In this document: in pieces, positions 1 to 64,000 of the stretch
Position numbering within the stretch: the first letter of the stretch is position 1
Layout of the letters: every line of letters starts with the position of its first letter
IMG/VR virus record: IMGVR_UViG_3300021426_000070
Coordinates: 1-64,000 of that record
Length of the DNA stretch: 64,000 nucleotides
DNA from: a virus
Taxonomy: Duplodnaviria; Caudoviricetes
Reading direction: 5' to 3' (one strand)
The notes under the pieces: model-generated
What the model saw: the letters and a program-made list of their open reading frames with translations, nothing else
Databases searched by the model: none
What the model was told of the DNA's origin: nothing
Position numbers and translations under genes: made by a program

Positions 1-1
1 T

Positions 2-3000
2 GGTCTGGTCAGATTGCAATATCCAAAGGTCTCCAGCCTTGTATTTTGATGGACGAGTGAGGTAGGTAGTCGATTTGCCATCTGCCGTTTCTTGTGCATG
101 TGCCGCATTTTCGAGTGCTCTTGCTATATCCTCGTCAGCGATAGGAGTCCAAAGGTAAACCTCTTCCTCGTTATCGAACATAAAGCGGTAGCCATGCCCC
201 GTAGCCTTATCATAATACAAGTCTCCGATGTGGTTATTCTTCTCTTCGTCAGTAGTCCATGCGTTAGCGGGTGCGTTCTGTAAGGTAGGCACACCCGTCA
301 AGAACCACGACTCGATAGCTCCGTCTATTTGGTCTTGTAGGTTATCCATTTCGCTCCATACCGCACTATCATCATAGGTCGTTTGGTGCTCTTGCACAAG
401 TGCGTCAAGCTCTGCATCGCTATTGGTAAACTCAACGTGCGCCTTGATTTTCAACTCTCCCTGACCTTGATTGGCTTGAGAGTCGTACTTGATATAGCTA
501 CCCGTGTTGAGTGGTGAGCCAAAGCGGAAGTTACCCGCAACGTTCATACGTGCTAACCCCGTTTGGCTGTCAAAGCCCATATCAATCATGCACTTGCCAC
601 TCAGCGAGTAGGTATTGATACCTTGATAGATTTGGTATGCGGGTGCGTTATCGCCACCGACAAACTCGATGATAGCACCTTGACGCTCCGTGTTAGTTCT
701 ATTACCCAACTGAGATACATCATCACCCGCCTGCGGTACATCAGAGCCACTTTCCTTATCCGATGCCGACAAGTCGATATAGCCAAACTCATCAGAATCT
801 GACAAGTTACCATTCTTGCCTACAACCAACCGCCAATAACGATGATGGGATATGATGTTATTATCGTAGGTGGTCTTGTCGCAGAAGGCTTGGTCGCCAT
901 TTACAAAGTCGTTGTTGATGGTATTCTCACCATCCTTTGCACGGAAATAAAGGCGATAGTATGATGTGCCAATAGGCTCTGTCTGCGGGTTGGTAGCCAA
1001 AAGCACGTCATTGGAATTGTAAGCCTCTACCTTGACACATTTAAGACCCGCCTTACTTGCTATGCGGTTGCCCGATGTATGCTCGTAATTCTTAATCTCC
1101 ACGTTATCAAAGTAAGCCTTCATGCGGACGTAAAGCTTGTCGGCTTCAATATAAACCTTTCCGTCTGCGTCCTTTCTAAACACGCCACCTTCGCCTCCTA
1201 ATCCACTTGTGAAGCGGTCGCTTACTTGCAGACCTTTAAGGAACGTGATAAAGCCTTGCGCTGTGTCATCATCGAGCTTAGAAAGGAAGCGTGGGTTTGT
1301 GTAGTTAGCTACCACACGTCTTACAGCGTTAAGGTCTATGCCTCCGCCACCACCTACACCGCCCGCTAGGATAGTCTTTACTTGTTCCTTTAACGTGGTC
1401 TGTGCTCCTTTCAGCACCTCGTTACCAACGGTAATCTCTTGACAAAACTCATAATCGAGCTTTGTAACGATTTTCATCAATCGTGTTTCAAGCTGATAGT
1501 CACCATTCTTGTAGATTACCTTTCGTCCGATATACAGATGCGAGTCTTGGTTGAGCAGCACATCATTGTCGTACGTCTTCTTGAACTCAACATAATCAGA
1601 CTTGAACGAGTATGAGTTGTTATCGGTGAACTGATTTTCGATATACTTCAGTGTCTCGTTCTCGAGGTCGTTCTGTGCCGACTCCTCATATTCTGAGCCG
1701 ATAACGATATTGTATAGGTCAACAATATTACCCTTTTGACCATCGTTCTTGTTAGCGAGCTGATTGAGGTTCGTAACCTCTTGTCCGCCCACTTTCACGC
1801 CCTTTGGTATGATACCTTGTGACGTGGTGGTAGGAAGGATATAATCGCCTTGCTCTTGGAAGACTATCTCATAGTCGCCTTCAAGTATATCAATGCCCGT
1901 GTCCCCGTCAGTAGGGTTAGCGGGTATATGCTCTGCAGTGGTATGATAATGAAGACCAAATCCGTAGCCGCCATCATCACCACGTCCTCTGCCCGCCAAA
2001 GGTGTTGTCTCAGCCCCGCTATAAGGGTTGGGTTGGAACGCTCCGTAGAGCTCCTTGCCGCTGATTAAGTCCGTCTCGGGGTTGATAGTGTAGTCACGCC
2101 ACTCTGTTACGTTCTGTCCCGTCTTGATAGGATAGGCAAGCCTTATATACCATACGGCATATTTCTTGTAAACGGGCTGTCCGTCCTCGTAATGGTCAAT
2201 AACCTTTTCGTTGTTCTCATCAAGGAGGTAACGCTCACGGCATCTGACGTTATAAGCGTAGAGGTCTATCTTTGGATAAATCTCGTCAAACACCAACGGC
2301 TTGATTAACGCTTTTGTTCCAACGGGTAGGGATGGTATCACATGCCCGTTATCATCGGTATATATAATACCATCGGGATAGTCGTTCTTGTTAAGCGCAA
2401 GTCTTACGTCCCCTTGCACATACTCACCGCTTGCTGCCCTATTGGATATGTTTCGGGTAGAGCCTTGTGGTAGGTAGGCATTATAGAACCCTTCCTTTGA
2501 GCTCCTAACAGACGGCACTCCGATGTTTCTGCCAACTTCCAATGTCAGCGTCTCCACCTCATCATGGTCTATCATGATATGACCGAAATAAAGCGTCTTG
2601 CTCTCCCACTCTATATGCCATTCGCACTTCAGCAGATTAGCCACGTTTGACAAGGCAGACAATATATCGAGCGAACTAAATGTTGTGTTCACGATATTAT
2701 CCACCTCTCCAACGATAACGTAGGAAAAAGTGTTTGCCGCTAGACCCATTTCTTTCTCTATGGTGCGGCAGAACAAGATAAGCAGCGTATTGATGTCACC
2801 GCAATAAGGAAACTCTATCAAGCTGATAGGCTCTCCCATTGTGTCAGTGGTATCGTATCGGAACGGTACTTTACCTAGGTACATCTTCGGGTGTTGGAAC
2901 TCGGGTTTGTACTCGTACTCATCTTCGCTCTTTTGTTCTGGCTCATAAGGCTCGAGTAAGACGAAAGCTGTTTCCTTGTATATGATGTATGCCCCAACGG

Positions 3001-3154
3001 GGAGGGTGTATTTCTCACTATCACGCCATGACAACGTGATATAATCGGATTTCATCAACTCCTCCACATGCTCACAAGGCTCTGTGATTGGTAGGTCGCT
3101 GAGGACATCAGACAACACAAGCTTATTTCCGTTATTATCGTAAATATCTATCAT
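2..3154 (-). CDS. Large tail/baseplate-spike structural protein (3'-truncated by window edge)
   Basis: Open frame from ATG at 3154 (MIDIYDNNGNKLVL...) to the window start, >1000 aa, absent from the ORF track. Resembles Bacteroidales phage tail proteins (EELMKSDYITLSW, GSTRNI, DEIYPK, RFLSKLDDDTAQGFITFLKG). Has its own late-type promoter. Confidence 0.75.
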   Translation of the reverse strand, partial: MIDIYDNNGNKLVLSDVLSDLPITEPCEHVEELMKSDYITLSWRDSEKYTLPVGAYIIYKETAFVLLEPYEPEQKSEDEYEYKPEFQHPKMYLGKVPFRYDTTDTMGEPISLIEFPYCGDINTLLILFCRTIEKEMGLAANTFSYVIVGEVDNIVNTTFSSLDILSALSNVANLLKCEWHIEWESKTLYFGHIMIDHDEVETLTLEVGRNIGVPSVRSSKEGFYNAYLPQGSTRNISNRAASGEYVQGDVRLALNKNDYPDGIIYTDDNGHVIPSLPVGTKALIKPLVFDEIYPKIDLYAYNVRCRERYLLDENNEKVIDHYEDGQPVYKKYAVWYIRLAYPIKTGQNVTEWRDYTINPETDLISGKELYGAFQPNPYSGAETTPLAGRGRGDDGGYGFGLHYHTTAEHIPANPTDGDTGIDILEGDYEIVFQEQGDYILPTTTSQGIIPKGVKVGGQEVTNLNQLANKNDGQKGNIVDLYNIVIGSEYEESAQNDLENETLKYIENQFTDNNSYSFKSDYVEFKKTYDNDVLLNQDSHLYIGRKVIYKNGDYQLETRLMKIVTKLDYEFCQEITVGNEVLKGAQTTLKEQVKTILAGGVGGGGGIDLNAVRRVVANYTNPRFLSKLDDDTAQGFITFLKGLQVSDRFTSGLGGEGGVFRKDADGKVYIEADKLYVRMKAYFDNVEIKNYEHTSGNRIASKAGLKCVKVEAYNSNDVLLATNPQTEPIGTSYYRLYFRAKDGENTINNDFVNGDQAFCDKTTYDNNIISHHRYWRLVVGKNGNLSDSDEFGYIDLSASDKESGSDVPQAGDDVSQLGNRTNTERQGAIIEFVGGDNAPAYQIYQGINTYSLSGKCMIDMGFDSQTGLARMNVAGNFRFGSPLNTGSYIKYDSQANQGQGELKIKAHVEFTNSDAELDALVQEHQTTYDDSAVWSEMDNLQDQIDGAIESWFLTGVPTLQNAPANAWTTDEEKNNHIGDLYYDKATGHGYRFMFDNEEEVYLWTPIADEDIARALENAAHAQETADGKSTTYLTRPSKYKAGDLWILQSDQT

Positions 3155-3162
3155 ATCAGATG

Positions 3163-3234
3163 CAAAGATACGAAAAAAGGAACACCCTTAATGGATATTC
3201 CTCTTCTTGCTTGTTACAATAAAAAAAGTGTGCG
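3163..3234 (-). promoter_or_regulatory. Late-type promoter: -7 box TATCTTTG (3163-3170) plus operator (3213-3234)
   Basis: Matches the Bacteroidetes TAnnTTTG consensus; operator GTTACAATAA-aa-AAAGTGTGCG (+ strand). Confidence 0.7.
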
Positions 3235-3906
3235 AAATTACAACTTCTCGATTTCCTTTTCTATCTGTTTGATTGTATCTACACAATACTTGTAGATAAG
3301 CCCAGTAAGATTATCTTCTTGGACTACAGCATGCTGCTGACCATCCATTGTTGTGTACCTTACAGAACCACTTGGGCTTTTCTCTATCAGCCCCTTCAGT
3401 TTGTTTAAATCGTCTAATCGCATTTTATAGCGAATAGCCATATCTAAGTTCTTTATATCCATATCATTTCCTTTTGTTTCTACCTCTCTTTCTGAACAGC
3501 ATAGCATCTTGTGGTCTGAATTGCAATCTTCTCACCTTTGGCTCGGGTTTCATCACCTTATGCTCCACGGGGACAATCTCACAATCAAACTGACGCCCTT
3601 TCTCAGCAATCAGATTAGGGTCTATCATGTCATACGCCTCCTTTGGCATAAGCATCTTAGTAGGCTTGTTATCATGTTCTCTGAGGGTGTTTACCACTCG
3701 CTCCAAATCATCAACAACACTCATTTACAACCCCCTCATGCGCTTTATCAGTTTTATCTTCTCTTCATCACCGATATAAGGATTGTTGAGCACGTCATCC
3801 TCACACTTATCCCTTTTCTTTGCCATCGTACGCTCTGCATCTCTATAGAGATAGATAGATGCGATTACGATAACCACTATAAATGCAAAACACAAACTAG
3901 TCATAG

Positions 3907-4461
3907 TCAATAAGCTTTTCCTCCATGATGATAGGAGCGACCCTCGTTGTACTTCATCTTCTGCTCGATATGCCAATCAATATCAAACCCTAGTTGGTCT
4001 GCCCACTGATAGACGTAGTAAATGGACGTAGCGATATTCAGCATCCCACTATTGAGCTTTTCATTTACCAAATCCCATGCGTTATCTGAGAAATCCTTGT
4101 TACACGGAACATCGTTGTGATAGCAGTTGAACCGCATATCAACACCCCATGTTTCATAGGCAAAGTCAAGCAGTCGGATAATGACATCAGCAATTTCAGC
4201 CTCACGGCACGGCTTGATATTATCATGGTAATAATCCCGCCACTCTTTATCGTCCTTGATGGCACTTCTAGCCGCCTTGTACTCATCAGTATGCCCGTAC
4301 AAGCCTTTTCTGTCGGCTTCCACAGCCTCGGCAACCTCAGTGACCACCAACATCATCCACTTCTTTTCGCTCTTCGGAGCATCATGCCAACCTTTTATAC
4401 ATGCCGTATCATGGATAAGCATAGAAAGGTCTTCCAACTTCTCACAATCAATCTCTTTCAT
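3907..4461 (-). CDS. MazG-like nucleotide pyrophosphohydrolase
   Basis: EVAEAVEA and EIADVIIRLLD motifs; C-terminal KMKYNEGRSYHHGGKAY. Confidence 0.75.
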   Translation of the reverse strand: MKEIDCEKLEDLSMLIHDTACIKGWHDAPKSEKKWMMLVVTEVAEAVEADRKGLYGHTDEYKAARSAIKDDKEWRDYYHDNIKPCREAEIADVIIRLLDFAYETWGVDMRFNCYHNDVPCNKDFSDNAWDLVNEKLNSGMLNIATSIYYVYQWADQLGFDIDWHIEQKMKYNEGRSYHHGGKAY

Positions 4462-5508
4462 ATCACATTCTAATTAAAAACTTTTTTCCCAAAATGGCAC
4501 AAAGAGCTTGCACGGCTCTGTCTGCTGCTCGTCAAGCCACATACGATAGAAGCTGCTCGTTCTTGGATTACAGACAACACAGACCTTATTTTGCATGGCT
4601 CTCTAACAGCTTTCTCGTTTCCAACCCTACATCTTCTAACGCCCTTTTCATATCCTCTTGCGAGTACCCGAGCTTACGCATAGTATTCTGCAATGCAGTG
4701 ACACGTGAAAACAGCTCACGCCCAAAATCACGTATGTTAGACTCTAACACCTCTTGCGGAGTGAAATACAAATCCTTTATTGCGAATCCATCTTCACCCG
4801 TATGATAAGCGTACATTCTCGTACTCTTTAAGGCAACATTATCTACATCAGTCCTTATGTAGTAATCTATATGCCAATAACCATATTCACCTTGCTCTTT
4901 CTCGTATTTAGTAGGCTCATACCATCTGACTTCAACCTTCCTAACCTCGCAGACGGATATATGCTCATAGTTATGGTAGTTCCACGGACAATGAGTGTAA
5001 CATCTATCACCAACCTTCAGCAGCGGCACTGGCGGATGGTTCTTATCTCTATACTTATATTCACTATCTGCCATAATTAACAATTACCTAAAATTCCATT
5101 TGCTCATGTAATTAAACTTGGCGGGGAAACCCTCTATATCCTTTGGCGAAAGAAATTCCTTTTGGCAGTCGGCTGTGAAATATTCCTTTTCTGAGATAGG
5201 TACTATGTCAAAATTAGGCAGATATCCCCATCCTTGCACACCCTTACCTAAGACTTTCATATCTCTTTCTTCAATGCACCAATTCAGCACTATGCTATAA
5301 TGATAGCCTTCAAAACTATATACAGCAACTTGAACTCTTGAAGTATAACATCCTGTTTCAGTCAAGTCGGGGTTATAGCGCACCTCGAAGTACTTAACAT
5401 ACTCTTTCTCATCAAGCACTTCTCTCTCGTACCTCTCGCAGTCTTTCTTGCTAAGGAACTCTTTGCCGTCATTGGCAACGAATAATTCTACTGTCTTTTT
5501 TGTACTCT

Positions 5509-6009
5509 TCATCCTTCAATCCCAACCTTTATACCGACAATACAGAAAAAACCAACAATCAAACTGATAATATTCAGTGTCGCATAAAGGGCATTATTCG
5601 GGTATCTCGATATGCCGCTAGGAATAGTAAGCACAGTACCATTCTCGCCTTGGTCTGTCAGCGACTCACGCACTTTCATCAGAACATTGGTCTTTTCTAG
5701 CGGAGTGCTATTTATGCAGCTAGCAAGCTCTTTCTTGCAAGCCTTGATATTCTGATACCAAAAGCATACATTCTCGTCTTCTGTGCGGTAGAAAACAGAC
5801 GTATAGCCATTCGTCATCCCGTTTGCCTCTATGTACTTTAACGCCTTATCAATACGATTCAGCGCAATCTCTACGGAGTTGGCATCAGCCGCTTGTTTCA
5901 GATAGCCGCTGCAGTCTTGACGAAACTCAACATTCATTACTACTGTGCTCACTGGCATTACGCAGCAAGCCAACAACAAAATACCGAATAAAGCAATTTT
6001 ACTTTTCAT
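5509..6009 (-). CDS. Membrane-anchored hypothetical protein
   Basis: Hydrophobic N-terminal and C-terminal segments. Confidence 0.5.
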   Translation of the reverse strand: MKSKIALFGILLLACCVMPVSTVVMNVEFRQDCSGYLKQAADANSVEIALNRIDKALKYIEANGMTNGYTSVFYRTEDENVCFWYQNIKACKKELASCINSTPLEKTNVLMKVRESLTDQGENGTVLTIPSGISRYPNNALYATLNIISLIVGFFCIVGIKVGIEG

Positions 6010-7511
6010 AACTCTTATTTTTTTATTAAACACTTACAATGTTACACCCATCACCGCTGTTGTCTTGAACTCATTGAAAAGCTCACGTGCCACCTCTTCT
6101 AGCTCGGGGCAGTATTTCAAGATACTATGGGGAAGACACTTATATGTTACCTCCAAACACTCTTCGGTTAGGCTCTTGCGCACCTCTTCTGTATCACCAC
6201 GCTCTTCTAACACCCGCTTGAAAAGAGCATCATTCTTCTGTCTTACTGAGTAGTACAAGTCCTCGGGGGCTTTGCCGTCCTCGACAAACACTTTACCCTC
6301 TAGGTTCATCTGCCGTGCAATGATGTTACGCATCTTAATCCTCTGTCTGTCTGCAGTCTGTTTGTACCTCGGGGCGATATAAGCACCCACATGCACATCA
6401 CCATCAAGGAAATAGAAATGGAATATCACATCCTTGTAGTTAAGGTAATAGCCTACCGACCCTTTCTTGTCGGGCATGCCGAAACGTTGGCTCAGATACA
6501 AATGTACTGTTGCCATATCGAGATTAAGCATCTCTACGGCAATATCCTCTAGCTCTTTTGTATATACGTACCTCTTGGGCACTACTCTAATCCTTCTTAT
6601 ATCCATACCTCATTTTAATTACATTAATCGCTTGCTCTCTCTCACCATAGCACCAACGCCCATCATCGGACACATAATAGCCGCTATTCGTATCAAAAGA
6701 GCTTCTGACAAAGGTTATACCCTTATCCTTGTTCACGCACAACACATCTAGGTCTTGCTCATTGAGTAGCCTTTGGTTTGTCTCTACGAGCTCGTCACAA
6801 AGCAACTCACCCTCAGAGAACAGCTCTATCACAAACTTATCCATTTTACCTTTTTAAAGTACTCTTCTAAAACCTCTTTCTTGATATCGTGGAACGTACA
6901 CCCGTTGCAGTCGGTTATGCAACCGCTCTGACCCGACACATACACCTCACCTTTCTTGTAGCACACCTTTTTCAGCACAACCATATCCTTGATGCATTCA
7001 TAGTGCCCACCGACCTCGATATCACTATTCACGCCCGTATAAAAGATGTCCTTCACACTCTCATACACATACGACTTTGCCGCCTTTGCCCTACGCTCGA
7101 TAGAGTCAATATCCTCGTACAGAGTACTGTCTGTTGTCTTGAAGACGATGTTTCGTCCTTTATAGCGGATAAGGAAACTATACAAGCCGTTACCCTCTAT
7201 CTTTGCGACAATCTTGTGCCCGTTAAACATTACAGACTTCATGTTTGCCATTTTCTTTCTCATTTTACATTAACCTTGTCATAATCACATAAGACTTGTT
7301 TCAGTCCATTCATCTGTTGGAAATGCCCCTTGCAGCCTTTGCAAGCAAAAGAGCCAATCATCACACCTTTATTGTAAGGGCAGGGTGTGATACACTCACT
7401 ACCCTTAACCCGATAACTCATGTTACGCATAAGCAATACACAGAAAACAATACGTAAATAAGAACACACCCGCAGCAACTAACATATAGCCGATAAAACT
7501 AAATACCTTCT

Positions 7512-7835
7512 TCATTTCAGTATAAATAAAAGGTTCGACTTACGAAAACAACGCCACTCTCTCTTGTCAATATCGTAATAGGTCTGCAAGCTGTCGTTTG
7601 TCTTGCGTGTACCATTCGTTGTTGGCACTTCACCCTGCATCAGCGAGCCTCGAGCCTCACGAAAGGTATTATCCACCTTCTTGAACAGAAAACGGACAAC
7701 CCCCTTGGTCATCTTCTTGTAGAGCTTCAAGTTACGCCATGCAACCTTCAGAGCCTCGCTCTGTGTGAAATGGTTCTCTCTTACGAAACGAACTGCGTCC
7801 TTCATCAATCTGCTCAAATCATTACGTGTTACCAT
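7512..7835 (-). CDS. SH3/WYL_2-like (DUF2693-type) protein
   Basis: VVRFLFKKVD...REARGSL...YYDIDKREWRCFR pattern. Confidence 0.65.
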   Translation of the reverse strand: MVTRNDLSRLMKDAVRFVRENHFTQSEALKVAWRNLKLYKKMTKGVVRFLFKKVDNTFREARGSLMQGEVPTTNGTRKTNDSLQTYYDIDKREWRCFRKSNLLFILK

Positions 7836-7924
7836 AATTGCTACAATTTTTACCGAGTGTCTCTCGTGTTTAATATTTAACCTATATCCTTAACCTAAAC
7901 GGCATTGGATTAATTTTGATACTG

Positions 7925-7932
7925 CAAAGATA
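7925..7932 (-). promoter_or_regulatory. Host-type promoter -7 box (early class, with leader hairpin at 7854-7866)
   Basis: TATCTTTG with a TTG element about 25 nt upstream. The same architecture occurs at 16563, 26735, 29982, 40327 and 61824. Confidence 0.7.
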
Positions 7933-9037
7933 AGCATATTTTCTTAATCACGCAAGTTTTTTAAGAAAAATCTTATCCGTTTTAACTTTGTTTAAGTTTT
8001 CGGTCAACACATCAAATATCCTTTAACATAACAAAAATTCCCCATCCACTCTACACCGATAGTAATTCTGTTATTGGTATCAATATGATGTTTACATACG
8101 GACAAAAGTATTCCTTTATACACTCTCTGTTTCAGTTCATCTATGTGCTTGTCTATATCACGCCAAAGGGGTTTACTGTTGTGGTCAAATATTACCTCGC
8201 AAATATTCATGCCCAAGGCTTTGCCTTTCGGTCTTTTGAATCCCTCGTGCTTGACACCATCGGGGTCTATCAACATAATAACGCCTAGGTCTTCATAACC
8301 CTCTTCGATTTCCAACGACAAAGGTACTTCGGGACGGGTAACATACCGCATACCATCTTTCTCTTCTATATGGGTAAACACTTCCTTGCCCTCACGCATA
8401 TAGGTAAGGTTATGCTCTCTCAAGATTTCTACTATTGGTCTTTTCATTTCTCTCTTTTCTTTTAGTTGCTATATCCTCAAACGCATATACCACACGATAC
8501 ATTGTGCGGATAAAGAGTTTAATCATGCTCGGTGTCATACGCTGCATACCGCCATGACCAAAGATTACCATGCCATTCTTCAGCTCTTCTATGTTAGCAG
8601 CACCCTTTACATAGGCGTAGAACGTCATCATGGATTGACTGAACCCAAAGGCGTTAAGGCTACGGAACATCTGAAGCCTATAGCCTTCTGCCCCATTTAA
8701 CACCATATTGCAGAAAGCATCGACAGTACCTTTGTCGTACCCCTTACCATCTAGCTCCTTACAGCATCTCGAATACTCTTTGTAAAAATGAATAGACAAG
8801 TCAGAGTATTTATCCGCATTAGGCAGAAAGGCACTAGTGGGTATCTCAACACCGAACATGCTACTATACTCTTCCGACATCTGTTCTGCCTCTGTGTACG
8901 AGAACTCACTATTGGCGCATACAGAATAAAGGGTGTAGGATTGGAAGGCGTTGTAGGTAGCGCACAGCAAAGCGGCTAGCTCTACACGTCTGTTTCGTCT
9001 CATAGCGTTTCTAAACACTATCGGATTGATGTAGTTT

Positions 9038-9523
9038 CTATTTACCATGTTTCAGCTTCTGATATTCGTTATTTGCCATCTTGTCAACTACCTCATTCCA
9101 CTTGTTGCCGTTATGCCCCTTGACCCATTGGAAGAATACCTCCTTACCCCTACTGACCTCGAAGAACTTCTCTATGAGGTTGAGGTTTGTCTTCGGTCTG
9201 AAATATCCACTGAGTGCGTTAATGGCATATTGGCTGTCGGAATAGACCACGACACTAGCACCTTGAGGAATCCAATTCACTGCACTGATGATAGCCATTA
9301 GCTCGACATAGTTATTGGTCTTGTTCAAGAACCCCTTTGATGCCCGATGCACCTCATTACCCTTGCTATCGAGTATGACATATGCTGCACCAGCGGGTCT
9401 TATCGGATTGTTGTTGTCGTTACTGCCATCGGTATAAGCCACATAGGAGCTCACTATCTCTGCGCCCAAATGCTCTATTATTGCCTCTTTTTCTTCCATT
9501 TCCCCTATATCATTTTTTACCAT
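9038..9523 (-). CDS. rnhA: Ribonuclease HI
   Basis: YTDGS, TNNYVEL, SDSQY and WVKGHNGNKWNEVVDKMA catalytic motifs. Confidence 0.92.
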   Translation of the reverse strand: MVKNDIGEMEEKEAIIEHLGAEIVSSYVAYTDGSNDNNNPIRPAGAAYVILDSKGNEVHRASKGFLNKTNNYVELMAIISAVNWIPQGASVVVYSDSQYAINALSGYFRPKTNLNLIEKFFEVSRGKEVFFQWVKGHNGNKWNEVVDKMANNEYQKLKHGK

Positions 9524-9528
9524 CTATG

Positions 9529-10293
9529 CTATACCATACCAAGGGACTGACGAACGCCTTTGCTTAACGTGTACGTGTTTGCTGTGACGATGAATCCGTA
9601 ATTGCGGGTTGTAAAGGTAAAGCCCTCTACGTACATGCGGTTCACACCACGCATCTCGATACGAAGGAAATGTGTCTGCTTGCGACACCATCGTTTCTGT
9701 AAGGCATAGGACACGACACGCTCTGCAGTCCTCACACACACACCAACCTCTTTCGCAATACGCTTGTAAGAAAGCCCTAGTTCCTTAACGCTGTCATACA
9801 CCGACTTCAAGACACCTTGCTTGACGAGACGCTTCACTGCTTTTCTCGCACTATTGAAATCCTGACCTTTCTTCGGATTACGTGCAATTTGAAGCGTGCG
9901 ACAAACATAGTCCTTACGTTGCTGCAGAATAAGTAAAAGGAACGCCCTTAGAGAATTATACACGCTCTTGAAAGACTTGAACGAGAAACGATGAATATCA
10001 ATGTTTCGTGCCTTGTGCTTAGAGCGCATACAACTTATCACCAAATGCTCGTTGTTCTTTCCGTCAAACCGCACAAGACCCATATCAACCATTATAGGCA
10101 GATATTTCTTGAACGTCTCAGTATGAATACGAGCCATCTTCTGTATCTTATATGGATTATAGTTTCTGATTGTAGAGCCACGCCCGCATAACTTCTTAAG
10201 ATAGAGAGCAAGAGCCACAGCTTTTTGTTTCTGCGTCTCACCTACTATCTCATTTGTTATCTTACGACTTATGTACTCGACTCTACTTTTCAT
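9529..10293 (-). CDS. Basic putative DNA-binding/replication protein (two HTH-like segments)
   Basis: Lys/Arg-rich; LSYKRIAKEVGVCVRTAER is HTH-like; long structured leader. Confidence 0.4.
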   Translation of the reverse strand: MKSRVEYISRKITNEIVGETQKQKAVALALYLKKLCGRGSTIRNYNPYKIQKMARIHTETFKKYLPIMVDMGLVRFDGKNNEHLVISCMRSKHKARNIDIHRFSFKSFKSVYNSLRAFLLLILQQRKDYVCRTLQIARNPKKGQDFNSARKAVKRLVKQGVLKSVYDSVKELGLSYKRIAKEVGVCVRTAERVVSYALQKRWCRKQTHFLRIEMRGVNRMYVEGFTFTTRNYGFIVTANTYTLSKGVRQSLGMV

Positions 10294-10855
10294 TTTAAAT
10301 GTTCAACACAACGGTCTGACCCATAAAAAAGTCAATCCCGCAACCTTGAATTTGTCATTTTTAACCTTGTCTCGAGTCTTATAGGACGTACAAAAACAAA
10401 GCGAGCCGTTAGGAATTATCCCTAACGACTCTGACCTTGTTGGATGCAGTCTTCGGGAGACAACTTTTCAGTTGATAGGGAGTCCCGAAAGTATCTGCAT
10501 ATGTTTAGTGCAACGCAATGCCTTTCGTACCGCTATCCAGCTCCCTATTTCCTTCAAGCATTGCAAAGGTACGAACATTTTTTTGTATTTGCAAATTTTA
10601 TCCATGATTTTTGCTCATATTTTGGTTTCTTTAACATCTGCCCCCAAAAGATGCCGTTCTTTATACACAAGATACATGGCTCTGCGATACGCCCGTCTGT
10701 TCTCTATATCCTTTTCGGTCATATTCTCATTCTGCTTACGCCTATACTCTTTTCCGTAAGCTAAAAGGCGTTCTCTGTTGTTCTTGTAATACTCTCTGTT
10801 AGCCTCTTTCAGCCGCTCTAAATGCTTCAATCGGTATTGGCGCATATACTCACGC

Positions 10856-11266
10856 CTATTTCTTCTGTTCTGTTCTGATATCATAAGTAGTACCTTTTAC
10901 TTTTAACTCTGCATATCTGCCATCAACATTATGTCTCAGCATCTTACCCAATGGGGAATGATTGTCAAATGGGCTACCATCATTAATGAAGAAATATCCG
11001 TCTGAATGATATTCCACAGAGCCAAACGGCTTCTTATCATCAAATCTCGAATAAATCAAATCGCCCTCGAATATAGGCTTATTGTCAAAGTCATAAAGCC
11101 CCGTAAACTGCCCAACACTCTCGGGGACTACCTCATAGCCGCCGACCATCAACCTATCAGTAAGGAACGGCTCGGTCTTATTGACCTTCTTGTTATGCAC
11201 CAAGTCACCATAGACCCAACCTTTGCGACCATTGGCATCCCATCCTCTGAATTTTATTTCTCTCAT
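10856..11266 (-). CDS. YopX family protein
   Basis: MREIKFRGW...WVYGDL...VGQFTGLYD...IFEGD. Confidence 0.85.
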   Translation of the reverse strand: MREIKFRGWDANGRKGWVYGDLVHNKKVNKTEPFLTDRLMVGGYEVVPESVGQFTGLYDFDNKPIFEGDLIYSRFDDKKPFGSVEYHSDGYFFINDGSPFDNHSPLGKMLRHNVDGRYAELKVKGTTYDIRTEQKK

Positions 11267-11374
11267 ACAAACGAAATCTTTACATGGGTTATAAGATAGA
11301 CTATCAGTATCATCAACACACAGAGCACCAAAGAGCACCCAAGACAATTTGAACCATCATTTTTTGCCATAACA

Positions 11375-12253
11375 CTATTCTCTATTAGGATATCTAAACT
11401 TGTATTTCTCTCTTACGTCTTCAAGGAAATCCAAATAATTGAAATTCGGATTATCTTTCTTTATAATTTTTAATAGCATCTTACGCTCCATATCGCTAAA
11501 ATCAGCACTCTCTTGCATCTTTTCGTACAGATTACGATACATGGCTGCGTCTTCCATCCACCCTTGCGAATTTTTTGAAACAGCCTCTAGCTTTTCTTTC
11601 AGCTCATTATAAGACAGCTCACGACCACTTTTTTCCAACTCACTGCGGAGCAACTGTTCATTTCTCTCTGCCCTTTCCAACGCCTTGTTTCTCTCAATCT
11701 TCGTGCTGACCCAATTATAATAGAACTTCTCACCGAGGTTCAATTGGGCATCCGTGTATTTCTCTTTGTGAAGACATGGAGCTTTCTTTTGGATAAAAAG
11801 CCTATTTTCCTTTACCCATATCAGACCCGCATATTCGGGCACTTCTTCAACTTGTATCATGCCATATGGAACGGCATAGTAGAAGTAGTTTGGCATTCGC
11901 TTATTATCCACAACCCTTTCGATGTGCTGTTTGATATCATCATCATCCCAATACCTATACTTCTTCTCCATTTTGCCGAATAGGTCTTGCTCATAGACCT
12001 TCTGTTTATCTTTGGCAATGGTAGAGCTGAGGACAATATGCTTTTCTAGCTTATGCTTGAAATCATTCTTGTAGTCAGCACGGCTAATCTTAATCTCGAA
12101 CTCATGGATATACCCGCTCTTAGTCCATAGAAGCTTATCAGACTCCCATGGGAACACATAGAGGTTATCGACATTATATTTCACGCTGCCATGAGCAAAG
12201 AACCCGTTGAGTGCCCGTTGAATGGTCTGTTCTGTATAAACGAAATCACTCAT
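11375..12253 (-). CDS. MmcB-like PD-(D/E)XK nuclease-fold protein with coiled-coil tail
   Basis: WESD...EFEIKISRADYKNDFK, PNYFYYAVP...VPEYAGL. Confidence 0.6.
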   Translation of the reverse strand: MSDFVYTEQTIQRALNGFFAHGSVKYNVDNLYVFPWESDKLLWTKSGYIHEFEIKISRADYKNDFKHKLEKHIVLSSTIAKDKQKVYEQDLFGKMEKKYRYWDDDDIKQHIERVVDNKRMPNYFYYAVPYGMIQVEEVPEYAGLIWVKENRLFIQKKAPCLHKEKYTDAQLNLGEKFYYNWVSTKIERNKALERAERNEQLLRSELEKSGRELSYNELKEKLEAVSKNSQGWMEDAAMYRNLYEKMQESADFSDMERKMLLKIIKKDNPNFNYLDFLEDVREKYKFRYPNRE

Positions 12254-12430
12254 ATTCCTCTCTGTCGTTTGGTGTGAAACTTATCTGCATGGTGACACAC
12301 AGCCACCCGCACAGAATCCTATCCCAACTGACATCAAAGAACGGCAATACATGGAACTCCCACATAGGGCAAAACGTTGTCAGATGGAAACTCAGAAACT
12401 TACCTATATACAAATCTGTCTTCATAATCT

Positions 12431-12760
12431 TTACCAATTTTCTACACCAAACGACTTCAAGGCTTCGTCAAGTTGGTGAACAGTGAACTTTCCAACATTT
12501 CTGCAGTTGCTGAAGTTTGTTCTGCCATATTTCACTAATGCGCCCACGGAAAGGATATTGTTTTCTCTGCACCTACTATTCACCATCTTTGGAATACTTG
12601 TCTTTGCAGCAATCTCCCAAATAGGAGTGGCTTCCAACAACCTCATCTTTTGGTCAACACCATTGACAACCCAATCGTAAAAAACCTTTGTGGTCTCTAC
12701 ATTCAAGCCGCTTGCTAATGCGACTTTTGCCAACTCTAATCTAATCTCTACGTCTGTCAT
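12431..12760 (-). CDS. Protein with RNA polymerase alpha-CTD-like domain
   Basis: NSRCRENNILSVGALV...CRNVGKFTVHQLDEALKSFG helix-hairpin-helix pattern. Confidence 0.6.
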   Translation of the reverse strand: MTDVEIRLELAKVALASGLNVETTKVFYDWVVNGVDQKMRLLEATPIWEIAAKTSIPKMVNSRCRENNILSVGALVKYGRTNFSNCRNVGKFTVHQLDEALKSFGVENW

Positions 12761-12762
12761 AA

Positions 12763-13233
12763 TCAACAAAATAAATCTTTATATAATGCATCATCAAAAA
12801 TCTCATCGTAATCGTGGTCATATTCAGAAAAACCAAATTGTGACATTTCACGGTTCAAATCCGCCAAATCTGCCAAACGCCTCGGTCTTTGCATCCTACG
12901 TTGAACATACTCGTCAATCCCAAATTCTTCAACATCTTTAGGTGAACAATATACATTGCCATCACTTGTTATGCTGAAAGGAGTTTCTTTCGTGATTAAC
13001 AGCCACGTGTCTTTGATATGGTTCTTCAGCTCTTCTTTTGGATAGACCGTTTCTGCGTCTGAATCAATAATAGCGATAGCCATAGCATCAAACAAAGCTT
13101 GCTCTTCATCGGTCAGCTTAAACCAACTCATATTAGATAAGCACCACATCACATAGCCGATATGGGTAAGGATAAGCTTTTTTATAGGCTCACCTTTATA
13201 CTTACCAAATGTTATCTTTCTGTCTTCAGTCAT
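12763..13233 (-). CDS. FGKYKG-motif (DUF3820/ExoX C-terminal-like) protein
   Basis: ITFGKYKGEPI...YVMW. Confidence 0.5.
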   Translation of the reverse strand: MTEDRKITFGKYKGEPIKKLILTHIGYVMWCLSNMSWFKLTDEEQALFDAMAIAIIDSDAETVYPKEELKNHIKDTWLLITKETPFSITSDGNVYCSPKDVEEFGIDEYVQRRMQRPRRLADLADLNREMSQFGFSEYDHDYDEIFDDALYKDLFC

Positions 13234-14287
13234 AATCAGCACCCCCTAAAAACCTCTTGTTTCTTCTCGCTACAAACCTTTACGGGATTGAGTATCTGCA
13301 CAAGCTCTTGTTTTGTGATATTCGCCCTCATTGACTCGTGGCGTAGGAAACGCTCGTAGTCTGCCCGTATCTCTTCATTACTAATCGTCTGTTTCATAAC
13401 AACCAATATAACTTAATGTTCGTCTGTGCATGGCACGCTCTTCTTGTGTCATATCATCAAAACGCTTACCATATATTATTTTCATAAAAAACTCTTTTCT
13501 ATCCATCAGTAACCTATATTATTCAAGCTACAATACAAGCATGGATTGAAATCGTCATCCTCTATGGGGTCGCCTTCTTCTCTCCAAAGCTCTGCCTCTC
13601 TTCGTAACCTACGGCAATTCTCACACAAACTCACCATCACCCAAAAATCTTTTTTGCTCTTCTGTTCATTTCTGCATAAGTCATCGAGATAGGATTATCA
13701 CCGAACAACGAGCCCATACGGAAATACTCATGCTTGCCGTAATGCGGCTTATTCAGCGTAATCTCGTTTCGCTTGAGGTTCTGCAGCACGCTACGGACAA
13801 CCAAGATAATAGACATATCCCTACTGACATCCATAATGCGCATTTTGTTTCTCACCTCGTTCTCAAAGATATGGTATTGGCATACTATATCAAAGTTACC
13901 CAACTTTTCTTTCACGCTATCGAACACACGTAACATCAGCATAGCAATCTCTTCTTCTGTTTTCGGACGATAGCCGTACTTCAGACCAAAGAGGTAGCTA
14001 AGGTCTTCAATCATCGTGTTACCCTTATGCTCTAACCAACCCTTAGAGTAGAGCACGATATCATTAAATTCGAAATTCTCAATCATTGCCACTGATACTT
14101 AATGCGTTATAATAATACTGAGCCTCATTGATGGTCATGGGCTTGTCGCTCTCAACCGTAAGGTTCTCACCCTCTCTCGTGAAGATATTGAAACTTGTGT
14201 ACCGCTTAGGGGGTGTAGGACGGGTAGTAGTAGGAACTACCCGCACTACATTCTTACGTCCCTTAGCAAGTCGCTTACAAAGATTAC

Positions 14288-15358
14288 TCATAGCATCATC
14301 AATTCTGTTGCCTTGAACACCTTCTGCTGCACACGACCCTGCATGATAGCATCAAACTTCGTCTCTTCACTGCGGAAATCAGCGTAATTCTGAAAGTACG
14401 AGGTCAATCCGTTGTAAACCCAAAGGGCTGTGCCACGCTCACCCATATCCTGACCCACACCGCTCTCGATGGCAAGGCGCATACCCTTCATGATGTTCTG
14501 TGTGCGAGTAGGAACGTCACTATGCCCGTTCGTCTCTGTATAGAGCTTGAAAGCCTCATCAGACATCACCACACTAGCAATGATGTTATCCAAGTCCTTC
14601 TCAGCCACCTTTACAAGCCGCATGTGCTCGAAACGCTCTTTGAGTGACTTAGTATATACGTCCATCAGATTTAACGCCTTACAAGCCATCAGAGCGTTTT
14701 CTTCGTTCGTGAGGTCAAGACGCTGTGTGACATGAGCTGAGTGGCGCAAAGAAAGACAACCGACATTGTTCTGCAACGCTGAGTTAAGAGTGTTGTTGCA
14801 GACCACACGGACGGGGGTACACATACACTTTACAGACCCCATGCCGTCATGTGAGGTGGTGAACACCATATAGAGCTCTACTCTGTCATCACCCTTATTG
14901 TCAAGAATGATATCCTCAGCGAACTTAGCTGTGACAAACACACGCTCACCATTACCAAGGACACCCGCACTCTCGATGACGGGAGCACCCGAGCCACCCG
15001 AGCAAAGGGTATCAATGAAAGAGAAAGCCTCGCTGTTCTGTACAACGCCGTAAGCATCGGTGACAACACCCAACGGCTTGTTCTCGTCCATACGCATTGT
15101 AGCCTTACGCCCCTTGATAAGAGCATCTAGGATAAGGTCTGAGCTTACAGACTGACTAGCCATAGCCTCTTGTAAGGCTGGTGTCAGTGCAAAAACGTCC
15201 TTTAACTCTACATTGTAGTCCGCATGAGAAGCCTCAAGAGCCTCTTTGACCGTCATTGGTCTGTCAAAAACTTGCCCAAGACCATGCCATGCACGTTCTT
15301 TACGACCATTCTCTGCAAAACTAGCAATCCCGTTCTTAATCTCGATGTTGTGTGACAT
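14288..15358 (-). CDS. DUF932 family phage/plasmid protein
   Basis: AWHGLG, YGVVQNSEAF, TSHDG, TPVRVVCNNTL, GTALWVYNG. Confidence 0.85.
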   Translation of the reverse strand: MSHNIEIKNGIASFAENGRKERAWHGLGQVFDRPMTVKEALEASHADYNVELKDVFALTPALQEAMASQSVSSDLILDALIKGRKATMRMDENKPLGVVTDAYGVVQNSEAFSFIDTLCSGGSGAPVIESAGVLGNGERVFVTAKFAEDIILDNKGDDRVELYMVFTTSHDGMGSVKCMCTPVRVVCNNTLNSALQNNVGCLSLRHSAHVTQRLDLTNEENALMACKALNLMDVYTKSLKERFEHMRLVKVAEKDLDNIIASVVMSDEAFKLYTETNGHSDVPTRTQNIMKGMRLAIESGVGQDMGERGTALWVYNGLTSYFQNYADFRSEETKFDAIMQGRVQQKVFKATELMML

Positions 15359-15370
15359 AATTCTGAAAGT

Positions 15371-16261
15371 TTAAATTGTTACGCTTAAAATATTGTTTAC
15401 GTTAATACCCCAACCTAAGCCCAATGAGTGCAAAAAATAATCCACTTCGTTGAGCGACTTCTTGCCAGCACCTCTGCAAGACAAGAACCTCAGCTTTGAC
15501 ATGCCGCAAAGGTCGCCGATTGTTTTGACATCCAAAGCGACAAGGGCTGTCATTGTACGTACAGAAAAACCGCAGTCACGAATATCCTTGTTCAGTAATA
15601 GGATAAGCTCGTTTCTATCCATCTTTGATATATTCTGCTCTTTTTCGTTGAGCAAGACATTCTTTTCGCTCTGCGAAGCGATACGCTTGTAGGTCTCAAG
15701 ATTGGTCTTCAAAATCTTAATCTCGTCCTCGTATCGCTTAATGCTGTCAATCTTGTCCTTGATGTTGTTGACATGACGGCTCTTGCGGATAGCTACCTCA
15801 GCAATCTGTCTGATACGCTCTCTTGTCATGCCGTAATTAGCGGCAATTTCACTGAGGTCTTTGCCATTGACAACATCTATCAGCACGTTACCCTCTCGCT
15901 CTGTCAGCATCTCGTTTGCCTTCATCAGCTCGATAACGCTGACAAAGAATTGGCTACGAATACCATTGTTGACACTGAAAGCATATAGTCTGTTCATGTT
16001 ACGCTCATCATAGGCATAGTCGTTACAAGCCCGCTGTTCTTCTTTCAGCGCAATATACTTATCACGCTCTGCCTCTAACGCCCTACGAGCCTTTTCTACG
16101 TCCATCATGGGCTCTATGAGCTTTATGATAGTGTCCTTGTCAACATAGAAAGTACCGCTTATCTTTTGGTGTGGCAGCGACCCGTTGTCAATCCAATTAC
16201 GCAAGGTCTGTCTGCTGATACCCGTCAACTTCGATGCCTCTGATATAAGTATTAATTTCAT
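15371..16261 (-). CDS. Transcription regulator: MerR/excisionase-like HTH + sigma region-4-like HTH + alpha-CTD-like domain
   Basis: ISEASKLTGISRQTLRNW; LSEIAANYGMTRERIRQI; FSVRTMTAL...TIGDL...GAGKKSLNEV. Confidence 0.75.
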   Translation of the reverse strand: MKLILISEASKLTGISRQTLRNWIDNGSLPHQKISGTFYVDKDTIIKLIEPMMDVEKARRALEAERDKYIALKEEQRACNDYAYDERNMNRLYAFSVNNGIRSQFFVSVIELMKANEMLTEREGNVLIDVVNGKDLSEIAANYGMTRERIRQIAEVAIRKSRHVNNIKDKIDSIKRYEDEIKILKTNLETYKRIASQSEKNVLLNEKEQNISKMDRNELILLLNKDIRDCGFSVRTMTALVALDVKTIGDLCGMSKLRFLSCRGAGKKSLNEVDYFLHSLGLGWGINVNNILSVTI

Positions 16262-16683
16262 ATCTTTATACAGTTTTACGTGTGTCTCACGTTTTAAATC
16301 AAACCTAATCTTTCAGCCACATATTTATCTGTAGGCTCGTTCAAGTTACCTCTTACAGCGCAACCATCACCACAACCGCCATTAGCGATAAGGCTATCAA
16401 GCTCATTAAAAGCCATTAAAGACTCTCTTTCATTCAAGCCGCTCTTATACAGCTTCTCTGTGCCGTTCATCAAGCATTGGTAAATAAAATAAGTCTTTGT
16501 CATAACTCTTGCGCCTATTTTCTAACGTGTGGCTCTCACGCTCTAATCGAACTTTGATGATGCAAAGATACAACAAATATTTTTATCTTGCAAATTTTTC
16601 AGCAACTTTGTTACTAAATTTAACATTTTTACATTTGTCTATTGTTTTATTAACGTTTAGCTGTGTGGTAATCGTATTTTATA

Positions 16684-17430
16684 TCAGAATCCTAACGTCA
16701 ATTGTGCTTGTTCTGCTTGTACCCTCTTTACGGCTTTCTTATAATAGTCCTCTGACTTCTCAAAGCCTATGAAATGCCGCTTAGTATGGTGACAAGCTAC
16801 TGCAGTCGTACCACTACCAATAAATGGGTCAAGTACGACATCACCCTCCTTAGAGCTGAGTAGCAAGAACTCTTCCATAAGAGCCACGGGCTTTTGTGTG
16901 GGGTGTATCTTATCATCACCACTGACGGGCTTTATCTTCTTAACCCTATTATAAAACTCGTTCTGTTCCACTCTGTTGAGGGCAGTACCGTAATCATACA
17001 CACGCACGATATATTCAATGTTCTGACTAAATCGGTTCTTGTTGATGATACTAAGCGGTTTCTCCCATACGAGGATAGAGAACATATAGCCGTGTTTCTC
17101 AGCCCACAGACAATAATATGGCACTTGCGTTTCAGAACAGAACATATAGGCGTTCATTATCTTCATCTTCGGCTCTATCAGCGTAAGGAACTCATCAATA
17201 CACTTGTCATCAAAGTCGGACATGCCTTTCATCATAAAGCCGTCATTGCTATACAGCTCCGAGTTAGAGAAGACACTATCGGTATTGCATTGTGTACGCT
17301 CTTTGTAGGGCTTTCCGGTGGATTTGCAGAAATGATACGGAGGGTCTGTCAGCACAAGCGACACACTCTTATCCTCTATCATCTTCAACCCGTCTTTGTA
17401 GTCGCAATTATACACCTTATCCAACATCAT
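16684..17430 (-). CDS. DNA amino-methyltransferase (beta class)
   Basis: TDPPY; HPTQKP; DPFIGSGTT. Confidence 0.92.
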   Translation of the reverse strand: MMLDKVYNCDYKDGLKMIEDKSVSLVLTDPPYHFCKSTGKPYKERTQCNTDSVFSNSELYSNDGFMMKGMSDFDDKCIDEFLTLIEPKMKIMNAYMFCSETQVPYYCLWAEKHGYMFSILVWEKPLSIINKNRFSQNIEYIVRVYDYGTALNRVEQNEFYNRVKKIKPVSGDDKIHPTQKPVALMEEFLLLSSKEGDVVLDPFIGSGTTAVACHHTKRHFIGFEKSEDYYKKAVKRVQAEQAQLTLGF

Positions 17431-18197
17431 AAATCAAATAATGTTTTAGTCTGCTCCAAACCTTTCTTCGCTATATCGCAATACTCTGCCGATATCTCAA
17501 ATCCTATGTAATGCCTACGTAAAGCACGGGCTACAATCGCGGTTGTCCCAGAACCCATAAAAGGGTCAAGAACCAAATCTTTTTCATTTGACCAACTAAG
17601 AATGTGGCGTTTTACAAGTTCTATCGGAAAAACTGCGGGATGACCATTACGTCTTTGGTCAACCGATATATTCCAAACATTACTATCAACCTTTGTGTTG
17701 TTAATCTTAAAGTTACGATGTTCTTTGTGACCATTACCTCGCCTTGTCTCAATATCCGAATTAAAAACATATCCTGCTTTCTTACATTTTACTTTGATTG
17801 GATTAAATGTTTTTGCCGTACCCTTAACAAAAACAAACATATATTCAAATGATTGTTTGTATCGCTTAGCAGGAAAAACGGGAGCTGGATTTGGTTTATT
17901 CCATATCATCGTATCTGATAGATTGAAGCCTATATCCATCATCTTTAGTGCTTGACGGAACGATGACCCTGATTCTGTACCATTCACTGTTTGGTCGCCT
18001 ATCACCCATACGACAACACCACCTTGTTTAACCACACGGAATAACTCACGAGCTATATTCTCGAAATCAAAAGAATAGCCGTTATAAGTACGCAGATTAT
18101 CGTATGGCGGTGACGTTACCACCAAATCTACGCTATTTTCTTTCATTTGTCTCAACCCGTCAAGACAATCCATATTATATATCTTATCCAAGTCCAT
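17427..18197 (-). CDS. DNA amino-methyltransferase (beta class, SPPY, likely m4C or m6A)
   Basis: TSPPY; HPAVFP; DPFMGSGTT. Confidence 0.92.
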   Translation of the reverse strand: MDLDKIYNMDCLDGLRQMKENSVDLVVTSPPYDNLRTYNGYSFDFENIARELFRVVKQGGVVVWVIGDQTVNGTESGSSFRQALKMMDIGFNLSDTMIWNKPNPAPVFPAKRYKQSFEYMFVFVKGTAKTFNPIKVKCKKAGYVFNSDIETRRGNGHKEHRNFKINNTKVDSNVWNISVDQRRNGHPAVFPIELVKRHILSWSNEKDLVLDPFMGSGTTAIVARALRRHYIGFEISAEYCDIAKKGLEQTKTLFDL

Positions 18198-18200
18198 AAC

Positions 18201-18689
18201 TTAGTCGTTAAGCTTAACATACTTTCCTTCAATATCGCAGTTTCTCAGTCGTTTGTCGCACTCTTCACCAAAGGCTACTAGGACACTTCCAAACATGGGA
18301 GACTTACGGTTGCCATCAGCATCGATAAACTTTACTCTATGGCGCATAAAAAGCATACTCTTTGCACGAGGAAAAATTATCTCATGGAACAGAAGATTAT
18401 CCGTCCTATTTACCAACAAGGCTATACCTTTATGTCTAGAAAGTTTTTCCACGAACTGCCTTAACAGAGGATTAGAGTAAGGTGGATTAAGCCATACGAC
18501 ACCTTCCCATGGTTTATTCAACCCATCATCGTCCTTAGTCCAACAGATAGGTGCTGTCTGAAAAGGTCTAACGTCAGTTGGTACAGCGCAAGGGTCACAA
18601 TCAAAACGACCTAGCTTCGTCAACAATTCTTTTGGAGTGTACCACTCATCAGAAGAAACGCTCTTGTTTTTCTGTGTTCTCTTATCCAT
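18201..18689 (-). CDS. Phage Dam-like N6-adenine methyltransferase
   Basis: DEWYTP, FDCDPC, DGL..PW, WLNPPYS. Confidence 0.85.
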   Translation of the reverse strand: MDKRTQKNKSVSSDEWYTPKELLTKLGRFDCDPCAVPTDVRPFQTAPICWTKDDDGLNKPWEGVVWLNPPYSNPLLRQFVEKLSRHKGIALLVNRTDNLLFHEIIFPRAKSMLFMRHRVKFIDADGNRKSPMFGSVLVAFGEECDKRLRNCDIEGKYVKLND

Positions 18690-18855
18690 ATTCGCTATTA
18701 AACACAAAGACCCCCCGAAATCAGTCACTTGTGGTTGGCAGCTTTGTGTGACCTCATTCGGGGAGTCCCGTTATGCCTATCAAGTTTACTTTTACTGCCA
18801 AACGATTGCAAAGGTAAGCATTTTATTTGTACCATGCAAGTTTTTTGGCATTTAT

Positions 18856-19143
18856 TTATTTTGTTTTATCTTTTTTTGCAAATGGGTTTTTCCTATTGTT
18901 CCGTCTAAAGAACTCAGCCTCATCAACCTCTTCCCATACCTCGCCATAAGCCACATGCTGCTTGTCACGTGCCATCAGCAACAGATAGCGGTAAGGTATC
19001 TCGTTCACAACTTCGGCATACGATAGGTGCAAGTTCTCCATAAAGGTAGCGACTTGTCCTAAAAGCGTCTCGTTGCCTATGACTTCTGATTTGCTATCAG
19101 CTTTCTGACGCTCTTGCTTAAAGCGGATAGCCTCTGAAAATCC
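18856..19143 (-). CDS. Tail assembly chaperone, frameshift extension (gpT-like)
   Basis: The -1 frame relative to 19077-19457 is open from GGATTTT (19137-19143) through MENLHLSYAEVVNEIPY. Confidence 0.6.
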   Translation of the reverse strand, partial: GFSEAIRFKQERQKADSKSEVIGNETLLGQVATFMENLHLSYAEVVNEIPYRYLLLMARDKQHVAYGEVWEEVDEAEFFRRNNRKNPFAKKDKTK

Positions 19144-19457
19144 TTGATGTCAAGTAATGATATAGCCTTTGACAGACCTTCTATAATCTCACCCATAGTA
19201 CCTTTCGACAACTCTTCCGCCAAAGTGTCATCGTCAACGATAAACCATGATAACGCTTCGGCTGCTTTGTTCATGTCCTTCATCATCGAGAACATATCCG
19301 CAAACGACTCTCCGTCAAAGGACGAAAGACAAAGCCCCGCTGCCGCTATCTTGTGGATTGTCGGCGGCTTGATATAATAGGGCTTGCCATTTACGACAAC
19401 CGTATTATTCTCAGCCCCAAGGATAGCCTTACTAACTAAATCTGCTCCGTTTTCCAT
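19077..19457 (-). CDS. Tail assembly chaperone (gpG-like)
   Basis: Position after the tail tube gene; slippery heptamer near the 3' end. Confidence 0.65.
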   Translation of the reverse strand: MENGADLVSKAILGAENNTVVVNGKPYYIKPPTIHKIAAAGLCLSSFDGESFADMFSMMKDMNKAAEALSWFIVDDDTLAEELSKGTMGEIIEGLSKAISLLDIKDFQRLSALSKSVRKLIANQKS

Positions 19458-19473
19458 ATTACTTGATAAAAAA

Positions 19474-19498
19474 GAGAGGGAGGCTTACCTCCCCCTCG
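19474..19498 (-). terminator. Intrinsic terminator after tail tube gene
   Basis: GAGGGGGAGG-TAAG-CCTCCCTCTC followed by a T-run on the minus strand. Confidence 0.7.
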
Positions 19499-19516
19499 AT
19501 TAATATATAAAGAGGA

Positions 19517-20065
19517 TTATGCCTCTTCTGCGCCAAACATGTACTCAGCCTCAACACCATTTGTTTCTGTCTCCATACAAACGGCGGTGATACCAAGACC
19601 GATGTTCTTCTCTTGTTGGTCGCCCTTAGCAACGATAGAGGCGTTAGAGAAGACAATCCAGTTGCCAGTCTTTGTCTTAGCAACGACACACTTGTTGACA
19701 TTCTCAAGCGCACCGCTAGACTTCCAACCGACCTCATCGTTCTTGTCTGCACCTTCACCGCCTTTGGTGATTACCGCACCACCCTGCAATGCTGCCTTAT
19801 CCTCGAACTGATAGACACCAAGGGTAAATGTGATGGTACGAGCACCAAGGTTCTCCTTGTCACGATAGTAGGGCTGTCCCGTAAGCTCATTGATATACTC
19901 GGTAACGGATGGGTCGTCTTGCGAATAACCCCATGTTCCCTCGTGGACGTTCTTGACCTCTTTCATGCTCTGAACAAGCTGCGCCACTTCAGCAGCACTA
20001 GCAAGGTCAGAAGAAAGAACGTCTCCATACCACAACTGCTTAATTCCAATAAAAGGTTTTGCCAT
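19517..20065 (-). CDS. Major tail tube protein
   Basis: Synteny, size and beta-rich composition (NVHEGTWGYSQDDP). Confidence 0.7.
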   Translation of the reverse strand: MAKPFIGIKQLWYGDVLSSDLASAAEVAQLVQSMKEVKNVHEGTWGYSQDDPSVTEYINELTGQPYYRDKENLGARTITFTLGVYQFEDKAALQGGAVITKGGEGADKNDEVGWKSSGALENVNKCVVAKTKTGNWIVFSNASIVAKGDQQEKNIGLGITAVCMETETNGVEAEYMFGAEEA

Positions 20066-20092
20066 ATCTCTTCAATTTTTAATTGTTACACA

Positions 20093-20485
20093 CTATAAAG
20101 TATTAAGGGTTTCAAATAATATCTGAAAGTGGACGTAATGCGAGCCTAGCTGTTGGCTCTGCTCCCTAGAACGGCGGGAATAGGATATGTCGTAATGCTC
20201 TCCGTTGTATTCTCCCGCTAATCCGTCATGGAAAATGCGGTAAGCCTCACGTTCAATGTCATCAAGTCTGATGTCAGCTTCGCCCTCGATGTCGGGCAGA
20301 AAGAAATTGACTTCCACGAAACACTTGTCAAAGATACGACCCTCAGAGTCCTCTTTCGGTAGGATAGTGATACGCCCCTCTTGTGGGATGTTCGCAATGG
20401 GGATATGCCCCTTGACGTAGATAGGCATGTCAAAGCCCTCTATCATCTGCGAAACTATCACTGCCATATCTTCCGTAGTAATCAT
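20093..20485 (-). CDS. Tail terminator/completion protein
   Basis: Synteny in the head-tail block. Confidence 0.5.
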   Translation of the reverse strand: MITTEDMAVIVSQMIEGFDMPIYVKGHIPIANIPQEGRITILPKEDSEGRIFDKCFVEVNFFLPDIEGEADIRLDDIEREAYRIFHDGLAGEYNGEHYDISYSRRSREQSQQLGSHYVHFQILFETLNTL

Positions 20486-20760
20486 CCTAACTCTTCCATT
20501 ATCAGTTTAACACCGCTATCAATAACATTATACCCTTTAGACTCCACTTCACTAGCGTATTCAGCTCTGTTCCCTAGTATCAGCTCATCCTCGGTAGCCT
20601 CATGGTAGTTAGACCGCCTTAGATGATACGTGTGGTCTTTGTAGTCACCCTCAGCAACATTGGCATCCTCTGCTCGCTGTCCTAAGTCATCAAGATACTC
20701 TCTCACCTCTCGTCTTCCATCGGCAAAGAATTTCTCAATCTCTCTATCTAGGTCAGACAT
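20482..20760 (-). CDS. HK97 gp10-like neck protein
   Basis: YKDHTYHLRRS...AEYASEVESKG pattern; synteny. Confidence 0.55.
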   Translation of the reverse strand: MSDLDREIEKFFADGRREVREYLDDLGQRAEDANVAEGDYKDHTYHLRRSNYHEATEDELILGNRAEYASEVESKGYNVIDSGVKLIMEELG

Positions 20761-21073
20761 AGGACACCATGTAGTTTAGGTAGTTACACTTTGGAGAATT
20801 ACGAACCCTACCTTCACCACGCACCTTATCGGTAGCGGTTACACGGCATTGTATATAATCTCCTTCTTTGATATCAACACGCTCGCTGACAACTTTGTAC
20901 CTAGGGATATAGACACGCCCGTTCTCGTCCTCAAACTTTTCCGTTTGGTTATCATCACACCTACAAGGGCATACATACTGCCACTCTTCCGATGAAGATA
21001 TAATCCTATTCAAAGAATCACGTGTCTGCATCGTCACCTTCTTGTAAAGGGAATGTGGAGCATAGTACATCAT
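20753..21073 (-). CDS. Head closure/head-tail adaptor
   Basis: Synteny; CRCDDN motif. Confidence 0.5.
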   Translation of the reverse strand: MMYYAPHSLYKKVTMQTRDSLNRIISSSEEWQYVCPCRCDDNQTEKFEDENGRVYIPRYKVVSERVDIKEGDYIQCRVTATDKVRGEGRVRNSPKCNYLNYMVSYV

Positions 21074-21074
21074 A

Positions 21075-21401
21075 TTACCACTTGTTGGTTCTGTCAATAA
21101 TCACACTCATGCCTAGGGCGGCTAGAACGTTCGCATCGGGCTTAACGCCGTACTTAGCGCATAGGTAGCTGTAAAGCCAACCCATCTTTCCAATGTCCCA
21201 TGACACAGAAAATCCATTCTCGTTTACGCTCTTCATGAACGGGGAAAGAGCCATCTCAGCCAATAATGGTATCATAGCCTTCTCAGTAACCTCATAGTCA
21301 CTCAGTTCGGCATTAAGGTCAATGCCCTTCACTTTCAGCAAATCGCTCTCGGTAGGAGCGAAAGCACGCATTTGTTCAAGAATGTATTCTCTGTTTGTCA
21401 T
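21075..21401 (-). CDS. Head-tail connector
   Basis: Synteny; SVNENGFSVSW. Confidence 0.5.
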   Translation of the reverse strand: MTNREYILEQMRAFAPTESDLLKVKGIDLNAELSDYEVTEKAMIPLLAEMALSPFMKSVNENGFSVSWDIGKMGWLYSYLCAKYGVKPDANVLAALGMSVIIDRTNKW

Positions 21402-21402
21402 G

Positions 21403-21915
21403 TTACTTTGTACTTCTTCTGCCCCTCTTTGGTTTTTCAGCCTCCTCTACATCAGCAGCTTTCTCGCCTTCCTCTTTAACATCGGTAGGTGCATCCTCGG
21501 TAGGTGCTGTTTCGGCTGTCTGTGCAACTTCGGCTACTTTGTCACCCTCTTCCGCAGCCTCTTCCGCAACCTCTGTGGTTGGCTCGGGCTCTTCCGTTGG
21601 CTCGGGCTCTTTGGTTGGCTCATGCTCGGGCTCGGGTTCTTTTGTAGGCTCGGGCTCGGGTTCGGGCTCTGTGGTCGGTGTAGGCTCGGGAGTCAGCTTA
21701 ATAATAGGCGTAGGCTCAGGCTCGGGTGCTGCGGTTGGCTCATCCTCCTTGGGTGCTGTGATTGGCGATTTCTGAGGTTCAGAATATGCTACACCCAATT
21801 TTCGTGCAATGATATTCTTTGCACGGGCTTCGTCAAAATCCAACACCATACCCTCACGGAAGAGGGTATTGGTGTGGAATTTGTCGTAGAACTCAGATAT
21901 TACTTGTATCTTCAT
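21403..21915 (-). CDS. Post-capsid protein with Pro/Glu/Thr-rich linker
   Basis: (EP)n and TKEPEP repeats; GGCTCG-type DNA tandem repeats at about 21580-21725. Confidence 0.6.
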   Translation of the reverse strand: MKIQVISEFYDKFHTNTLFREGMVLDFDEARAKNIIARKLGVAYSEPQKSPITAPKEDEPTAAPEPEPTPIIKLTPEPTPTTEPEPEPEPTKEPEPEHEPTKEPEPTEEPEPTTEVAEEAAEEGDKVAEVAQTAETAPTEDAPTDVKEEGEKAADVEEAEKPKRGRRSTK

Positions 21916-21936
21916 ACTCTACTACCTTTTCAGTTT

Positions 21937-23031
21937 TTAACCTGCAACGGCTGTTGAGTCGATTGTGTAAATCTGGTCAACATTGCTCAGAATAGGAACA
22001 ACCATAGCCTGTGAGCTTGTAAACTCACGCAATGGGTCGTTCTGAGAATAGCGAGAGGTCAGAATGAAGTCATCAACGGTCTGATAGACAACACCTGCAA
22101 CGGGGCGGGTAGCCTCTGCGCAGTTAGTCCAAACGAGGTCGCCGAGTTGGTCAGAGCAAGTAAAGGTCATCACACCATTCTGCCATGGAGTGTGATTCTG
22201 TTTCTTGCCGTTGAGCTCAGTCTTAATCTTACGTGCTACACGATGGAGCTTAACACCCCACTTGGTCTGCAGCACCTGACCAGCCTTCTCGAAGTCCAAC
22301 ACGGGGATGTTAGAGCCCGTCTGAGTGGCAATGCCTTGGTTGAAAGCATACTGACCACGTACCTGCTTAGAGCGATACAGAGCGTTCAAGGCTACATCGT
22401 CTGCAAACACATCGGTAATGTTGTTTTGGTCAGCCAAAGCCTTGTCGAAAATCTGCTGAATATCGTCAAGAGGGGTAGAGTTCTCTACATTGCTCCAAAT
22501 GGTAGATGCCTTAAACTTGTTCTCTTCGAGGAAACCAACGTCAATACGTACGCCAGTACCACCCGAACGTGTAGAAACACCAACGCCGCTAGAGAGCTCA
22601 GATAGGAACATATCCTCAATACGCTCGTAGATAGCCTCGATGACACGGGGAACGTCTGCGAAAAGGTTCTGCACTACCTGAGCAGAAGGGGTGTTGGTCG
22701 CAATCATAGCATCCAAATCCTTCATCTGCTTTTCAGTCAGATAGAGTTTCAGACCCAACTTAGGAATAGAGCCCGTAGCTGTCTCGATGCGGTCACGGCT
22801 CTTCAATGGCAGCTCAGAGTCGAGAGATACAACGTCAGCAGCTACACGGGTGTACTCCGCAGTAACAGATGCCCAACGTCCATCAGCCGAATATACGGGG
22901 TTCAAGTGGTCACGATACAGATATGTGAGAGCGTTAGCATTCATACGCTTCTCATTCAGTTTCTCAACAACCTGTCTTACAAGCAGTGGAAACCATTTCT
23001 CAGTGTACTCAAAATAAAGCGATTTTTCCAT
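21937..23031 (-). CDS. Major capsid protein
   Basis: 364 aa, follows scaffold and decoration genes; ADVVSLDSELPLKSR...GSIPKLG pattern of gpE-like capsids. Confidence 0.85.
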   Translation of the reverse strand: MEKSLYFEYTEKWFPLLVRQVVEKLNEKRMNANALTYLYRDHLNPVYSADGRWASVTAEYTRVAADVVSLDSELPLKSRDRIETATGSIPKLGLKLYLTEKQMKDLDAMIATNTPSAQVVQNLFADVPRVIEAIYERIEDMFLSELSSGVGVSTRSGGTGVRIDVGFLEENKFKASTIWSNVENSTPLDDIQQIFDKALADQNNITDVFADDVALNALYRSKQVRGQYAFNQGIATQTGSNIPVLDFEKAGQVLQTKWGVKLHRVARKIKTELNGKKQNHTPWQNGVMTFTCSDQLGDLVWTNCAEATRPVAGVVYQTVDDFILTSRYSQNDPLREFTSSQAMVVPILSNVDQIYTIDSTAVAG

Positions 23032-23038
23032 AGTTTAC

Positions 23039-23641
23039 TTACGCCTCCTCATCGTGTTTGAAAAGAATGTTAATTTTGTTTGCAGCGTTTGCGGCATTGA
23101 AAGCAGTCTCGATAGCTCCGAGCTGCAGCTTCATCACCTTGTCGTTGACAACGCCGTCAATCAGAATAGAAGCAGCGGGCTTCTTCTTCAGAAGTGAGCG
23201 GAAAAGAACACCCTCGATAGCAGCACCCTCGGGAAGAGAACTGTACTTATAAACGGTGTTTCCGTCCTCGTCCTTGCTCTCTACCTCACTCTTGGTGTAG
23301 TAGGTCTTGCCAGCGGCTACCTCAGTGTCCTCAGAGAGAGTGTAAGTGCTACCACTCTTCTCATAGTAACCGCTTGTCGAAGGGTTGCCAGTTGGGTTAG
23401 CAACGGCAGTGTAAACATCTTCTACAACGGGAACGATAGGAGCGGGCTTATAGGTCTTCACATCATTCTCGGTCTGAGAAATGATGACGTGACCCGCATA
23501 CAAAACGTCCTCGGGGAAGCCGCTCATGTCAAGAGTACGACCGCCCTCAATGTCGGTATTATGCTTCTTGATGACAATCGAGTCATAGGTGCTGAAGTCA
23601 ATACCTTTCTTCTCTTGTGTAATGTCTTGTTTCATTTTCAA
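23039..23641 (-). CDS. Head decoration protein with inserted module
   Basis: Lies between scaffold and capsid genes; GGRTLD...AGHVII pattern. Confidence 0.6.
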   Translation of the reverse strand: MKMKQDITQEKKGIDFSTYDSIVIKKHNTDIEGGRTLDMSGFPEDVLYAGHVIISQTENDVKTYKPAPIVPVVEDVYTAVANPTGNPSTSGYYEKSGSTYTLSEDTEVAAGKTYYTKSEVESKDEDGNTVYKYSSLPEGAAIEGVLFRSLLKKKPAASILIDGVVNDKVMKLQLGAIETAFNAANAANKINILFKHDEEA

Positions 23642-23646
23642 TTAAA

Positions 23647-24570
23647 TTAATGTTTAACCATCATGGCGGCGATAGCCTTGGCTTCATCCTCAGATGCCTC
23701 CTTTGGTTCTCCCGAACGAGAGAAAGGAGTGTTCTTTGTCAATCCCATTGCCTTGATGTTTGTTGCAACCACGTTCAGATGGTTGGTGATAGCATCATCA
23801 TCCATGTCATCGGTGATAGCAAAACCCTCGTCAATGCGAGCCTGTGGAATGCCCAATTCTTTTGCCTTAGATATAATTCCGTCTTGACGGGCTTTCTTTG
23901 CGGACTCAGCCTTCAGCTTCTCACTTTCAGCCTTCATCGAGTTGATAGTTTCGAGCTGTTGCTTGTTTTGGTCGGTAAGGGCGGTCAGTTGCTCGGTGAG
24001 CTTATTGGTCTGTTCCTTGCTTTGGTTCTGTATTGCCTCAAGCATCTGCTTGAAAGCATTACGCTCTTCCTCAGCCTTGGTACGTTCCTCTTGAAGTTTC
24101 TTCAGATATTCCTCTTGCATATCCTTGATATACTGCGGAATTTCCTTGTCCTTCTTCATTTCTTCGAGCTTCTTACGCTCTTCCTCTTCCTTAGCGGCTT
24201 TCTTAGCAGCCTCTTCCTCAGCCTTTTTCTTTGCTTCCTCAGCGGCTTTCTTGGCAGCTTCCTCTTCGGCAGCTTTCTTCTTAGCCTCTTCCTCAGCAGC
24301 CTTAGCAGCGGCAGCTTTCTTAGCAGCCTCCTCTTCAAACTCTTTCTTTGCGTTCTCTTTAGCTGTCTTAGCAGCCTCGGTAGCCCGCTTGTCGTTGAGC
24401 TTTTGGAGGTTCTCGAGGAATCCTTTCTGACCCTCTACAATTGAATCCACGTTGTCATCAGTAACAAACCCCATCGCTGCAAGCGACTCGGCATGTGCCT
24501 GAAGAATCTCGTCACCTAAACCCAAAGATGCGAACTTTGTTTTTAGTTTAAGGAAAATTTTTTCTTTCAT
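23647..24570 (-). CDS. Capsid scaffolding protein
   Basis: Coiled coil with EEAAKKA repeats; first gene of the head operon. Confidence 0.7.
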   Translation of the reverse strand: MKEKIFLKLKTKFASLGLGDEILQAHAESLAAMGFVTDDNVDSIVEGQKGFLENLQKLNDKRATEAAKTAKENAKKEFEEEAAKKAAAAKAAEEEAKKKAAEEEAAKKAAEEAKKKAEEEAAKKAAKEEEERKKLEEMKKDKEIPQYIKDMQEEYLKKLQEERTKAEEERNAFKQMLEAIQNQSKEQTNKLTEQLTALTDQNKQQLETINSMKAESEKLKAESAKKARQDGIISKAKELGIPQARIDEGFAITDDMDDDAITNHLNVVATNIKAMGLTKNTPFSRSGEPKEASEDEAKAIAAMMVKH

Positions 24571-24635
24571 TTCTTAACTATATTATGATTGTCTTTTAAA
24601 CGAGTTGGGGTAACTCCCCCGTTAAATTAACATTG

Positions 24636-24707
24636 CAAATTTAATCATTTACAGCGAAATGAAAGTCTTTTGTTTATTTTGGCTTGATACACTTTATAAA
24701 GTGTGCG
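24636..24707 (-). promoter_or_regulatory. Late-type promoter of head/tail operon (-7 box TAAATTTG plus operator 24686-24707)
   Basis: GATACACTTT-at-AAAGTGTGCG palindrome. Confidence 0.72.
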
Positions 24708-24822
24708 ATATTTGCCCGTTTTTGAGCCGTCTGAGCCGTTTTTATGTGTTGGTCGGGTAACAATAAAGCCGCACACGTTTCACAACGTACACGGCTTTTA
24801 AATCTAACCTCTTATATTATAA

Positions 24823-25362
24823 TCATACAACTCGTCTGTAATAGTCGTATAGGTACGACTGCCAATAAAGGTTCGAGTAGTACACGCCATTGTGCTTCTT
24901 GTAATCGCCAAACATGCGCACACGACCATCTTCACCTAGTATGGCAAACTTCGAGCACCCAATAAGCTCGTCAATAACATACCTCACCTCGTCAGAGTCG
25001 ATGCCGTATGTCTTGATGGTCGGGTATATGTACTTTCTGAAAGCTGTCTCAGAGTCCGTCATATCACCCTCGGGCTCGATGTCAAGTATGCCGTTATGGG
25101 CAAACCATATCTTACCCTTTTTGAACGGGTGGCAGTTCTTAACACCTACTGAGCCGTGAGTGGCAAAACGAAAGTGGATTATCACATCTTCGTCTTCGGG
25201 CACAAACTGCAGTCGGTTGTAGAAACGCTCAAAGTTCATGCCTTTGTAGTGCATCGACTTACTAGCAAACCCCATGCCATGAGGATTTTTGCGGTGCATA
25301 GCGTAAAGCTCTACTTTTGATGGTAGCTGTGTACCAGCCTTTATAACACATATAACACACAT
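24823..25362 (-). CDS. Class II glutamine amidotransferase (Ntn-hydrolase)
   Basis: N-terminal MCVI; NPHGMG; HFRFATHG; CHPF; HNG; TDSE. Confidence 0.9.
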   Translation of the reverse strand: MCVICVIKAGTQLPSKVELYAMHRKNPHGMGFASKSMHYKGMNFERFYNRLQFVPEDEDVIIHFRFATHGSVGVKNCHPFKKGKIWFAHNGILDIEPEGDMTDSETAFRKYIYPTIKTYGIDSDEVRYVIDELIGCSKFAILGEDGRVRMFGDYKKHNGVYYSNLYWQSYLYDYYRRVV

Positions 25363-25612
25363 ATCTCTTATCTTTTAATCTTGTTCAACTTCAAATGTAA
25401 TCTATATATCTCATAAACACACCATGCGATACCGACCATAATAGCCTCTTCATGCTTACCATTGAAATAAAGGATTAAGCAAGGTATCTCAAATCCGAAT
25501 ATCGGTGGCAGAAAGAACAGAACCAATTCAATTATTTTCTTCATAACCCCATTTATTTTGTTTCTGAGGGGCTTTCACATGCTCTGTGGTATGTTACTCA
25601 CCCCGTATTCTT

Positions 25613-26536
25613 TTAAGCGGCTACACGACCTCTGTTGACCTCTTGCTTGCTGGTCTCAAAGAAACGTTTCTCAGCGGCGGTCAAGAAAGGTATCTCAGAG
25701 ATAGTCTCAACCTCGTTCTCGATAACGTTATTCATTGAGTAGGCTACGAGCTTTGACAAGAAAGTCACCCACATCTTAATCTTGGTAAAGTTTGTCGAGC
25801 CTTGGTGCTGACGAAACTCGATTGTGTGATGACGAACGAAAGACTCAGCATTAACAGAGTGATAGCGGTCAAAACCCATTACCGAACGGACAGCCTCGGG
25901 TGTGTGGCAGTATGAGAAATCGTAACCATCAATAGGCTTGCAATAGAAAGCGTCACGGCGGCTAGGTGCAAGAAAACTGCTAATCACATTCTGCAGCTTC
26001 TGATAGTTTTTGAACACGTTCACATACTGCTCACCACTGAGCTCAGAAGCACCGATATGCACGTGCAAGCCCGTTGATTTGTTGACGTATGCGCCAGCCT
26101 CGTTGAGAGCGTTGCAGCAAGCCTCGAGCTTATCAAAGCCGCTCTTGTTGCCGTTGAGGATTGGCGATACACACTCGATAGGTTCACCATCCATACCTAA
26201 CGTCCGACTGATTGATGAGTCTGACACAAACTTAAAATGGTCTCTGTTATCGTTGTGGTTGTAGTTCTCAAACTCGTAAGGCACGTTATCACGGCTAGCT
26301 ACATCCTCAAAGCGGTAGCGTGGCATATTGCACTCGATTTCAACACCAAAGGTAAAGCTGAAACGTGGCTTGCTCTCTCTGTGTACCACGGGCAGAACGA
26401 AAGAAATCTCATTCTCTCTGATACCTAACTTGATAAGAGCCTTCACTTTCTCAGAACGTGAGCCCTTCATGTTAATCACATCGTTAATCTGCTCACTGAG
26501 TGACTTTCTGTTGTTGAAACCATTGTCGTACATCAT
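25613..26536 (-). CDS. Putative amidoligase (COOH-NH2 ligase family)
   Basis: TFGVEIE, DSSI, ECVSPIL, STGLHVHIG, TIEFRQHQGS. The start is placed downstream of the promoter at 26735-26742. Confidence 0.88.
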   Translation of the reverse strand: MMYDNGFNNRKSLSEQINDVINMKGSRSEKVKALIKLGIRENEISFVLPVVHRESKPRFSFTFGVEIECNMPRYRFEDVASRDNVPYEFENYNHNDNRDHFKFVSDSSISRTLGMDGEPIECVSPILNGNKSGFDKLEACCNALNEAGAYVNKSTGLHVHIGASELSGEQYVNVFKNYQKLQNVISSFLAPSRRDAFYCKPIDGYDFSYCHTPEAVRSVMGFDRYHSVNAESFVRHHTIEFRQHQGSTNFTKIKMWVTFLSKLVAYSMNNVIENEVETISEIPFLTAAEKRFFETSKQEVNRGRVAA

Positions 26537-26870
26537 AATAGCGGTGCTAGTTTTTAAAGAGCTCGCTCTGCTCGTTGGGGTTAGACTTAAAAAGTGCTTT
26601 GGGCGATTTGACCGTTTTCTAACGAGTGCCGCTCGCTTGCAGTTTATGAGGTGTGCCTCACCTACGCCCTCTGTCACCATTTCAAAGACAAGTTTTACGA
26701 GTGCCTCTCGGTCTCTCATTTCTGATTGACATTGCAAAGATAGGCATTTTCTCTTTACTGCGCAAATATTTTGCAAAGAATTGTATGTTTTTTAACATCG
26801 TTTCACGTCAAATGGGTGGTTTTTCACAATCGTTCACAAAAAGGCATAAAAAAAGCCCGCTATAAGCGGA

Positions 26871-27065
26871 CTAGAAGGTCTCGAACAAATCGCCTATGCC
26901 GACACCAAGCGCATCGGCATAGCGTTTCAGTTTCTTGACCGATGGGTTTTCCCTACATCGGACAACAGAGTTGACGGATTGGCAAGACACACCCATCTTA
27001 GCTGCCAAATCTTTTTCTGTCATCCCAATCTTTCTTAGTACCTTATCTATACATAATACAACCAT
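26871..27065 (-). CDS. XRE-family HTH protein
   Basis: MTEKDLAAKMGVS...NPSVKKLKRYADALGV. Confidence 0.8.
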   Translation of the reverse strand: MVVLCIDKVLRKIGMTEKDLAAKMGVSCQSVNSVVRCRENPSVKKLKRYADALGVGIGDLFETF

Positions 27066-27067
27066 AC

Positions 27068-27382
27068 CTATTTAAAATCTATAAACTCGAGGTTAAGCCG
27101 CTTGCACTCGTCTGCAAAGGTCTTACCTCTAAGGTTCTTCATGTTCCTATCCCACATGCCATAGACGATACCACGAGCCTCTATGACATAGCCGTAGTTC
27201 ACCGACATCTGCCTATAGTCGTTGGCATGCACCTTTGCGACATCACGATAGAGGATATCACGCTCCCCCGTCCTATACAGATAGTCCACATAGCAGACAA
27301 CGACATTCTTATCATCGAGTAGCTTTTCTAGCCGCTCGTAGTCGTCCGACATATGTTCGCTATAATAATTCCGCCTACTCAT
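27068..27382 (-). CDS. Hypothetical protein (paralogue of 27935-28228)
   Basis: Shared S.DY.RL..LLD...VVC.V and FI.FK ends. Confidence 0.5.
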   Translation of the reverse strand: MSRRNYYSEHMSDDYERLEKLLDDKNVVVCYVDYLYRTGERDILYRDVAKVHANDYRQMSVNYGYVIEARGIVYGMWDRNMKNLRGKTFADECKRLNLEFIDFK

Positions 27383-27698
27383 ACTCTACCACCATTCCGC
27401 TAGAACGGGCAAACGTATGCTCTGCCATTGCTCCGTTACTGAAAGTCCAACCTTTAAGGAAATACGCCCTATCACAGAATGACATCATGAGTATATCAAT
27501 CCCTAACGCCACCCTATAGCTGACATGCTTTAAGATAGTCCACCTTGAGGGATTGAACACCTTATAGCCCCTTGCTCTGAGTCGTTCCTCTGCAGTATTG
27601 AACGCTTGTCTGTATTCGAGCTCTGAAAGTCCCGACATACGCCCGCTGATATAAACCCTATTGCTCATCTTTCGGCTCTGTATATGATACGGGCTCAT
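27375..27698 (-). CDS. DUF4406 / nucleoside deoxyribosyltransferase-like protein
   Basis: VYISGRMSG...FNP...LKGWTFSNGAMAEH. Confidence 0.8.
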   Translation of the reverse strand: MSPYHIQSRKMSNRVYISGRMSGLSELEYRQAFNTAEERLRARGYKVFNPSRWTILKHVSYRVALGIDILMMSFCDRAYFLKGWTFSNGAMAEHTFARSSGMVVEYE

Positions 27699-27933
27699 AC
27701 AAATCGAGCCCCGAAATGAAGAGTGGAGCGGCTATCGTCTCGCTGAACAGAAAACACATAAGGACGCTACCTTCGCAGACCTCATAATCAACACCATCTA
27801 CCTTTGCATCTTTGTTCATCCACCCATAGGGCTCTGCCGTGAACTCAGTGCCGTCAGCCTTGCGGAACGTCTTACTTTCTGCACAGCCTACCAACATAGC
27901 GCATACAAGCGCAAACATCATTAATTTCTTCAT
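27658..27933 (-). CDS. Putative lipoprotein
   Basis: MKK + hydrophobic stretch + LVGC lipobox. Confidence 0.6.
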   Translation of the reverse strand: MKKLMMFALVCAMLVGCAESKTFRKADGTEFTAEPYGWMNKDAKVDGVDYEVCEGSVLMCFLFSETIAAPLFISGLDLYEPVSYTEPKDEQ

Positions 27934-28357
27934 ATCACTTAAAATTTATAAAACTTACTTTTCTTGCTGCCATCTGTTCACTGAAAGACTGAGGATAGCC
28001 TTTAATCTTGTCACGCATATAATCGTTATATGTGGTGACGACAGTACCGCCATAGCGTACTTCGTAATGCTCAAACCGATACTGCCCCTTGTTTCTCAGC
28101 TCTGCGACACATACGGTGTTACGCACAACGCCATCGGTCTTCATCGGAACGACACACACCACTTGATAACCCTTGTCAAGCAACTCTTGCAGCCTTGTAT
28201 AATCCTCAGATAACTCGTAACCTAGCATTTCTCGTAATAATTATGATTTACACACTCTATAACCTCATAGTCGGTAATCTTGCCAGCGTTCACGTCCATA
28301 GCCAACGAGAACGCCTTGCAAGAGAACCTATCGGTGCATTTGACATTGCAACAGACC

Positions 28358-28720
28358 TTATTCATCACGCTTGCCAATGGAGATAATGAAAAGCCTCTGA
28401 CCAAACTCTATATCGTCAATCTTGTATTTTGCGAAAGTGTTTGTGCCGCCCCTACGGAAACGTACATGGGTGAAATCACCATCATGCCCCGAATTGAAAC
28501 GGATATAAGCACCCTCTTTCTTCATGGCAGCATCACGTTGGAGCGGGTCTTTGACCTTTGCCACGAACGCATCGAACTGCTCTTTTGTCATATTACCAAT
28601 ACCGCCAATCAAACGACCAACATAATAGTCTGTGATATCACGGAACTCTTTTGTCTTCGTACCATTGACGATTTGGTCAAAGTACACGCCGTACAAGCGC
28701 AAATCCAATACTCTGCTCAT
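28358..28720 (-). CDS. ASCH/PUA-like domain protein
   Basis: YFDQIVNGTKTKEFR motif. Confidence 0.7.
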   Translation of the reverse strand: MSRVLDLRLYGVYFDQIVNGTKTKEFRDITDYYVGRLIGGIGNMTKEQFDAFVAKVKDPLQRDAAMKKEGAYIRFNSGHDGDFTHVRFRRGGTNTFAKYKIDDIEFGQRLFIISIGKRDE

Positions 28721-29082
28721 TGCTCAATCTTTTTACGCAACAAACCAAAATCTGACAATATAAAATTAAGCTGAAATGGCTTCTCGCAATACGCAAAGCA
28801 CTCTTCTAGTGTAGGACGAACCCACTCGTATTCGATTGGCTTGTCGGGCGCAATATCGTTGTAGAACGTGCTCATAGCGTCCTCACCGCACTCGGGGCAC
28901 TCTATGCCGAACGGAGTGACACCCTTTACCCTCTCAATGGTCTTTGTAATCCTACCGCATTTCGTACAGCGATAGCAATTCACACGACCCGTGTTGTCAT
29001 TAATCTCTTCACTATCCAACTCGGAAAGCATTTTGTTGTAGCGTTTCGTAATATCACGCTTTACACTTTTGATTATTCTCAT
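28717..29082 (-). CDS. Zinc-ribbon protein
   Basis: CTKC and CPEC pairs. Confidence 0.55.
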   Translation of the reverse strand: MRIIKSVKRDITKRYNKMLSELDSEEINDNTGRVNCYRCTKCGRITKTIERVKGVTPFGIECPECGEDAMSTFYNDIAPDKPIEYEWVRPTLEECFAYCEKPFQLNFILSDFGLLRKKIEQ

Positions 29083-30063
29083 ATTTTCTTTATTAGTTTT
29101 TTCAATAACTTCATCGTTTCCTTATGTTTTTCCTCACTTTCATAGTTATAGAAATAGAACGAATTAGGCTTGTCATTAACGAACACATCGGCACGAACAA
29201 GGAAATCACCATCATCGAAAACGAACGTCTCTACGAAAATCGTTGCCTTGCCCAACAACGAACGCTGTATCTTCTGAACTTCTAACAGAACATTCTTCAT
29301 ACTGCAAAAACTTCTATATCCTTATTCTTCAAACTTGGTCGCTTTTTCACCGCATAGGCTTTCGCCGCCTTCTGCAGATACTTTTCGTTGATGATAGCAA
29401 CACCTTCACAAAAACCCTTGATAGCCTTTAGCGGCATGGGCATAGACATCGTTGTCACAAAACGACCATCTAACATGACATCAAATTTAAATGTGCTCAT
29501 GAGAATCTTGGAAATTTCGTTGTCATACCCGTCTGCTGCTCGAAAAGGGTATGCATCATATCGGCATACACCTCTTTGTAGTCTGCGACCACCTTAACAC
29601 TGTCGCCACGCTTGCGCATGAAACGCATCTCGTACAAGTCCATACCCTCGTTGTATGCAACCTCAAAGCGATTGATAGCATGGCAGTTTCTACCTACACA
29701 CATCAGAAGATACACCTTGCCATCTTTCTCACCATAGGTTATAGGGTTACAGCCCGTCATCAAACTGAAACGCTGTGCGCCTAGCTGCTGCCAAATAGTA
29801 TTGGCGATTGAATACTGCTCTTTCTGATTGTATATCATATTTCTTATTACAGTTTATTCGGTGTGTCTCACCTTTTATATTGTTGTTATACTATTCTCTT
29901 TTAAGAAACTGCCTATATCTTCACAGACGTTGGCAGAATAATGGAAATCAGTTGTATTTAAAAATTTATTTTATGACACTGCAAAGGTAAGCATAAATTC
30001 TTTAACGTGCAAGTTTTTATACCTTTTTCTTTCTGTTTTTAACATTGTTTAGTATTTTGGCAT

Positions 30064-30095
30064 AAAAAAGGGAGTGCCGTTAAGCACCCCCTCCC
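30064..30095 (-). terminator. Intrinsic terminator
   Basis: GGGGTGC-TTAACG-GCACTCC followed by a T-run on the minus strand. Confidence 0.6.
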
Positions 30096-30115
30096 TCTCA
30101 AAAAGGTTATATATA

Positions 30116-31558
30116 TTATGATTGTGGTGGTTGCTGTGGTTCGGGTGGTTGTGGGTTTGCCCCCTCTTTGGCTGCGTTCTCTGCCGCCAACCTCTCAGCT
30201 TCGGCTAGCTGTATCTTTTCAATTTCTTCCTTCGGTGCATCGGTTAGCGCAAGCATGGTCACTGCCGTTTCAAGAGAAATGACACCTCCGCCATACAGAT
30301 TGACGATACCCGACCAATTCTTTGTAGAGTCATCGGGGAATGGGTCAGAGAACTCAAAGCTGATTTTAAGCTTATCTATCTGTGAAGTCATATCGGGGTG
30401 TATGTTCTTTAGCACCTCTAAGGTAACGTGTAAGTAACGGGTAATCATTTCCTCGTACACCTCCAAGCGGTTAGCACGCTTGATATATCCAAGTATCATA
30501 GCGTTACGCACTGCCACACCCGAAAGAGTGCCCAAGCCCTTCATATTCTCAAACGAGAAGTCGGGTGTGAACGTGTCGAATAGGATAGTGGCATTGAGGT
30601 TCGCTTTCTCATCACGCCTTGTTGACGAGTCTTGTGGCGGCTCGATGTATCGGAACTGAGATTTTTCACTAGGCATCTGTATCAGTCTGCCCGGTTTGTC
30701 AACCTCGGGAAGACTAGCTATGACATCGGCTGTTGCAGCGGCTATCGGGTCTGCGTAATAGTTGTTTGTGTCACCAATCTTAGAATCGAGCTCTTCATCA
30801 CGCTTAATACGCTGTTCCGCTCCGTCCCATGCTTTAGGCTGCATGAAAAGGATAGCGTTAATCTTACCCGTTGGGTTCACAATGCTGTTCACCTCCCAAC
30901 CGAACATACCCTTGCGGCATTCAAAAGTGGCATCAGCGGTAAGTATATCCCAATGGAGCACGTTCTTTCCATTCTCTAAGAGCTTATAGCCATAGGCGAA
31001 AGCTATAAGGTTTCTGTATTGGTCGAATAGGTATTTGATACGATAACCAAGCGAACGTGCTACTACAAAAACGTCTGTTCCAATCGTCTCGTCTGCATTC
31101 CGATGGAAATGTGTTACTAGTGCCGACATTGTTTCAGCACCCGCCAATCGCTTACATTGGCGTATCTTAGCATTGAAGAAAGTGTCTTTGAGATAATCGG
31201 TGAACAGCTTGTAGGCATCGTCATCACCTTCTTCTTTCTTCCATACGATAGGCTCACCGAGTAGAAAGAACAGCTCAACCTCATTGATATAACGCTCACG
31301 TGTACGTGGCAGCTTCTCAGAGATATAAGGACTGCCGCCCTCAATTTGCTTGTTCGGTCTTCTCATCACATCATGAAGAAGTGGGTTATACTCCTTCAAA
31401 GCCTTGTCAATATCAGTGTCCCTTGTGGTCATTAGAGATAACACCTTATCGACCTTGCCGTCTTCCATGAGCTTGAAAATATCCTTCCTCGCACCCGTGG
31501 AGTTTAGTGTGAGATTCTTGAAGAAACTCTCTATGTGATTAATTAACGTAAATTCCAT
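30116..31558 (-). CDS. Portal protein (SPP1 gp6-like)
   Basis: 480 aa; FLLGEPI, DTNNYYADP, LSGVA, ISLETAV patterns. Confidence 0.85.
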   Translation of the reverse strand: MEFTLINHIESFFKNLTLNSTGARKDIFKLMEDGKVDKVLSLMTTRDTDIDKALKEYNPLLHDVMRRPNKQIEGGSPYISEKLPRTRERYINEVELFFLLGEPIVWKKEEGDDDAYKLFTDYLKDTFFNAKIRQCKRLAGAETMSALVTHFHRNADETIGTDVFVVARSLGYRIKYLFDQYRNLIAFAYGYKLLENGKNVLHWDILTADATFECRKGMFGWEVNSIVNPTGKINAILFMQPKAWDGAEQRIKRDEELDSKIGDTNNYYADPIAAATADVIASLPEVDKPGRLIQMPSEKSQFRYIEPPQDSSTRRDEKANLNATILFDTFTPDFSFENMKGLGTLSGVAVRNAMILGYIKRANRLEVYEEMITRYLHVTLEVLKNIHPDMTSQIDKLKISFEFSDPFPDDSTKNWSGIVNLYGGGVISLETAVTMLALTDAPKEEIEKIQLAEAERLAAENAAKEGANPQPPEPQQPPQS

Positions 31559-31584
31559 CTGCGCCTATCAAAACTTTTCTTCTG

Positions 31585-31657
31585 CAAAGGTAATGGCAAA
31601 AACCGAAAGGTTTTTTATCCTCACCTTTTCTTTTTGGTATATTTTGCAAAGTGTGCG
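31585..31657 (-). promoter_or_regulatory. Late-type promoter of portal gene
   Basis: -7 box TACCTTTG; operator GGTATATTTT-gc-AAAGTGTGCG at 31636-31657. Confidence 0.7.
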
Positions 31658-33391
31658 TTATTAGCAGAAAAATCGGGCATAGCCGCAAACGCAACCATAC
31701 CCGACCAAAAAGAAAAACTGACTATGAAACTATTCATTAATTCTTGCAAAGACTTCTTCCGTTGTCTTTACGGTGTCCTCTATGAGCTTATCCACGGCTG
31801 CAGTACCACGCCCCTCAGCAAGAGTCTTGAAAACGCCTAACGAGAAATCAGACTTTATCCTTAACTCTTCTATCGTGTTTTTTCGATTCTCTTGTGAGGT
31901 GGTCAACGCTTGACTCACACGTTTGTCTGTGTACTTCTGTATTTCAGCGATAAGAGAAAGGATTTTTTCCTCCGACACCTCATCAGACATAGCCAAAAGC
32001 ACCTCTCTCATGTTTTCATCAGAAGAGATACCACACTTGTCACACGTAGCATTAATCGCAATTTCTATATTTTCCATATCACAACATAATTACAATATTA
32101 TTCTTTTTAATCCACTCTCTAAAGGTCAAAGGGATTGACCCCCATTTTTCAACGTCTTGCGAGTATTTGGCATACGCCCTTGCAGCCTCTTGTTCGGTCA
32201 TCATACGGACATCTGCCGTACGACACCTAGACAAGAGACACAAGCCTATGAGGAACACCGCAAACGCAAAGAAAATAGCAACGGCAACCATATCACTCGA
32301 ATTTGAAAATGCCGTTGTAATTCTTGAAGAGCTCGATAATCTCTTCATCGGATAGAGACTCGTAGTTTTCCCATTTCTCCCAATCCTCTTCATCGTACTC
32401 ACTGTCGCAACCTAGCGACCAACCAAAGGATGCTAGCTTTCGTAATTCGTCTGCTGTAGGGCAGTTCTTCAGTTCGATACCATGCTCATCATGCTCTGCC
32501 CACATTTCCAACACTTCCTTGTCCTCGCCGCCATTACACTTTGCGACAATCTTAATACTCTCAATTAATTCTTTGTACTTCATATTCAACTCTTTTACTC
32601 AAAATCACAAACGAAGCTAATAGTCTGTTTTGTAGGTTCAAAGCCCGCCCTCACAAGCTCTGTCATAAGACCATTGTCAACCTTAAAAGACTGAACATCA
32701 AACACAGCATCTGAGATATGCTCTTCTAATACCATTGGTGGCACGGAATACAGCACCTCCATACAATAGTCTTCAACGCCGTAATTTTTGCTCAATATCT
32801 TTCTCGAGATATATGATGTAAACTCTATCAACTTTATGCTGACATAGAAAACTTCATTGCATACGCTAACAGACTTCCAATCAAACGCTTCTTTAAGACT
32901 AAGCGGATAATCTTTCATGTTAAATATCTTCGGCTTGTTTGTCGTGAATATAAACAACTTCTCTGGCGGGATATCACCAATATTATCTCGATAGCTTTTC
33001 AGACTTCTAATAAGCCCGTCTATATTGCCTTCGTCACGATTGATTTTAAGCAAATAGTTCTTTATGCACTCAGCCTTTTTAATAATCTTATCTATTCTTT
33101 TTTCCATAACTTATAATCCCTATTAAATCGTTTTTTCTCTTCTTCTTCTTTGATGAAATCTCGTGATGGAGTGTCGGCAACCTTGTTACTAACAACAGAA
33201 TTACACCCGCAGCCGCTTGAATGCCTCACCTCTCTGTACGGTCTACCATGAATAGCTGCACTGAGGTTTTGGTAATCAATCTCACCATGCTCAGACCAAT
33301 TATCAAAAAATTGGCACATACCTCCTTTTCTTCTGTACTTCTTTTCCATAATGCTAATCTTTTATTTTTCTTAATCTGTTTCATTCATAAC

Positions 33392-34810
33392 CTATAATCC
33401 TTTTATTTGGTCAAGTAATCCGCTTATTTCCTCTTTGTGCTTATTGTATGGTATATGATTTAATACCCATCTTAAAGCCACTATCTGCTCATTACTCGGA
33501 CTCCAAGTTGACTGAGGTCTGAGGGATTTGAGTTTATTTTTGAGCCATTTGATTTCATCTTCTATCCTGTCAGGTATATACTCATTCCAAGGATTCACGA
33601 GGTCTTTAATAATATCGCTAAGTATCTTTTCATCCTCTTCACTCCACTCATTTGTGGTTGTGCAATTTGCTTTACAGCCAACTCTGTTTTTGATGGATTT
33701 GAGCCAATCCTCTGCCCCTTCATAATATATTGCGTTTTTAACAAGTATCTTTATTGCATCATCTGTCATTAATGCTTCAAGAATAACTTTCTTTATTTTC
33801 TCGTCCTCTTCACTCCAAGGCTTCTGCTCAATCTTCTCCAATTTCTTCTCGTATGGATTCCATCTGTAGCCCGCTTCCATAATTGCCTTTTCAAGTCGTT
33901 CACGCTGTTCTTTGGTTGATGGCTTTATGTCTTGCATCCAAGTCCATTCACCATGTTCCCCATCTGACTCAATTTTGAAACCATCATCGACACTTATACC
34001 ACAATAAGCATAACTATATCCATTTGCATCTATCTTCTTGAAAATAAATGGCAAATCACCATCAGCAAGCACATCACCATCTTTTGCATCAGCAAGAGTC
34101 CACAAACGATAATTATCATCTATATGTTCTATGCAAAGTGTTCCAATGGTATCTTCGTCAAATTTAAGTCTATAATTGTCTTCTAATATATCAATAACCC
34201 TAACTACATTACCATCTTCAACGTTTACAAGCCAATTGTCTTTGTGAAACTTTGGCTTAACCTCAGCAGGCTTATGCTCACCTTGATTTTCAAGTAACAC
34301 AAAACAATCCGAACATATGTTTATTAGTTCTGCAACAAAGTTATCATCAACATAATAAAAATCACCATCACGGAAACAAGTATATTTCGGTGAAGCAATA
34401 CATTTATATGTTTCACCAATCTTAACAGAATTTTTGCTTTGCTTTTCGGTACTAACATGCTGTATAAGCTCTCTGTTGAAGCTTATATCAACGCCATTAT
34501 CTCTTGCGCACATACCCCATACATTGCCGTTATATGTAAAGCTCACACCACTATATGGATTACCGCTCTGCTCTTCAAGCCATGCGTAAATATCTTCTTT
34601 CCTTTTTTGTGTAAAGTCTTTATGAAGTTCTACTGCTTCTACAATATCTTTCTTTATCCTATCGTCATCAGACTCGGCAAGTTCGTGGAATAAGTTTCGG
34701 ATATAAAACTTGTCGTTTTCACTTATAGACGAATCACCAAGTATGTGTTTAGCATCGCTTAGTTTTTTGTCATAGGCTTTTGCCTTTTCATCAATCGTAA
34801 GTTCTCTCAT
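33392..34810 (-). CDS. Modular WSEEDE-repeat hypothetical protein
   Basis: Repeated KQ/GE.KP and WSEEDEK modules shared with genes in 57246-60084. Confidence 0.6.
   Translation of the reverse strand: MRELTIDEKAKAYDKKLSDAKHILGDSSISENDKFYIRNLFHELAESDDDRIKKDIVEAVELHKDFTQKRKEDIYAWLEEQSGNPYSGVSFTYNGNVWGMCARDNGVDISFNRELIQHVSTEKQSKNSVKIGETYKCIASPKYTCFRDGDFYYVDDNFVAELINICSDCFVLLENQGEHKPAEVKPKFHKDNWLVNVEDGNVVRVIDILEDNYRLKFDEDTIGTLCIEHIDDNYRLWTLADAKDGDVLADGDLPFIFKKIDANGYSYAYCGISVDDGFKIESDGEHGEWTWMQDIKPSTKEQRERLEKAIMEAGYRWNPYEKKLEKIEQKPWSEEDEKIKKVILEALMTDDAIKILVKNAIYYEGAEDWLKSIKNRVGCKANCTTTNEWSEEDEKILSDIIKDLVNPWNEYIPDRIEDEIKWLKNKLKSLRPQSTWSPSNEQIVALRWVLNHIPYNKHKEEISGLLDQIKGL
33512..33646. repeat. 135-bp near-identical direct repeat, copy 1 (copy 2 at 58428-58562)
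   Basis: Both copies encode WSEEDEK.LSDIIKDLVNPWNEYIPDRIEDEIKWLKNKLKSLRPQ. Confidence 0.9.
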
Positions 34811-36009
34811 CGTGTTTCTTCGTCTATTATTGAATTGTTTTTGAGGAAAGGACAATCATCCAAAACCCCATTTTCGTTTCTAAAATCTTTATCACCACTA
34901 TTCAGATAGCAATGAATATATCTTCCAAGCATTTCACATCTATCGTGGTCGCAGTCATCATCATCCCCATGGAAACAATTGTGGGGACAGCCATAGCAAT
35001 TAGTGAAATGTACTATTGTAGTATAAGTAAATCTTTTATCATCCATAATCACAACATCTTAAGTTTTTCTATTTCCTTTTCAGCCTCAATAGCTTTCTCT
35101 TTATGATAAGCAAGTTCTTTCTCTTTTTCTTTGATTTGAATTTCTTTCACTTTTCCGTTCCACATCAACCACTTTGCTTTGACTGTATCTCTGAAAGTAG
35201 CAAGATTTGCATATCTCTGAATGCTTTCAATATCTTTTGGATGCTCATCAAATATTATCCTAACCATAGGAGAAACAGCTAAGTAATCAATACTCAGATG
35301 CACCATATCTTCATACTCTTGTGGGTATGCTTTGATAAAGTCCTGAACTTCCTTGTTTTCTATCCAATAAAACAGCCAATGTTTAGTGTCTGTTATATAT
35401 TTGTGTATATCAGAATTTAACTCTGAAACCCTTTTAATTAACTCTGTTACTTCCATAATCACAACCAATAAAAAGAATTACCATTAGCATCTACTTTTAG
35501 CAAATGAAGCACTTTTCTATTAACCCATACAAGGGCTGTGAATATATATCTTTTCATAATAACTTATTTTTTAATAAATTCTCTCATCTTATCTAGCACT
35601 GATAATTTGTAATTGTCACCAACGGTATGTTCATATACCCATTTAAGGGCATCATAATATCCACTATCATATTCATTCATAATCACTTTTTCTTTATAAG
35701 GTTCTTTATTTCCTCTAAATCTCTCCTAAGCAAAACCCCTACATAAAGGAATAGTGCTACTGCGCCAACTAACACGAATATAATCAAATATCCCATTTCC
35801 ATAACTTCATCCATCTATTATCATTTTTATTGGGTAAGACAAAAAAGTAGCCACTATCTGACCTATTGCGGCAATCCCCGTGTACTCAAGACATTCGGAC
35901 AGATTATTGTCCTTATCAGTCCATATGGAGGCATAGAAAAACGCTGCCACGATAAACCATATGGTTATTATCGTAATCGAACCTTTCTTCATAATCTCAT
36001 TGTTATTTG

Positions 36010-36471
36010 TTATATTGCATGTGGTAGTATATCTCCATTCTCATAGTAACGGTTGCCTTTCACCTTACTTTCTTCGCCCTCGTCTTTCCGATTTGCTTTT
36101 TGGCGATGCTCTTCAACATCGTGTATCATCTTAAGCATTACCACACAAGCATCTATCGGGCTAGCAAAACCGCTTTTTATCATTGGCATGTGACTTGATG
36201 GAGAAAGACAACTGATAGTCCACCCATCGAAATCACGAAACAGCGTTGGCTTGTTCAACTGCTCGAGCAACGCAACCAATGACCAACAGGGACACCAATA
36301 AGTTTTAATAGCATCTTTATTAGGTGTGCCAACTTTAGGTGTGTTTCTTATTTCTTTAGAAACGTCACCTCTCCATGCTAACCAATAGTACATATCCGCA
36401 CTTTCAATGGGTAGCATCTTACTCAAAGCCTTACTTTGGGACAAGTCTGTGTATGCTTTAATTGTCGTCAT
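36010..36471 (-). CDS. Hypothetical protein (paralogue of 37754-38149)
   Basis: Shared YT...QS..L...LP..SAD, PCWSL.AL and PIDACV.M. Confidence 0.55.
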   Translation of the reverse strand: MTTIKAYTDLSQSKALSKMLPIESADMYYWLAWRGDVSKEIRNTPKVGTPNKDAIKTYWCPCWSLVALLEQLNKPTLFRDFDGWTISCLSPSSHMPMIKSGFASPIDACVVMLKMIHDVEEHRQKANRKDEGEESKVKGNRYYENGDILPHAI

Positions 36472-38442
36472 AACTACTCATTTTAATTACAGGTTCAATA
36501 TCATAATTTTCACTAACAAATATTTCAGCACTGTATTCAAGATATCGGCACTGAGTTTTAAATGTTTTTATTTTTTCTTCTATAGTTCTTTTATTTGTTG
36601 CCATAGTTATTTCTTTAATCGTTTTTTAATAACATTAATAAAAATTGAGCCGATGAATATATTGTAAACCATTCCAATCGGCTTGTTATATTTCATAACC
36701 TTGAAGAATGGTTTCCAAACATAATCAAGTATCGTAAAATTCACTATAAACCTTTTAAACTCCATTGGTTTTTCTCAGATTAAATTTTCCAAACAGTATC
36801 TAATAGCAGCGTTACAAGCAAATTCATACTTGTCATAAAGTGGCAGCATTTCTTTTACATATACCCATTCTGAACCCCTAAGTTGCCATGGAGTAAAGGA
36901 ATACTTATCTTTTTGGGGATTGACAGATATAACAATATTGTACTTTTTCCTCAGCCACTTGCAAGCAAGCTGATGAGTTATTGCCCACACACATTCATAA
37001 TCATCTTCTGATTTATGAATACCATTAAGGTTGCAACAAAGAATAGGTTCACTATCCTTATATCGTCTAATATATCCCACCACAAATTTATGTGGGTACA
37101 AGAAAGTTTCGACCTCTTTATAATCAAACCCTTTCTCTTTCAATAGCTTTGCGACCTCGAACGAAATATAATCCTCAGTTATTGTTGCCATAGTTCTTTC
37201 TTTAATTGTTCAATAACGCTTTCTAAATATCCGTTTGCACGTGCATTCATACTAGTTAAGAACAGTTTCTGAAACTCTTCAATCTGCTCAAGCACATAGT
37301 TTGCACCATCTTCAATACCTTGGGAATAAGCAATGCTTTCTTCTCTCGAGAGTTCTACTCTTTTTTCGACCAACTCTTCTGCCTTTTCTTTGATACTCAT
37401 CATACCTTTTCTACTGATAAAGCGAATATTTTATAAAATCTGTCGTAGGGGAAGTCTTTAATCTCGACCTCCTTAACATTATCACTGCGCCCGTATAGGT
37501 TGCCGTTTACAAGCAGCTCAAGCCAATAGTGTTCACCTTTCTTGAACACCCCGAAATCTTTCTTGCAAATCAGCCAATGCGTCAATGCTGTTCTTAACTC
37601 TTTTTCACCCATAGCCTTATTTGTTATATTCTTTAAGTAGATAGCAAACTTGCTCGCAGAAATCAACACCGTCCATTTCACGATTATCTATCGCTTTTTG
37701 TATTTCTTTCAATACATTGTTCGCCTTTTCGTATTTCTTCTTATAATCCATGGTCACAACATTTTTGTTTCATGTAACTTCTCAATCATAGCCACACAAG
37801 CATCAATTGGGTTGCTTGCTGTGTCTCCTATGTGGCAGAAAGTACAATTCTCATTATAAGTGTCGCATCGCCAACCATTATAAGTTTTATGCAATGAAGG
37901 GTTTGGCAGAACACTAATCAACGCTGCAAGCGACCAACAAGGAAGATATATTGCATCTGTTTCTTTATAACTTTCAGCAACAATCTCACTATATCCAAAA
38001 GATGGAGATTTCAACGCATCAGGGTCATCCTTCCAAAAGAACCATTTCGAATCCGCACTATTATACGGTAGTATCTCAGCAAGCTTACGGCTTTGCTCAA
38101 TAGTTGTGTATGTTCTAATTAATGCCATAGTCGTTTTACTTAAAATCAAAACTCACCTTCTTGCGCTTTCTTTGCCGTAATCTCTATGACACGCCAAAAG
38201 AAATCATGGAACGTATATACCTCTTTCTCAGCCTCAGACCATATCTTCGGCTCATCGGCAATATACGATAGCATAGCCACCTTCGACTTGTCAATGCTAT
38301 TGTAGCTGCTGTCCTCATTCCAAAGGATAGCGTCCTTGTCAACGCCAACGAACACATAGTAGTCTTTCGTCAACGCATAAAAAGCTATTTTCAGCCTTTC
38401 GATAAATGATGTTCTCTGTTTCATAATCATAATCAATTTTAG

Positions 38443-38516
<74 letters not shown>

Positions 38517-38569
38517 GTTGCCAACCGCCGTTGGCTTTGTTTAACCAAAAAAATCTCGCAAAATAACAG

Positions 38570-38643
38570 TGATTCCGATGGGGCTCGAACCCATGACCTA
38601 TTGTTTAGGAAACAATTGCTCTATCCTACTGAGCTACAGAACC
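38570..38643 (-). tRNA. tRNA-Arg(CCT)
   Basis: Cloverleaf: GGTTCTG/CGGAATC acceptor, ATTGT-TTCCTAA-ACAAT anticodon arm, GGTTCGAGCCC. Confidence 0.95.
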
Positions 38644-38740
38644 AAGTGCCCACCACCGTGGGCAGAAAAAAATAACCAAAAATAAATAATTAAAAACCAA
38701 ATTACTAAATAGATACCTCACTATCTCAGTGATTTATGAA

Positions 38741-38863
38741 AGAGCCGTCACCCGTTTTATATCGCATATAAGACTACCACGAGGTACTTTCGGGGCGGGA
38801 ATTTGCCCCTATCCTTAAAGCCTCCCAAGGGCAAGTTTACGCTCATGCCTAACTAACGGCTCA
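38741..38863 (-). ncRNA. Candidate ~123-nt structured RNA
   Basis: Terminal pairing GAGCCGT/ACGGCTC; ORF-free; lies between the large RNA and the tRNAs. Confidence 0.4.
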
Positions 38864-38870
38864 TATATAA

Positions 38871-39194
38871 AAGCGGCACTGCACAGACTTGTGAATAAGG
38901 CGAAACGGCTCTTGCAAGTTATCTTCGAGTACCATTCAGTTTACCTTTATGGCGTATTACCAAATGACCTTCTCATTGGAGCTTTAAGCCCAACTACCTA
39001 CATTCTACCTTTATTCGCACTCTCAGACAACCGTCACGCCAAAAGCCCCCTATCATAGAGCAACCCACATAACGGGCGCAACTATCGCTACCGTAAATAC
39101 CATCACCTTGTATCGTCTCAGCGAGCCTAGCCCAATTTGGCACACTGCACACGGATATAGAAGGGCTGCACGGAAATCTGTACTAGTGCCGCTT
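38871..39194 (-). ncRNA. Candidate ~324-nt structured RNA of unknown class
   Basis: About 20-bp closing helix (AAGCGGCACT/AGTGCCGCTT plus GTACAGATTT/AAGTCTGTGC); no ORF; boxA-like GTTCTTTGAAA just upstream. Confidence 0.6.
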
Positions 39195-39899
39195 GTGTCA
39201 ATCTTTCAAAGAACGCTTTTTCTTCTTCTTACCTACGACCTCTGTCCGATACCCCTTTATGTGCCCGTCTCTGTCGTACACGGGGTGCTCGATGAACTCG
39301 TTGTAACTATCAATACCATTCGCATCAACCATACTAGGCTCATGAAACGCATCTGCCGTTTCTACCATCGGGTCGTTGTCGCTCAAGTGCATATCGTCAT
39401 CGTGCCATGATGGAGGCAGCAATGTTTTATTGATACGCTTGTTTGTCGTTTGGGTAAATGTATCTCGTCTCATAGCCCATTCTTGAGTCTTTTTAATTCT
39501 TTCTCTAACTCAGCAATCTTTGCCTTTCTCTTATCAGCCTCTTCTATCTCGTCTTCTAAGATACTCACCTCTTCGTTTGCCATACGCCAGAAACGCCCAA
39601 GCATCTCACCGTACGTCTCATCTTCATCTTTCTCAGCATAAAAGCCGTTATCCTCATAGCCGTGCCATTTCTGCACCAACCGAGTGTAACCTTGCTTCTT
39701 CAACTCACCAAGGAACTTAACCATCCTATCAATGTCACCAAAGAACTGTTCTTCGTCAATTTCTTTGCTGTGTACGGTCTTCTCTCTTACGAACGCAAAT
39801 GGGTTTCTCTTCTCTAAACGCTCAATAGCCATTTCAGCTAGCTCTTGCTCACTGCTGAAATAATCCTCTAAGAGCTTTTTTCTTATCTTCTTATCCATA

Positions 39900-40172
39900 T
39901 CACTTTACCATTTGAGTGTCACAAACCAATACATCACCGACAATAAAGTCAGCCCAACCGCATTTCTGCACCTCTTCGGTTGCCTTAGAGTTGTAATCCA
40001 AGCCATCAAGCTTACCCTCTTCGTTAATAACCATAATCTCGTTATCTTGCAAAGGCAGTATCTCAATGTAACCGCCGACTATCTCTTGCAACTCTTCAAG
40101 ACTGAAGTCCGTGCCGTTCTTTGGCGTAACCTCAATGACCTCGTTGTTAGTCTTGATAATTCTAGATGTCAT
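39900..40172 (-). CDS. DUF3846-like protein
   Basis: LEELQEIVGGYIE...INEEGKL..L..N..AT...IVGDV. Confidence 0.75.
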   Translation of the reverse strand: MTSRIIKTNNEVIEVTPKNGTDFSLEELQEIVGGYIEILPLQDNEIMVINEEGKLDGLDYNSKATEEVQKCGWADFIVGDVLVCDTQMVK

Positions 40173-40400
40173 ATATCTTACAGTTTTCTAACGTGTGCCT
40201 CACGCTCTATATTGTTTGTACTATTCTCTTTTAGGAAACTGCCTATATCTTCACAGACGTTGGCAGCTTTGAAAAACACATGACTAAAATCTAAAAACCT
40301 AAAACCTCACTCATATTTTTATACTGCAAAGATAAACATTTCTTTTTTAACAAACAAGAAAAATCGAAACTTTCTTGCAGATTTTAACTTTGTTTAAGGA

Positions 40401-40622
40401 TTAAAGGTAATATTCTGCAACGATAGTGCCTTTTTGTGTCACTTTCTTGCGTACCTTAATATCCATACCTCTTTCTCTCAAATCCCATATACGAGCTGAT
40501 AGCCTCGTACACGAAAACATCATGATAGCATCCCAACTTGTAATGGTGCGACCATCTTCTAACCACGCCTTAATCTTGTCGCATTGGCTTGCGCTCTCGG
40601 AAATATTCAAATTATTGTTCAT
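40401..40622 (-). CDS. Small winged-HTH protein
   Basis: GRTITSWDA...RLSARIWDLRERG. Confidence 0.65.
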   Translation of the reverse strand: MNNNLNISESASQCDKIKAWLEDGRTITSWDAIMMFSCTRLSARIWDLRERGMDIKVRKKVTQKGTIVAEYYL

Positions 40623-40948
40623 AGGTTCTTAATCATTACGTAAGTACATTTTTCTCTCGATAGGACTACAAAGCCCAAACGCTCGTACCATTCTTTCAGC
40701 CAACCCGAGGCGAACTCGACCTCTAGCTGCAAGAACTTCATGTTTCTCGCTAATGCCCTTTCTGCACAAGCCTCCAAAAGCCGTTTGCCTACGCCCTTAC
40801 GCCTATGCTCTTCTAGGACACTCAGACCTTTTATAAACCCCGTATTGGGCATATCATAATCGAATTGGATTTCGACCATGCCGACACCGCCATCAACGAT
40901 AATGTTTTCAGAGATGCCCCACCACCATTGATTTTTATGTACTATCAT
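40619..40948 (-). CDS. GNAT-family acetyltransferase
   Basis: LSVLEEHRRKGVGKRLL; WYERLGF. Confidence 0.85.
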   Translation of the reverse strand: MIVHKNQWWWGISENIIVDGGVGMVEIQFDYDMPNTGFIKGLSVLEEHRRKGVGKRLLEACAERALARNMKFLQLEVEFASGWLKEWYERLGFVVLSREKCTYVMIKNL

Positions 40949-41981
40949 ACTTCTACCTTTTCTATTTGTTTTATTGTCAACACAAACAAGCGTGCTGTTG
41001 CGTGCGCTGTACCATCTTTCTTCATTTTGGCTACAAGAGGGCGGAGTGTGTTGTATGTGAATTCATACCCTAAGACTATACCAATATCTTTTGTGCCGAC
41101 AACCCTTACCTTTGTGCCAGTTGGATATGGCGCATAGTTATTGATATATTCTCTTCTGAGTTTCATCAGCTCACCTTTCAGTGCCGATATTGATTTTCTC
41201 GTCTCAGAAATCCTCTGCAATATCTCTTGCTCAGTCATAACATTATCTAGTATAGGTTACTAACGGCTCTTCACTCACACAGATAGGTTGCAGCGGCTTA
41301 TTATAAGTAAGCACGCTAACCCAAATCTTACGCCTAAAAAGGAGCTTTAAGGCTTCTTTCCACGTCAGCCGCCAACACGAAACGACCTCACCATCCTCGA
41401 ACTTACACACGGGCAATGGAATTACACCATCTTGGTCTTTGCCGTAAACGGCATTACAACCACTGAACTCAATTGGCTTCATACTCTTACAAGTCTGTTG
41501 GTGGAACAATACGGAAATGCTTGAAGTCCTCTTTAGTGGCTTCTCTGTAATCAGCAGCGACTACTACCCTATCTATCAGCGTTGGGTCGCCGCCTTTCTC
41601 AACGTCAACAGCCATCACAACCATACCTACATAACCCGTTACCTTGTTAGGCTCATCAACCACATAGCCGAAAAGGTTCTCATTATCTACGATGTATCTC
41701 ATAGTCGCTTGCGTGATACTTAACCCGTCACAGCCTACGGAAAAAATTGGGGAAAGAAAGCGGCAGCTTATCGTCACTGTAGCTACCATCTTTCAAATCC
41801 CCATGTATATTTCTATAGACCGCCACAGTGACAAGACGGCTCACAAATACCTCTGCAAAGATAAGTAGAATAATTGGTTCTGCAAAATATTTTGTGGTTA
41901 TTTTATCATATTTTGCGTTTATTAACTTATAAACACAAAGACACATAATTAATAATAGCCGCTATTGCTAACGGCTATCAT

Positions 41982-42347
41982 TTATGATTTACCTTTTATC
42001 CAAGCATCAAGTCCTCTTGCGCCATAGTTCTTTTCTATACGCTCTTCCAATTCACTCTCGAGCTTGTTTCTACGCTCGTACAAGTCACTTCTGAGGTAGC
42101 CGACCTTAGCATGCTCTTTGTTGACCTTGTTTAGCCTATCGGCAATATCGTTGTACCCGAACGCCTTAGCCATGGTAACACTAGCACCGCCATGGTCATT
42201 GTTATCCGTCTGCCTTTGTGCTCTTGACACCGCACTTCTGAACTTGCGGCTATCCAAATCAACTGTCTGCCTAGGACGCTCGAGTCTCTCAGAGCCTCGT
42301 GAACTTTTTCGTTCACCGCCTCTTGTGATATCTACATACTCACCCAT
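41982..42347 (-). CDS. Basic hypothetical late protein
   Basis: ATG start; directly downstream of GTC-ORF A; followed by a hairpin at about 41955-41979. Confidence 0.6.
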   Translation of the reverse strand: MGEYVDITRGGERKSSRGSERLERPRQTVDLDSRKFRSAVSRAQRQTDNNDHGGASVTMAKAFGYNDIADRLNKVNKEHAKVGYLRSDLYERRNKLESELEERIEKNYGARGLDAWIKGKS

Positions 42348-42359
42348 AATTATCAGATA

Positions 42360-42689
42360 TTAACCATTTATACTACCCTTTGCAGCCGCTGCAGCTCTAT
42401 CTTCATTAGTTGCTCTCATGGCGTTTGTCATCAGAGTAGTAGCTAAAGTACCTTCTTGTGTTCTTGCACCACCAATAGTAAGGAAAGGTCTTGAACCTGC
42501 TATTTCTCTTGATGAAGTCCATCGTGAAGCTATCTCTCTAACTTGCTGTGCTCGTCTTATGTTACCAACAGCATTTGCTTGTCGGGCAAGGCGGCTTGCT
42601 GTCCTATTGATGTTCTCAGCAGTACGGAACGTGGTTCGCTTTAAACCATCACCACCGTAACTAATACGACCATTTCTATTTGTTCTGAC
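42360..42689 (-). CDS. GTC-initiated Arg-rich peptide A (109 aa, VRTNRNGR...AAKGSING)
   Basis: Open frame bounded by TGA immediately before GTC AGA; paralogue of peptide H (T[FY]RTAENI..TA.RL). Has its own promoter at 42724-42731. Confidence 0.7.
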   Translation of the reverse strand, partial: VRTNRNGRISYGGDGLKRTTFRTAENINRTASRLARQANAVGNIRRAQQVREIASRWTSSREIAGSRPFLTIGGARTQEGTLATTLMTNAMRATNEDRAAAAAKGSING

Positions 42690-42723
42690 TCAGCTAAATA
42701 TTTTGATTATTAATACTCTGCTG

Positions 42724-42795
42724 CAAAGATACAAATAAAAGAGATAGTACGAATACCACATCTATTATTACTTGTTACACTTTCAAAATAATACC
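42724..42795 (-). promoter_or_regulatory. Late-type promoter of peptide A
   Basis: TATCTTTG plus operator half-site GTTACACTTT at 42774. Confidence 0.65.
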
Positions 42796-42831
42796 CAAAA
42801 CAGCAAAGATACTGAAATATCAGCAGAAAAA

Positions 42832-42873
42832 CGTTACAACTTTTGAGGTAGGCGTTACAACTTGCGTTACAAA
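42832..42873. repeat. Triplet of CGTTACAACTT direct repeats
   Basis: Copies start at 42832, 42853 and 42865 (last one partial). Confidence 0.8.
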
Positions 42874-42923
42874 TAAAGGGCAGTAACATGTACCGCCCTT
42901 GTTTAGTGCCTTAATCAGTATTA

Positions 42924-45230
42924 TCAATAAACGCCCAACTCTTGCTTAGTAACCTTCTTCTTCACCAATGGATGCCCTAAGATGTTATGTAAAAAATAAT
43001 ACCGTACACCATCGAGTATGTGATTGTCGTGGTCTTCGGGTACGTTTGTGTAGTTACCGAACTTATCCTTTGCATAGACATAGTTTCGCAACTCATCTTG
43101 TGTATTCAAGGAACGCTTAGTTACATAAATCTCATAGTCAAGCATCTTTGACAAACCAGCCTCAATAGAGCCAGCACCTTTAGCCACGGGGTATATGATA
43201 ATACCGCCTAACGCTATCTCATCTACCAATCGTGGGTCTGCGCTCTCGGAATATACAAAACCATCATCACCTCTGTCCGCCTCTTGTCTAAGCTCACGGA
43301 TAATATCGCCACTTGTCATAGCATTTCGGTAACAGAGCTCGTCAATATACAAGCGGTTATCTATAACACCACACCTTGCGATAGCCGTAACGTCATTTGA
43401 ATATCCAAAGTCGATACATCTTCCTATCTTCTTTGCATAGCTCGGGAACTCATCAACGATACCCCATTTCTTGAACACAGCACCCTCAGCGACATCTGCC
43501 CACTGCCCCATGACGATATGCGCATACCTCTGAGGGTTCTTGACCTTCATATCAAGCACCTCTTTCAAGAACTGCTCGGAAAGGTTATTGATATTATCAA
43601 GGTATGTAGTATGGATATGTAGTACGTTCGGGTGTGTGCTTATCTGTACGGGTACGCCATCGAAATACTCTATCTTATGCGTGTCCTTGATAAACCGCTT
43701 ATACACCCAATGGTTAGAGTCGCATGGGTTCATGATGATGATTACCCTATTCTGCAGTCCTTTGACACGAATAGAGAGCATAATCTTCTCAAACTCTTCT
43801 TCCGACACCCATTCCTCAGCCTCATCGACAACAAACGTTGTGACACCTTGGATAGATTTAAGCTTTGCCGTCTGATTACCGCTTGAAGTGTGTATGCCTC
43901 GGAACATCACACGTGCCTTGGTCATATTGTTCACCACATCGGTCTTGGTCTTTGAGAAATACTCTTCTGTATTATCGACCTCCACCTTCTCCCAAAACTC
44001 GGGAATAACGGAGATAGCTGCCGACACCATGGTAAAACGGGTATATAGTATCTGATGGGCTAATTTCTTCTCGGGGTTATACTCAAAGGTGAGGCGTTCT
44101 ATAAAACGGGAAGTGTTGTACGACTTCCCACTGTTGTGACTAACAGTTCCATCTGCGTGTAAATAGCGTTGATTTCCATCCAAATGAATACCACACCATT
44201 CACCATTACCAACAGATTCAATAGTTAGCTTAGAAACCAACCAATCTGCTCTCTTATGTGGATATACTTTCTTACGTGCTATCTTACACGGAATACGCCA
44301 AACATCACCATTAATAGACAACCGATATACTATACCACAATCCTTTTCATATATCTTTGCTCTTCTTGTTCTTAAAGAAGTCCTAAAACCTAATGTATCA
44401 GCTATCAGCTTTATTTGTCTTGCAATAATCTCTTTCTTCTGTGTTATCTCATAACCATTACGAGACATATTGCCATCTGTATCAAGCAAACCAGCCAATA
44501 GCTCGAGTCGTACCTCTTCACTATTAGCTATATACTCTTGCGGAATATGCTTGTTACCTACAAGATTATAGAAACGCAACTTTTCCATAAAAGGATTATC
44601 GTGACACCCTTTTTTCTTTAAACGTAATGTTTCTGCCTTACCACGTTTACCATTCAATGACAACACCATTCCGTTTCTATCTACATACTCTTGCAGATAA
44701 TCCTTTATCTCTTTGTCGGGTGTTGTTATCTGAGGATATACCGAAGTACCGTCACCTAGCCAAACACCGAGCATATAGGGGTCAATCTTTACGGGCTGTT
44801 CTTTGTAAGGAATAGAGTTTGCCTTATAACCATACCAACGTTCTCTAAAATTCTTACTCTGTTTTAAGAACTCTTGAATATTGATATCTATCTTATCTTC
44901 TTTATTTGGATAGCGACCTTCGGAATATATGCCTCTGCCCTTTCTTATGCTTAATATGTGCCCATCGTTTACATAGTAGTCCTCAGCGTTCGTCTGATGT
45001 ACTCTATACATTTCACTATACCCGTGATAGGTTTTAAGCACGTTCCTTGGTGTGCCGTCATCACCCATCACCTTGTCACCAACCTTGATATCCTTAATCT
45101 GTTTAATGGTCATATCTGCCATTATCACCTCTTGGTCGGGTCGCTCACAGCCTCGTCCCCCCGTTACAAGAATGATGAATTTCTCCTTATCGTTATATAG
45201 CGGATAATATACGCTCTGTGTCTTACTCAT
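42924..45230 (-). CDS. terL: Terminase large subunit (PBSX-type), intein-containing
   Basis: Walker A GGRG|SGKS split by the intein; Walker B FVVDEAEE; MNP; IDFGYSND; DNHILDGVRY. Confidence 0.95.
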   Translation of the reverse strand: MSKTQSVYYPLYNDKEKFIILVTGGRGCERPDQEVIMADMTIKQIKDIKVGDKVMGDDGTPRNVLKTYHGYSEMYRVHQTNAEDYYVNDGHILSIRKGRGIYSEGRYPNKEDKIDINIQEFLKQSKNFRERWYGYKANSIPYKEQPVKIDPYMLGVWLGDGTSVYPQITTPDKEIKDYLQEYVDRNGMVLSLNGKRGKAETLRLKKKGCHDNPFMEKLRFYNLVGNKHIPQEYIANSEEVRLELLAGLLDTDGNMSRNGYEITQKKEIIARQIKLIADTLGFRTSLRTRRAKIYEKDCGIVYRLSINGDVWRIPCKIARKKVYPHKRADWLVSKLTIESVGNGEWCGIHLDGNQRYLHADGTVSHNSGKSYNTSRFIERLTFEYNPEKKLAHQILYTRFTMVSAAISVIPEFWEKVEVDNTEEYFSKTKTDVVNNMTKARVMFRGIHTSSGNQTAKLKSIQGVTTFVVDEAEEWVSEEEFEKIMLSIRVKGLQNRVIIIMNPCDSNHWVYKRFIKDTHKIEYFDGVPVQISTHPNVLHIHTTYLDNINNLSEQFLKEVLDMKVKNPQRYAHIVMGQWADVAEGAVFKKWGIVDEFPSYAKKIGRCIDFGYSNDVTAIARCGVIDNRLYIDELCYRNAMTSGDIIRELRQEADRGDDGFVYSESADPRLVDEIALGGIIIYPVAKGAGSIEAGLSKMLDYEIYVTKRSLNTQDELRNYVYAKDKFGNYTNVPEDHDNHILDGVRYYFLHNILGHPLVKKKVTKQELGVY
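44133..45149 (-). mobile_element. Intein with LAGLIDADG homing endonuclease (339 aa)
   Basis: Starts at Cys (CERPDQEV) and ends SHN before Ser; contains LGVWLGDG and LLAGLLDTDG motifs. Confidence 0.93.
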
Positions 45231-45402
45231 ACTCTTCTCCCGTTTCAATCACATAACCTTGCTTATGGCACTGAGGGCACTCTATATCCCTCAGCTTACA
45301 CCCGATAGGTCGGACGGCTAGCCACCTCTTCAAACAAGATAGGCAGACAACCTCACTGACCTTATGCGGGATATTCTCGTTTATATCCACGATATTGCTC
45401 AT
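45223..45402 (-). CDS. 59-aa zinc-ribbon protein (below ORF-track cut-off)
   Basis: MSNIVDINEN...CLSC...CPQC...; overlaps both neighbouring genes by a few bases. Confidence 0.65.
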   Translation of the reverse strand: MSNIVDINENIPHKVSEVVCLSCLKRWLAVRPIGCKLRDIECPQCHKQGYVIETGEEYE

Positions 45403-45594
45403 AACTCATCTTCAGTATAGCAATCAATTTGGATAACGTTCTTTCTTCTCTTTGGATAAGCCACAAATTCGAAACGTTCCATTCTCTCCGTGTGCCCGTC
45501 CTTATAGTGGGCTACGATAACCTTTGTGTCGCCGCTGATACTCATCCATCCCTTTTCTTTCGGGTCTATCTTATAACTCTTCATATCTCACGTT

Positions 45595-45990
45595 TTACTT
45601 TTTACCTTTCTGTACCTTATAAAGACAATCGAACACCCAACTTTGGTAATAGGCATAACATTCGCTGTTGTAACTCCTTTCCGTCTCACCTATATCCTCA
45701 AAGAGCCAATCAGCGCAATGGGATGCCTCATGACTGAGCGACTTCAATTGCGTGTCTTTCCTTATAAGGACTAGACACCCCTTGATGTTCTGTGCTTTGT
45801 TGCCTACAATAAAAGTCTTTGCATCTACGCCGACATCCAATAGTGTATTGTTCTCCTTGAACGACATACCTATGTTATCATCATATATCGCCTCAAAAGC
45901 ATTATCTATCTCATCTATGGTAATGCCATCTAATGCCACCCATACCTTTGTAGGAAAGATGATAGGGTCGAACTCATATATCTTACTCAT
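45595..45990 (-). CDS. HExxH metallopeptidase-like protein
   Basis: SHEASHC...SECYAY. Confidence 0.55.
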   Translation of the reverse strand: MSKIYEFDPIIFPTKVWVALDGITIDEIDNAFEAIYDDNIGMSFKENNTLLDVGVDAKTFIVGNKAQNIKGCLVLIRKDTQLKSLSHEASHCADWLFEDIGETERSYNSECYAYYQSWVFDCLYKVQKGKK

Positions 45991-46556
45991 TGCCCGCCCT
46001 CTTCTTTCTCTAACTCGTTCTCTCTCTCAAGCCATGCAGATATGCTTACGCCATTCTTGACCTTTATCTGCACGTCACTATCCTCTATGCCCCTTTGGAT
46101 ATTCCTAAACTGAGGGTCATGGTGGTAAAGGAAGTTAGCAAGTGCTTGCATGTTTGGTGCTGTCTCTTGCTCTGACTCGGTGATATCCTCTATGCGGTTA
46201 TTCTTGTCAGCAACGCCATTGACAACATTGTACCTCATACGTACAACCTTGCCTTTCACCTTAATGCCTCCGAGGGCTGCTTTGAGGTATCTACCCCTTA
46301 CAATTCCTAGTACTCGAGAACGTCCGTGTGCTAACTCTTCGGAGATACGAGCACCCCTTTTTGCGTTCTCTTCATCATTCCATCCTTTGTATTTACCCGC
46401 TTTCATTTCTGAAAATGTAGTGGGCGTTAATCCCGCAACCCCTAGACTATCACCTAGAGCATATGCAATTTCCCCATCTTGGAGACCTTGCATAGCGAGG
46501 GCATATATCTCTTTGTAGAAGTCCTCGCTATCATAGTCGAACTTTGGTTTTGCCAT
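45987..46556 (-). CDS. Probable terminase small subunit
   Basis: N-terminal HTH (GLQDGEIAYALG); APNMQAL; upstream of terL. Confidence 0.7.
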   Translation of the reverse strand: MAKPKFDYDSEDFYKEIYALAMQGLQDGEIAYALGDSLGVAGLTPTTFSEMKAGKYKGWNDEENAKRGARISEELAHGRSRVLGIVRGRYLKAALGGIKVKGKVVRMRYNVVNGVADKNNRIEDITESEQETAPNMQALANFLYHHDPQFRNIQRGIEDSDVQIKVKNGVSISAWLERENELEKEEGGQ

Positions 46557-46702
46557 CTTGTTTGTATTTTACTTGAATTATATATTGTTTGTAATATCTT
46601 TTCTTTTCTCTTTTTATTCGTTTGACATCATTTTGTAATGTTTTCTCGGGTGTTTGTAAAGTTGCTTTACTTTTCAGAAAAATCCATGTAAAGATATTTC
46701 TT

Positions 46703-47044
46703 TTATCCCGAGATAGCTGCTTTTGCAGCGGTATTGGGTGTGTACGTCTGTGATTGTCGTGCAGCCACCTCATAGTTTACGGTGTTTCCTATTACCTTGG
46801 TGAGTACTGCACCACTATCATTAGTAAGGGCTTCATTGGGTCTAATGCTGTCTGCCCTACCTACTGCCCTTAGATAGTTAGCCTCTATGGTTCTGATACG
46901 CTGCTGCCTTTGTCTGTTGCCTCTTGCAGCCGCTACTAACCGCCTTGCAGTCTCCCTTATATTCTCAGCAGTTCTATACGTGCTGTTGTTGCCATCAAGT
47001 GGGCTTGTGCTATTGTAAAATGATGGATTCTTTAATCTTTTGAC
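46703..47044 (-). CDS. GTC-initiated peptide H (113 aa, VKRLKNPS...AAKAAISG)
   Basis: AGGAGG-gaagcaga-GTC AAA; no in-frame ATG. Confidence 0.7.
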   Translation of the reverse strand, partial: VKRLKNPSFYNSTSPLDGNNSTYRTAENIRETARRLVAAARGNRQRQQRIRTIEANYLRAVGRADSIRPNEALTNDSGAVLTKVIGNTVNYEVAARQSQTYTPNTAAKAAISG

Positions 47045-47060
47045 TCTGCTTCCCTCCTAT

Positions 47061-47309
47061 TTATCCGTTACTACTACCTTTTGCAGCTAGTGGTGCGTAC
47101 TTGTCACCGATACGAGCACCATAAGATACCTTGATGTTTGCCCTACGAGACCAATCCACGCTCTGCAAGCGGTCGTTGATATTGTTTCTATACTCTTGTG
47201 CGATACGTGAGATACTTGCTAGACGTGTGCCCCTAGCTGTATTCGACATACGGGCTGCTTGCTCGTTGATATCGCCTATAGACTTTGCCATTGGTTCTCT
47301 CCGTCTGAC
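47061..47309 (-). CDS. GTC-initiated peptide G (82 aa, VRRREPMAKS...AAKGSSNG)
   Basis: AGGAGG-gtacaga-GTC AGA; an in-frame ATG at codon 7 is an alternative start. Confidence 0.7.
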   Translation of the reverse strand, partial: VRRREPMAKSIGDINEQAARMSNTARGTRLASISRIAQEYRNNINDRLQSVDWSRRANIKVSYGARIGDKYAPLAAKGSSNG

Positions 47310-47320
47310 TCTGTACCCTC

Positions 47321-47521
47321 CTATCCGTTTGAATTTGATAAGGCATTGAGCATATTCGCTCTTGCTCTGCCTATTCTGTTATAGTTATCTTGCCCATACT
47401 GCCTTAGTAATGCATTCGCACGGCGATTAATGGCTCGTCCTACCATGGCTCTTCTTGCATATTGCCCCAAACCTCTTACATCACTAGTACGATATTCCAA
47501 TGTTCTCTTACTTGCTCTGAC
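47321..47521 (-). CDS. GTC-initiated peptide F (66 aa, VRASKR...ALSNSNG)
   Basis: AGGAGG-aagcTGA-GTC AGA; in-frame stop directly before GTC. Confidence 0.68.
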   Translation of the reverse strand, partial: VRASKRTLEYRTSDVRGLGQYARRAMVGRAINRRANALLRQYGQDNYNRIGRARANMLNALSNSNG

Positions 47522-47532
47522 TCAGCTTCCTC

Positions 47533-47664
47533 CTATCTGTTAGATAATCCCATTTGACATACTCTAATTAAAGATTGTTGGATGATAACGCAACTGTCCG
47601 TTAGCGAAATGCTTCTTGGTCTTACCATTGCTCTCCAATTCGACAATGCCCTACCGAAATACAT
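47533..47664 (-). CDS. 43-aa ATG ORF ending MGLSNR (degenerate family member?)
   Basis: C-terminus matches the family except for a Gly>Arg change. Confidence 0.35.
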   Translation of the reverse strand: MYFGRALSNWRAMVRPRSISLTDSCVIIQQSLIRVCQMGLSNR

Positions 47665-47666
47665 TT

Positions 47667-47924
47667 TTAACCATTACTCAATCCCATATACGAGCTACGT
47701 GCAAACTGCAGTCTGTTGGCTCTGCCCATATTGCGCATATACTCATCTGTGTTGTCCTCAGCCGACACGTTGCCACGAGCCGCCTTATAGCTTGATTTGT
47801 TACGTATGTTGCTTACGTACCTCATAGCTGCTTGGAAAGCTCTATCCAAACGTTCCCCGTCTGTCCTAGCCGCTATGCGGTTGTACTGACGTGTTATATC
47901 ACTTACTGACTTTGTTCTTCTGAC
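47667..47924 (-). CDS. GTC-initiated peptide E (85 aa, VRRTKS...YMGLSNG)
   Basis: TAG TGT CGG GTC AGA; KS..DI..Q motif lies upstream of the first TTG/ATG. Confidence 0.72.
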   Translation of the reverse strand, partial: VRRTKSVSDITRQYNRIAARTDGERLDRAFQAAMRYVSNIRNKSSYKAARGNVSAEDNTDEYMRNMGRANRLQFARSSYMGLSNG

Positions 47925-47930
47925 CCGACA

Positions 47931-48176
47931 CTAACCATTACTCATACCCATATAGGTACTACGTGAATACTTTCTGTTGTCTATCTCATTAATATTACCA
48001 TTGCCACGAAGTGCATTTCTGTATGCGCTCGAATAGCTTGGTGTGTTCTGAATGTTATTCAGATACCTAAGAAACGTTCTTCCTATGCGGTCTTGTCTCT
48101 GAGGATTACCCTCTGAGCGTTCCCACAAAGCTTGCGCTTGGTCAAGTATATCATTCTTACTCTTATTTCTTCTGAC
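47931..48176 (-). CDS. GTC-initiated peptide D (81 aa, VRRNKS...YMGMSNG)
   Basis: TAA AGC CGA GTC AGA; shares NRKYSRSTYMG with peptide C. Confidence 0.72.
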   Translation of the reverse strand, partial: VRRNKSKNDILDQAQALWERSEGNPQRQDRIGRTFLRYLNNIQNTPSYSSAYRNALRGNGNINEIDNRKYSRSTYMGMSNG

Positions 48177-48182
48177 TCGGCT

Positions 48183-48395
48183 TTATCCGTTTGTAAGACC
48201 CATATAGGTAGAGCGTGAATACTTTCTGTTGTAAGCACCCTCACCGCCTTTTCGAAAGCTGCGTTGGCGCATAATCCTATCGGTGTATCTGTCAGCCGCT
48301 ATGTTAGCCGCTGCCACCCTAGAAGCCGTTGCTCGTGGATTGTTCTCTATCCTATCGGCTTGCTCTAAGATTTCTCCAAAACTCTTCCCTCTGAC
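48183..48395 (-). CDS. GTC-initiated peptide C (70 aa, VRGKS...YMGLTNG)
   Basis: A-rich leader then AGA GTC AGA; not in the ORF track. Confidence 0.72.
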   Translation of the reverse strand, partial: VRGKSFGEILEQADRIENNPRATASRVAAANIAADRYTDRIMRQRSFRKGGEGAYNRKYSRSTYMGLTNG

Positions 48396-48484
48396 TCTTC
48401 TGTTACTTTTAATTGTTATTATACATCAAATGCTACGGCAGACACTCTAACGAGGGAAAGCCATAGCATATATTCCGTGTCGGG

Positions 48485-49015
48485 TTATCCCGCTGACAAG
48501 CCCATTGAATACGTGCCGTCTGCGTTCTGTCTGATGACATTGCCACCGCTACCCTCAAGACGACCTTCAACAACACGTGCCATGCCGTTATCAAGCCATG
48601 CTTGGATTACCCTAGGCGAAATGTTGTTCATACCCGTGCGAACATCATAGTCACGCTGACGGCGGTTAGAAAGCGACTTACGACCACTCTGTGACACAAG
48701 ATTTCCATCCATATCACGATTGGTAAACGTCCATGTGCTACCGCCAGCCCTACGACCATCTGCAGACATCTTACCAGACCTTGTGCGGGTGATGGTCTGA
48801 ATCTGCTGACCGCTGTTCCACGCTTGCTGCTGACCTTGCAACTCTGAAAGCTGATAGCCTCGAGAATTAACCAAAGGCTGTGCAGTACGTGCTCCACCAG
48901 TATAAGCGGAGTTTGCACCACGTCCATCAATACCCGCATTGATTCGGGCACGCTGCTGAGATACCGTATTGGTATTCGGATTGGTGCGATTTCGTTCTGT
49001 TCTTTTTCTTGGCAT
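48485..49015 (-). CDS. Arg/Gly-rich protein with canonical ATG, ending YSMGLSAG
   Basis: Same C-terminal motif as the GTC family. Confidence 0.8.
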   Translation of the reverse strand: MPRKRTERNRTNPNTNTVSQQRARINAGIDGRGANSAYTGGARTAQPLVNSRGYQLSELQGQQQAWNSGQQIQTITRTRSGKMSADGRRAGGSTWTFTNRDMDGNLVSQSGRKSLSNRRQRDYDVRTGMNNISPRVIQAWLDNGMARVVEGRLEGSGGNVIRQNADGTYSMGLSAG

Positions 49016-49041
49016 AGTTCTTCTATATTAATTATTAAACA

Positions 49042-49413
49042 TTATCCTACCGCATTACCCATCTTTGCAGAATTGGACGAATTAGCTGATGAGCCACGAT
49101 AGACTTCCCTTCCTAGCTCTGCATAGCGTTCACGATTGTAATCACGGATAAAGCGTCCGTGCGTTGCATTTGCTGCATTGGGGTTAGCTGCCGCACGTCT
49201 CTCTATCTCTCTCTGTATGTTGTCGATATAACGCTGACCGATGGCACTAAGCCGCTCTCTGTTCCTATACCACGTGTCCGTACCATAGGTGCTGCCCTCG
49301 ATACGGGCTAACTGAGCCCTTACAGACTCGATAGAGCGACCTCTTCGGGTGCTACGCCTAGTATTGGCGTTCACCCTCGCATTGCCTAAGTATGATAAAT
49401 TACCTTTTCTGAC
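49042..49413 (-). CDS. GTC-initiated peptide B (123 aa, VRKGNL...KMGNAVG)
   Basis: The -7 box at 49436-49443 lies downstream of the ORF-track ATG (49509); leader AAAGGAttgcaga-GTC AGA. Confidence 0.68.
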   Translation of the reverse strand, partial: VRKGNLSYLGNARVNANTRRSTRRGRSIESVRAQLARIEGSTYGTDTWYRNRERLSAIGQRYIDNIQREIERRAAANPNAANATHGRFIRDYNRERYAELGREVYRGSSANSSNSAKMGNAVG

Positions 49414-49435
49414 TCTGCAATCCTTTCTTTTGTTG

Positions 49436-49557
49436 CAAAGATAGGTATAATTCCGTATATAAGGAAAGTATTTCCATAATGAAAACGCACACTTTACAAA
49501 TAGTGCCAAATGACATCATTAGAGCATACTCATTTAGCATTTTTCTCCTTATCTTTG
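49436..49557. promoter_or_regulatory. Symmetric divergent late promoter pair around operator 49486-49507
   Basis: TATCTTTG on minus (49436-49443) and plus (49550-49557) strands, equidistant from CGCACACTTT-ac-AAATAGTGCC. Confidence 0.65.
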
Positions 49558-49634
49558 CATTGGTAATTTTTCGGTTCAACAAATCTTTTTTCTGTATAGG
49601 GGGTTGTCCGTGAGGATAGCCCCTTATCGTATGC

Positions 49635-49670
49635 AAAAAAAGTGAGCCTACTTTCACAAGCAAGCCCACA
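49635..49670 (-). terminator. Intrinsic terminator after ParB-like gene
   Basis: GTGGGCTTGCTT-GTGA-AAGTAGGCTCAC followed by T7. Confidence 0.75.
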
Positions 49671-49706
49671 ATAAGACAATAATAAATAAATAACGTGTAT
49701 AATTTT

Positions 49707-50540
49707 CTAGTCAATAAATTCTATCCTCTGTGAGAACTCTTCACCCTTGATAAAACGCATATCATCGGGATAGCCCGCACGTGCCATAAACTCTTGCTTC
49801 GACTTGAAGTCATCGAAAGAAAGCATGATGTACGCCTCTTGGTTCATGGCGTTCTCGATGGCTTGGGTCTTAACTTGCTCCTTGACATCTTTCATGTGCT
49901 GCTTCTTCTCTTCGTAGCTCTTCTGCTCATTCTTCTCTATCTGAGCGTCCTGCATGGCATTGGCTTGCACTTGTGCCGCCTTGATAGCCTCACGCTGCTC
50001 ACGCTGACGTTCTAAGTCCCGTTGGTGCTCTTCGTTGACTTGCGCCATCATATCGTCCAACTCTGAGGACAGCTTGTTCTCTTCCTCGGTCTGAAAAAAA
50101 TAGTCAGTGCCAATCATGGATAGGTCAACTTCTGTAAGCCCCGCTTTCTTGTAATCCATGAATGGGATAATCTCAGCCAACTTCTGATAGTCAAACTTAC
50201 CGCCTATCTGCGGGTTGTTCAGTGCCGTCAGCACCTCGAGCTCTTCCTTTTCATCGACATCAATAACCTCACAACGGAGCATATAATCCGTCTCGGGTTT
50301 CTCGGGTTCATACTTCTGCTGCTCATCGAGCAACGCCACCTTCTGATTACCGCCCACTAGAACATAGTCGTTACGCTTATTAACAATGATACCGCCTAAG
50401 ATACCAAAGTTCTTCATAGACCGCCTTAACGCCTTTCTACCCTCATCGTCAATGGTACGTGGGTTACGTGGGTGAAAATGTATCTGTGAGCGTTTGAGCT
50501 CTTGTATCTCACTATTTGCAAAAAACTTACTTAACTCCAT
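49707..50540 (-). CDS. ParB/Srx N-terminal-domain protein
   Basis: HPRNPRTI...FGILGGIIVN...LVGGNQKV. Confidence 0.8.
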   Translation of the reverse strand: MELSKFFANSEIQELKRSQIHFHPRNPRTIDDEGRKALRRSMKNFGILGGIIVNKRNDYVLVGGNQKVALLDEQQKYEPEKPETDYMLRCEVIDVDEKEELEVLTALNNPQIGGKFDYQKLAEIIPFMDYKKAGLTEVDLSMIGTDYFFQTEEENKLSSELDDMMAQVNEEHQRDLERQREQREAIKAAQVQANAMQDAQIEKNEQKSYEEKKQHMKDVKEQVKTQAIENAMNQEAYIMLSFDDFKSKQEFMARAGYPDDMRFIKGEEFSQRIEFID

Positions 50541-50555
50541 AATCTTATTTTTCTG

Positions 50556-50627
50556 CAAAGATAAACAGAAAATGTTTATTCAGCGCATTATTTGTACCAC
50601 AATAGCATACTCTTTTGAAAGTGTATC
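50556..50627 (-). promoter_or_regulatory. Late-type promoter of ParB-like gene
   Basis: TATCTTTG plus CATACTCTTT-tg-AAAGTGTATC at 50606-50627. Confidence 0.65.
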
Positions 50628-50644
50628 AAATCAATTTGTATGTG

Positions 50645-50781
50645 CGTTACTACTTATGCCGAAAAACGTTACTACTTGCGTTACTACTTATGCAATCATG
50701 CCACAAATAAGAGAAAAACACACTATTTGATAACACAAGCGTTACTACTTATGCCCCATGGCGTTACTACTTGCGTTACTA
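50645..50781. repeat. Two triplets of CGTTACTACTT direct repeats
   Basis: Copies start at 50645, 50667, 50679, 50740, 50762 and 50774 (last one partial). Confidence 0.85.
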
Positions 50782-51034
50782 AAAAAAGAGAACGAGCGCA
50801 ATTTTGCGCCCGTCCACGAAATGCAAATTATCAAAAATAGCGTCTAACCCTTCTTGTCTGTCTTGAGGCTCTTTGTCTCATCCATTATCTGCTCTGCGGT
50901 TATGTAAGTCTCACCGCCACAGATTTGCTCATAATCTTTCTTACTCATAGCTGTATATTTTAAAAGTTATGCAAAGATAATCATTTATATTTATATAAAC
51001 AAGCTTTTTGCTAATTATTTCACCGCCTTTAACT

Positions 51035-51700
51035 TTATTTAATCTTTCTACGGGTAAAAGTCATGCCATTATCCTTTGCGAACTTCTTGATGACAGAGAA
51101 TTGTATGCCTACATTGGCTCTGTCGCTTATCTCTTGCGCCCTCTGCCTTGTCAAATTTCCTTGTCTCTTTGCATTTGCAGCCGTACTAAACGCATAAGCG
51201 TTCATTCTGCTCGAATAGGTCGCATCAAGCATATTGAGCTCAGAGAATATCTTCTGCTTGTCCCCCCAACCGCCTTTCGGTCTGCGGATAGAGTATGTAT
51301 AGGTCGGTGTTACGGCTCTCACTTCTTTTTGGTCGTACTTCACAGCGTTCCTAATATCTTGTGGTGAGAATGGTACGCCTATTCTACCCGCCATCGTGCC
51401 ATGGAGTCCAGAATTTGCACCCTCTGTCGGATGGTTGTGTGTAAGGATAGCGTCCTTTGTCTTAGCCAAATCACGAATTAAGAACTTAGCACTACTAGCA
51501 TTTCCGCTTACCGACTCTGCGATAATCTCACCATTAGACCCCACAACATACCCTTTTTCAGTCTTGCGGTTGCGTATCTTAGCCTCTAGTTGGCTCACCT
51601 TGAAAGCCTCTTGTCTGTTCATGCCGCTTTCGGTATCGTGAAGATAGCTTCTATCTGTCTTACGTGCCGCCCTTCCTATCGTCTGTATTCCTTCACCCAT
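51035..51700 (-). CDS. JAB/MPN-like domain late protein
   Basis: E(KGYVV)...THNHP...FSPQD metal-binding pattern; late-type promoter at 51734-51806. Confidence 0.55.
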   Translation of the reverse strand: MGEGIQTIGRAARKTDRSYLHDTESGMNRQEAFKVSQLEAKIRNRKTEKGYVVGSNGEIIAESVSGNASSAKFLIRDLAKTKDAILTHNHPTEGANSGLHGTMAGRIGVPFSPQDIRNAVKYDQKEVRAVTPTYTYSIRRPKGGWGDKQKIFSELNMLDATYSSRMNAYAFSTAANAKRQGNLTRQRAQEISDRANVGIQFSVIKKFAKDNGMTFTRRKIK

Positions 51701-51805
51701 ATCTTAACCAATACTTTTAAATTAAACTTTTTGCAAAGATAAACAAAAATCCCCCGTAATCCACATGGAAACGAGGGATAATCCGTTACATAACAAAAAG
51801 TGTGT

Positions 51806-52006
51806 CTATTTTGCCTTTTTTATAGCCGTAGAAAGCATTTCTACCTCTCGTACGATACCTTGTGCTATCAGCTCTCTGTTCTTGCCGTACGGCTTTGATT
51901 TGCCCGTCTTGTACTTTCTCATCAATGACGGGGTAATGCCTATCCTTTCCGCAAACGCTGATGCATTGATATAAGGGAAAGACTCGAAAAACTCTTTTAT
52001 ATCCAT
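51806..52006 (-). CDS. Small HTH protein (antitoxin-like)
   Basis: INASAFAERIGITPSLMRKYKTG. Confidence 0.6.
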   Translation of the reverse strand: MDIKEFFESFPYINASAFAERIGITPSLMRKYKTGKSKPYGKNRELIAQGIVREVEMLSTAIKKAK

Positions 52007-52283
52007 TTCTCTTTCCTTTCTTTAAATCGTTTCAACACTTCTTGACACCAATCTTTATCTGTAAATCTCTTCGTCTTTCCTTGTTCCAAGTTCTCTGCCC
52101 AAAAATCAAGGAAAGCATTTAATATTATTTCCACATCTTCCAAAGTCAGCTCCAAGTCTTTCTCTGCTTGATGGTAGCCTTCGATATATTCTGCGCAAAC
52201 ACCTTTAAGGTGCTTTTCTATCCATTCTTTGCTTGCACCCTCATGCACGGGGAATCTCTCTAATGCTCTTTCTGTGGCTTTAT

Positions 52284-52490
52284 TCATCTTCTTTTTCTTT
52301 TACGTTTATTCAATAATTCAATACCATAATTCTTTGGTGTCCTTTTTTGGCTGCAGCATGCGGCGTACACATCAGCACCAAACGATTTTGCTTCTACACC
52401 GTATTGCTCTTTGAGTACTTTCGCTATATCTTGCAGCTCTTTCATATCAGTCTCCAATAACGTTTCCGCTATCTTTCTTATATCAGCCAT
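52284..52490 (-). CDS. Ribosomal protein bL12 N-terminal-domain-like protein
   Basis: MADIRKIAETLLETDMKELQDIAKVLKEQYGVE parallels the Bacteroidales bL12 N-terminus; hinge and CTD absent. Confidence 0.65.
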   Translation of the reverse strand: MADIRKIAETLLETDMKELQDIAKVLKEQYGVEAKSFGADVYAACCSQKRTPKNYGIELLNKRKRKRR

Positions 52491-52498
52491 ATAACATA

Positions 52499-55400
52499 TT
52501 ATTCTCCTTTATGTGATTTTATATATTCTAATAACTCTTGACCAGCTTTATCAAACTTCTCTTTCTCTTCTTTGCTTAGTGGCTTGTAAACCATCTTAAT
52601 TTTATACGTATCATCCACCTCTATCACTTCAAGATTGTTGATGAAATGTTTTAATATACCAAGATAAGTTGCAGCACCTAAATTGAATTCATTACTATTT
52701 TTGTAATTCCGATTCTCCAATCTTTCTATCTCAGCCAATAAAGCATCTTTGCTAATATAATTTGCCATAATCTATTTATTTTGTTGTTGTCTCACAATAA
52801 CCTCTTACGCCCTCGATGTAGTCGCTACCTACGGCAGAGAACCGCATACCACGCTCAAAGAAATGTGTGGCAATACCATTAAATGTATCGAACGGAATAT
52901 CATTACCCGCATTATGGATAGTTTTCCATCCATCTACTATTTCTTTTTCCAAGTCCACCCCTTTCACTTCAAGGGTGTCTATGAAAGAGAGAATGTTTAA
53001 ATCCTCTTCAACCATACCAAAATACTGAGGTAGCGTCTGCTTTCCACTATTCTCATCCATTCTTCCTTTTATCCACGCTACTAAAACGTCTTTATCTATA
53101 TACTTTCCCATAATCTATTCTCCTTTCTTTTATTTAAGTAATGGTTGAAATATCCAATACATTATTAATCCTACTATACTGATAATAAGACACATTCCAT
53201 CTAAAAACAAAGTAAACTTAGTAATTTCAAGCATTTTAACATTACGGAAATATCGCCAAGACAAATTACTTTTCTTATATCTATACCATTCAATAAAGAA
53301 AAGTATTATATGTAGCACAAGCCACACGATACTAAATCTAAATAGTACACTTTCCATAACTTACTCTCCTTTCTGTGCTTTAAGCCCAAGTTCGAAGAAA
53401 TGTTCTGCAAACTTGATTATCTCATCACCACCTTTTAATGTAAGGTTACAATATTTCCAATTAGGTTCTAAAGCCAATCTTTTTCTACCATCATGTGTAT
53501 AAATGTAGGCATCAATGGCTTTCTCCAAGTCCACCTCTTTCACCTCAAGGGTGTCGAGCAATTCAATCACTTCATTATATGCTTCTACCTTATATTTAGC
53601 CTCTGTAGAACTTCCATAACTCCATTCATTTTTTCTTTTCTCTATTTTCGCTAATAAAGCGTCTAATTCAATGTATCGTGCCATAACTATTGTTTCTTAA
53701 AATTCGACATACCTTTGTGTGATTTCTCAAACTCTTCTTGTAGCATTGCTAGACGAAATAACTCTCTAAAACCGAGATTACCATATTGTTCTTTATAGTT
53801 TATCTGCAAATCTTTTAGCTTGTCTTCAAATAATATACAATCACTTGCTTTAGTGAGGTCTATACCATTAGCGTACATCGACAATGCTTGAATATCATTC
53901 CAAGGCAACCATACCTCGTGACTAAGATAGTAATCAGTAGCTTCTTTGTATTTGCCGTTGTTTAACAGAGTTACCATTTCAATTTTATCATTCCATTCCA
54001 TACCTTACTCTCCTTTCTTTTCTTTAAGCCCAAGATTTTCCATTCTATATTTCTCATCATGGGTTAATTTAAATAGCCCAACGCTATGCAACTCTTTAAT
54101 TGCTTTTCTCAGCCTTGCGGCAACCATTGGCTTATTATGCGCAAGATTACTTGTGTGGGTGAAATCAAGGTACTCGTATGCCTCTGCCATATTCTCGCTA
54201 ATACTACTTACGTCCACCTCTTTTGCCTCGAGTGTGTCAAGGTGTTCTAATAATTGTTTATAGCAAACCTTTCTTACCATGCTTGCGTTCTCACACAAAT
54301 AAGTTTCCTTTGCCCACGCTAATAAAGCGTCTTTGTCTATCAAATGTGCCATAATCTCACTTTTTTATGTACTTTTCTATATACCGACAAATCATATCCC
54401 AATCGCCCATATCAAATGCAACGTTTATGTTTTTACACTCACCATTTGATAGACACATCTTACCTTGTGGTCGATTGTTATCAAGATAAGCCATCAGTGC
54501 CATAGCAAGTACTCTTTTGATTCTGTTATAATCCTCATCACAACGGAAATACCTTACCATACCACGAATATTACCATCTTGTCCTATACCATATTCTTGT
54601 TTTCTGTAATTTTCTTGCAAGAATATCTTTTGTGGAGTTTTTGTTTTATCTGTCATCATATCATATACTTTTTAAATTCATTTGCTCTGCTTTGCCAAAC
54701 TACCCTCTTAATATTTCTAATAATTCTTCTGCTCGCTCTCTGTCACCAAATCCTTTGATGTCAACCCACTTGTCTGTAAAGAACCCCTCTTCGAGTTTCT
54801 GAACAAAGTAGCCGTCATAAGGAATACAGCCACCATTAACATAACACGGGTATCTGTGTTCAATTCTATACTTTGCCATACTTCACTTTATATAAATGAT
54901 TATTTCGTTTGGCTTATCAGAGCATATAACTCTGCCACATACTATTCCATTTACAAACTCTCTCTTAAAAGGGCTTTCCAACCAAGAACGGTCGAAAATA
55001 ATATCACCTTTTTGTGGGATTTCACCTTGCCAATTCTCCCACCTTCCAATCTCGTAGGATGTTCTAGTCTGAAATATAATTGTCATATCTTACTCTTCTG
55101 TCGTTGTTTTATAGAAATCGTTGATAGTCACTTCGAGGTTGCGATATTTCAAGCCATCCATTGACTCTACCGCCTTTTTCTCTGCTTCTTTCTTTATGTC
55201 CTTTTTGTGGCAGTAAAAACGCTCTGCTTCAATATCTCTGTCTGAAATCCATTCGCCGCTCTCTTCCTCAAGCCACTCGTAAGTCCACGAATAACTTACC
55301 CACCAAGCATAATCACGTCCTACTTTCATACTCTACTCTCCTTTCATATACTTTCCCATGTTCTCCACAAAACTCTCAATATCTCCACATTCAATACAAC

Positions 55401-55821
55401 CTTCATTAAGTTGCTTGTATATGTATTCTTTTGCCATTTCTATAATGGTGTCGGTGCGAGCGTACTCTGTAAGTCCGCTTTTGTTAGGCTTGCCGAAATA
55501 TACACTTTTCGTGTCAAGCCATATCTTATTCGGTAATTCTTTTTTCTCCATATCTTACTCTCCTTTCATGTACTTTTTAAATTCATCAACATTGATAGTG
55601 TATTCGCCACAACCTAGAGTTGCTCTTGCGCCGTGTTTCAAGACTTGCTTTTGATTGTAATTATACAAGAACTGTGCTGCCTTTTTAATAAAGGCATCAG
55701 TTCTAACATATTCGATTGCACCCGTTCTATAAGGTGCTTCATACCAACAAATAGATAAATCATTAGGATTTTCGTCATTTGGTAGAATGTATATCTCCTC
55801 TGGTGCTTTTAATTCTTCCAT
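52499..55821 (-). other. Array of small paralogous ORFs (YIDKDALLA / LEVKEVD / KGE-stop families)
   Basis: Shared termini among 52499, 52776, 53361 and 54005, and between 55333 and 55555. Confidence 0.7.
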
Positions 55822-55832
55822 AATCTTATCTT

Positions 55833-56629
55833 TTAAAGTTCAATTTCTTTTTTGATACCACACATGCGCATAGCGTTTTGAAATTGATGAATGTATTTGC
55901 ATACGACAATAGTAACACCATTGCCCAAACCATCAAACATTGATATTTTTTGATATATACCTATTTTGTCAACGATTACTTCTATATGAAAGCCTTCTAT
56001 GTCTTGAACATAGGTCATATGCAACTCTCCATCAAATATAATTCTAAACCCATTCTTTTCAAGAATCTCGGGCGCAAGTGGGATAGGCTCTACATTACTT
56101 GCATTTACCCACACATCTTCTCTTTCGCCCCAACCCACTTCGTTACTACCGCCTTTATCGTAGAGCGATGTAACCTTTATAATCTGACCACGATAATTAA
56201 CGTAGTCCCCCATTTGAAGTTCTGTTACTCTCATAGTTCAATCTCTTTATTAATTCTACAAATACGCATAGCCTGTTGTAGCTCATGGACGAATTTGAAT
56301 TTCTTTTCCACGTTACATATCAAAGAGAACCCTTTCGATGTGTATAGAACCATACGAAAATCTTTGTACCACCAAGACTCACCATCACGGAGAAGCCCAT
56401 TCTTTTTGAGCACATCTGGTGTAAGCTGTATCGGCTCAAGATAATCGAGCCACACGCCGCCTTGCACATTATCGGTATCACCCAAAGCAACACACGTTGC
56501 GTACCCCTTTAATTCGTGAAACGTCCTATCAGCATCAATGCCACGTATCACGACAATCGTACCTTTTTTAAAACTCACGTCCTTGTTCACTCGGAAAAAG
56601 TCGCCCACCATCAACTCACTTGCAATCAT
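55833..56629 (-). other. Tandem paralogous CDS pair (55833-56234 and 56231-56629)
   Basis: EL..GD...EPI.L.P..L.KNG...H..Q.AMR.C.I.KEIEL. Confidence 0.65.
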
Positions 56630-57245
56630 AACTTTTTAAACTTTTCGTTCAAGAATTGGATATACCACGTTCTGTTCCGTGACCTTCTAAAGCTAACCTC
56701 AGCCAATATCATATCTCGCCGACAATAGGCAAGCCACTTCTTAGCTTCATCAAAGTCGAAAGACGCATACAACGCCTTTTCTTGCCTTAGCTTTTTGCGG
56801 TAGCCTACACGATAGAACAGCCTATCTTCAAAATCTATCACCACCAAGCCGTATATCTTGTTGGCACGTCTGCGGAGTTTCTTTAACAACCTTACTTTCA
56901 TAACTCTAACCTTTTAATTTCTTCAACTTTTGATATAATGAATCCAATACAGCATTTTTGCTCTCTTCGGCGGCTGCTGCAAGATACTCTATCTGCTCGT
57001 CACTCGGTTGGAGAGATTTAAGCAAACTATCAAAACTTTCATATCCTTCTGCATGAAGAAAATTGAGAAGTTCATCCTCTTCGTCATGCTTCCGCCTCTC
57101 TTCCAAATGTTCAGCCACAAAATCTGCATAGTTCTTAGCCACACCACGTATAGCTGCCCTTCCGTGAGAAACATTGCCACTTGTTAGTTTCTCACTTCTT
57201 TCCATAATGTCCTTAAACCATGAAAGACAAAGCTCTAAGACTTCT

Positions 57246-58280
57246 TTATCTGTTTTCATCATAGTTATATAACTTTAGCAATTGTTCTTTCAAATCCTTA
57301 AACAGATTGTAAAAATAATCGTTTTCTTTTGGACTTTCACTTGAAGCCATAAGATTTACCACATAGTTCAATGCGTGTATCTGCTCGTTAGTCGGCTTCC
57401 AAATGGTCTGAGGATAATATTTATCTCTTATGCTGCGTAACGCATCTGCCATATCTTCATTGTCAGTATTATCAAGATGACAAGCGATTGATTCTATTTC
57501 ATTATAGTCCTCGTCACTCCAAGGCTTTGGCTCAACAAGTTCCCATCCATCTTGGTCTTGAATATCAAAGTTTGTAGTATCGCCATAATAGCAAGTATTA
57601 TCAATACTCTCTATGGTGCATTCAAACCCATCAATAATTGATTTCACTTTATCACCAACCTTAAACTTTGGCTCAACCTCAGTAGGCTTCTGTACTAAAC
57701 GAAGATAAGGATTGTCAAAAGAGAAGTGAATAACAGCTTTATCTCCCATTTTTTCCTTACCTCGATACTCACATATATAGCATTCTTTATCCATATATAC
57801 AATCTCGTAGATAGGCTCTCCTTTATAATTTGTGTTCTTTACATAGTCACCAATTTTGTACTTGGGTATATATTTATGCTCACCTTGAACTTCAGTAGGC
57901 TTTGCCACCCTTTTAAGCTGTGACAGATTGATAAGTACACCATCTTCATTGCGTGTCACCTCGTCACCAATTTGGATAGAGTCACGGAACTTTTTGTGCG
58001 CACCTTGCGTTTCAAGCCATGCAATATATTCTTGTTTAAAGCCACCACGACTTTTGACAAATTCAATAAGTTCTTTCCTAATTCTCTCGTCCTTGCTCTC
58101 TTCTTTTGGCAAATTCCTCAGTTCTTCGATTGGCAAATAATAAGCATCTTTAGCTACAATTACCCCAGCGTTTGAACCTACTTTTGGTGGAATAGTGCCG
58201 TCATTTCTCATCAAGAGTGCATCACAAGGTAATTCCTCTCCCTTTGCTATTCTTCTCCATTGTATTTTATTTGTTTCCAT
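57246..58280 (-). CDS. Modular WSDED-repeat hypothetical protein
   Basis: ESKDERIRKELI, PKFKVGD, WSDED and WKPTNEQI modules. Confidence 0.6.
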   Translation of the reverse strand: METNKIQWRRIAKGEELPCDALLMRNDGTIPPKVGSNAGVIVAKDAYYLPIEELRNLPKEESKDERIRKELIEFVKSRGGFKQEYIAWLETQGAHKKFRDSIQIGDEVTRNEDGVLINLSQLKRVAKPTEVQGEHKYIPKYKIGDYVKNTNYKGEPIYEIVYMDKECYICEYRGKEKMGDKAVIHFSFDNPYLRLVQKPTEVEPKFKVGDKVKSIIDGFECTIESIDNTCYYGDTTNFDIQDQDGWELVEPKPWSDEDYNEIESIACHLDNTDNEDMADALRSIRDKYYPQTIWKPTNEQIHALNYVVNLMASSESPKENDYFYNLFKDLKEQLLKLYNYDENR

Positions 58281-58283
58281 AAC

Positions 58284-58994
58284 TTACTCCTCCCTTAGTT
58301 TCTTTAATTGCTTTTCTAATTCTACAAGTATCTCTGACAATGTTGGGTGCTCGTCAAAATCATCAACGACAAAAGACCTTGCAAGTCTTACTGCCTTAAT
58401 CTGCTCATCACTCGGCTTCCATCTATTCTGAGGTCTGAGGGATTTGAGCTTATTTTTGAGCCATTTGATTTCATCTTCTATCCTGTCAGGTATATACTCA
58501 TTCCAAGGATTCACGAGGTCTTTAATTATATCACTAAGGAACTTTTCATCCTCTTCACTCCAAGGCTTCTGCTCATAGAGTTTCTTAACGGCACTGATAG
58601 CGCATTCGTGCTCTAAAATGCCGTCATCAGTCTGATAGCCATCAACCTTGCCACGAGTTCTTTCCAAAATGGAAATAGCATGCCACAGTCCGTCAATACC
58701 ATAGTCTTCACCATTAGGTAAATCAGTAGGCTTCTTCTCACCTTGCTTTTCAATCCAAGCAAGTAGTTTTTCTTCACTTATTTCTTGTCCTTGATACTTT
58801 ATGCCATACTTATCACAAGCACATTTTACTATATGTATAAGCGTTTTTCTTATCTTCTCGCTCTCATCTATTTTGAGTTCTGGAGCTACAGCATCAAGTA
58901 CAGAGTTAAAAGTATATACCCCTTTCTCTTCTCTTGCCTTATTTAGCCTTTTAACGAGGTCTTTGTATTTCTCTTCGTAAGTTTCCATAATCAC
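58284..58994 (-). CDS. Modular WSEEDE-repeat hypothetical protein
   Basis: Contains repeat copy 58428-58562. Confidence 0.6.
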   Translation of the reverse strand: MIMETYEEKYKDLVKRLNKAREEKGVYTFNSVLDAVAPELKIDESEKIRKTLIHIVKCACDKYGIKYQGQEISEEKLLAWIEKQGEKKPTDLPNGEDYGIDGLWHAISILERTRGKVDGYQTDDGILEHECAISAVKKLYEQKPWSEEDEKFLSDIIKDLVNPWNEYIPDRIEDEIKWLKNKLKSLRPQNRWKPSDEQIKAVRLARSFVVDDFDEHPTLSEILVELEKQLKKLREE

Positions 58995-59019
58995 GATTAT
59001 TTTAATTTACCAACTAACT

Positions 59020-60084
59020 TTAGCTTTGCACTCTGTTTTTGAGTTCTTTGAGCCAATTTGCACATTCTTTAGCACCGCTATCTTGAACCATGCAATTCTC
59101 ACAGAATGTAATAAGTCGGTTTATATAACACTCATCCTCGTCACTCCACTCTTTTGTGGTTGTACGATTTGCTTCACTACCAATACGGGATTTGAGCCAA
59201 TTAATGACTTCTTTTGCTGTTGTGTGGCATACATATTCTAATCGCCCTCTATCAAGCGCATTAGTGATTGTATTTAACATTTTCTCGTCCTCGTCACTCA
59301 ATGGCTTATTCTCACCTTTCTTGATAACAACCTTGTTACCATCTATTTCAGCGTGGAAGCCGTTGTGGATAAAATATGTTTCCTCTTGCAATTCGCTATC
59401 CTTTGCGCCAAAGGCAATTTCGGCATCAAGCCCAACATCATTAAGATGCTTGAGTTCTGCCCAATCCTTTTCCCTCTGCTCTTTCGGAGTGTTGGCAAAA
59501 TAATCCTTCAGTATAGCCACGAGGTCTATATGCTTCTGCTCACTCATTTTTTCGATTATTTCATCAATATCATTAAGAGAAAACATTTTTGTAGTTTCAT
59601 CAGAATAATTAGGCTCATGTCTGTTACCACTTGCCTGCTGATATACCTCTAAACGCATATTTTTCCATGTTTCAACAATGTTCTTATTAGGCTTCTGCTC
59701 ACCTTGCTTTTCGCGCCAATAAAGTTCATGCACTCTATCGTGTAAACTTTCAAGCTGCTCATACAAATCCTTATCTTTTTGCAAATTCTTTGCTGCTACC
59801 ATTGCAAATTGTAATGCAAGAACATCGTCAAATGTAAACTTAGGTAGGCTAATATTTTCGCCTTGCTTTTCAAGCCATTCAATACATTTGTTCACAGCAT
59901 TAGGTGTTTCATAAAAGCCTTTATCTCTTGCTATCTGTAAAAGTGAGATTGTACTTTTTCTCAACTTCTCGTCCTCGCTGCCTCCAAGCTCGGGGAAATA
60001 CTTTGCGGCTTGCTCTACTGAGATAACACCATCAGTAAGCATAAGCCTTACAATACCTATTGCGTTCAAATCTTTGTAATCCAT
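59020..60084 (-). CDS. Modular WSDEDE-repeat hypothetical protein
   Basis: KQGE.KP and TTTKEWSDEDE modules. Confidence 0.6.
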   Translation of the reverse strand: MDYKDLNAIGIVRLMLTDGVISVEQAAKYFPELGGSEDEKLRKSTISLLQIARDKGFYETPNAVNKCIEWLEKQGENISLPKFTFDDVLALQFAMVAAKNLQKDKDLYEQLESLHDRVHELYWREKQGEQKPNKNIVETWKNMRLEVYQQASGNRHEPNYSDETTKMFSLNDIDEIIEKMSEQKHIDLVAILKDYFANTPKEQREKDWAELKHLNDVGLDAEIAFGAKDSELQEETYFIHNGFHAEIDGNKVVIKKGENKPLSDEDEKMLNTITNALDRGRLEYVCHTTAKEVINWLKSRIGSEANRTTTKEWSDEDECYINRLITFCENCMVQDSGAKECANWLKELKNRVQS

Positions 60085-60107
60085 ATCTGTATTCTTTTTG
60101 TTATTAT

Positions 60108-60695
60108 TTAAATCATTTCACCACCGCCATAGAAAAAAGACTTCATATCATCATAATCTTCTGCATAGCGTGTATTTTTGTTCTTATTTCGTGATTTTTT
60201 TCTTGTTTCACGGAAGATTTTTCTCTCTTCGTCAGTCATCTTGAAATTCGTCTCTCTCTCAGCCCACGCTATATATGAAGGGTCTTTTTCGCATATCTCA
60301 ATCACATATTTGCCTTTGTACTTGCCATAGTCGAATTTTCTTTTAGTGGCTGTATTTGGGCGAAAATCGCCATCAATAAAGTTTTTATTCAGCTCGATAA
60401 TCTCAGCCAAAGATACACATACGTTAGTAACGAATCCGTCTTTGATAAAGACTAGCGTAAATTGGTTATCACTAAATTTAGCTTTGGTTATATCATTAAA
60501 GCTGAAATAGCTGGCTGTTTGTGTTTCGATTATGTTTGTTTTCTTCAAACACTTCAACAAATCCTTCACATCAACGTTTATCGAAAATGAATTATATTCA
60601 TCCCCAGACACAAATTCAGAATTACACTGAACATCATTGATGTTTTTGGAAATATAATTTTTAACCAACTCTATTAACTGCGTATTTTTTTTCAT
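60108..60695 (-). CDS. Hypothetical protein with C-terminal YGKYKG...DPSYIAW motif
   Basis: Same motif family as 12763-13233. Confidence 0.5.
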   Translation of the reverse strand: MKKNTQLIELVKNYISKNINDVQCNSEFVSGDEYNSFSINVDVKDLLKCLKKTNIIETQTASYFSFNDITKAKFSDNQFTLVFIKDGFVTNVCVSLAEIIELNKNFIDGDFRPNTATKRKFDYGKYKGKYVIEICEKDPSYIAWAERETNFKMTDEERKIFRETRKKSRNKNKNTRYAEDYDDMKSFFYGGGEMI

Positions 60696-62215
60696 ATTGA
60701 CTTGTCTTTTTACTCACTTTTCAATCTTTTCAACTCAGCCTCGAGGAAATCAATCGTCTTCTGACGTGCATCCTCGATAAACGTAGATAACGTATTTACG
60801 TCTAATGTCGCTTCTAACATCACTGCAGACCTCGATGTTGTCATTGCTCTCAGCGCATTCATCAATTGTGCTTGCACCACAGAAAGATAGCCGACAACGA
60901 TAGAATTGATAGCCGCCACAGCCGTTTCCAAGTCCTCAAAGTGTGCCTCTTGCCACATTTCTTTCTTCTCTGACGTAACGATACGCCTTACGACCTTGCC
61001 AACGGAAGAGTCAAAATTCGTTTTCACTTGTATCTCGCACAGATAGTTGCCATACACGTCAGACAATGTGTATTTCTCACCACGAAATGCACATCTATCA
61101 TGCTTAAAGCCTAATGATGTCAGATAGTCGTATGCAGCACATTCTATATTATAATTCTTTCTATGTGAGGGGTCGTACACGTCAGCCGCAAACGGCAGTG
61201 TGGCATTGTACTTATCCATAGCCTCAATCAAAGCCTCTTTGCTCTCGTAACGCTCATCACGGAACACGTACTTATTGCCCTCGTTTGATAAGTAGAACTT
61301 ACCGATATACATTGCGTTCGCCCTCTTACACTCACGCTTGTAATCGTAGAGTAGATACCCGCCATCCCAAGGAATGATAAGATACTGCTCACCGAAAGCC
61401 TTTATCATCGGGTGCTTTATTGTTGCTGCAAAAGCCTCACCCTCATCTTTTCTAGGGCGTCCTCTCTGTGCCATAATCTCTTTTCTTTTTATTTATTAAC
61501 ACCTACTTATCTAAATCAACAACCTTTGAAGCGCAATAATGCTTGAAGAAAAAGTCTGTATGTATGAACCGCCCCATTATGATAGGCTCACCACTATACG
61601 ACCAATCCATATAACAAAGCGTATCGCCGCTCTCAGTCTCTACAATAGCAAACACATTGATTAGCATGCCATCGCTTTTATCTAAAAGCTTCTGTAAGTC
61701 CTTTGACACGTAAATCTTCTTGCTGTCTTCTGCTTTAAAGACAAACGACTTTGCTCTCTCTTTATCCATAACTCTTGTACAGTTTTTAACGTGTGTCTCA
61801 CGCTCTAAATAAATTTGACGATGCAAAGATAAGTAAATTATCCTACACCGCCAAACAAAACAGCAACAAAAATGTATTTGTTTACACTATTTAACCTTTC
61901 ACCACAACCGCTTAACAAAATTACACATTCTATGCGATTTGGTGGGCTTCTTACATATCGTCCAAGTCTTGCTCCAACTTCTTTTTCCTCGTCTCCAATG
62001 ACTGAGTGCGTAACTTGATAGCGTTCATAATGCTTTCATGTACCAATCCAGCAAGGTTGCAGCTATTTTTCATGACATAGACAATACGCTCCGCATATTC
62101 AACACTGTTAGGCTTCTTACTTATTTCACCAAGATGGTTCTTAAAGTCTTGCAGTTCCGCAATCTCTTTGTTTGTCTTTTCAAGACTTTCAATAAGTTTC
62201 TTAACTTCGATAGCT

Positions 62216-62956
62216 TTACTTATTTTCATTTTCTTTATCTTTTTTATAGTGATACTCTAATAATACTCTCTGACACAAGGGAAACGTCTGATATATCTTC
62301 TGTAAGTCTTGCGGATAATTGGTCTCAAGCCATAGTAGGCAATCGACATTAAAGCCTATGCCGTTGGATGCCTTTCCGACCTTTGCCCCGTCTCCGCTAG
62401 TAGCAAGCGAATACATAACGGGTTCGGGGAGATTATGCATCTTCATATAGCTGAGTATTTGCTTTTGCGAAAACTCCGCACACGGGTAGGCTTGATAGTT
62501 ATCTGTGTAATGGTTCTCCTTAAAGCGGGTAATCATAAGGTTGCGGTTCATGCCGTCAGCCTTCTTCATGCCTAGGAACACCCATTGCGTGTTGTATTTC
62601 AGCCGCAGAGCCTTGATGACATCAGCAAGCTTCAGCAACTTTTGGTTTGGGTGTGGCGTACAATACAATCCGCTTCTTAGTATATACGTCAGATTCCAAT
62701 GCGGCACTTCCAAGAACTCCACATTCGGGTATTTGGCTTTCACCCAATTTATCCATCTGTCTATATGCTCTAAGCCTTGAACGAAATACAAAAACACACA
62801 TATCACCTTCTTGAACCTCGGATATATTAAATCTAACGTTACTATAGAATCCTTTCCGAGCGAACACATGAGGATGCACGTATCAGTCTGACTAGCCACG
62901 TAGTCGATACAATCATTAGCCGCTATCAGCGGATTACTTCTTATCTTCTTTGCCAT
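62216..62956 (-). CDS. PAPS-reductase-like PP-loop protein
   Basis: SLGKDS PP-loop; GMKKADGMNR; YP..EFS. Confidence 0.8.
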   Translation of the reverse strand: MAKKIRSNPLIAANDCIDYVASQTDTCILMCSLGKDSIVTLDLIYPRFKKVICVFLYFVQGLEHIDRWINWVKAKYPNVEFLEVPHWNLTYILRSGLYCTPHPNQKLLKLADVIKALRLKYNTQWVFLGMKKADGMNRNLMITRFKENHYTDNYQAYPCAEFSQKQILSYMKMHNLPEPVMYSLATSGDGAKVGKASNGIGFNVDCLLWLETNYPQDLQKIYQTFPLCQRVLLEYHYKKDKENENK

Positions 62957-64000
62957 ATATTAAAGTATATCTTCGTCTTCAATCTCTTCATTCTCGTTGT
63001 ACCACTCACAATCATTAGGCTTGAAATAATCTTCTACCCTACAACCTTTAAAGCAGAAATTATTCTCGCTTTCATATCTTTCACACATCACACAACAATG
63101 CTTTGGGATAGGGTACACCTCATAGATATCTGTTTTCAGATACGGCTTCTTCCGCCCTTTTAACTTATCACAAAAAGTATATTTCGGTGCATTGTTCTTT
63201 GTGATATAATGCGAATCAGCACCATCTATTACCTCTTCTAACGGCTTGTAATAAAACGCAAACGAGCCCGTTACCAACTCTTTTACCTTTACAACCTCAG
63301 CCATACGACCACCATCATGCGAATTGCCGATAAATATCTTGTCACCTACTTTGGCATTTCCGAACCAATAGAACCCTTCTGTGCGTTCATGTGGGTGTAT
63401 TATTGCCACACACCGCTTTCTATCTACCCACCCGTCATTACAACGATAGGCTTTAACGCCTAGAGCCATCAGCTTATCATGGAACTCTGAGCACGTCCTA
63501 TTAAACTCGTTGGTAATATCCACCATCATACCAACCAAGTTGCTGTCATTGACAACGACACTGCCGCCATTGCCTAAATCTATCTTCTTGCCGATAGACC
63601 CATCTTCATTAACATAAAGTGGGAACTTACCGCCTTTCAACCTCTCTTCCATTACTCATCAACCTTAGCGTATTTGACAATATCAAGGAAGTTGTTTATT
63701 CGTGACACAACAGAATCTATCTTGCCATAGGCATTAGAATACCTCCTTAATGCCGTCCTCATAGCCCCATCCTCAGAACAAGCCCCTACAGCCTTTTCTA
63801 CAATCCCTATCCTATCTTTAATGGACTGCATACGCTCCAAAGCCTTCTCGAGCTGCTTCATGGCAATATCCATCATGTTTTTGTCAACGCTGAATGTAAC
63901 CAAAGGCGGAATATCTTCCATCTTATCCGTATCAGACAAGGCTTGTATTAGTAACTTGTTCTGTCTTTGGGCTGTATCAAGCTGCTGCTGCAAGCCATCT

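Follow-up and report, generated by a model that had tools for sequence, protein, structure and literature searches.

Families of large non-coding RNAs such as GOLLD and ROOL, of which GOLLD is the longer, are spread over many taxa and show strong covariation. The RNAs RNAC and RNAD of phage T4, which are ~120-140 nt in length, are encoded beside the tRNA genes of T4 and on their strand; Northern blots have detected both RNAs, and they are conserved in T4-like phages. RNase III processing stems, in turn, bracket mature RNAs in rRNA and in phage early transcripts. GOLLD and ROOL occur near tRNAs and in prophages, and ROOL, with ~580 nt, was first found in rumen data (PMC5737381); RNAC and RNAD are phage-encoded RNAs whose function is still unknown (PMC9697503).

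The locus considered here lies in a stretch of 64,000 nucleotides (the window), which makes up the opening 64 kb of an IMG/VR virus record of 129,359 bp and carries all of its genes on the minus strand. An ORF-free segment (Table 1) sits in a variable block with the terminase on one side and the portal on the other, and the neighbouring genes and both tRNAs share its strand. The stop codon of the upstream 91-aa ORF, which is coupled to a 142-aa ORF by an ATGA overlap, lies 3 nt ahead of the helix that closes the segment, and a pair of tRNA-Arg genes follows 230 nt downstream. Relatives of the terminase are found in prophages and metagenome-assembled genomes of Segatella, Prevotella, Bacteroides, Phocaeicola and Parabacteroides, which places the host in the Bacteroidales; the phage appears, from the names of the samples that yielded its contigs, to be of rumen origin. 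The N-terminal part of the terminase holds an intein with a Hint domain and a LAGLIDADG homing endonuclease.

Large phage RNAs of the GOLLD and ROOL kind had been cited as a parallel in the initial annotation, and their occurrence next to tRNAs is supported by the literature (PMC5737381). The likeness is one of context only, in that the segment is large, free of ORFs and placed near tRNAs in a phage, and in that the phage, like the data in which ROOL was first found, appears to come from the rumen; the segment differs from both families in its length of 324 nt, in matching no covariance model at E<=10 and in being without relatives. Compared by description, it shares with T4 RNAC and RNAD the character of a non-coding phage sequence beside tRNA genes, but it is longer (324 nt, or 281 nt in a diverged copy), is confined to one species and is an RNA predicted from sequence. 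The third likeness is to RNase III stems, since sequences ~300 nt apart could form a ~20-bp stem between mRNA and stable-RNA genes; unlike the stems of rRNA and phage transcripts, this one has no antitermination boxA, and its cleavage is hypothetical. If real, the segment would join RNAC and RNAD, GOLLD and ROOL as a further orphan RNA of phages located next to tRNA genes.

Table 1. Features of the window at and around the ORF-free segment; positions are those of the window, and nt numbers run along the predicted RNA.
Feature	Position	Strand	Remarks
Major capsid protein	21937-23031		
Portal	30116-31558		
tRNA-Arg(UCU)	38442-38516	-	ARAGORN and Rfam
tRNA-Arg(CCU)	38569-38643	-	ARAGORN and Rfam
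TAnnTTTG (-7 box)	38677-38684	-	sole match in 38400-39600; in AT-rich spacer just upstream of the tRNAs
Element 2	38740-38870	-	131-nt insertion/deletion polymorphism
ORF-free segment	38871-39194	-	324 nt; RNA nt 1 = 39194, nt 324 = 38871
3' arm of closing helix	38871-38890	-	RNA nt 305-324; U-rich run next
3' domain	38899-39040	-	nt 155-296; predicted fold; basis of covariance model R1
43-nt block	39050-39092	-	nt 103-145; in window haplotype, deleted in L087
Hairpin	39110-39158	-	nt 37-85; 11-nt loop
5' arm of closing helix	39174-39194	-	RNA nt 1-21; pair probabilities >=0.92
Upstream 91-aa ORF	39198-39473	-	stop codon TGA at 39198-39200
Large terminase, intein-bearing	42924-45248	-	

The segment had been described as free of open reading frames, and this was borne out. 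The longest stop-to-stop frame in 39197-38644 on the minus strand measures 62 aa, and reading TAG, TGA or TAA as sense opened no frame in the segment, which rules out a recoded ORF. Translated frames of the segment gave zero matches in Pfam and PHROG. A tblastx comparison with 100 related loci revealed no similarity, and on this ground a pseudogene was ruled out. The diverged copy of the segment, L087, lacks 43 nt, and as this is not a multiple of three, the deletion would cause a frameshift in any frame. All of these results speak against a protein gene that is decayed, recoded or read from a non-standard start codon, and we consider such a gene scarcely credible.

Known kinds of RNA were sought with the Rfam 15 covariance models, a check that the initial annotation had proposed, and 38871-39197 matched no family, either at the gathering score or at E<=10 in a search of 1.1 kb. 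The Rfam matches in 38400-39500 were the two tRNAs and weak tRNA look-alikes only, so that the two tRNAs placed downstream by the annotation proved to be tRNA-Arg(CCU) and tRNA-Arg(UCU) on the same strand. None of the models for GOLLD, ROOL, OLE, HEARO and raiA reached its gathering score. The hallmarks of tmRNA, RNase P RNA and group I introns, which the annotation had failed to recognize in the segment, were likewise not recognized by ARAGORN or by the Rfam models, even at E<=10. A retron msr-msd, a DGR template and a group II intron were excluded by the lack of an RVT_1 match in the 129-kb genome, in a search for which control genomes did give matches. The lack of a TROVE (Ro60) match and of an Rfam match argued against a Y RNA or YrlA. 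A tRNA remnant was rejected, as the only likeness was a D-arm-like 10-20-mer on the opposite strand that extended no further.

Analysis of the segment ends confirmed the reported ~20 bp of helix with G-U pairs that favour the minus strand. Nucleotides 1-10 pair with 315-324 and nt 12-21 with 305-314 (10+10 bp), with A11 as a single bulge and three extra pairs on the inside (24-26:302-304). Two of the pairs are G-U (U13-G313 and U19-G307), and their plus-strand equivalents are A-C mismatches. The closing helix has the near-continuous ~20 bp of double-stranded RNA looked for in a processing stem of the RNase III type. We tentatively favour, at somewhat less than even confidence, a reading of the segment as a transcribed spacer private to this lineage, with an end-to-end stem that serves for processing or insulation. 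In the proposed scheme, the non-coding spacer would be transcribed on the minus strand, downstream of an operon of small ORFs and upstream of the two tRNA-Arg genes, and its ends would pair to give a ~20-bp double-stranded stem of roughly two helical turns. Such a stem would be long enough for a double-strand-specific RNase of the RNase III type and could insulate the mRNA from the tRNA precursor, and a cut at the stem would release an RNA of ~280-320 nt that may be a by-product or a private small RNA. We infer all three elements of this scheme, namely transcription, processing at the stem and a role for the released RNA.

The strength of the helix was gauged by scanning every fourth minus-strand position, with each 22-mer set against the sequence 150-450 nt downstream and the best duplex kept. 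At -30.3 kcal/mol, the closing helix is the top of ~16,000 long-range duplexes on the 64-kb minus strand, a point in favour of the processing-stem reading; its lead over the runners-up (-28.4, -27.8 and -27.6 kcal/mol) is only 1.9 kcal/mol, which counts against that reading. The exact 324 nt fold with an MFE of -111.8 kcal/mol on the minus strand (shuffle z -2.79) compared with -77.4 kcal/mol on the plus strand (z -1.23), which is in favour of that reading. The 344 nt delimited by the initial annotation (38871-39214) gave -112.2 kcal/mol (z -1.81), and the 281-nt form of L087 gave -93.4 kcal/mol (z -2.50), the latter again in favour of a processing stem. After correction for base composition, the MFE of the segment ranks 14th among 786 windows of the same length (z -2.27), so that 13 of them fold relatively better, a further point against the processing-stem reading. 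The folding signal is thus real but modest, and the locus is a cautionary case, as a 20-bp end-to-end helix with z ~-2.8 can be reached by the background of this genome. The strongest-folding 324-nt window of the 64 kb lies in another intergenic region, at 41706-42029 on the minus strand (shuffle z -6.3). In it, a 121-aa ORF is followed by a terminator-like hairpin and then by a late -7 box, TATCTTTGCAG, near 41860; next comes a very stable multi-stem leader of ~130 nt (about 41845-41715), which runs into the following ORF.

These background values bear on a rival explanation, that of a non-functional spacer left over from recombination in the hypervariable terminase-portal region, in which the helix and the folding excess arose by chance. 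A helix that is no outlier and the 14th rank of the MFE speak for this explanation. It accounts less well for the position of the helix, because the best long-range duplex of the 64 kb coincides with a non-coding gap, of which there are few, and begins 3 nt past a stop codon, and because the G-U pairs, together with a C>U change in the diverged copy, all suit the transcribed strand. We regard a non-functional spacer as unlikely, although it comes next in probability to the processing stem.

Only two haplotypes of the segment are known, those of the window and of L087, a single 3,088-nt Logan contig. L087 differs from the window by the 43-nt internal deletion, by the loss of element 2 and by 10 substitutions. 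The closing helix is retained in both, which favours the processing-stem reading; its sole change in L087 is C319>U, which turns G6-C319 into a G-U pair. The tolerance of the interior for a 43-nt deletion and the coming and going of element 2 are in line with a stem that is more important than what it encloses. That the region differs by two large indels in a set of only two haplotypes speaks for a non-functional spacer. In the joint structure obtained with RNAalifold, three substitutions fall in pairs, all of which are preserved, and seven are unpaired; none of the 89 predicted pairs carries a compensatory (double) change between the window and L087. The same ten base changes were placed at random positions 300 times, and 21% of these sets reached a joint energy at least as good; therefore, the substitutions are no evidence for the fold. 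This null result stands against the processing-stem reading and is in keeping with a non-functional spacer.

The haplotypes diverge by 3.6% in the RNA compared with 10.6% at the four-fold sites of four flanking ORFs pooled (Fisher p 0.013), which favours a processing stem and, with the RNA at a third of the pooled rate, counts against a non-functional spacer. Set against the processing-stem reading, the RNA is no different in divergence from the four-fold sites of the nearest ORF (1/25), and its difference from the adjacent spacer (8.3%) is not significant (p 0.09). The low divergence may therefore be taken as weak evidence of constraint, confounded by mosaic divergence along the contig. The segment has only two dinucleotide substitutions (38932-38933 and 38959-38960, minus strand), both of which change the GU of a GGUA; the L087 versions of these sites are GAGA and GACA. 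GGUA occurs seven times in the segment where 1.6 are expected, an excess that is not significant after correction for 256 tetramers, and a sponge based on GGUA or GUGC motifs was rejected for this reason.

The same comparison is relevant to a functional, trans-acting structured RNA private to this phage, such as a scaffold, a sponge or a ribozyme-like RNA. The closest analogues would be T4 RNAC and RNAD, which likewise lie in a tRNA region. Its position beside tRNAs, as is often the case for GOLLD and ROOL (PMC5737381), would suit such a role, and so would the folding of both forms (z -2.8 and -2.5), the low substitution rate and the hairpin at nt 37-85, which is the most robust internal helix, with p>=0.9 in both haplotypes. 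Yet the 43-nt internal deletion is tolerated, the helix 173-178:263-268 of the window MFE structure is broken by G263>A in L087, the enrichment of GGUA is lost on correction for multiple testing, and no second member in the collections searched means no covariation. We consider a private trans-acting RNA improbable, and the more specific proposal of a stable ~280-320 nt RNA with a modular 43-nt insert, excised at the stem and acting in trans on the translation or the RNA metabolism of the host, would be less probable still.

The initial annotation had suggested a possibly new class of RNA and proposed that homologues be collected. Blastn with the segment against GenBank phages was empty, blastn and nhmmer against 80 terminase-related IMG/VR loci found no segment homologue, and nhmmer with its filters off found nothing in all collected loci. 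BLAST with the RNA as query gave no homologue in the whole records of 50 related phages, and a covariance model of the 3' domain recovered from those 50 records the phage's own copy alone (E 4e-38). No homologue was found by BLAST in 401 genomes of one Bacteroidales family, that of a Prevotella genome which carries a related prophage, and six motif scans, with exact or degenerate patterns, across collections of viruses and genomes yielded no second member. The search also covered homologues of the three flanking proteins and their contigs, which led to no second member either, and a metagenome scan by way of the neighbouring 142-aa protein found no segment homologue. Among 5.8 billion proteins, the 91-aa and 96-aa flanking proteins have near-identical clusters only; the contigs that encode them trace back to a number of samples in ENA, JGI and Logan, and in six of these contigs the RNA region is identical to the window. 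The collection thus amounts to a single species with two haplotypes.

Related phages are arranged differently at this point. The closest available relative, L002, has a terminase that is 88% identical. It is collinear with the window as far as 39465; beyond that position it has different genes and lacks the 91-aa ORF, the spacer and the tRNAs. Behind more distant homologues of the 142-aa protein (62-77% identity) come unrelated genes in place of this spacer. Relatives set tRNA-Arg(CCU) directly behind a 160-aa ORF, again with no such spacer, which counts against the processing-stem reading. The exact stop of L002 synteny at 39465 and the empty searches are both consistent with a non-functional spacer. 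Because the searches were empty and the relatives have their tRNA-Arg(CCU) directly behind the ORF, the segment is, as far as sequence searches can tell, an orphan that occurs in one phage species only, and it does not belong to a conserved class of RNA. The new-class reading is unsupported because no second member was found in the collections searched: there is no homologue outside one phage species, no class and no covariation. For a single-species sequence without covariation, computation cannot open the question of the function of such RNAs. Taken together, the original observation is partly confirmed and its first interpretation partly supported.

Relatives share a conserved module behind the 160-aa ORF, consisting of tRNA-Arg(CCU), a ~155-aa ORF and a second tRNA (G003, G005, G006, G013 and others; loci L132-L141 and L155). 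Unlike this module, the two tRNA-Arg genes of the present phage stand in the variable terminase-portal block. The idea that relatives have an analogous RNA was rejected, as the gaps at their tRNA-Arg loci are ORFs.

Two further claims about the surroundings of the segment did not hold. The motif GTTCTTTGAAA (39204-39214), annotated as boxA-like, is the coding sequence for the last residues of the 91-aa ORF. It departs from the E. coli boxA 12-mer at more than three positions, and boxA-like sites are about as frequent as chance would make them (91, with 81+-9 expected). No boxA consensus was found in an untranslated leader, as would mark an rrn-type antitermination leader. GTTCTTTGAAA is also without the leading TA, unlike the late -7 boxes of this phage, TACCTTTGCAG and TATCTTTGCAG. 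The second structured element that was reported next to the segment (element 2) folds no better than its shuffles (z -0.67) and is wholly absent from L087 (L087 1290-1300). It is hairpin-like and single-copy, no match to it was found elsewhere, and it is flanked by the short direct repeats CGCTTT and GCTCTTT.

The insertion/deletion behaviour of element 2 and its flanking repeats could be read together with the ~20-bp inverted ends of the segment, which enclose ~280 bp without an ORF, as signs of MITE-like non-autonomous mobile DNA, with the helix representing imperfect terminal inverted repeats. We judge this to be very improbable, since there is one copy in the 129-kb genome and none elsewhere in the collections searched, the helix ends show no target-site duplication, no empty site was found and all mismatches are G-U-compatible on one strand.

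To return to the processing stem, it draws support from the lack of any frame, protein-family or pseudogene signal and from the neighbouring genes and tRNAs, which lie on the same strand. On the other side, no recognizable promoter was found ahead of the segment and no canonical terminator behind it. The TAnnTTTG box lies at 38684-38677, between element 2 and the tRNAs, and is not retained in L087; the tRNAs may have their own promoter there, as judged from this motif.

A GC-rich hairpin of 6-7 bp with a GGNG tetraloop is located a few nucleotides upstream of each tRNA-Arg gene (38647-38664 and 38520-38535, minus strand), and these hairpins may be a processing or termination signal. In relatives, too, a tRNA is preceded by a CCCC/GGGG hairpin.

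Follow-up and report, generated by a model that had tools for sequence, protein, structure and literature searches.

The peptide A locus

The window analyzed here, a stretch of 64,000 nucleotides, comes from a phage genome of 129,359 bp, rated 100% complete by CheckV, and makes up its first 64 kb; the minus strand of this genome holds nearly all genes. The gene of interest, referred to below as peptide A, lies immediately downstream of the gene for the terminase large subunit (45248-42924, minus strand), an assignment confirmed by Pfam. This terminase carries an intein with Hint and LAGLIDADG homing endonuclease domains (window 44121-45159, minus strand; residues ∼30 to 370), which is missing from the related phage L003 and from a close relative that is ∼95% identical to this phage and represented by contigs of a single sample. 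The features of the locus are collected in Table 1.

Table 1. Positions of peptide A, its predicted control elements, and its paralogues in the window
Feature	Positions	Strand	Remarks
Terminator-like hairpin with T run	42876..42900	−	Just past the terminase large-subunit stop codon (42926-42924)
Three TTGTAACG repeats	42832..42872	−	Between the terminase terminator and both promoter boxes
Second, upstream TATCTTTG box	42804..42811	−	
Predicted promoter −7 element TATCTTTGCA	42722..42731	−	35 nt upstream of the ORF; the TATCTTTG part is 42731-42724
AT-rich leader, 34 nt	42690..42723	−	Ends in an in-frame TGA; fold z-score −0.47
Start motif GCTGA-GTC-AGA	42684..42694	−	GTC at 42689-42687 is the proposed start codon
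Peptide A coding sequence	42360..42689	−	109 codons plus TAA; pI 11.95; 11.8 kDa
Second cistron, ATG-started basic protein of 121 aa	41982..42347	−	Begins 12 nt past the peptide A stop codon
Terminator-like hairpin ending the two-gene unit	41951..41982	−	
Seven paralogues opening at GAGTCAGA, GGGTCAGA, or GAGTCAAA	46703..49413	−	
GTC codons of the paralogues	49413, 48395, 48176, 47924, 47521, 47309, 47044	−	

An in-frame TGA (42692-42690) directly precedes the codons GTC AGA (42689-42684), which open a frame of 109 codons that runs to a TAA at 42362-42360 and ends in AAKGSING. A sequence-only reading of this DNA had described the same layout, with a −7 box, a leader devoid of start codons, no Shine-Dalgarno (SD) sequence, and a first in-frame ATG close to the C terminus, and all of these observations were confirmed: no ATG, GTG, or TTG occurs in any frame of the leader, there is no GGAGG or purine run at positions −20 to −5, and the only canonical in-frame starts are the ATG codons 87 and 91. 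The near-cognate triplet ATT is codon 9. Out-of-frame ATG and GTG triplets do occur in the first 90 nt of the ORF, such as the ATG at nt 17-19, which opens a 10-codon frame. RNA structure around the start is not significant (the same z-score of −0.47), so that nothing resembling an IRES is seen there, and no Rfam family matches it.

The element TATCTTTGCA, which is TATCTTTG followed by CA, has many intergenic minus-strand copies in the 129-kb genome, each of them before a gene, including the GTC gene at 49413. With its −7 TAnnTTTG sequence and suitable spacing, it is predicted to be a promoter of the Bacteroidota housekeeping type; no clear −33 TTTG was seen upstream of peptide A. The terminator-like hairpin after the terminase gene, combined with this recurrent box before the ORF, indicates that peptide A heads a two-gene unit of its own, as the earlier reading had proposed. 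Accordingly, re-initiation, readthrough, or frameshifting from an upstream gene would be poor explanations for its translation, and their dismissal in that reading is supported as well. The sole upstream ORF, a 59-aa ATG frame at 42889..42710, was rejected as spurious because its ATG lies in the terminator loop, it crosses both promoter boxes, and indels totaling 28 nt interrupt it in the 95% relative; there is thus no translated ORF ending near the start that might provide translational coupling. The TTGTAACG repeat is found in 7 copies in the window, 3 of them grouped upstream of the promoter boxes. This array may serve as an operator, and in the 95% relative it is highly variable, with frame-breaking indels.

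Comparison with the same relative shows that peptide A is an accessory cassette. The relative lacks positions 42282-42716 and has 77 other letters there; it keeps the promoter and the leader up to ATTAATAAT, followed by ATG GGA GAA GG, the beginning of the downstream gene. The ORF is thus precisely missing there, and peptide A is regarded as dispensable. It appears to move together with its start motif, having been inserted where a leader already stood in front of the ATG of the following gene. The paralogue at 47044 is also precisely missing from the relative, by way of a 7-nt repeat at the ends, where GGATAA is conserved. Further, a decayed family remnant (window 47531-47679, minus strand), which ends in MGLSNR and a stop codon and has no start motif, lies between two intact GTC genes; in the relative, just 16 nt of this stretch are present.

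A family of small basic proteins and its start motif

Eight ORFs in the window, peptide A at 42689 and the seven in the cluster, open at GAGTCAGA or a one-base variant of it. Their alignment shows a single family whose members have V-R/K at residue 1, a basic helix in the center, and Gly at the C terminus. Peptide A has the basic N terminus, the central (K/R)(S/T)xxxIxxQxxRL helix, and the C-terminal Gly, and it is matched by the family HMM with an E value of 2.5e-8, but it ends in AAKGSING instead of the C-terminal YSRxTYMGLSNG motif. Among the paralogues, the 47044 gene comes closest to it, with 49% identity across the core. A phage with an 88% identical terminase (L001) encodes seven such genes, all opening GA-GTC-A, among them an orthologue of peptide A (L001:797-1156, 45% identity), and a protein encoded on an 852-nt contig of a public MAG, GCA_016648615.1 (P0002), matches peptide A over its full length with 65% identity (E value of 1.7e-31). 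Judging from these alignments, peptide A belongs to a divergent subfamily with the 47044 gene, L001:797-1156, and P0002. The latter protein starts with M; its gene may have a GAGTC motif two codons past a canonical start.

The segment NRNGRIS (residues 4-10) is kept in all three of these relatives. Given that this conservation begins upstream of every near-cognate codon, the first of which is ATT9, translation must begin within codons 1-4. The ratio pN/pS, calculated in the GTC frame with the mis-framed L245 pair excluded, is 0.13 and 0.23 for sister genes of the family; for peptide A and its sole DNA-level orthologue it is 0.54, a saturated value. Family membership and the conserved N-terminal segment indicate that peptide A is most likely a real protein-coding gene for a small, very basic phage protein.

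A search of 1.84 billion proteins with the family profile returned 536 cluster representatives, most of them proteins of 67-113 aa that begin with MA(R/T)(R/K)KS and end with YMGLSNG. The ATG of these homologues, in ATG-GCA starts, falls within one codon of V1, as in P0007 compared with L098:4920-5132 and in P0012 compared with the 48395 gene. Removal of Met from MA... can be expected to leave A-R-K-K-S, similar to V-R-R-K-S. Tandem arrays of the ATG-type homologues occupy the same genomic place, and family genes lie near ParB-like and terminase genes. In a 165-kb IMG/VR phage (L247), positions 6160-20107 of the plus strand hold at least 10 family members, mostly in tandem and with ATG GCA ACA starts, one of them with ATG CCG ACA, which illustrates the degree of expansion open to this family.

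Neither Pfam nor PHROGs yielded a match for peptide A, its paralogues, or the ATG-type homologues, and the ESM Atlas gave just unnamed clusters, below 0.8. The AlphaFold model of peptide A is partly helical, with a pLDDT of 52. Searching viral and metagenome contigs with the single sequence and with alignment A2 recovered the L001 contig alone; P0002 as the query found nothing in genome contigs or viral contigs and nothing new among proteins, and a listing of cluster members added nothing. Pattern scans could not be based on alignments A1 and A3, whose sequences are too divergent. Some public entries of the family have displaced starts: P0009, P0011, P0013, and P0017 are extended to upstream in-frame starts, and P0001, the only public call of peptide A, reads it from an upstream ATG through the TGA as Trp, an artefact of code-4 gene calling.

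An HMM search of all stop-to-stop frames of 117 phage sources produced 46 distinct start contexts. One of these is a mis-pick; the 45 that are correctly placed have GTC (33 contexts) or GTT (12 contexts) as codon 1 and never GTA or GTG, whereas the internal valines of the same genes are divided between GTC/GTT (49%) and GTA/GTG (51%). The flanks are similarly constrained: G is found at −2 in 46/46 contexts, A at −1 in 45/46, and A at +4 in 46/46, and where codon 2 encodes Arg it is AGA in all 41 cases, compared with 48% of the internal Arg codons. The near-invariant positions of the motif are GC at −5/−4, GA at −2/−1, and AGA at +4 to +6. GGAGG is present at −13 to −9 in about 28 of the 46 contexts and is absent in peptide A and several others. 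A start-site position weight matrix (PWM) trained on other phages only ranks the peptide A site 5th among ∼259,000 genome positions, and all eight family starts are in its top 16. The window also contains genes for tRNA-Arg(UCU) and tRNA-Arg(CCU) (38442-38516 and 38569-38643, minus strand); AGA, the invariant codon 2, is the commonest Arg codon of the family.

Two ORFs in the genome may extend the use of this motif. A 103-codon ORF (window 39509-39198, minus strand) opens gcTGA-GTT-AGA and has the 3rd PWM rank in the genome; this ORF is possibly a gene with a GTT start that does not belong to the family, although the in-frame ATG at codon 13 makes its start ambiguous. A 222-codon ORF outside the window (position 67457 of the complete genome, G000, minus strand) opens agccGA-GTC-ACA, with an ATG four codons on. 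It lies 1.6 kb downstream of the tRNA described below and may have a dual or GTC start.

The phage tRNA(GAC) and its covariation with the start codon

Beyond the window, 26 kb from peptide A, ARAGORN detected a tRNA whose anticodon is GAC (69105-69178 of the 129-kb genome). This tRNA(GAC) displays initiator hallmarks, C1xA72, G2:C71, C3:G70, and A11:U24, together with A73. It agrees with the host-type initiator in the 5' end (CGCGG), D stem, and T loop and differs from it in the acceptor and T-stem sequences. In the anticodon arm, A29:U41, C30:G40, and U31.G39 take the place of the three consecutive G:C pairs (29-31/39-41; GGG/CCC in the host-type initiator), and the loop is UUGACUU, with U37 and U38, instead of the CUCAUAA loop with the CAU anticodon. 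Since it fails these two defining tests of the tRNAfMet class, it is termed here an initiator-type tRNA and not a tRNAfMet. The anticodon stem and U37/U38 each set it apart from every characterised initiator. The same program called an 89-nt tRNA-like gene outside the window (G000 85529-85617, minus strand), amid five ordinary tRNAs, with a four-base anticodon, atag.

Among 17 variants of tRNA(GAC), the cloverleaf is kept by compensatory stem changes; A11:U24, A29:U41, C30:G40, U31.G39, and the loop are invariant in all 17, and C1 stands opposite A72 or C72 in 16, with U1 in one. Global identity to host tRNAs (0.61-0.66) does not discriminate, several elongators scoring as high as the host initiator (0.61-0.65), so the assignment was based on the hallmark positions. 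In a prophage-bearing host-type genome with 26 tRNAs, CGCGG, C1xA72, and A11 occur together in just two of them, the host initiator and the tRNA(GAC) of the prophage.

A 15-mer from the anticodon arm identified 86 tRNAs in ∼110 IMG/VR hits; in prokaryote genomes it belonged to a tRNA in 1 of 120 hits, in a prophage, and the others were chance matches. L002 has the same kind of tRNA. An unannotated tRNA(GAC) is also encoded by a cultured phage of Bacteroides salyersiae, BS-TP2 (PQ571275.1, positions 30195-30267). There, the annotation of gp53 begins at an internal ATG (30751), and the gp53 frame opens agcTGA-GTC 33 nt upstream; the resulting GTC frame (30718-30912, plus strand; loci L005-L007) encodes 64 aa, ends in GSNG, and lies 450 nt downstream of the tRNA.

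In IMG/VR contigs picked by the protein motif and not by the tRNA, the start codon of the family genes changes along with the anticodon of the neighboring tRNA. Thus, GTC-type genes adjoin tRNA(GAC) in L251 and L098, and GTT-type genes adjoin an initiator-like tRNA(AAC) with the loop UUAACUU in L249/L250 and L252. Across the viral contigs, GAC goes with GTC or GTT starts and AAC goes with GTT starts. No such tRNA was found in the ATG-type phages L247, L248, and L253/L254, of which L247 and L248 are complete genomes of 165 kb and 55 kb, respectively, according to CheckV. The phage L003, with a 64% identical terminase, has no GTC cluster and carries in the syntenic spot, between the ParB-like and small terminase genes, an initiator-like tRNA(CAU) (positions 570-643, plus strand) with C1xA72 and the loop CUCAUAA. 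This tRNA may represent the ancestral state of the tRNAs with Val anticodons.

Proposed initiation at GUC and its alternatives

The sequence-only reading offered peptide A as a test case for start-less translation, for which the motif itself may be sufficient. Neither start-less translation nor a motif that takes the place of a start codon is supported: GUC fits the anticodon of the initiator-type tRNA(GAC) of the same phage, start codon and anticodon covary among phages, and the start codon lies inside the motif. GUC is most likely the start codon, so “start-less” would be a misnomer. Two features of the engineered orthogonal GUC system, the anticodon GAC and a matching GUC that opens an ORF with no start AUG, are found in this genome. 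The interpretation favored here, with a probability of roughly three in four, is that peptide A is a real but dispensable gene with its own Bacteroidota-type promoter that starts at GUC by means of the phage initiator-type tRNA(GAC).

According to this scheme, the promoter would transcribe peptide A as the first of two cistrons, and the GUC at 42689-42687 would be decoded in the ribosomal P site by tRNA(GAC), whose P-site competence is an assumption. Host ValRS would be expected to charge this tRNA with valine through A35, C36, and A73, and the host formyltransferase could formylate it through C1xA72, G2:C71, C3:G70, and A11:U24; no formyltransferase gene was found in the 129-kb phage genome. 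IF2 would then deliver it, as it does the engineered G34C36 E. coli tRNAfMet. More speculatively, G(−2)A(−1) and A(+4)G(+5) might pair with U38, U37, U33, and U32 of the UUGACUU loop, allowing the start to be chosen without an SD. A stronger version, in which the whole loop, complementary to GAGUCAG if G.U is allowed, pairs with this heptamer so that the tRNA selects the start site and the extended helix replaces both the SD and the missing P-site contacts of the three G:C pairs, appears doubtful. If it were true, the heptamer with its ORF would be a portable module, ready for insertion downstream of any promoter, and peptide A looks like an example of such an insertion. Pairing still further into the anticodon stem was rejected: the C at −4 stays C in the AAC-type phages, in which position 40 is C.

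Peptide A could be a decaying cassette, or a silent one that is open by chance or through recent insertion, considering that the close relative is precisely without it, that family genes are gained and lost with a decayed remnant left at 47531-47679, and that the structure model is poor. Such a fate is nevertheless unlikely for an ORF that directly follows a conserved promoter, has an intact start motif in 5th place genome-wide, and has a full-length counterpart in another assembly (P0002); moreover, just 0.06% of the stop-to-stop frames in a shuffled copy of the genome were as long as 109 codons. If peptide A is translated, the host fMet-tRNA might do the work, either non-cognately at GUC or at ATT9, naturally a weak start codon, with tRNA(GAC) being an unrelated elongator supplement or a nuclease-resistant decoy; phage tRNAs with altered loops have been proposed to evade anticodon nucleases (PMC10264068). 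This is quite improbable, because conservation in three homologues includes residues 4-8, which precede ATT, because codon 1 is confined to GTC/GTT in 45/45 contexts, as suits an anticodon with G34 or A34 but not CAU, and because the link between start codon and anticodon across phages would be left unexplained. In addition, C1xA72 is incompatible with an ordinary elongator.

The extent of the motif, which exceeds a codon and is nearly invariant at GC −5/−4, GA −2/−1, and AGA +4 to +6, could also be read as a nucleic acid signal for RNA processing, nicking or recombination, or protein binding, with initiation being tRNA-independent or driven by structure. The gain and loss of cassettes with the motif attached would agree with such a role, as would the presence of GAGTC, a known nickase site. 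A signal of this kind would hardly vary in the third position of codon 1 between C and T only, shift its central triplet along with the tRNA anticodon, or be wholly absent from the ATG-type homologues; together with the unstructured start without Rfam matches, this makes it very improbable. The public call P0001, in which peptide A has an upstream ATG start and the TGA is decoded as Trp, is barely credible as a reading and was rejected: TGA terminates 22 of the 78 long ORFs of the genome, 77 of which start at ATG, and ARAGORN found no TGA suppressor tRNA in it. The 24 residues that would be added cross the promoter box and look non-coding, and in other members of the family the stop codon immediately before the start motif is TAA or TAG.

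In bacteria, the GUG, UUG, and AUU (infC) starts are all read by the single host fMet-tRNA(CAU) through wobble or mismatch. The proposed use of GUC is similar in that the start triplet of a bacterial system is not AUG, and different in that a second, dedicated initiator-type tRNA would provide a cognate match at a codon that the host alone could not use. The crAss-like and Lak phages employ suppressor tRNAs to recode stop codons, with TAG or TGA read as sense. There, too, a phage tRNA gives a codon another meaning in some of the phage genes, which standard gene finders mis-call; that recoding acts in elongation and termination, whereas the GUC system would alter initiation.

The closest parallel is an engineered one. 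In the G34C36 mutant, E. coli tRNAfMet has the anticodon GAC; ValRS charges this tRNA, it becomes formylated, and proteins then start at GUC with formyl-valine (Schulman, RajBhandary; PMC2268962). GUC start by an engineered GAC initiator works in bacteria, archaea, and mammalian cells (PMC2268962). Both systems have an initiator-type body with GAC and a GUC start in an mRNA lacking AUG, and Val is the expected first residue in both. Unlike the engineered tRNA, the phage tRNA is natural, phage-encoded, and widespread and would serve particular phage genes that share a fixed, extended start context; unlike tRNAfMet, with its CU...AA flanks and 3 G:C pairs, it has the loop UUGACUU and no such pairs. 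Its loop differs from that of the host counterpart at positions 32, 37, and 38, which is a likeness to the nuclease-evading phage tRNAs of PMC10264068; the latter keep their decoding identity, while tRNA(GAC) has the anticodon switched, on an initiator body, to the codon of another amino acid. Full-text literature searches found no natural counterpart of the GAC initiator, and a GUC start with its own starter-type tRNA has so far been known from engineered systems only.

Peptide A is the best substrate for examining this mechanism, having its own promoter, a short unstructured leader, no SD or upstream ORF, and no canonical in-frame start for 86 codons; the earlier choice of this gene as the cleanest family member to test thus stands. 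Detection of its tryptic peptide NGRISYGGDGLK would exclude starts at ATT9 or Met87. GTC-started genes escape standard gene finders, and peptide A is either absent or mis-called in public protein sets. If the proposed mechanism is true, nature has made the orthogonal initiation that synthetic biologists have built, and the remodelled anticodon arm may teach the rules of P-site acceptance. Some phage proteins would then be made only when the phage initiator-type tRNA is present, and, if confirmed, GUC would be a natural second start codon owned by a virus.

Follow-up and report, generated by a model that had tools for sequence, protein, structure and literature searches.

Phages may carry ordinary initiator tRNA(CAU) genes, and crAss-like and Lak phages encode suppressor tRNAs, with which stop codons of late genes are recoded. 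To our knowledge, and as far as full-text searches show, the natural translation systems described so far all rely on a single initiator tRNA, whose anticodon is that for methionine, and we know of dedicated non-methionine initiators only as engineered tools; the searches turned up no account of a natural GUC-reading initiator. The closest known system is the engineered G34C36 E. coli tRNAfMet (Schulman; RajBhandary; PMC2268962), an initiator body with the anticodon GAC that decodes a GUC start and works with IF2, including in re-initiation. A tRNAfMet with this anticodon is charged by valyl-tRNA synthetase (ValRS), is formylated and starts translation at GUC in E. coli, in mammalian cells and in an archaeon (PMC2268962). 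Compensatory mutants have also shown that position 37 of tRNAfMet pairs with the base at -1 of the message (PMC10018350).

Here we describe a family of small genes in the 129-kb genome of a phage of Bacteroidota that are very probably started at GUC by a second, phage-encoded initiator tRNA, apparently derived from a Bacteroidota tRNAfMet by replacement of CAU with GAC. The ORFs, the constraint on their N termini, the tRNA and its features, the co-occurrence of the two and the covariation between them were all computed here; the window is the 64,000-nucleotide stretch of this genome that was analysed.

RESULTS

A Family of ORFs Headed by GTC

Eight minus-strand paralogues of 66-123 codons carry an in-frame GA-GTC-A at the 5' end, and all finish on Gly-stop (Table 1). 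The array lies between a ParB-like gene and terS, and unit A is found downstream of terL. A sequence-only reading of this DNA had listed the seven ORFs B-H together with A, and we recovered all eight on the minus strand at the positions it gave, with every twelve-base motif context in agreement; as it had observed, units A and F have a TGA immediately 5' of the GTC, D and E have a stop two codons before it, and in F, G, and H a GGAGG precedes it by 7-8 nt. Its further claim that no in-frame ATG, GTG, or TTG precedes the motif within the predicted transcript also stands: an in-frame TTG does occur 32 codons before the GTC of unit B, but this codon is itself upstream of the promoter-like TAtcTTTG box (the Bacteroidota -7 consensus being TAnnTTTG). 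The first in-frame canonical start after the GTC comes at codon 86 in A, 92 in H, 26 in C, 25 in E, 16 in D, 7 in F, and 6 in G. A probable ninth member lies outside the window (genome position 67457: GAGTCACA, 222 codons, end LGLTSG).

The motif GRGTCARA occurs 15 times in the window where 7.4 matches are expected, about twice chance, but 8 of the 13 minus-strand matches head, in frame, startless ORFs of one protein family, and it is this placement that is not chance. In the GTC genes AGA usually comes second, and AGR makes up 52% of the Arg codons of the family; the phage tRNA-Arg pair (UCU and CCU) is possibly supportive and not essential. The idea that translation really begins at AGA, with the phage tRNA-Arg(UCU) as its reader, was rejected, the second codon being GCA, CAA, ACA, or GTA in orthologues and GTY being fixed.

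Table 1. Features of the GTC-headed family and its surroundings (all on the minus strand)
Feature	Coordinates	Start and length	Remarks
Unit B	49042..49413	GTC at 49413, 123 codons	context TGCAGA-GTC-AGA; end ...GNAVG-stop
Promoter-like -7 box TAtcTTTG	49436..49443		22 nt upstream of unit B GTC; read from sequence
Array member with canonical start	48485..49015	ATG, 176 aa	MPRKR...; end SMGLSAG
Unit C	48183..48395	GTC at 48395, 70 codons	end TYMGLTNG
Unit D	47931..48176	GTC at 48176, 81 codons	5' flank TAA AGC CGA GTC
Unit E	47667..47924	start 47924, 85 codons	headed by GGGTCAGA
Probable decayed unit	47533..47664	ATG, 43-codon ORF	end QMGLSNR; read from sequence only
Unit F	47321..47521	GTC at 47521, 66 codons	TGA-GTC-AGA; GGAGG 7 nt upstream
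Unit G	47061..47309	GTC at 47309, 82 codons	
Unit H	46703..47044	start 47044, 113 codons	headed by GAGTCAAA
Unit A	42360..42689	GTC at 42689, 109 codons	stand-alone ORF, TGA-GTC-AGA
Two phage tRNA-Arg genes	38442..38643		UCU and CCU, reading AGA/AGG

Coding Constraint Extends to the GTC Codon

When 17 members with a mean identity of 27% are aligned, just two columns never vary, that of the opening codon, always GTC, and that of the final Gly. All 30 distinct start contexts likewise have GTC as their first codon, although GTC is the rarest Val codon of this phage (17.6%). A conventional explanation would have the genes start at internal ATG, GTG, or TTG codons and would make GAGTCAGA a regulatory or ribosome-binding element of the 5' UTR, its frame being incidental. 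In units C, D, E, F, and G a canonical codon does follow in frame, 6-26 codons after the GTC; A and H, however, would shrink to 23 and 21 residues. Among orthologous pairs, the stretch from GTC to the first canonical start holds 134 synonymous and 46 non-synonymous differences, compared with 274 and 120 in the remainder of the same ORFs, these counts not being independent because the pairs overlap. Change upstream of the internal starts is thus mostly synonymous, and in unit C the comparison with the orthologues in L009 and L010 gives 9-11 synonymous differences and 1 non-synonymous difference before the first canonical start. The internal ATG of unit G (codon 7) is Arg in the orthologues from these same two loci. 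In the AlphaFold model of unit E (mean pLDDT 94.4), residues 4-5 and a helix at 7-20 belong to the fold; the helix precedes the first canonical start (codon 25), and the fold as predicted would need it. Gene callers do give truncated products such as P0012, which internal starts would account for.

A profile built from the 17 members matched 360 representative homologues, 28 of them at E<=1e-10. The family, which the profile matches over its full length, consists of small basic phage proteins of the form M-A-R-K-K-S ... Y-M-G-L-S-N-G, with conserved K5, S6, Q13, Y36, I40, and C-terminal Gly. Among the best 150 of the 360 homologues, 100 start M-(A/P)-R-K-K-S from an ATG at the aligned position and 147 end in Gly. 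Distant homologues begin M-A-R-K-K-S where the GTC members begin V-R-K-K-S, and close relatives retain GTC at the start. The sequence-only reading had held that homologues with ATG at this position would count against it; the distant homologues do have it, in M-A-R-K-K-S, and the objection was badly framed, because an ATG at the position of the GTC locates the true N terminus and does not refute GTC initiation. That the ATG-type homologues begin precisely there also speaks against internal starts, which we regard as highly improbable.

Searches by name and structure gave little more. The family has no Pfam match, and its sole PHROG match was marginal (unit A, phrog_7886, E 0.0066). Foldseek found no match to it in the PDB, and no functional lead came from Foldseek against the PDB and viral libraries or from the ESM Atlas; the homologous-protein search with P0015 returned no named proteins, the phage GenBank collection held no DNA match, and a related-locus search with units A and B singly found nothing.

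The Units Are Very Probably Separate Genes

A start could instead be supplied, or the units joined, by RNA editing, splicing, ligation, stop read-through, or bypassing through a hop from Gly-stop of the T4 gene 60 type. It would suit such a process that all units end in Gly-stop, that a GGA follows downstream of the GGA-stop from F to G and from G to H, and that C, D, and E share one frame. A matching Gly landing codon is nevertheless absent from C to D and from D to E, on which ground the hop was rejected; no unit precedes A, B, or C, and A, B, and the genes of small phages stand alone. Read-through of all three stop codons would be required, and reassignment of a stop (codes 4, 25, or 15-like) does not suit units in which the preceding stop is TAA for D but TAG for E. 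Recoding of TGA or another stop so as to reach an upstream ATG was likewise rejected, because a TAA six codons upstream leaves F with no start. No Rfam RNA or intron-like element was found at 42000-50000, and in ATG-type phages the same arrays consist of separate genes, all of which begin at an ATG of their own. We therefore give next to no credence to processing or bypassing; of the options in the sequence-only reading, tmRNA-like resumption, a protein factor acting alone, and the editing or ligation of RNA are without support and are not needed.

The Genome Encodes an Initiator-type tRNA with Anticodon GAC

The minus strand of the same genome encodes a tRNA with anticodon GAC (ARAGORN call) at 69105-69178, which is 5.1 kb past the end of the window. 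It carries the initiator hallmarks C1xA72, G2:C71, C3:G70, and A11:U24, and outside the anticodon loop it is identical to a Prevotella initiator tRNA at 52 of 67 positions (78%), compared with 38 of 67 for an elongator tRNA-Val(GAC) from Opitutaceae, which has G1:C72 and A37. Its mismatched 1:72, A:U at 11:24, and U at position 37 are not those of an elongator tRNA-Val, in which 1:72 is paired, 11:24 is pyrimidine:purine, and position 37 is a purine. The anticodon is GAC and not CAU in all copies, so the tRNA is initiator-like in its body and is not a tRNAfMet. Nor does the anticodon stem have, at 29-31:39-41, the three consecutive G:C pairs typical of classical initiators, the phage tRNA having A29:U41, C30:G40, and U31.G39; the stem of the Prevotella host initiator (A29:U41, G30:C40, G31:C39) has only two of the three, and that of the copy in a Chryseobacterium prophage differs again.

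Twelve distinct tRNA(GAC) variants share a common cloverleaf with compensatory changes in 13 of 20 pairs. In all 12, position 1:72 is unpaired and A11:U24, the formylation determinants G2:C71 and C3:G70, and the loop TTGACTT are invariant. C1xA72 is present in the copy of this genome and in all Bacteroidales-phage copies, and the Chryseobacterium prophage copy has C1xU72, as in that host's own initiators. A sister copy scored 49.5 bits with the Rfam tRNA model, on a short stretch; a first, stricter tRNA pattern gave three matches, none of them a tRNA.

Such a tRNA might initiate at GUC unformylated or with an amino acid other than Val, for example if mischarged or charged by a phage factor. 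The unusual U37 and U38 and the weak 31:39 pair lend themselves to this idea, U37 being so rare in a tRNA as to raise the question of whether the phage tRNA functions normally, and we infer Val charging from ValRS identity rules that come from E. coli, not Bacteroidota. However, ValRS recognizes its tRNAs chiefly by A35, C36, and A73, the engineered GAC initiator receives both Val and a formyl group (PMC2268962), and no synthetase or formyltransferase match appeared among the few neighbouring genes scanned. Initiation with another residue or without formylation thus seems unlikely to us by a wide margin.

tRNA(GAC) Occurs Together with GTC and GTT Starts

GTC/GTT-headed members of the family occur together with tRNA(GAC) in several phage lineages. 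The tRNA is present in 39 further loci. Of the 33 found by tRNA pattern, 31 carry a family ORF headed by GTC or GTT and the remaining two are cut at the end, and in the 6 found via the protein C-terminal motif, tRNA and GTC/GTT-headed ORF again occur together; L218 was set aside as a chance match to the C-terminal pattern. In the Chryseobacterium prophage, which resides in the cultured strain Chryseobacterium zhengzhouense CGMCC 1.15067 (NZ_JBHTCR010000004.1), the tRNA, at about 284.85 kb, accompanies a GTC-headed family gene that keeps GCTGA-GTC. The members that begin with GTT come without exception from loci that also have the tRNA, as would be expected from wobble at G34. No tRNA(GAC) was found in the ATG-type loci L204, L222, L223, and L225 (12-20 kb); an exception is the fragment L216, which has ATG-type family genes and a related tRNA with an 8-nt loop. 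The GTC-type arrays L009, L010, L210, and L212 are short contigs (records 9-41% complete), and tRNA(GAC) is absent from the fragments that represent the relatives L009, L010, and L011. When genome contigs were scanned with the tRNA pattern, 80 loci among the matches listed were mostly chance, with 2 iVal-type tRNAs and 1 ordinary elongator tRNA-Val. An ASCH-like gene separates the tRNA from the first GTC gene; a role for it as a dedicated cofactor found no support, a 58%-identical copy being present in the tRNA-less, ATG-type L204.

The co-occurrence also bears on whether the GUC might be read by the ordinary initiator of the host or by reinitiating ribosomes, tRNA(GAC) then being an elongator or unrelated. 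E. coli shows weak initiation at many non-AUG codons, and several units lie 6-25 nt after the preceding stop, where coupling is possible. Against this, two of the three bases of GUC are mismatched with the anticodon CAU; coupling would need an upstream ORF, which A, B, C, and the first GTC gene of small phages lack; the features of the tRNA are those of an initiator, not an elongator; and the tRNA co-occurs with GTY starts. Given that GTC is the rarest Val codon in the phage, an extra elongator tRNA is not needed. We consider reading by the host initiator quite improbable, and the dedicated non-AUG initiation put forward in the sequence-only reading, with GUC initiation and a special initiator tRNA among its options, is supported by tRNA(GAC) and its co-occurrence with the family.

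The Start Context Covaries with the Anticodon Loop

The base at -1 covaries with tRNA position 37, U-AUG going with A37 and A-GUC with U37. It is A in 29 of 30 GTC starts, and it is T in 65% of this phage's ATG genes and in 10 of 11 plus 5 of 5 ATG-type family genes. The conservation of G-2, A-1, and A+4 is most readily explained if the message also pairs with the U residues that flank the anticodon in the loop UUGACUU, in which A-1 would pair with U37, G-2 with U38, and A+4 with U33, an extension of the quadruplet pairing known between A37 of tRNAfMet and U-1. Anticodon-loop pairing does not account for the conservation of G-5 and C-4. A longer duplex, of 11 bp between GCHGA-GUC-AGA and tRNA 41-31, was rejected, as the Chryseobacterium tRNA differs at 39-40, whereas the gene keeps GCTGA-GTC.

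DISCUSSION

Charging, formylation, initiation itself, and purpose are what we infer here, and the steps would be as follows. Host ValRS would charge the phage tRNA with valine by way of the identity elements A35, C36, and A73, and the host formyltransferase would formylate it by way of C1xA72, G2:C71, and C3:G70. IF2 would then bring it into the ribosomal P site, where it would pair with GUC, or with GUU by G34 wobble. The family, in most phages M-A-R-K-K-S from ATG, would have had its start rewritten to GTC in company with the tRNA, and the rewritten proteins would begin (f)Val-Arg-Lys. A GUC-reading phage tRNA and rewritten starts would mean that the array and unit A are translated from a phage-private start codon, and the data point to a natural start codon, private to a virus, that gene finders have missed.

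As to purpose, we can only speculate that translation of the family is tied to expression of the phage tRNA. A wider proposal, which we rate somewhat short of an even chance, is that Bacteroidota phages possess a natural orthogonal initiation system: the UUGACUU loop of an fVal tRNA would pair with a 5-7-nt signal, G-A-GUC-A-R, at sites used by the phage tRNA only, and would thereby gate diversifying proteins of the packaging module to the phage programme. If the reading is true, a virus initiator that adds a GUC/GUU start would give the genetic code a natural feature that is new and would provide a ready orthogonal initiation pair for synthetic biology in Bacteroidota, as well as a natural test of the extended codon-anticodon model at position 37 and -1. 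It would also explain gene arrays in gut and rumen phages that are missed or truncated by callers restricted to ATG, GTG, and TTG. The tRNA itself is easily overlooked, the copy of this genome going unreported by the Rfam tRNA model with default filters.

The ordinary phage initiator tRNA(CAU) resembles the present one in being a phage-borne copy of a host-like initiator, but with GAC as anticodon the present tRNA is unable to read AUG and should carry Val. The suppressor tRNAs of crAss-like and Lak phages are similar in that a phage tRNA alters how a codon is read in some of the phage genes, that Bacteroidota phages are among those concerned, and that standard gene callers fail on the affected genes; they act, however, in elongation at stop codons, whereas tRNA(GAC) would act in initiation at a sense codon and would add a start instead of removing a stop. 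In the quadruplet pairing of tRNAfMet, too, the base 5' of the start complements position 37, by A37:U-1 (PMC10018350); in the phage the pair is inverted to U37:A-1, and conservation is near absolute and reaches -2, with G opposite U38. Compared with the engineered G34C36 tRNAfMet (PMC2268962), the phage tRNA, whose function is predicted from its sequence, has loop flanks of U32, U37, and U38 and a weakened bottom of the anticodon stem, and it is a natural gene, conserved with compensatory changes in several phage lineages, to which a whole phage gene family has been rewritten to match.

GTC-headed genes in the packaging module

The source record is a 129,359-bp IMG/VR virus, complete by CheckV; the window spans its first 64 kb, and nearly all genes lie on the minus strand. 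The sequence-only reading had described eight startless ORFs headed by GTC (units A-H), and all eight were recovered with their twelve-base contexts as described: in A and F the codon immediately before GTC is TGA, D and E have a stop two codons upstream, and GGAGG is found 7-8 nt 5' of GTC in F, G and H. Each of the eight ends in Gly-stop, and in-frame ATG, GTG and TTG are absent for 86 codons in A and 92 codons in H. The raw motif count in the window is only twice that expected by chance; its placement, in frame and heading paralogous startless ORFs, is not chance. A ninth candidate, without a Pfam match, lies beyond the window: it opens like the family members (GCCGA-GTC-ACA-AGA-AAG) and closes like them (NTLGLTSG-stop), the larger body in between being unrelated. 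An ATG at codon 5 leaves its true start ambiguous. The head and tail that it has in common with the family may be a targeting tag.

Locations of the features described (window coordinates unless marked genome or L; L015 is the region of this genome around the tRNA(GAC), other L-numbers are related or extracted loci)
Feature	Location	Strand	Remark
ParB-like gene	49707-50558		packaging module
Array of GTC units	46703-49413		packaging module
Array member	48485-49015		ordinary ATG start
43-codon ATG ORF	47533-47664	-	between units E and F; ends QMGLSNR
terS	45987-46556		packaging module
terL, intein-bearing	42924-45248	-	packaging module
Unit A	42360-42689		packaging module
tRNA-Arg (UCU)	38442-38516	-	
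tRNA-Arg (CCU)	38569-38643	-	
Ninth candidate	genome 66789-67457 (L015:2792-3457)	-	222-codon ORF, GTC at 67457
ASCH-like gene	L015:4553-5071	-	
ASCH-like gene, other loci	L198:4299-4655; L208:9942-10292; others		
tRNA(GAC)	genome 69105-69178 (L015:5105-5178)	-	5.1 kb past window; ARAGORN
HNH_3 homing-endonuclease ORF	genome 69147-69755 (L015:5147-5755)	-	terminates within 5' part of tRNA(GAC)
tRNA-like gene (atag)	genome 85529-85617 (L016)	-	89 nt, outside window; ARAGORN
tRNA of L216	L216:5046-5120	-	8-nt anticodon loop
Family copy in L222	L222:7806	+	ATG-type phage

The 43-codon ORF looks, from its sequence, like a decayed family unit. The terL intein lies inside the N-terminal ATPase part and carries Hom_end_hint and LAGLIDADG homing-endonuclease domains; Hom_end_hint is likewise present in terL of L222, L223 and L225, relatives of the ATG type, whose family genes start from ATG.

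Coding evidence upstream of the first canonical start

In two related loci whose terS is 77-78% identical (L009 and L010), arrays of 8-9 units are all headed GA-GTC-A, and no array unit there has ATG at the GTC position. Differences between orthologous pairs, counted from the GTC onward as the sequence-only reading had proposed, bear out coding: codons from GTC to the first canonical start show 134 synonymous and 46 non-synonymous differences, and the remainder of the ORFs 274 and 120; because the pairs overlap, the counts are non-independent. When unit C is compared with L009, the segment before the first canonical start gives 9 synonymous differences and 1 non-synonymous, and the internal ATG of unit G is replaced by Arg in orthologues. 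An alignment of 17 members (mean identity 27%) has just two invariant positions, the last Gly and the first codon; the latter is GTC in 17/17, the rarest Val codon of the phage (17.6%).

Searching 1.84 billion representative proteins with a profile gave 360 relatives, and the termini were read in the best 150, of which 147 have a C-terminal Gly. ATG does occur at the GTC position in the wider family, a result that marks the true N-terminus and does not tell against GTC initiation: M-(A/P)-R-K-K-S heads 100 of these best 150 when aligned there, whereas the close relatives L009 and L010 carry GTC. GTC thus occupies the place of ATG-GCN elsewhere. A few database entries beginning 'MEDSRVRK...' are gene-caller extensions, which arise from a chance ATG within the ...NGG-stop and Shine-Dalgarno region of the preceding unit.

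The family has no Pfam match, and just one marginal PHROG match (unit A); structure searches matched neither a PDB entry nor a named viral protein. Its members are small and basic (15% Arg), occur as tandem amplifications with a fixed place in the packaging module, and are confidently folded in prediction: unit E reaches a mean pLDDT of 94.4 and a pTM of 0.80 with a 42-sequence alignment, and in this model residues 4-5 and a helix spanning 7-20, both before the first canonical start of E, lie within the fold. From the alignments and the model we infer that the N-terminal segments are translated from GTC onward.

An initiator-type tRNA with a valine anticodon

The genome encodes a tRNA(GAC) with C1xA72, G2:C71, C3:G70, G4:C69, A11:U24 and A73, a tRNAfMet-like D arm and the anticodon loop UUGACUU. 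Outside the loop it shares 52/67 positions with a Prevotella initiator tRNA, which is as near to it as its phage sisters are, but only 38/67 with an elongator tRNA-Val(GAC). Pattern scans found further copies in 31 viral contigs and, among the genome contig matches listed, at least two more, in a Bacteroidales MAG contig and a Chryseobacterium zhengzhouense prophage; a scan for the protein C-terminal motif led to six further tRNA loci. The 12 distinct variants form one cloverleaf with compensatory changes in 13/20 pairs, all with 1:72 unpaired; A11:U24 and the loop TTGACTT do not vary among them. The Chryseobacterium copy has C1xU72, identical to that host's own initiators, so the acceptor end tracks the initiator of the host. 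Compared with a classical initiator, the phage tRNA deviates in the lower anticodon stem (C30:G40, U31.G39) and at U37 and U38.

The Rfam tRNA model with default filters did not report the copies in this genome, L017 (503-575) and L145 (273-346) within multi-kb stretches, and at a permissive E-value still missed the first in stretches of 701 and 171 nt; with permissive filters on a 181-nt stretch, the L017 copy scored 49.5 bits, above the gathering score. A host initiator tRNA and both tRNA-Arg genes score normally. Annotation pipelines may therefore overlook genes of this type.

The overlap of the HNH_3 ORF with the tRNA suggests that the latter travels with, or adjoins, a mobile endonuclease. 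The atag tRNA-like gene, named for its four-base anticodon, sits within a cluster of Gln, Leu, Lys and Glu tRNAs and could be an intron-containing or frameshift-type tRNA. Most GTC-headed genes have AGA as their second codon, and 52% of the family's Arg codons are AGA or AGG, versus 45% in other long ORFs.

Co-occurrence of the tRNA with GTC and GTT starts

At least one family ORF headed by GTC or GTT accompanies the tRNA in 31/33 loci found by its pattern, a count that includes related sequences and is not of independent cases; the remaining 2 are cut just 3' of the tRNA. In small phages and proviruses, whose records run to 32-57 kb and are in several cases incomplete, the tRNA is followed by an ASCH-like gene and then, ∼450 nt 3' of the tRNA, by a TGA-GTC ORF, often with a PAPS-reductase-like gene and more GTC units after it, and the Chryseobacterium prophage is laid out in the same way. 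Conversely, no such tRNA was found in the ATG-type loci L204, L222, L223 and L225 (12-20 kb, same module), and all eight family genes of L204 read tt-ATG-GCA-AGA. GTT-headed members (L214, L215, L217, L017 and L018) are confined to tRNA-bearing loci, as expected from G34 wobble. We would guess that a private start codon ties synthesis of the family to expression of the phage tRNA.

The ASCH-like gene, with a PUA-like RNA-binding fold, lies directly 3' of the tRNA in 33/33 loci and in this genome, but a 58%-identical copy in the tRNA-less L204 indicates that the gene is not exclusive to the system. The single odd case is L216 (= L221), a 9.7-kb viral fragment with ATG-type family genes and an initiator-bodied tRNA whose anticodon loop is TTGACTTC and whose D arm is deviant; it may represent the system in decay or in transition. 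One family copy in L222 is apparently broken by a stop just after its MARKKS head.

Flanks of the start codon and comparison with known initiators

Around 30 distinct starts the consensus is G-5 (24), C-4 (22), H-3, G-2 (30), A-1 (29), GTC (30), A+4 (28), G+5 (23) and A+6 (28), with a purine-rich, Shine-Dalgarno-like stretch from -14 to -7. The second codon is AGA or AAG but varies in orthologues (GCA, CAA, ACA, GTA), and so reflects a basic N-terminus rather than a start signal. At 113 canonical ATG genes of the phage, T occupies -1 in 65%, against a 26% background, and does so in 10/11 and 5/5 ATG-type family genes. The -1 base is thus complementary to tRNA position 37 in both classes: A37 pairs with U-1 in E. 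coli tRNAfMet, as shown experimentally with compensatory A37 mutants (PMC10018350), whereas U37 of the phage tRNA lies opposite A-1. G-2 opposite U38 and A+4 opposite U33 would fit the same pairing picture. Pairing further into the anticodon stem is ruled out by the Chryseobacterium case, and the conservation of G-5 and C-4 falls outside the pairing explanation.

The whole case is comparative and computational. Full-text literature searches turned up no natural phage initiator with a non-Met anticodon, only engineered systems. The engineered G34C36 tRNAfMet, with anticodon GAC, is charged by ValRS and formylated, starts translation from GUC in E. coli, in mammalian cells and in Halobacterium, and in its fVal form re-initiates well, with IF2 not limiting (PMC2268962). 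Because the natural phage tRNA has its anticodon and acceptor determinants in common with this molecule, it would by analogy initiate with fVal at GUC, using the ValRS, Fmt and IF2 of the host.

Follow-up and report, generated by a model that had tools for sequence, protein, structure and literature searches.

The internal proteins IPI, IPII and IPIII of phage T4 are small and basic, with divergent bodies, a shared short terminal peptide and a number that differs between related phages; they travel in the head and leave it at ejection along with the DNA. In encapsulins and in the HK97 prohead protease, tails dock the cargo inside a shell of the HK97 fold, and a terminal Gly is not required in these peptides. 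The J proteins of phiX174-type Microviridae, small, very basic and DNA-condensing, are tethered to the inner capsid surface by a short non-basic C-terminus. Ubiquitin, ThiS, MoaD, TtuB and Pup are small proteins that depend for their function on a flexible Gly-ended tail (Gly-Gly-Gln/Glu in Pup), and they are often encoded beside the gene of an activating enzyme; TtuB has a PP-loop enzyme as its partner, and Pup is ligated by an amidoligase resembling glutamine synthetase. The activating enzymes of ubiquitin-like proteins, ThiS/MoaD and TtuB need this Gly-ended flexible tail. In SSB, a free C-terminal tip is read by partner proteins. To our knowledge, molecular details of how tailed phages choose head cargo are available for only a handful of models, all lacking a Gly-terminated C-terminal tail, and we know of no capsid-targeting or cargo-loading peptide of which a terminal Gly is a feature.

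Here, we describe a set of small Gly-ended proteins that make up a basic, helical phage protein family hitherto lacking annotation. Their Gly ending is a real protein signal, kept across hundreds of relatives. They were detected in a window of 64,000 nucleotides (the whole stretch analyzed, positions 1 to 64,000 of the IMG/VR record IMGVR_UViG_3300021426_000070), within a complete 129-kb phage genome whose host belongs to the gut or rumen Bacteroidales. A previous inspection of the letters alone (the sequence-only reading) had noticed Gly C-termini on nine basic proteins; all nine ORFs, on the minus strand, and their endings were verified, with Gly directly before the stop codon in 9/9. Eight of them form an array. 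U1 (49042..49413, 123 aa, basic) is read from a GTC at 49413, ends in KMGNAVG followed by TAA and matches the profile of the family body, while U2 (48485..49015, 176 aa, basic) starts at an ATG and ends in SMGLSAG and TAA, with homologues in L001 and L002 ending in SMGLSAG and SMGLSVG, respectively. Three proteins of the YMG type follow, U3 (48183..48395, 70 aa, YMGLTNG, TAA), U4 (47931..48176, 81 aa, YMGMSNG, TAG) and U5 (47667..47924, 85 aa, YMGLSNG, TAA), and then U6 (47321..47521, 66 aa, basic, ALSNSNG, TAG), whose homologues in L001, L002 and L029 end in SNG, and U7 (47061..47309, 82 aa, AKGSSNG, TAA), with an in-frame ATG at 47291. For the final array gene, U8 (46703..47044, 113 aa, AKAAISG, TAA), no ATG, GTG or TTG start yielding at least 30 aa was found. 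U9 (42360..42689, 109 aa, AKGSING, TAA) stands alone, downstream of the large terminase gene and outside the interval previously given for the set, in which it was called A. All nine proteins are basic, with a net charge of +7 to +14 and R plus K amounting to 15-21% of the residues. Their bodies had been described as divergent; homology is nevertheless detectable among U1, U3, U4, U5 and U7 and between U8 and U9 (E 8e-7), U2 and U6 have marginal homology to other members, and only the body of a GNAT-fold protein with the same tail (see below) is clearly unrelated. GTC is the apparent start of every Gly-ended member in this genome except U2, and the anticodon of a phage-encoded initiator-like tRNA is GAC; the roles of these proteins therefore bear on why a private start codon has been kept.

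Gly endings exceed chance: apart from these, the whole genome has 291 minus-strand ORFs with 60 aa or more, and 16 of them (5.5%) end in this residue. The body profile was built without the tail and without the KYSRST block, so that circularity was avoided. With this profile, 51 of 55 distinct stop-to-stop ORFs retrieved from phage DNA end in Gly, encoded by GGA (30), GGT (12), GGC (7) or GGG (2) and followed by TAA (40), TAG (9) or TGA (2), as do 111 of 137 newly found cluster representatives in the database. The family is matched by 426 cluster representatives at 50% identity and, counted with profile A3, numbers between 1 and 17 copies per genome; the middles of the copies diverge and their ends are fixed. 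The tail motif is usually Y-M-G-x-x-x-G-COOH and, in general, small-x-x-x-G-COOH. When 160 family sequences are pooled, 156 have G at position -1; N, A or V prevail at position -2 (N in 78, A in 40, G in 5), N (78) and S (56) are frequent at position -3, L occupies position -4 in 73 and G position -5 in 144, with Gly, Ala or Ser at the latter in nearly every member. Paralogy alone is insufficient to explain this pattern, because the last residue is much more conserved than the adjacent positions. Exactly four residues separate the YMG-type motif from the stop in 126 of the 141 pooled sequences that have the motif; across members, the tail after YMG varies from 2 to 10 residues, with the last one remaining Gly. 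The residue is also kept in relatives that start at ATG as well as at GTC, and at U8 (the array end), U9 and the GNAT protein, none of which is followed by a family gene. Judging from these comparisons, the terminal Gly is selected at the protein level. The proposal that the Gly end is a functional signal had been made to depend on its conservation in homologues, and it was not refuted: the Gly is conserved, and the proposal gains support from this conservation, from selection at the amino acid level, from the exposed tail and from the unrelated GNAT carrier. In a sister clade, the same body is combined with a basic RRNNR(R/S) end, and the Gly tail is therefore dispensable for some relatives.

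The AlphaFold2 model of U5 (pLDDT 94.3, pTM 0.79, with pLDDT of at least 90 for 79 of the 85 residues) consists of four to five helices. Y79 and M80 are within the confidently modeled core, coil is assigned to residues 80-85, and the tail protrudes from the helical domain; the last five-residue block has a mean pLDDT of 72, the lowest confidence being that of the last two residues. A single short bridge of two residues links residues 4-5 to residues 74-75, and the chain ends are adjacent. According to this model, the conserved N-terminal block (M)A/V-R-K-K-S packs on the C-terminal block K-Y-S-R-S-T-Y-M, leaving only the final few residues free. A Foldseek search of the model against the PDB gave no match at E <=0.001 and the best Z of VIA-align 2 against 48,161 chains was 4.3, although small helical models are often left without a clear match. 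At the sequence level, a PHROG search at E <=1 returned only weak matches, the best (E 0.0066) to function-unknown families, a Pfam scan of 41 members found no family matching more than two of them, and matches in a PDB profile search were repeat-driven or non-significant (ribosomal protein S20, E 0.15). No cultured relatives were found in the phage collection searched.

The tenth Gly-tailed member is the GNAT-fold protein, encoded outside the window (genome positions 66789-67457, minus strand, 218 aa, ending in NTLGLTSG). In its model, residues 207-218 have a pLDDT of <50, i.e., the tail is predicted to be disordered. Its close homologues end in LGLTSG, LALTSG, LGLLSG, LGMVSG, MGLLAG or LGLVSG, and its two most distant ones are devoid of the tail, so the Gly tag is modular. 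In Microbacterium phage Caron, the same GNAT domain forms the C-terminal part of a “minor capsid protein” encoded between portal and scaffold, and in another phage a giant polyvalent protein contains it. RimI-like GNATs that stand alone among late structural genes have been argued to be deployed in the capsid (Iyer et al. 2017, PMC5512222). The sequence-only reading had also counted the end of the capsid protein, STAVAG, with the tag, an assignment that we abandon. This protein matches PF03864 (lambda E-type); homologues that are 65-73% identical end in QVQG, TVSA or TVQA, and KQVAA is the end of another capsid-like ORF, from L023. Its terminal Gly is a coincidence, since it is not conserved in homologues. 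The family is present with at least two capsid modules: in G003, a complete record, nothing matches this capsid protein and the portal is only 22% identical.

The array is located directly upstream of the terminase genes. A TATCTTTGC box resembling the Bacteroidota -7 promoter element was found 22 nt upstream of the GTC of U1 (49435..49443, minus strand), and a second one upstream of U9 (42723..42731, minus strand). With 16 copies in the window versus 0.83 expected, the box is common to the array and the ParB-like, JAB-like and amidoligase genes; we infer a promoter role for it, and it is likely the promoter of the array. The gene directly upstream of the array (49707..50558, minus strand) is ParB-like, matching PHROG 9353 and ParB-like PHROGs, with a weak ParB_N match. 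A PAPS-reductase-like PP-loop gene (62216..62956, minus strand, SLGKDS motif, PF01507) is 12 kb away from the array and lacks an adjacent family gene; in relatives, it directly adjoins family genes. Both the PP-loop and the ParB-like genes have homologues in 11/11 related records, the latter adjoining family genes in ten. A new result here is that, in related phages, family genes are located between or beside these two genes, upstream of the terminase genes; this holds, between or directly beside, for ten of the 11 records, as exemplified by G007 (22554-24670), G008 (33651-35744) and G003 (5495-7382); L022 is arranged in the same way. The RadC/JAB-like gene (51035..51700, minus strand), with a ..THNHP..PFSPQD.. 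motif read from the sequence, had no match in Pfam, PHROG or PDB sequences, and only some relatives have it linked to the array. In the head module, an Amidoligase_2 gene (25613..26776, minus strand; PF12224, 110.6 bits; PHROG 2443) encodes a candidate carboxylate-amine ligase, next to a class-II glutamine-amidotransferase-like gene (24823..25362, minus strand, GATase_4 match). It is present here and in several relatives and is not obligately linked to the family, being absent from the family-bearing G003 (100% complete) and G010 (96%), where the members still end in Gly. ThiF/E1 (PF00899) gave no match at E <=1 in the complete 129-kb genome, with 14/14 control genomes matched (a host enzyme could still act), and no Prok-JAB gene was found in the genome.

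The best reading, to which we assign a probability of roughly 0.4, is that of a free C-terminal address tag by which the basic proteins and an enzyme enter the head. A partner would read the free Gly-terminated end during head assembly, and a variable set of DNA-binding basic proteins plus one enzyme would be loaded through the tag, travel in the capsid with the DNA and then be ejected with it. The tag might be likened to the capsid-targeting sequence of the T4 internal proteins or to an encapsulin cargo-loading peptide, but would be C-terminal and uncleaved. Support for the address tag comes from the selection of Gly across four Gly codons and three stop codons, from the fixed position of the stop after the YMG motif and from the predicted exposure of the tail in the U5 and GNAT models. 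The evidence for packaging itself is circumstantial: the location in the packaging module, the GNAT fusion at a MuF position elsewhere and a layout similar to that of T4 internal proteins, as variable copy number, divergent middles and fixed ends are the pattern of such loci. Against the address tag, the family spans at least two capsid modules and the sister clade has its RRNNR(R/S) end on the same body. The PP-loop/ParB-like linkage suits an enzymatic role at least as well.

Such a role is the main rival, unlikely in our estimate. The Gly carboxylate would be an enzyme substrate, activated as an acyl-adenylate or acyl-phosphate by the PP-loop enzyme and the ParB/Srx-like NTPase, or by the head-module Amidoligase_2 and its GATase-like partner, and then amidated, thiolated, joined to the amine of another protein or closed onto its own N-terminus. 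An invariant last Gly on a flexible, small-residue tail of variable length is what C-terminal-activating enzymes need, the neighboring chain ends of the U5 model would suit closure, in this lineage Amidoligase_2 is encoded between portal and capsid, and the PP-loop and ParB-like homologues accompany the family as described. However, these records are interrelated, so the shared gene order may be inherited; G001 has the PP-loop/ParB pair without the family, and in our phage the PP-loop gene is distant from the array. The absence of the amidoligase from G003 and G010 and of ThiF/E1 and Prok-JAB genes from this genome, and the up to 17 paralogues per genome, unlike a carrier protein, also speak against it. 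We know of no PF01507 enzyme that adenylates protein carboxylates, and RadC-type JAB domains are thought to lack the groove for a ubiquitin tail (PMC5512222). It is quite unlikely that the Gly is covalently joined by the PP-loop and ParB/Srx-like proteins, or by the amidoligase, in a tagging or circularizing system of a new enzymatic type in a tailed phage; the targets, as part of the same doubtful proposal, would be a capsid or portal lysine, a DNA-borne amine or the protein's own adjacent N-terminus.

A structural role for the tail also appears unlikely. The Gly at -5 would cap the last helix, and the carboxylate of the terminal Gly would hold on to a basic strand at the N-terminus, either its own or that of a neighboring paralogue (with GxxxG-type packing), or else contact a DNA phosphate. 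The small residue at -5, the pairing of the N- and C-terminal blocks, the inclusion of Y79 and M80 in the core and the semi-ordered tail of the U5 model fit this idea, but its last two residues are the least confident part, the same ending is borne by the fully disordered tail of an unrelated GNAT fold, and a constant Gly after 2-10 residues is hard to square with a single fixed intramolecular contact. Conserved, exposed and terminal, the tail could instead be a short linear motif for a host protein, bound once the proteins have been ejected or in the course of infection; they would then be effectors and not packaging cargo. ParB-like, RadC-like and GNAT domains, all found among the neighbors, are typical of early-acting phage effector proteins (PMC5512222). 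We nonetheless consider this very unlikely, as there is no known candidate partner in the host and it does not specifically predict many paralogues, a strong basic charge or a position next to the terminase. Finally, a nucleotide-level or translational constraint has been largely refuted and is hardly credible. Under it, the ending would be a context in which ribosomes terminate and re-initiate at the following GTC-started gene, ribosomes would read through the stops that separate U3, U4 and U5 in frame, or they would bypass from a GGA-stop take-off site in the manner of gene 60. Several junctions do read GGA-TAG-GAGG or GGA-TAA with the next GTC 5 to 15 nt on, and U3, U4 and U5 share one frame with single stop codons between them; yet other junctions shift frame, no matching landing codon opens a frame after U3, every Gly and stop codon is in use, and the Gly persists in ATG-started relatives with ordinary spacing and in U8, U9 and the GNAT protein, with no family gene to follow.

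The family is widespread and unannotated, with a confident predicted fold that lacks a solved relative, and its six-residue element is easily tested. An address tag, if that is what the tail is, would serve as a ready means of bringing foreign proteins into the capsids of Bacteroidales phages, and it would account for the hypervariable basic-gene arrays that accompany terminase genes in gut and rumen viromes. Should the carboxylate of the tail be activated instead, the family would be the first candidate substrate for the long-unexplained PAPS-reductase-like/ParB-like (IbrA/IbrB-type) phage pair.

Compared with known systems, the family resembles the T4 internal proteins in being a small basic set with divergent bodies, one common terminal peptide and variable number. 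There is no relation in sequence or fold, the T4 tag is N-terminal and cut by the prohead protease, whereas here it is C-terminal, stops at the stop codon and ends in Gly, and the virion location of the family is putative. The free shared peptide is at the C-terminus, and the conserved N-terminal block is predicted to be part of the fold, unlike a T4-type targeting peptide. The encapsulin cargo-loading peptides and the HK97 protease tail are, as here, C-terminal peptides that are short, flexible and rich in Gly, Ser and Leu, and a flexible tail (coil or disordered in the two models) was found both on the helical family and on the unrelated GNAT body; the differences are the Gly end and the presence of the family with a capsid type unmatched by this capsid protein. 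Microviridae J proteins are likewise small and very basic with a short C-terminal end, but they have 20-40 residues, are unfolded and belong to ssDNA viruses, while the family has a folded helical domain of 60-120 residues and belongs to tailed dsDNA phages. Ubiquitin-like proteins and sulfur carriers are beta-grasp, end in Gly-Gly and have an E1/ThiF partner, whereas the U5 model is helical, the family ends in xG (GG being rare) and no such partner was found in this genome; carrier proteins also differ in that the family has many paralogues per genome and the amidoligase is dispensable, which departs from a Pup/PafA arrangement, where the ligase is always present. The data do not decide between the packaging and carboxylate activation offered by the sequence-only reading: packaging has circumstantial support and activation of the ubiquitin-like form fails on fold, ending and the missing ThiF/E1 and Prok-JAB genes, while a weaker form, with the PP-loop and ParB-like proteins that this reading had named as possible partners, gains from their tight linkage in ten related phage records. 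Lastly, MuF-fused and polyvalent proteins (PMC5512222) contain the same GNAT domain as a fusion, and ParB-like and RadC-like domains are typical of them; here, the GNAT is a separate gene with a Gly tail and the other two are separate neighboring genes. By analogy, the short tail may replace covalent fusion as the means of delivery.

The virus record (129,359 bp, rated complete by CheckV), of which the window is the left half, has its genes on the minus strand throughout. Eight tandem ORFs, U1 to U8 (46703-49413, minus strand), and a ninth, U9 (42360-42689, minus strand), just beyond the intein-containing large terminase gene, code for basic proteins (net charge +7 to +14) that all end in glycine. 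Their C-termini are exactly those listed in the sequence-only reading, with TAA or TAG directly after each end residue. That reading also described the bodies as divergent; they are less unrelated than it supposed, with U1, U3, U4, U5 and U7 mutually detectable by sequence, U8 and U9 forming a pair, and U2 and U6 marginal cases. A truly different body is found in a tenth protein, encoded outside the window (genome 66789-67457), which ends in ...NTLGLTSG and has a GNAT fold. The capsid protein, also brought into the phenomenon at that stage, has a terminal glycine that is not conserved, and it was rejected as a member. A small ORF between U5 and U6 (47533-47690, minus strand; MVK...GIVELESNGKTKK...) is conserved, and its ATG overlaps the stop codon of U5; an in-frame TAG interrupts the ORF here, and it is intact in L002, a locus in a related contig. 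An overlapping frame of this stretch, ending in ...QMGLSNR, is probably not a gene. Copy number showed no consistent scaling with genome size (4 copies in a 178-kb record, 17 in a 165-kb one).

The glycine end is, as the sequence-only reading had supposed, a real protein-level signal and no accident, since it is kept family-wide in homologues. Of the 291 remaining minus-strand ORFs in this genome with 60 or more amino acids, only 16 end in glycine. In close relatives, two viral contigs (L001 and L002) each contain 6 to 11 units, of which all but one are Gly-ended. The more distant loci L012, L013, L016, L017 and L022 have the same family, in many cases with a standard ATG start (MA-R/T-K/R-K-S...) and again with Gly ends. 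A profile that contained the tail was searched against a collection of 5.8 billion proteins, and 119 of the 120 matches listed end in Gly. Because this profile included the tail, a second one (A4) was built without the tail or the neighboring KYSRST block. Against 1.84 billion cluster representatives, A4 found 426 proteins at E ≤0.001; 111 of the 137 newly listed matches, which are cluster representatives, end in Gly, and A4 matches with YMG plus four residues are Gly-ended in 85 cases versus 4 otherwise. A4 was also run, independently of any gene caller, over raw stop-to-stop ORFs from all the phage DNA retrieved, and here 51 of 55 distinct matches were Gly-ended. Their last codons are GGA (30), GGT (12), GGC (7) and GGG (2), followed by TAA (40), TAG (9) or TGA (2). 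In sequences aligned at the C-terminus, Gly occupies position -1 in 156/160 and position -5 in 144/160, with -2 to -4 variable. Exactly four residues separate YMG from the stop in 126 of 141 cases, and where natural variants have 2, 5, 9 or 10 residues there instead, the final one is still Gly. This diversity of codons and stops, together with the conservation at -1 and the retention of Gly despite variants in tail length, indicates that selection acts on the last amino acid itself. Glycine is not universal, though: a sister clade (P0173, P0207, P0241, P0248, P0257 and P0281 in alignment A6), with the same body and an N-terminus MSEP or MAEP, has a basic tail, ...RRNNR(R/S), in place of the Gly tail. 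A viral scan and two metagenome scans gave nothing useful on the gene context of this clade. In a further relative (L014:4983-5318), a family member continues beyond ...YMGLRNALGG for ~40 unrelated residues, which looks like the loss of a stop codon.

Readings at the level of translation or nucleotides were also considered. Stop-codon read-through or a polyprotein is rejected by the reading frames, as U3, U4 and U5 are the only members in a common frame and the remaining junctions shift. Bypassing of the gene 60 style from a GGA-stop was discarded as well: no matching landing codon was found downstream of U3 from which the frame stays open, and the open frame reached from a GGT 14 nt after U5 is an overlapping reading of another small ORF. 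The diversity of Gly codons and stops argues against a constraint on the nucleotides. Artefacts of either type are largely excluded.

The small-protein family matched no Pfam, PHROG, NCBIfam or PDB sequence family. The AlphaFold2 model of U5, made from a 41-sequence alignment (pLDDT 94.3, pTM 0.79), has helices at residues 7-20, 23-41, 44-50, 59-71 and 76-79, and the conserved N- and C-terminal blocks are tied together by a two-residue bridge (residues 4-5 with 74-75). The final six residues, MGLSNG, are coil, with the lowest confidence at the last two. According to this model, both conserved ends of the family mostly belong to one folded core, and the true tag is limited to the final few residues. 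Searches with the fold, by Foldseek on the PDB and exhaustively by VIA-align 2, gave nothing above noise (best Z 4.3), and the ESM Atlas yielded no usable look-alikes; the only two matches in a viral model library are uncharacterized gut-virome members of the same family. Kinship with ribosomal proteins bS20 or bS21 was rejected, as S20 scored no better than E 0.15 in the PDB profile search and support from Pfam and from the fold searches was lacking. In contrast to these bodies, the tenth protein was modeled (pLDDT 85) as a GNAT acetyltransferase fold, which Foldseek matches to SpeG-, RimL- and RimJ-type enzymes with probability 1.0, and with its last 12 residues disordered. Its closer homologues keep a terminal (L/M)-G-(L/M)-x-x-G and the two most distant lack the tail. 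The presence of the tail on both the helical family and a GNAT body, and its absence from the distant GNAT homologues, indicate that it is a transferable module able to sit on unrelated bodies.

The gene context in relatives is the most informative result. Homologues of the PAPS-reductase-like PP-loop gene (62216-62956, PF01507) and of the ParB-like gene (49707-50558) are both present in all 11 related viral records, and in 10 of them the family genes are located between this pair or immediately next to it. In the record G007, the PP-loop gene (22554-23225) is followed by two family genes (23258-23539 and 23558-23815) and the ParB-like gene (23828-24670), an arrangement also found in G003, G008, G009, G011 and L022, a Bacteroidales MAG contig. 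A cassette running from PP-loop through one or more Gly-ended genes to ParB-like is conserved upstream of the terminase genes (G002 to G011; L022:9291-12283). In the genome studied here, the PP-loop gene is displaced by 12 kb. The remaining record, G001, has the pair and no family gene within the 53% of its genome that is available. As the records are related, the order is partly inherited, yet it is still seen where portal identity has fallen to 22%. We know of no established function in phages for such an IbrA/IbrB-type pair.

Downstream of the array there is a 189-aa gene at the small-terminase position, with no family match, and then the large terminase gene (42924-45248, minus strand). 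The latter is split by an intein in which Pfam finds Hint and LAGLIDADG domains, and its L002 homologue, of about 430 aa, has none. A box, TATCTTTGC, of the Bacteroidota -7 type precedes the array, U9 and the ParB-like, RadC/JAB-like and amidoligase genes. Its 16 copies in the window (0.83 expected; sites include 3162, 26734, 42723, 42803, 49435, 50555 and 51733) are mostly on the minus strand and in front of genes, and the box is probably the main promoter -7 element of the phage. An in-frame (G/A)GTCA(G/A)A, with GTC as the apparent start, precedes eight of the nine window ORFs (first base of each GTC at 42689, 47044, 47309, 47521, 47924, 48176, 48395 and 49413, minus strand) and the GNAT gene. 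The GTC is often 5-9 nt beyond a GGAGG-like stretch, and in several of these ORFs ATG, GTG and TTG starts are all missing ahead of the conserved coding sequence. ATG-started relatives begin with M-A-R-K-K-S versus V-R-K-K-S in the GTC-started ones here, and in this genome the Gly-tailed and GTC-started sets are nearly identical. A tRNA with anticodon GAC (genome 69105-69178, equivalent to L004:5105-5178, minus strand) has a C1-A72 mismatch, as in bacterial initiator tRNAs, and an anticodon loop, UUGACUU, that can pair with GAGUCAG around the GTC codon. Inside a tRNA cluster (genome 85529-85617, minus strand), ARAGORN detected a tRNA-like gene whose anticodon arm is expanded and whose anticodon, "atag", has four bases.

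The Gly-ended C-terminus is therefore a protein-level, family-wide, exposed and transferable element, for which the sequence-only reading had offered two roles, head packaging or activation of the Gly carboxylate for conjugation. The second is the main rival, in which either the linked PP-loop/ParB-like pair or an amidoligase would be the activating enzyme, and it agrees well with the invariant last Gly, the flexible tail of small residues and the linkage of the genes. Its classical form, with a ubiquitin-like or sulfur-carrier protein, fails on three counts, namely fold, Gly-Gly and E1. A phage-encoded E1-like or classic JAB partner is ruled out, as neither a ThiF/E1 gene nor a Prok-JAB gene was found in the complete genome. 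The JAB-like gene (51035-51700) has a RadC-type HNHP...S-x-x-D pattern and no database match, and RadC-type JAB domains are thought to lack the groove for a ubiquitin tail (PMC5512222). It belongs to a second family accompanying the arrays, with conserved ends M-G-E-G... to ...Y-R/K-K-I-K (also L013:6214-6708, L017:7464-7940, L002:3746-4273, L022:12292-12933 and L023:850-1542), in which the pattern is present in long forms and lost from short ones; six records have a homologue or shortened relative alongside the array, and two nearly complete ones have none. A ligase of the Amidoligase_2 type could act on a carboxylate, and one is encoded at 25613-26776 (minus strand; PF12224, 110.6 bits), next to a class-II glutamine-amidotransferase-like gene (24823-25362, minus strand), in the head module between portal and scaffold/capsid, a position kept in relatives. 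However, G003 (100% complete) and G010 (96% complete) have no amidoligase and their family members are still Gly-ended, so that obligate co-occurrence fails for this gene as it does for the RadC/JAB-like one. The same pair occurs in other phages with no known link to Gly-ended proteins; in LUZ24-like phages (e.g., UFV-P2) it lies on the early-gene strand, unlike its place inside the head module here. Overall, enzymatic activation seems unlikely.

We tentatively favor the first role (probability of roughly 0.4), in which the tail would be an address tag for incorporation into the head. A purely structural role for the tail appears improbable, and a host-binding motif is more doubtful still. An address tag would suit genes that are part of the packaging module, and the domain of the sole tailed enzyme is delivered in other phages by fusion to a head protein (PMC5512222). 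It would also suit a set of basic proteins that varies in number and body, as do the internal proteins of T4, which are likewise basic.

Follow-up and report, generated by a model that had tools for sequence, protein, structure and literature searches.

The ribosomal stalk is the entry port for all translational GTPases, and the Bacteroidales, dominant bacteria of the gut and the rumen, already have an unusual mechanism of initiation. In the stalk protein bL12, residues 1-36, at the N-terminus, mediate dimerisation and the attachment of the dimers to L10, the C-terminal domain (CTD) is thought to contact elongation factors, and the protein, which is present in multiple copies, has been described as readily extracted from ribosomes and as reassociating with them (PMC1635324). 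Viruses are also known to encode bL12-related proteins. Mizuno et al. 2019 (PMC6375957) defined a set of viral bL12 by the Ribosomal_L12 C-terminal domain, with its residues contacting EF-G, EF-Tu and uL11, and viral proteins of the bL12-domain and bS21 kinds are able to join E. coli ribosomes (PMC6375957); a form of bL12 consisting of the N-terminal domain (NTD) alone is not mentioned in that work. In Archaea and Eukaryotes, the proteins aP1 and P1/P2 have an analogous layout, in which a helical dimerising NTD seated on uL10/P0 is followed by a spacer and by a short functional C-terminal peptide or helix (PMC5887453, PMC3794596). Here we describe a small phage protein (P0001) and its family, in which an NTD of the bacterial type is joined to a basic tail.

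The gene lies in a window of 64,000 nucleotides, the whole stretch of DNA that was analysed, which belongs to the genome of a tailed phage of rumen type (G000), an IMG/VR record of 129,359 bp rated 100% complete by CheckV. This genome encodes a large terminase, a portal, a major head protein and a small terminase, and the phage origin of the gene is confirmed. No sign of an alternative genetic code was seen in G000, where ORFs of at least 100 aa called with table 11 already cover 83%. The ORF begins with ATG and encodes 68 residues, with MADIRKIAE at the front and LLNKRKRKRR at the end (Table 1). Its stop codon and the start codon of the next gene share bases (ATGA) and the gap to its upstream gene is only 8 nt, which places it within a tightly packed operon of small minus-strand genes; those around it have no Pfam or PHROG annotation. 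The ATGA overlap suggests that its translation may be coupled to that of the downstream 96-aa gene, which matches nothing in Pfam or PHROGs and is not kept beside the family gene in other phages. The locus is surrounded by small accessory genes, with ParB-like and small-terminase genes near it. The DNA of the gene is base-for-base identical in four other public assemblies (five independent assemblies in all), and its copies are either identical in DNA or too diverged for dN/dS. At least four of the small neighbouring genes (those listed in Table 1 as near P0001) are paralogues of each other, with an N-terminus of MAxYIxKDALLAxI type and an internal LDTLEVKEVD box in common; related copies are found in two other loci (L007 and L008), and none of these paralogues has a Pfam or PHROG match. 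Elsewhere in the window, located between the head and portal genes, a 387-aa protein matches the phage amidoligase family phrog_2443 (E 5e-55).

Table 1. Coordinates of the bL12-NTD/basic-tail gene, of its parts and of the other features mentioned in the text.
Feature	Record	Positions	Strand	Remarks
bL12-NTD/basic-tail gene (P0001)	window	52284..52490	-	complete, 68 codons plus stop; ORF list and translation
residues 1-35, bL12 NTD-like (dimerisation/uL10-binding domain, two-helix hairpin)	window	52386..52490	-	Pfam, BLASTP, hhalign, AF2
residues 36-50, variable spacer in place of Ala/Pro/Gly hinge	window	52341..52385	-	least conserved columns of the family
residues 51-68, TPKNYGIELLN then KRKRKRR	window	52287..52340	-	conserved C-terminal motif
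96-aa gene downstream of the P0001 gene	window	51997..52287	-	start overlaps P0001 stop (ATGA)
small gene near P0001	window	52499-52768	-	
small gene near P0001	window	52776-53111	-	
small gene near P0001	window	53361-53684	-	
small gene near P0001	window	54005-54352	-	
387-aa protein	window	25613-26776	-	phrog_2443 match
tRNA-Val(GAC)	G000	69105-69178	-	ARAGORN; ~5.1 kb past the window end
DUF4494 (PF14902) protein	G000	84583-85035	-	outside the window
DUF4494 (PF14902) protein	L021	6750-7214	-	
tRNA-like gene, 89 nt	G000	85529-85617	-	ARAGORN; four-base anticodon call (atag)
rplA-rplJ-rplL-rpoB cluster	MT836236.1	1458-4740		bacterial

The first-pass annotation, made from the sequence alone, had described P0001 as a bL12 NTD without hinge or CTD, and a family profile, hhalign, BLASTP and the lack of a PF00542 match all bear this out. 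In a BLASTP comparison with the bL12 of a rumen Prevotellaceae (L122), 17/32 residues are identical (53%) and 26/32 are positives, in an ungapped alignment that places Met1 on Met1 (pairwise E 1e-10). Residues 4-35 of P0001 align with positions 2-33 of the Pfam model PF16320 (Ribosomal_L12_N) with 17.4 bits (E 0.0035), below the Pfam cut-off of 25 bits for this model, and TIGR00855 gave a weak match (E 0.0088). The search with Ribosomal_L12_N that the annotation had suggested is thus positive at the level of the family, in which 29/35 members match the model individually, but stays below the threshold for P0001 alone. An exhaustive phmmer search with P0001 returned five short relatives of the same architecture, and a profile of the six sequences retrieved thousands of authentic bL12 of 122-126 aa (E ~1e-12) from 5.8 billion proteins. 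Comparison of the family with Bacteroidales bL12 by hhalign gave 99.4% (E 1.1e-21) over columns 1-41 of both, the family model matches rplL of three Prevotella-type genomes (E ~1e-17 to 1e-18), and the consensus NTD of the family is identical to the L122 bL12 at 30/36 positions. The likeness to cellular bL12 extends ungapped from Met1 through residue 35 and includes the same predicted two-helix hairpin, with helices predicted by AF2 at residues 4-13 and 16-30 of P0001. These sequence comparisons establish that residues 1-35 are homologous to the Bacteroidales bL12 NTD; the donor was a Bacteroidales rplL, probably of Prevotellaceae type. PHROGs returned for P0001 only a weak match, to a family of unknown function. 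Foldseek of its model against the PDB found no match at E<=0.001, and VIA-align of the model of a typical member (P0013) against 48,161 chains reached at best Z 4.3, an uninformative value when the protein is small and helical.

P0001 is a divergent member of its family, 30-48% identical to the others, and its residue 14 is Thr, in place of the Leu of real bL12 and of 69% of the family. Variation in the family affects either end of the protein. In some subfamilies the NTD is degraded and the tail is intact (L009 and L010, for instance, are without the EYG motif), part of helix 2 is missing from two members (P0073 and P0074), and one member has kept the NTD with an altered tail. The subfamilies with a degraded NTD and an intact tail hint that the essential part of the protein may be its tail, and that canonical docking on uL10 may not be universal.

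Cellular bL12 continues beyond the NTD with a hinge and a PF00542 head, whereas the phage protein is without both and carries instead a basic, phage-specific tail. PF00542, the C-terminal factor-binding domain, gave no match to P0001 at E<=10, and the protein ends at residue 68. The Ala/Pro/Gly hinge is also absent: P0001 has KSFGADVYAACCSQKR at the hinge position, in contrast to the AAAAVAVAAGPAAGG-type hinge of real Bacteroidales bL12, and typical family members have a charged predicted helix there. The length of this spacer varies across the family from 15 to 24 residues, with top-residue frequencies of 0.19-0.57. In the AF2 models it forms a weak helix in P0001 (residues 39-47) and a longer one in P0013 (residues 35-56, mean pLDDT 85).

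The basic tail pointed out in the first-pass annotation is indeed present and ends in a basic run. It is more than a basic stretch, however, as it contains a motif strongly conserved over 68 clusters, [ST]PKxYG[IM]xL[LM]N, and behind this a polybasic run of five to seven Lys, Arg or His. Column frequencies in the 68 members are 0.97 for S/T, 1.0 for P, 0.91 for K, 1.0 for Y, 1.0 for G, 0.84 for I/M and 0.97 for L, so that the motif is conserved at least as well as the NTD. Since all 68 short high-scoring matches carry the motif, its invariance does not stem from the way in which members were selected. Given a near-invariant tail and a spacer that is free to vary, both ends of the protein must be under constraint. 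AF2 predicts a tail helix that begins just past the S-P, at residues 52-67 in P0001 (pLDDT ~85) and 59-73 in P0013. The net charge of the tail is ~+9, beside a hydrophobic YGIxLL patch; the bL12 family is normally acidic, but this tail is strongly basic. Across four complete phage genomes and eight loci, no ORF apart from the family gene was found to carry the motif, and a search of 5.8 billion proteins with region 35-74 of P0013 returned family members alone. A tail-only profile retrieved no PDB chain at E<=10, and an ESM Atlas feature search for the tail gave scores below 0.9. The back-translated tail pattern was not found in 401 Prevotellaceae-type genomes, in a search whose positive control matched 4/9 family loci. 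Judged by its sequence, P0001 is a phage-borne chimera of a Prevotella-type bL12 anchor, a spacer and a phage-specific C-terminal helix.

The family, as delimited by the profile search of 5.8 billion proteins, has 68 clusters at 90% identity, with lengths of 52-89 aa. P0001 aligns end to end with the 67 other clusters, through the NTD, the spacer, the motif and the polybasic end. In the source databases these proteins are named 'ribosomal protein L7/L12' or 'hypothetical protein'. The family is present in nine IMG/VR contigs, five of which (G000 among them) are complete genomes of 112-130 kb. The phages that carry it are not close relatives: their GC content ranges from 42 to 56%, G000 has only 9-18 ORFs in common with G001-G003, in which neither its terminase nor its major head protein is detectable. 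The four compared genomes have just two ORFs in common, the bL12-NTD gene and the gene of a DUF4494 protein. Within 6 kb, the family gene is the sole gene conserved in all eight compared loci; no conserved neighbour or partner was found over this distance, and the neighbours are annotated heterogeneously. This setting differs from that of cellular bL12, whose gene belongs to the rplK-rplA-rplJ-rplL-rpoB cluster with rplJ directly upstream, whereas the P0001 gene is part of a phage operon of small unknown genes.

The DUF4494 protein is ~50% identical over the four otherwise unrelated phages and occurs in 5/5 complete family-bearing genomes. Its co-occurrence with the family is unspecific, because DUF4494 is found in at least 406 IMG/VR contigs; it also occurs in Bacteroides thetaiotaomicron, and the literature searched does not mention it. 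One match from a phage collection was rejected (H1, locus L002; MT836236.1, 'Bacteriophage sp.' from human faeces, flagged 'UNVERIFIED'). It is bacterial rplJ-rplL DNA, not phage DNA, in a record that contains the bacterial cluster listed in Table 1 and is probably a piece of Bacteroidales chromosome wrongly filed as phage.

The closest described relatives are the viral bL12 proteins of Mizuno et al. (PMC6375957), which are likewise encoded by phage genes derived from host bL12 and for which an action at the stalk was proposed. Those proteins carry the CTD, and the P0001 family is the converse, having the anchor only. The resemblance to aP1 and P1/P2 is one of analogy alone, with no homology; further, the tails of the P-proteins are acidic and hydrophobic and bind translational GTPases, whereas the tail of the P0001 family is strongly basic. 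Full-text literature on PF16320 (Ribosomal_L12_N) and on phage stalk proteins contained no description of the family. On these comparisons, it is an anchor-only variant of virus-encoded bL12, undescribed in the literature searched. Since the described viral bL12 carry the factor-binding head, an anchor with a tail of its own points to another strategy, in which the composition of the host stalk would be edited.

We favour, with about even chances of being right, a role for P0001 in such stalk editing, by which the recruitment of factors would be dampened or biased. The first-pass annotation had likewise proposed a stalk-binding mimic, which stays a reasonable reading. Because bL12 residues 1-36 dimerise and attach to L10, an anchor-only protein should be able to take a position in the stalk. 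The NTD would dimerise, either with itself or with host bL12, and the dimer would dock on helix alpha-8 of uL10, the usual seat of bL12 dimers. That stalk position would then bear a strongly basic helix and not an acidic, factor-recruiting head. The tail, tethered at approximately the natural hinge length, could reach the GTPase-associated centre and bind rRNA or a factor there, and the recruitment of IF2, EF-Tu and EF-G would be dampened or biased during infection as a result. Since bL12 is easily extracted and reassociates (PMC1635324), a phage protein of 7-8 kDa could act quickly after infection. The NTD stays host-like across phages that differ in GC and have few ORFs in common, which argues for selection on compatibility with a host partner. 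A prediction of the complex between residues 112-171 of the rumen Prevotellaceae uL10 and the family protein in two copies, with alignments entered for both, gave a score of 0.02 (mark 0.32) and weighs neither way on binding.

The divergence of P0001, the degraded NTDs of some subfamilies and the altered tail of one member count against the stalk-editing reading. The phage itself also needs translation, and a protein that simply poisoned it would require control of its dose or timing. A possible though unlikely extension of stalk editing is a modular adaptor, in which phages would exploit the fast exchange of the bL12 anchor to place a C-terminal effector peptide, the counterpart of a P-protein tail, on host ribosomes. 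By recruiting or blocking a specific partner, the peptide would reprogramme ribosomes and not simply poison them. The partner would be sought among phage or host factors, ribosome-targeting defence proteins, or host bL12 itself through mimicry of uL10. The family could also serve as a small, easily synthesised reagent for learning how translation in the Bacteroidales depends on copy number in the stalk and on the chemistry of the tail.

The evidence on the two ends of the protein also bears on explanations other than stalk editing. The NTD might be a mere dimeriser for a basic helix with affinity for nucleic acid or for an anionic membrane, its ribosomal origin being incidental. Such a use would fit the higher conservation of the tail compared with the NTD, the retention of the tail by members in which the NTD is degraded, the position of the tail charge beside the hydrophobic patch described above, and the location of the gene, which has small accessory genes around it and ParB-like and small-terminase genes nearby. 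A mere dimeriser could drift freely, yet 29/35 members match PF16320 individually, and the 30/36 identities of the consensus NTD with host bL12 include charged surface positions and are maintained over very different phages. We consider this non-ribosomal use unlikely.

Alternatively, the tail might imitate the segment of uL10 alpha-8 that is bound by bL12 dimers, so that P0001 would be a trap for bL12 or an extender of the stalk. Its tail would then cap the protein itself, sequester free host bL12 dimers from uL10, or bring extra bL12 dimers to the stalk. The comparison is between SPAKNVISALQ in uL10 and SPKQYGISLLN in the tail, with S-P at a helix start or kink in both proteins. An 11-column PSSM of the tail finds its best match at this exact site in 24/26 Bacteroidota uL10; typical scores are 4-8 bits, above those of all 319 unrelated ORFs of 140-200 aa, and ~0.003 such matches are expected per protein (226,271 background windows). 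The likeness was spotted post hoc, however, and is weak, as family members score 26-36 bits against their own PSSM. The site is moreover scoreless in the rumen Prevotellaceae uL10 (L122), the most host-like one, and scores -0.9 in two Prevotella uL10, while hhalign detected no similarity between the family and uL10 and the tail-only profile, as noted, retrieved no PDB chain. We therefore regard the imitation of uL10 as distinctly improbable.

That the gene is a functionless remnant of an rplL once captured and now in decay, or a product of chimeric assembly with host DNA, is very unlikely given the pattern of conservation, for although truncated or frameshifted fragments of real bL12 exist in metagenome protein sets (P0007, P0009, P0011 and P0012) and one 'phage' record turned out to hold bacterial rplJ-rplL DNA, the family has 68 intact clusters of one architecture with a conserved non-bL12 tail, the gene is embedded in a phage operon with apparent translational coupling, and it is found in five complete phage genomes and, with identical DNA, in five independent assemblies.

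Finally, a link between this protein and non-AUG (GUC) initiation had been proposed in the first-pass annotation. ARAGORN identified in G000 a tRNA-Val(GAC) gene, beyond the end of the window (Table 1), whose acceptor end is initiator-like (5' CGCGG, a C1:A72 mismatch and 3' CCGCAAC) and whose anticodon stem is without three consecutive G-C pairs. Of three other complete family phages, two are devoid of tRNA genes, and the third has an initiator-type tRNA with the normal CAU anticodon. With the GAC initiator-like tRNA present in G000 only, in one of the four complete family phages compared, the proposed link finds no support in the family. ARAGORN also called in G000 a tRNA-like gene with a four-base anticodon and no assigned identity, which sits inside a tRNA cluster (Gln, Leu, Leu, Lys, Glu).
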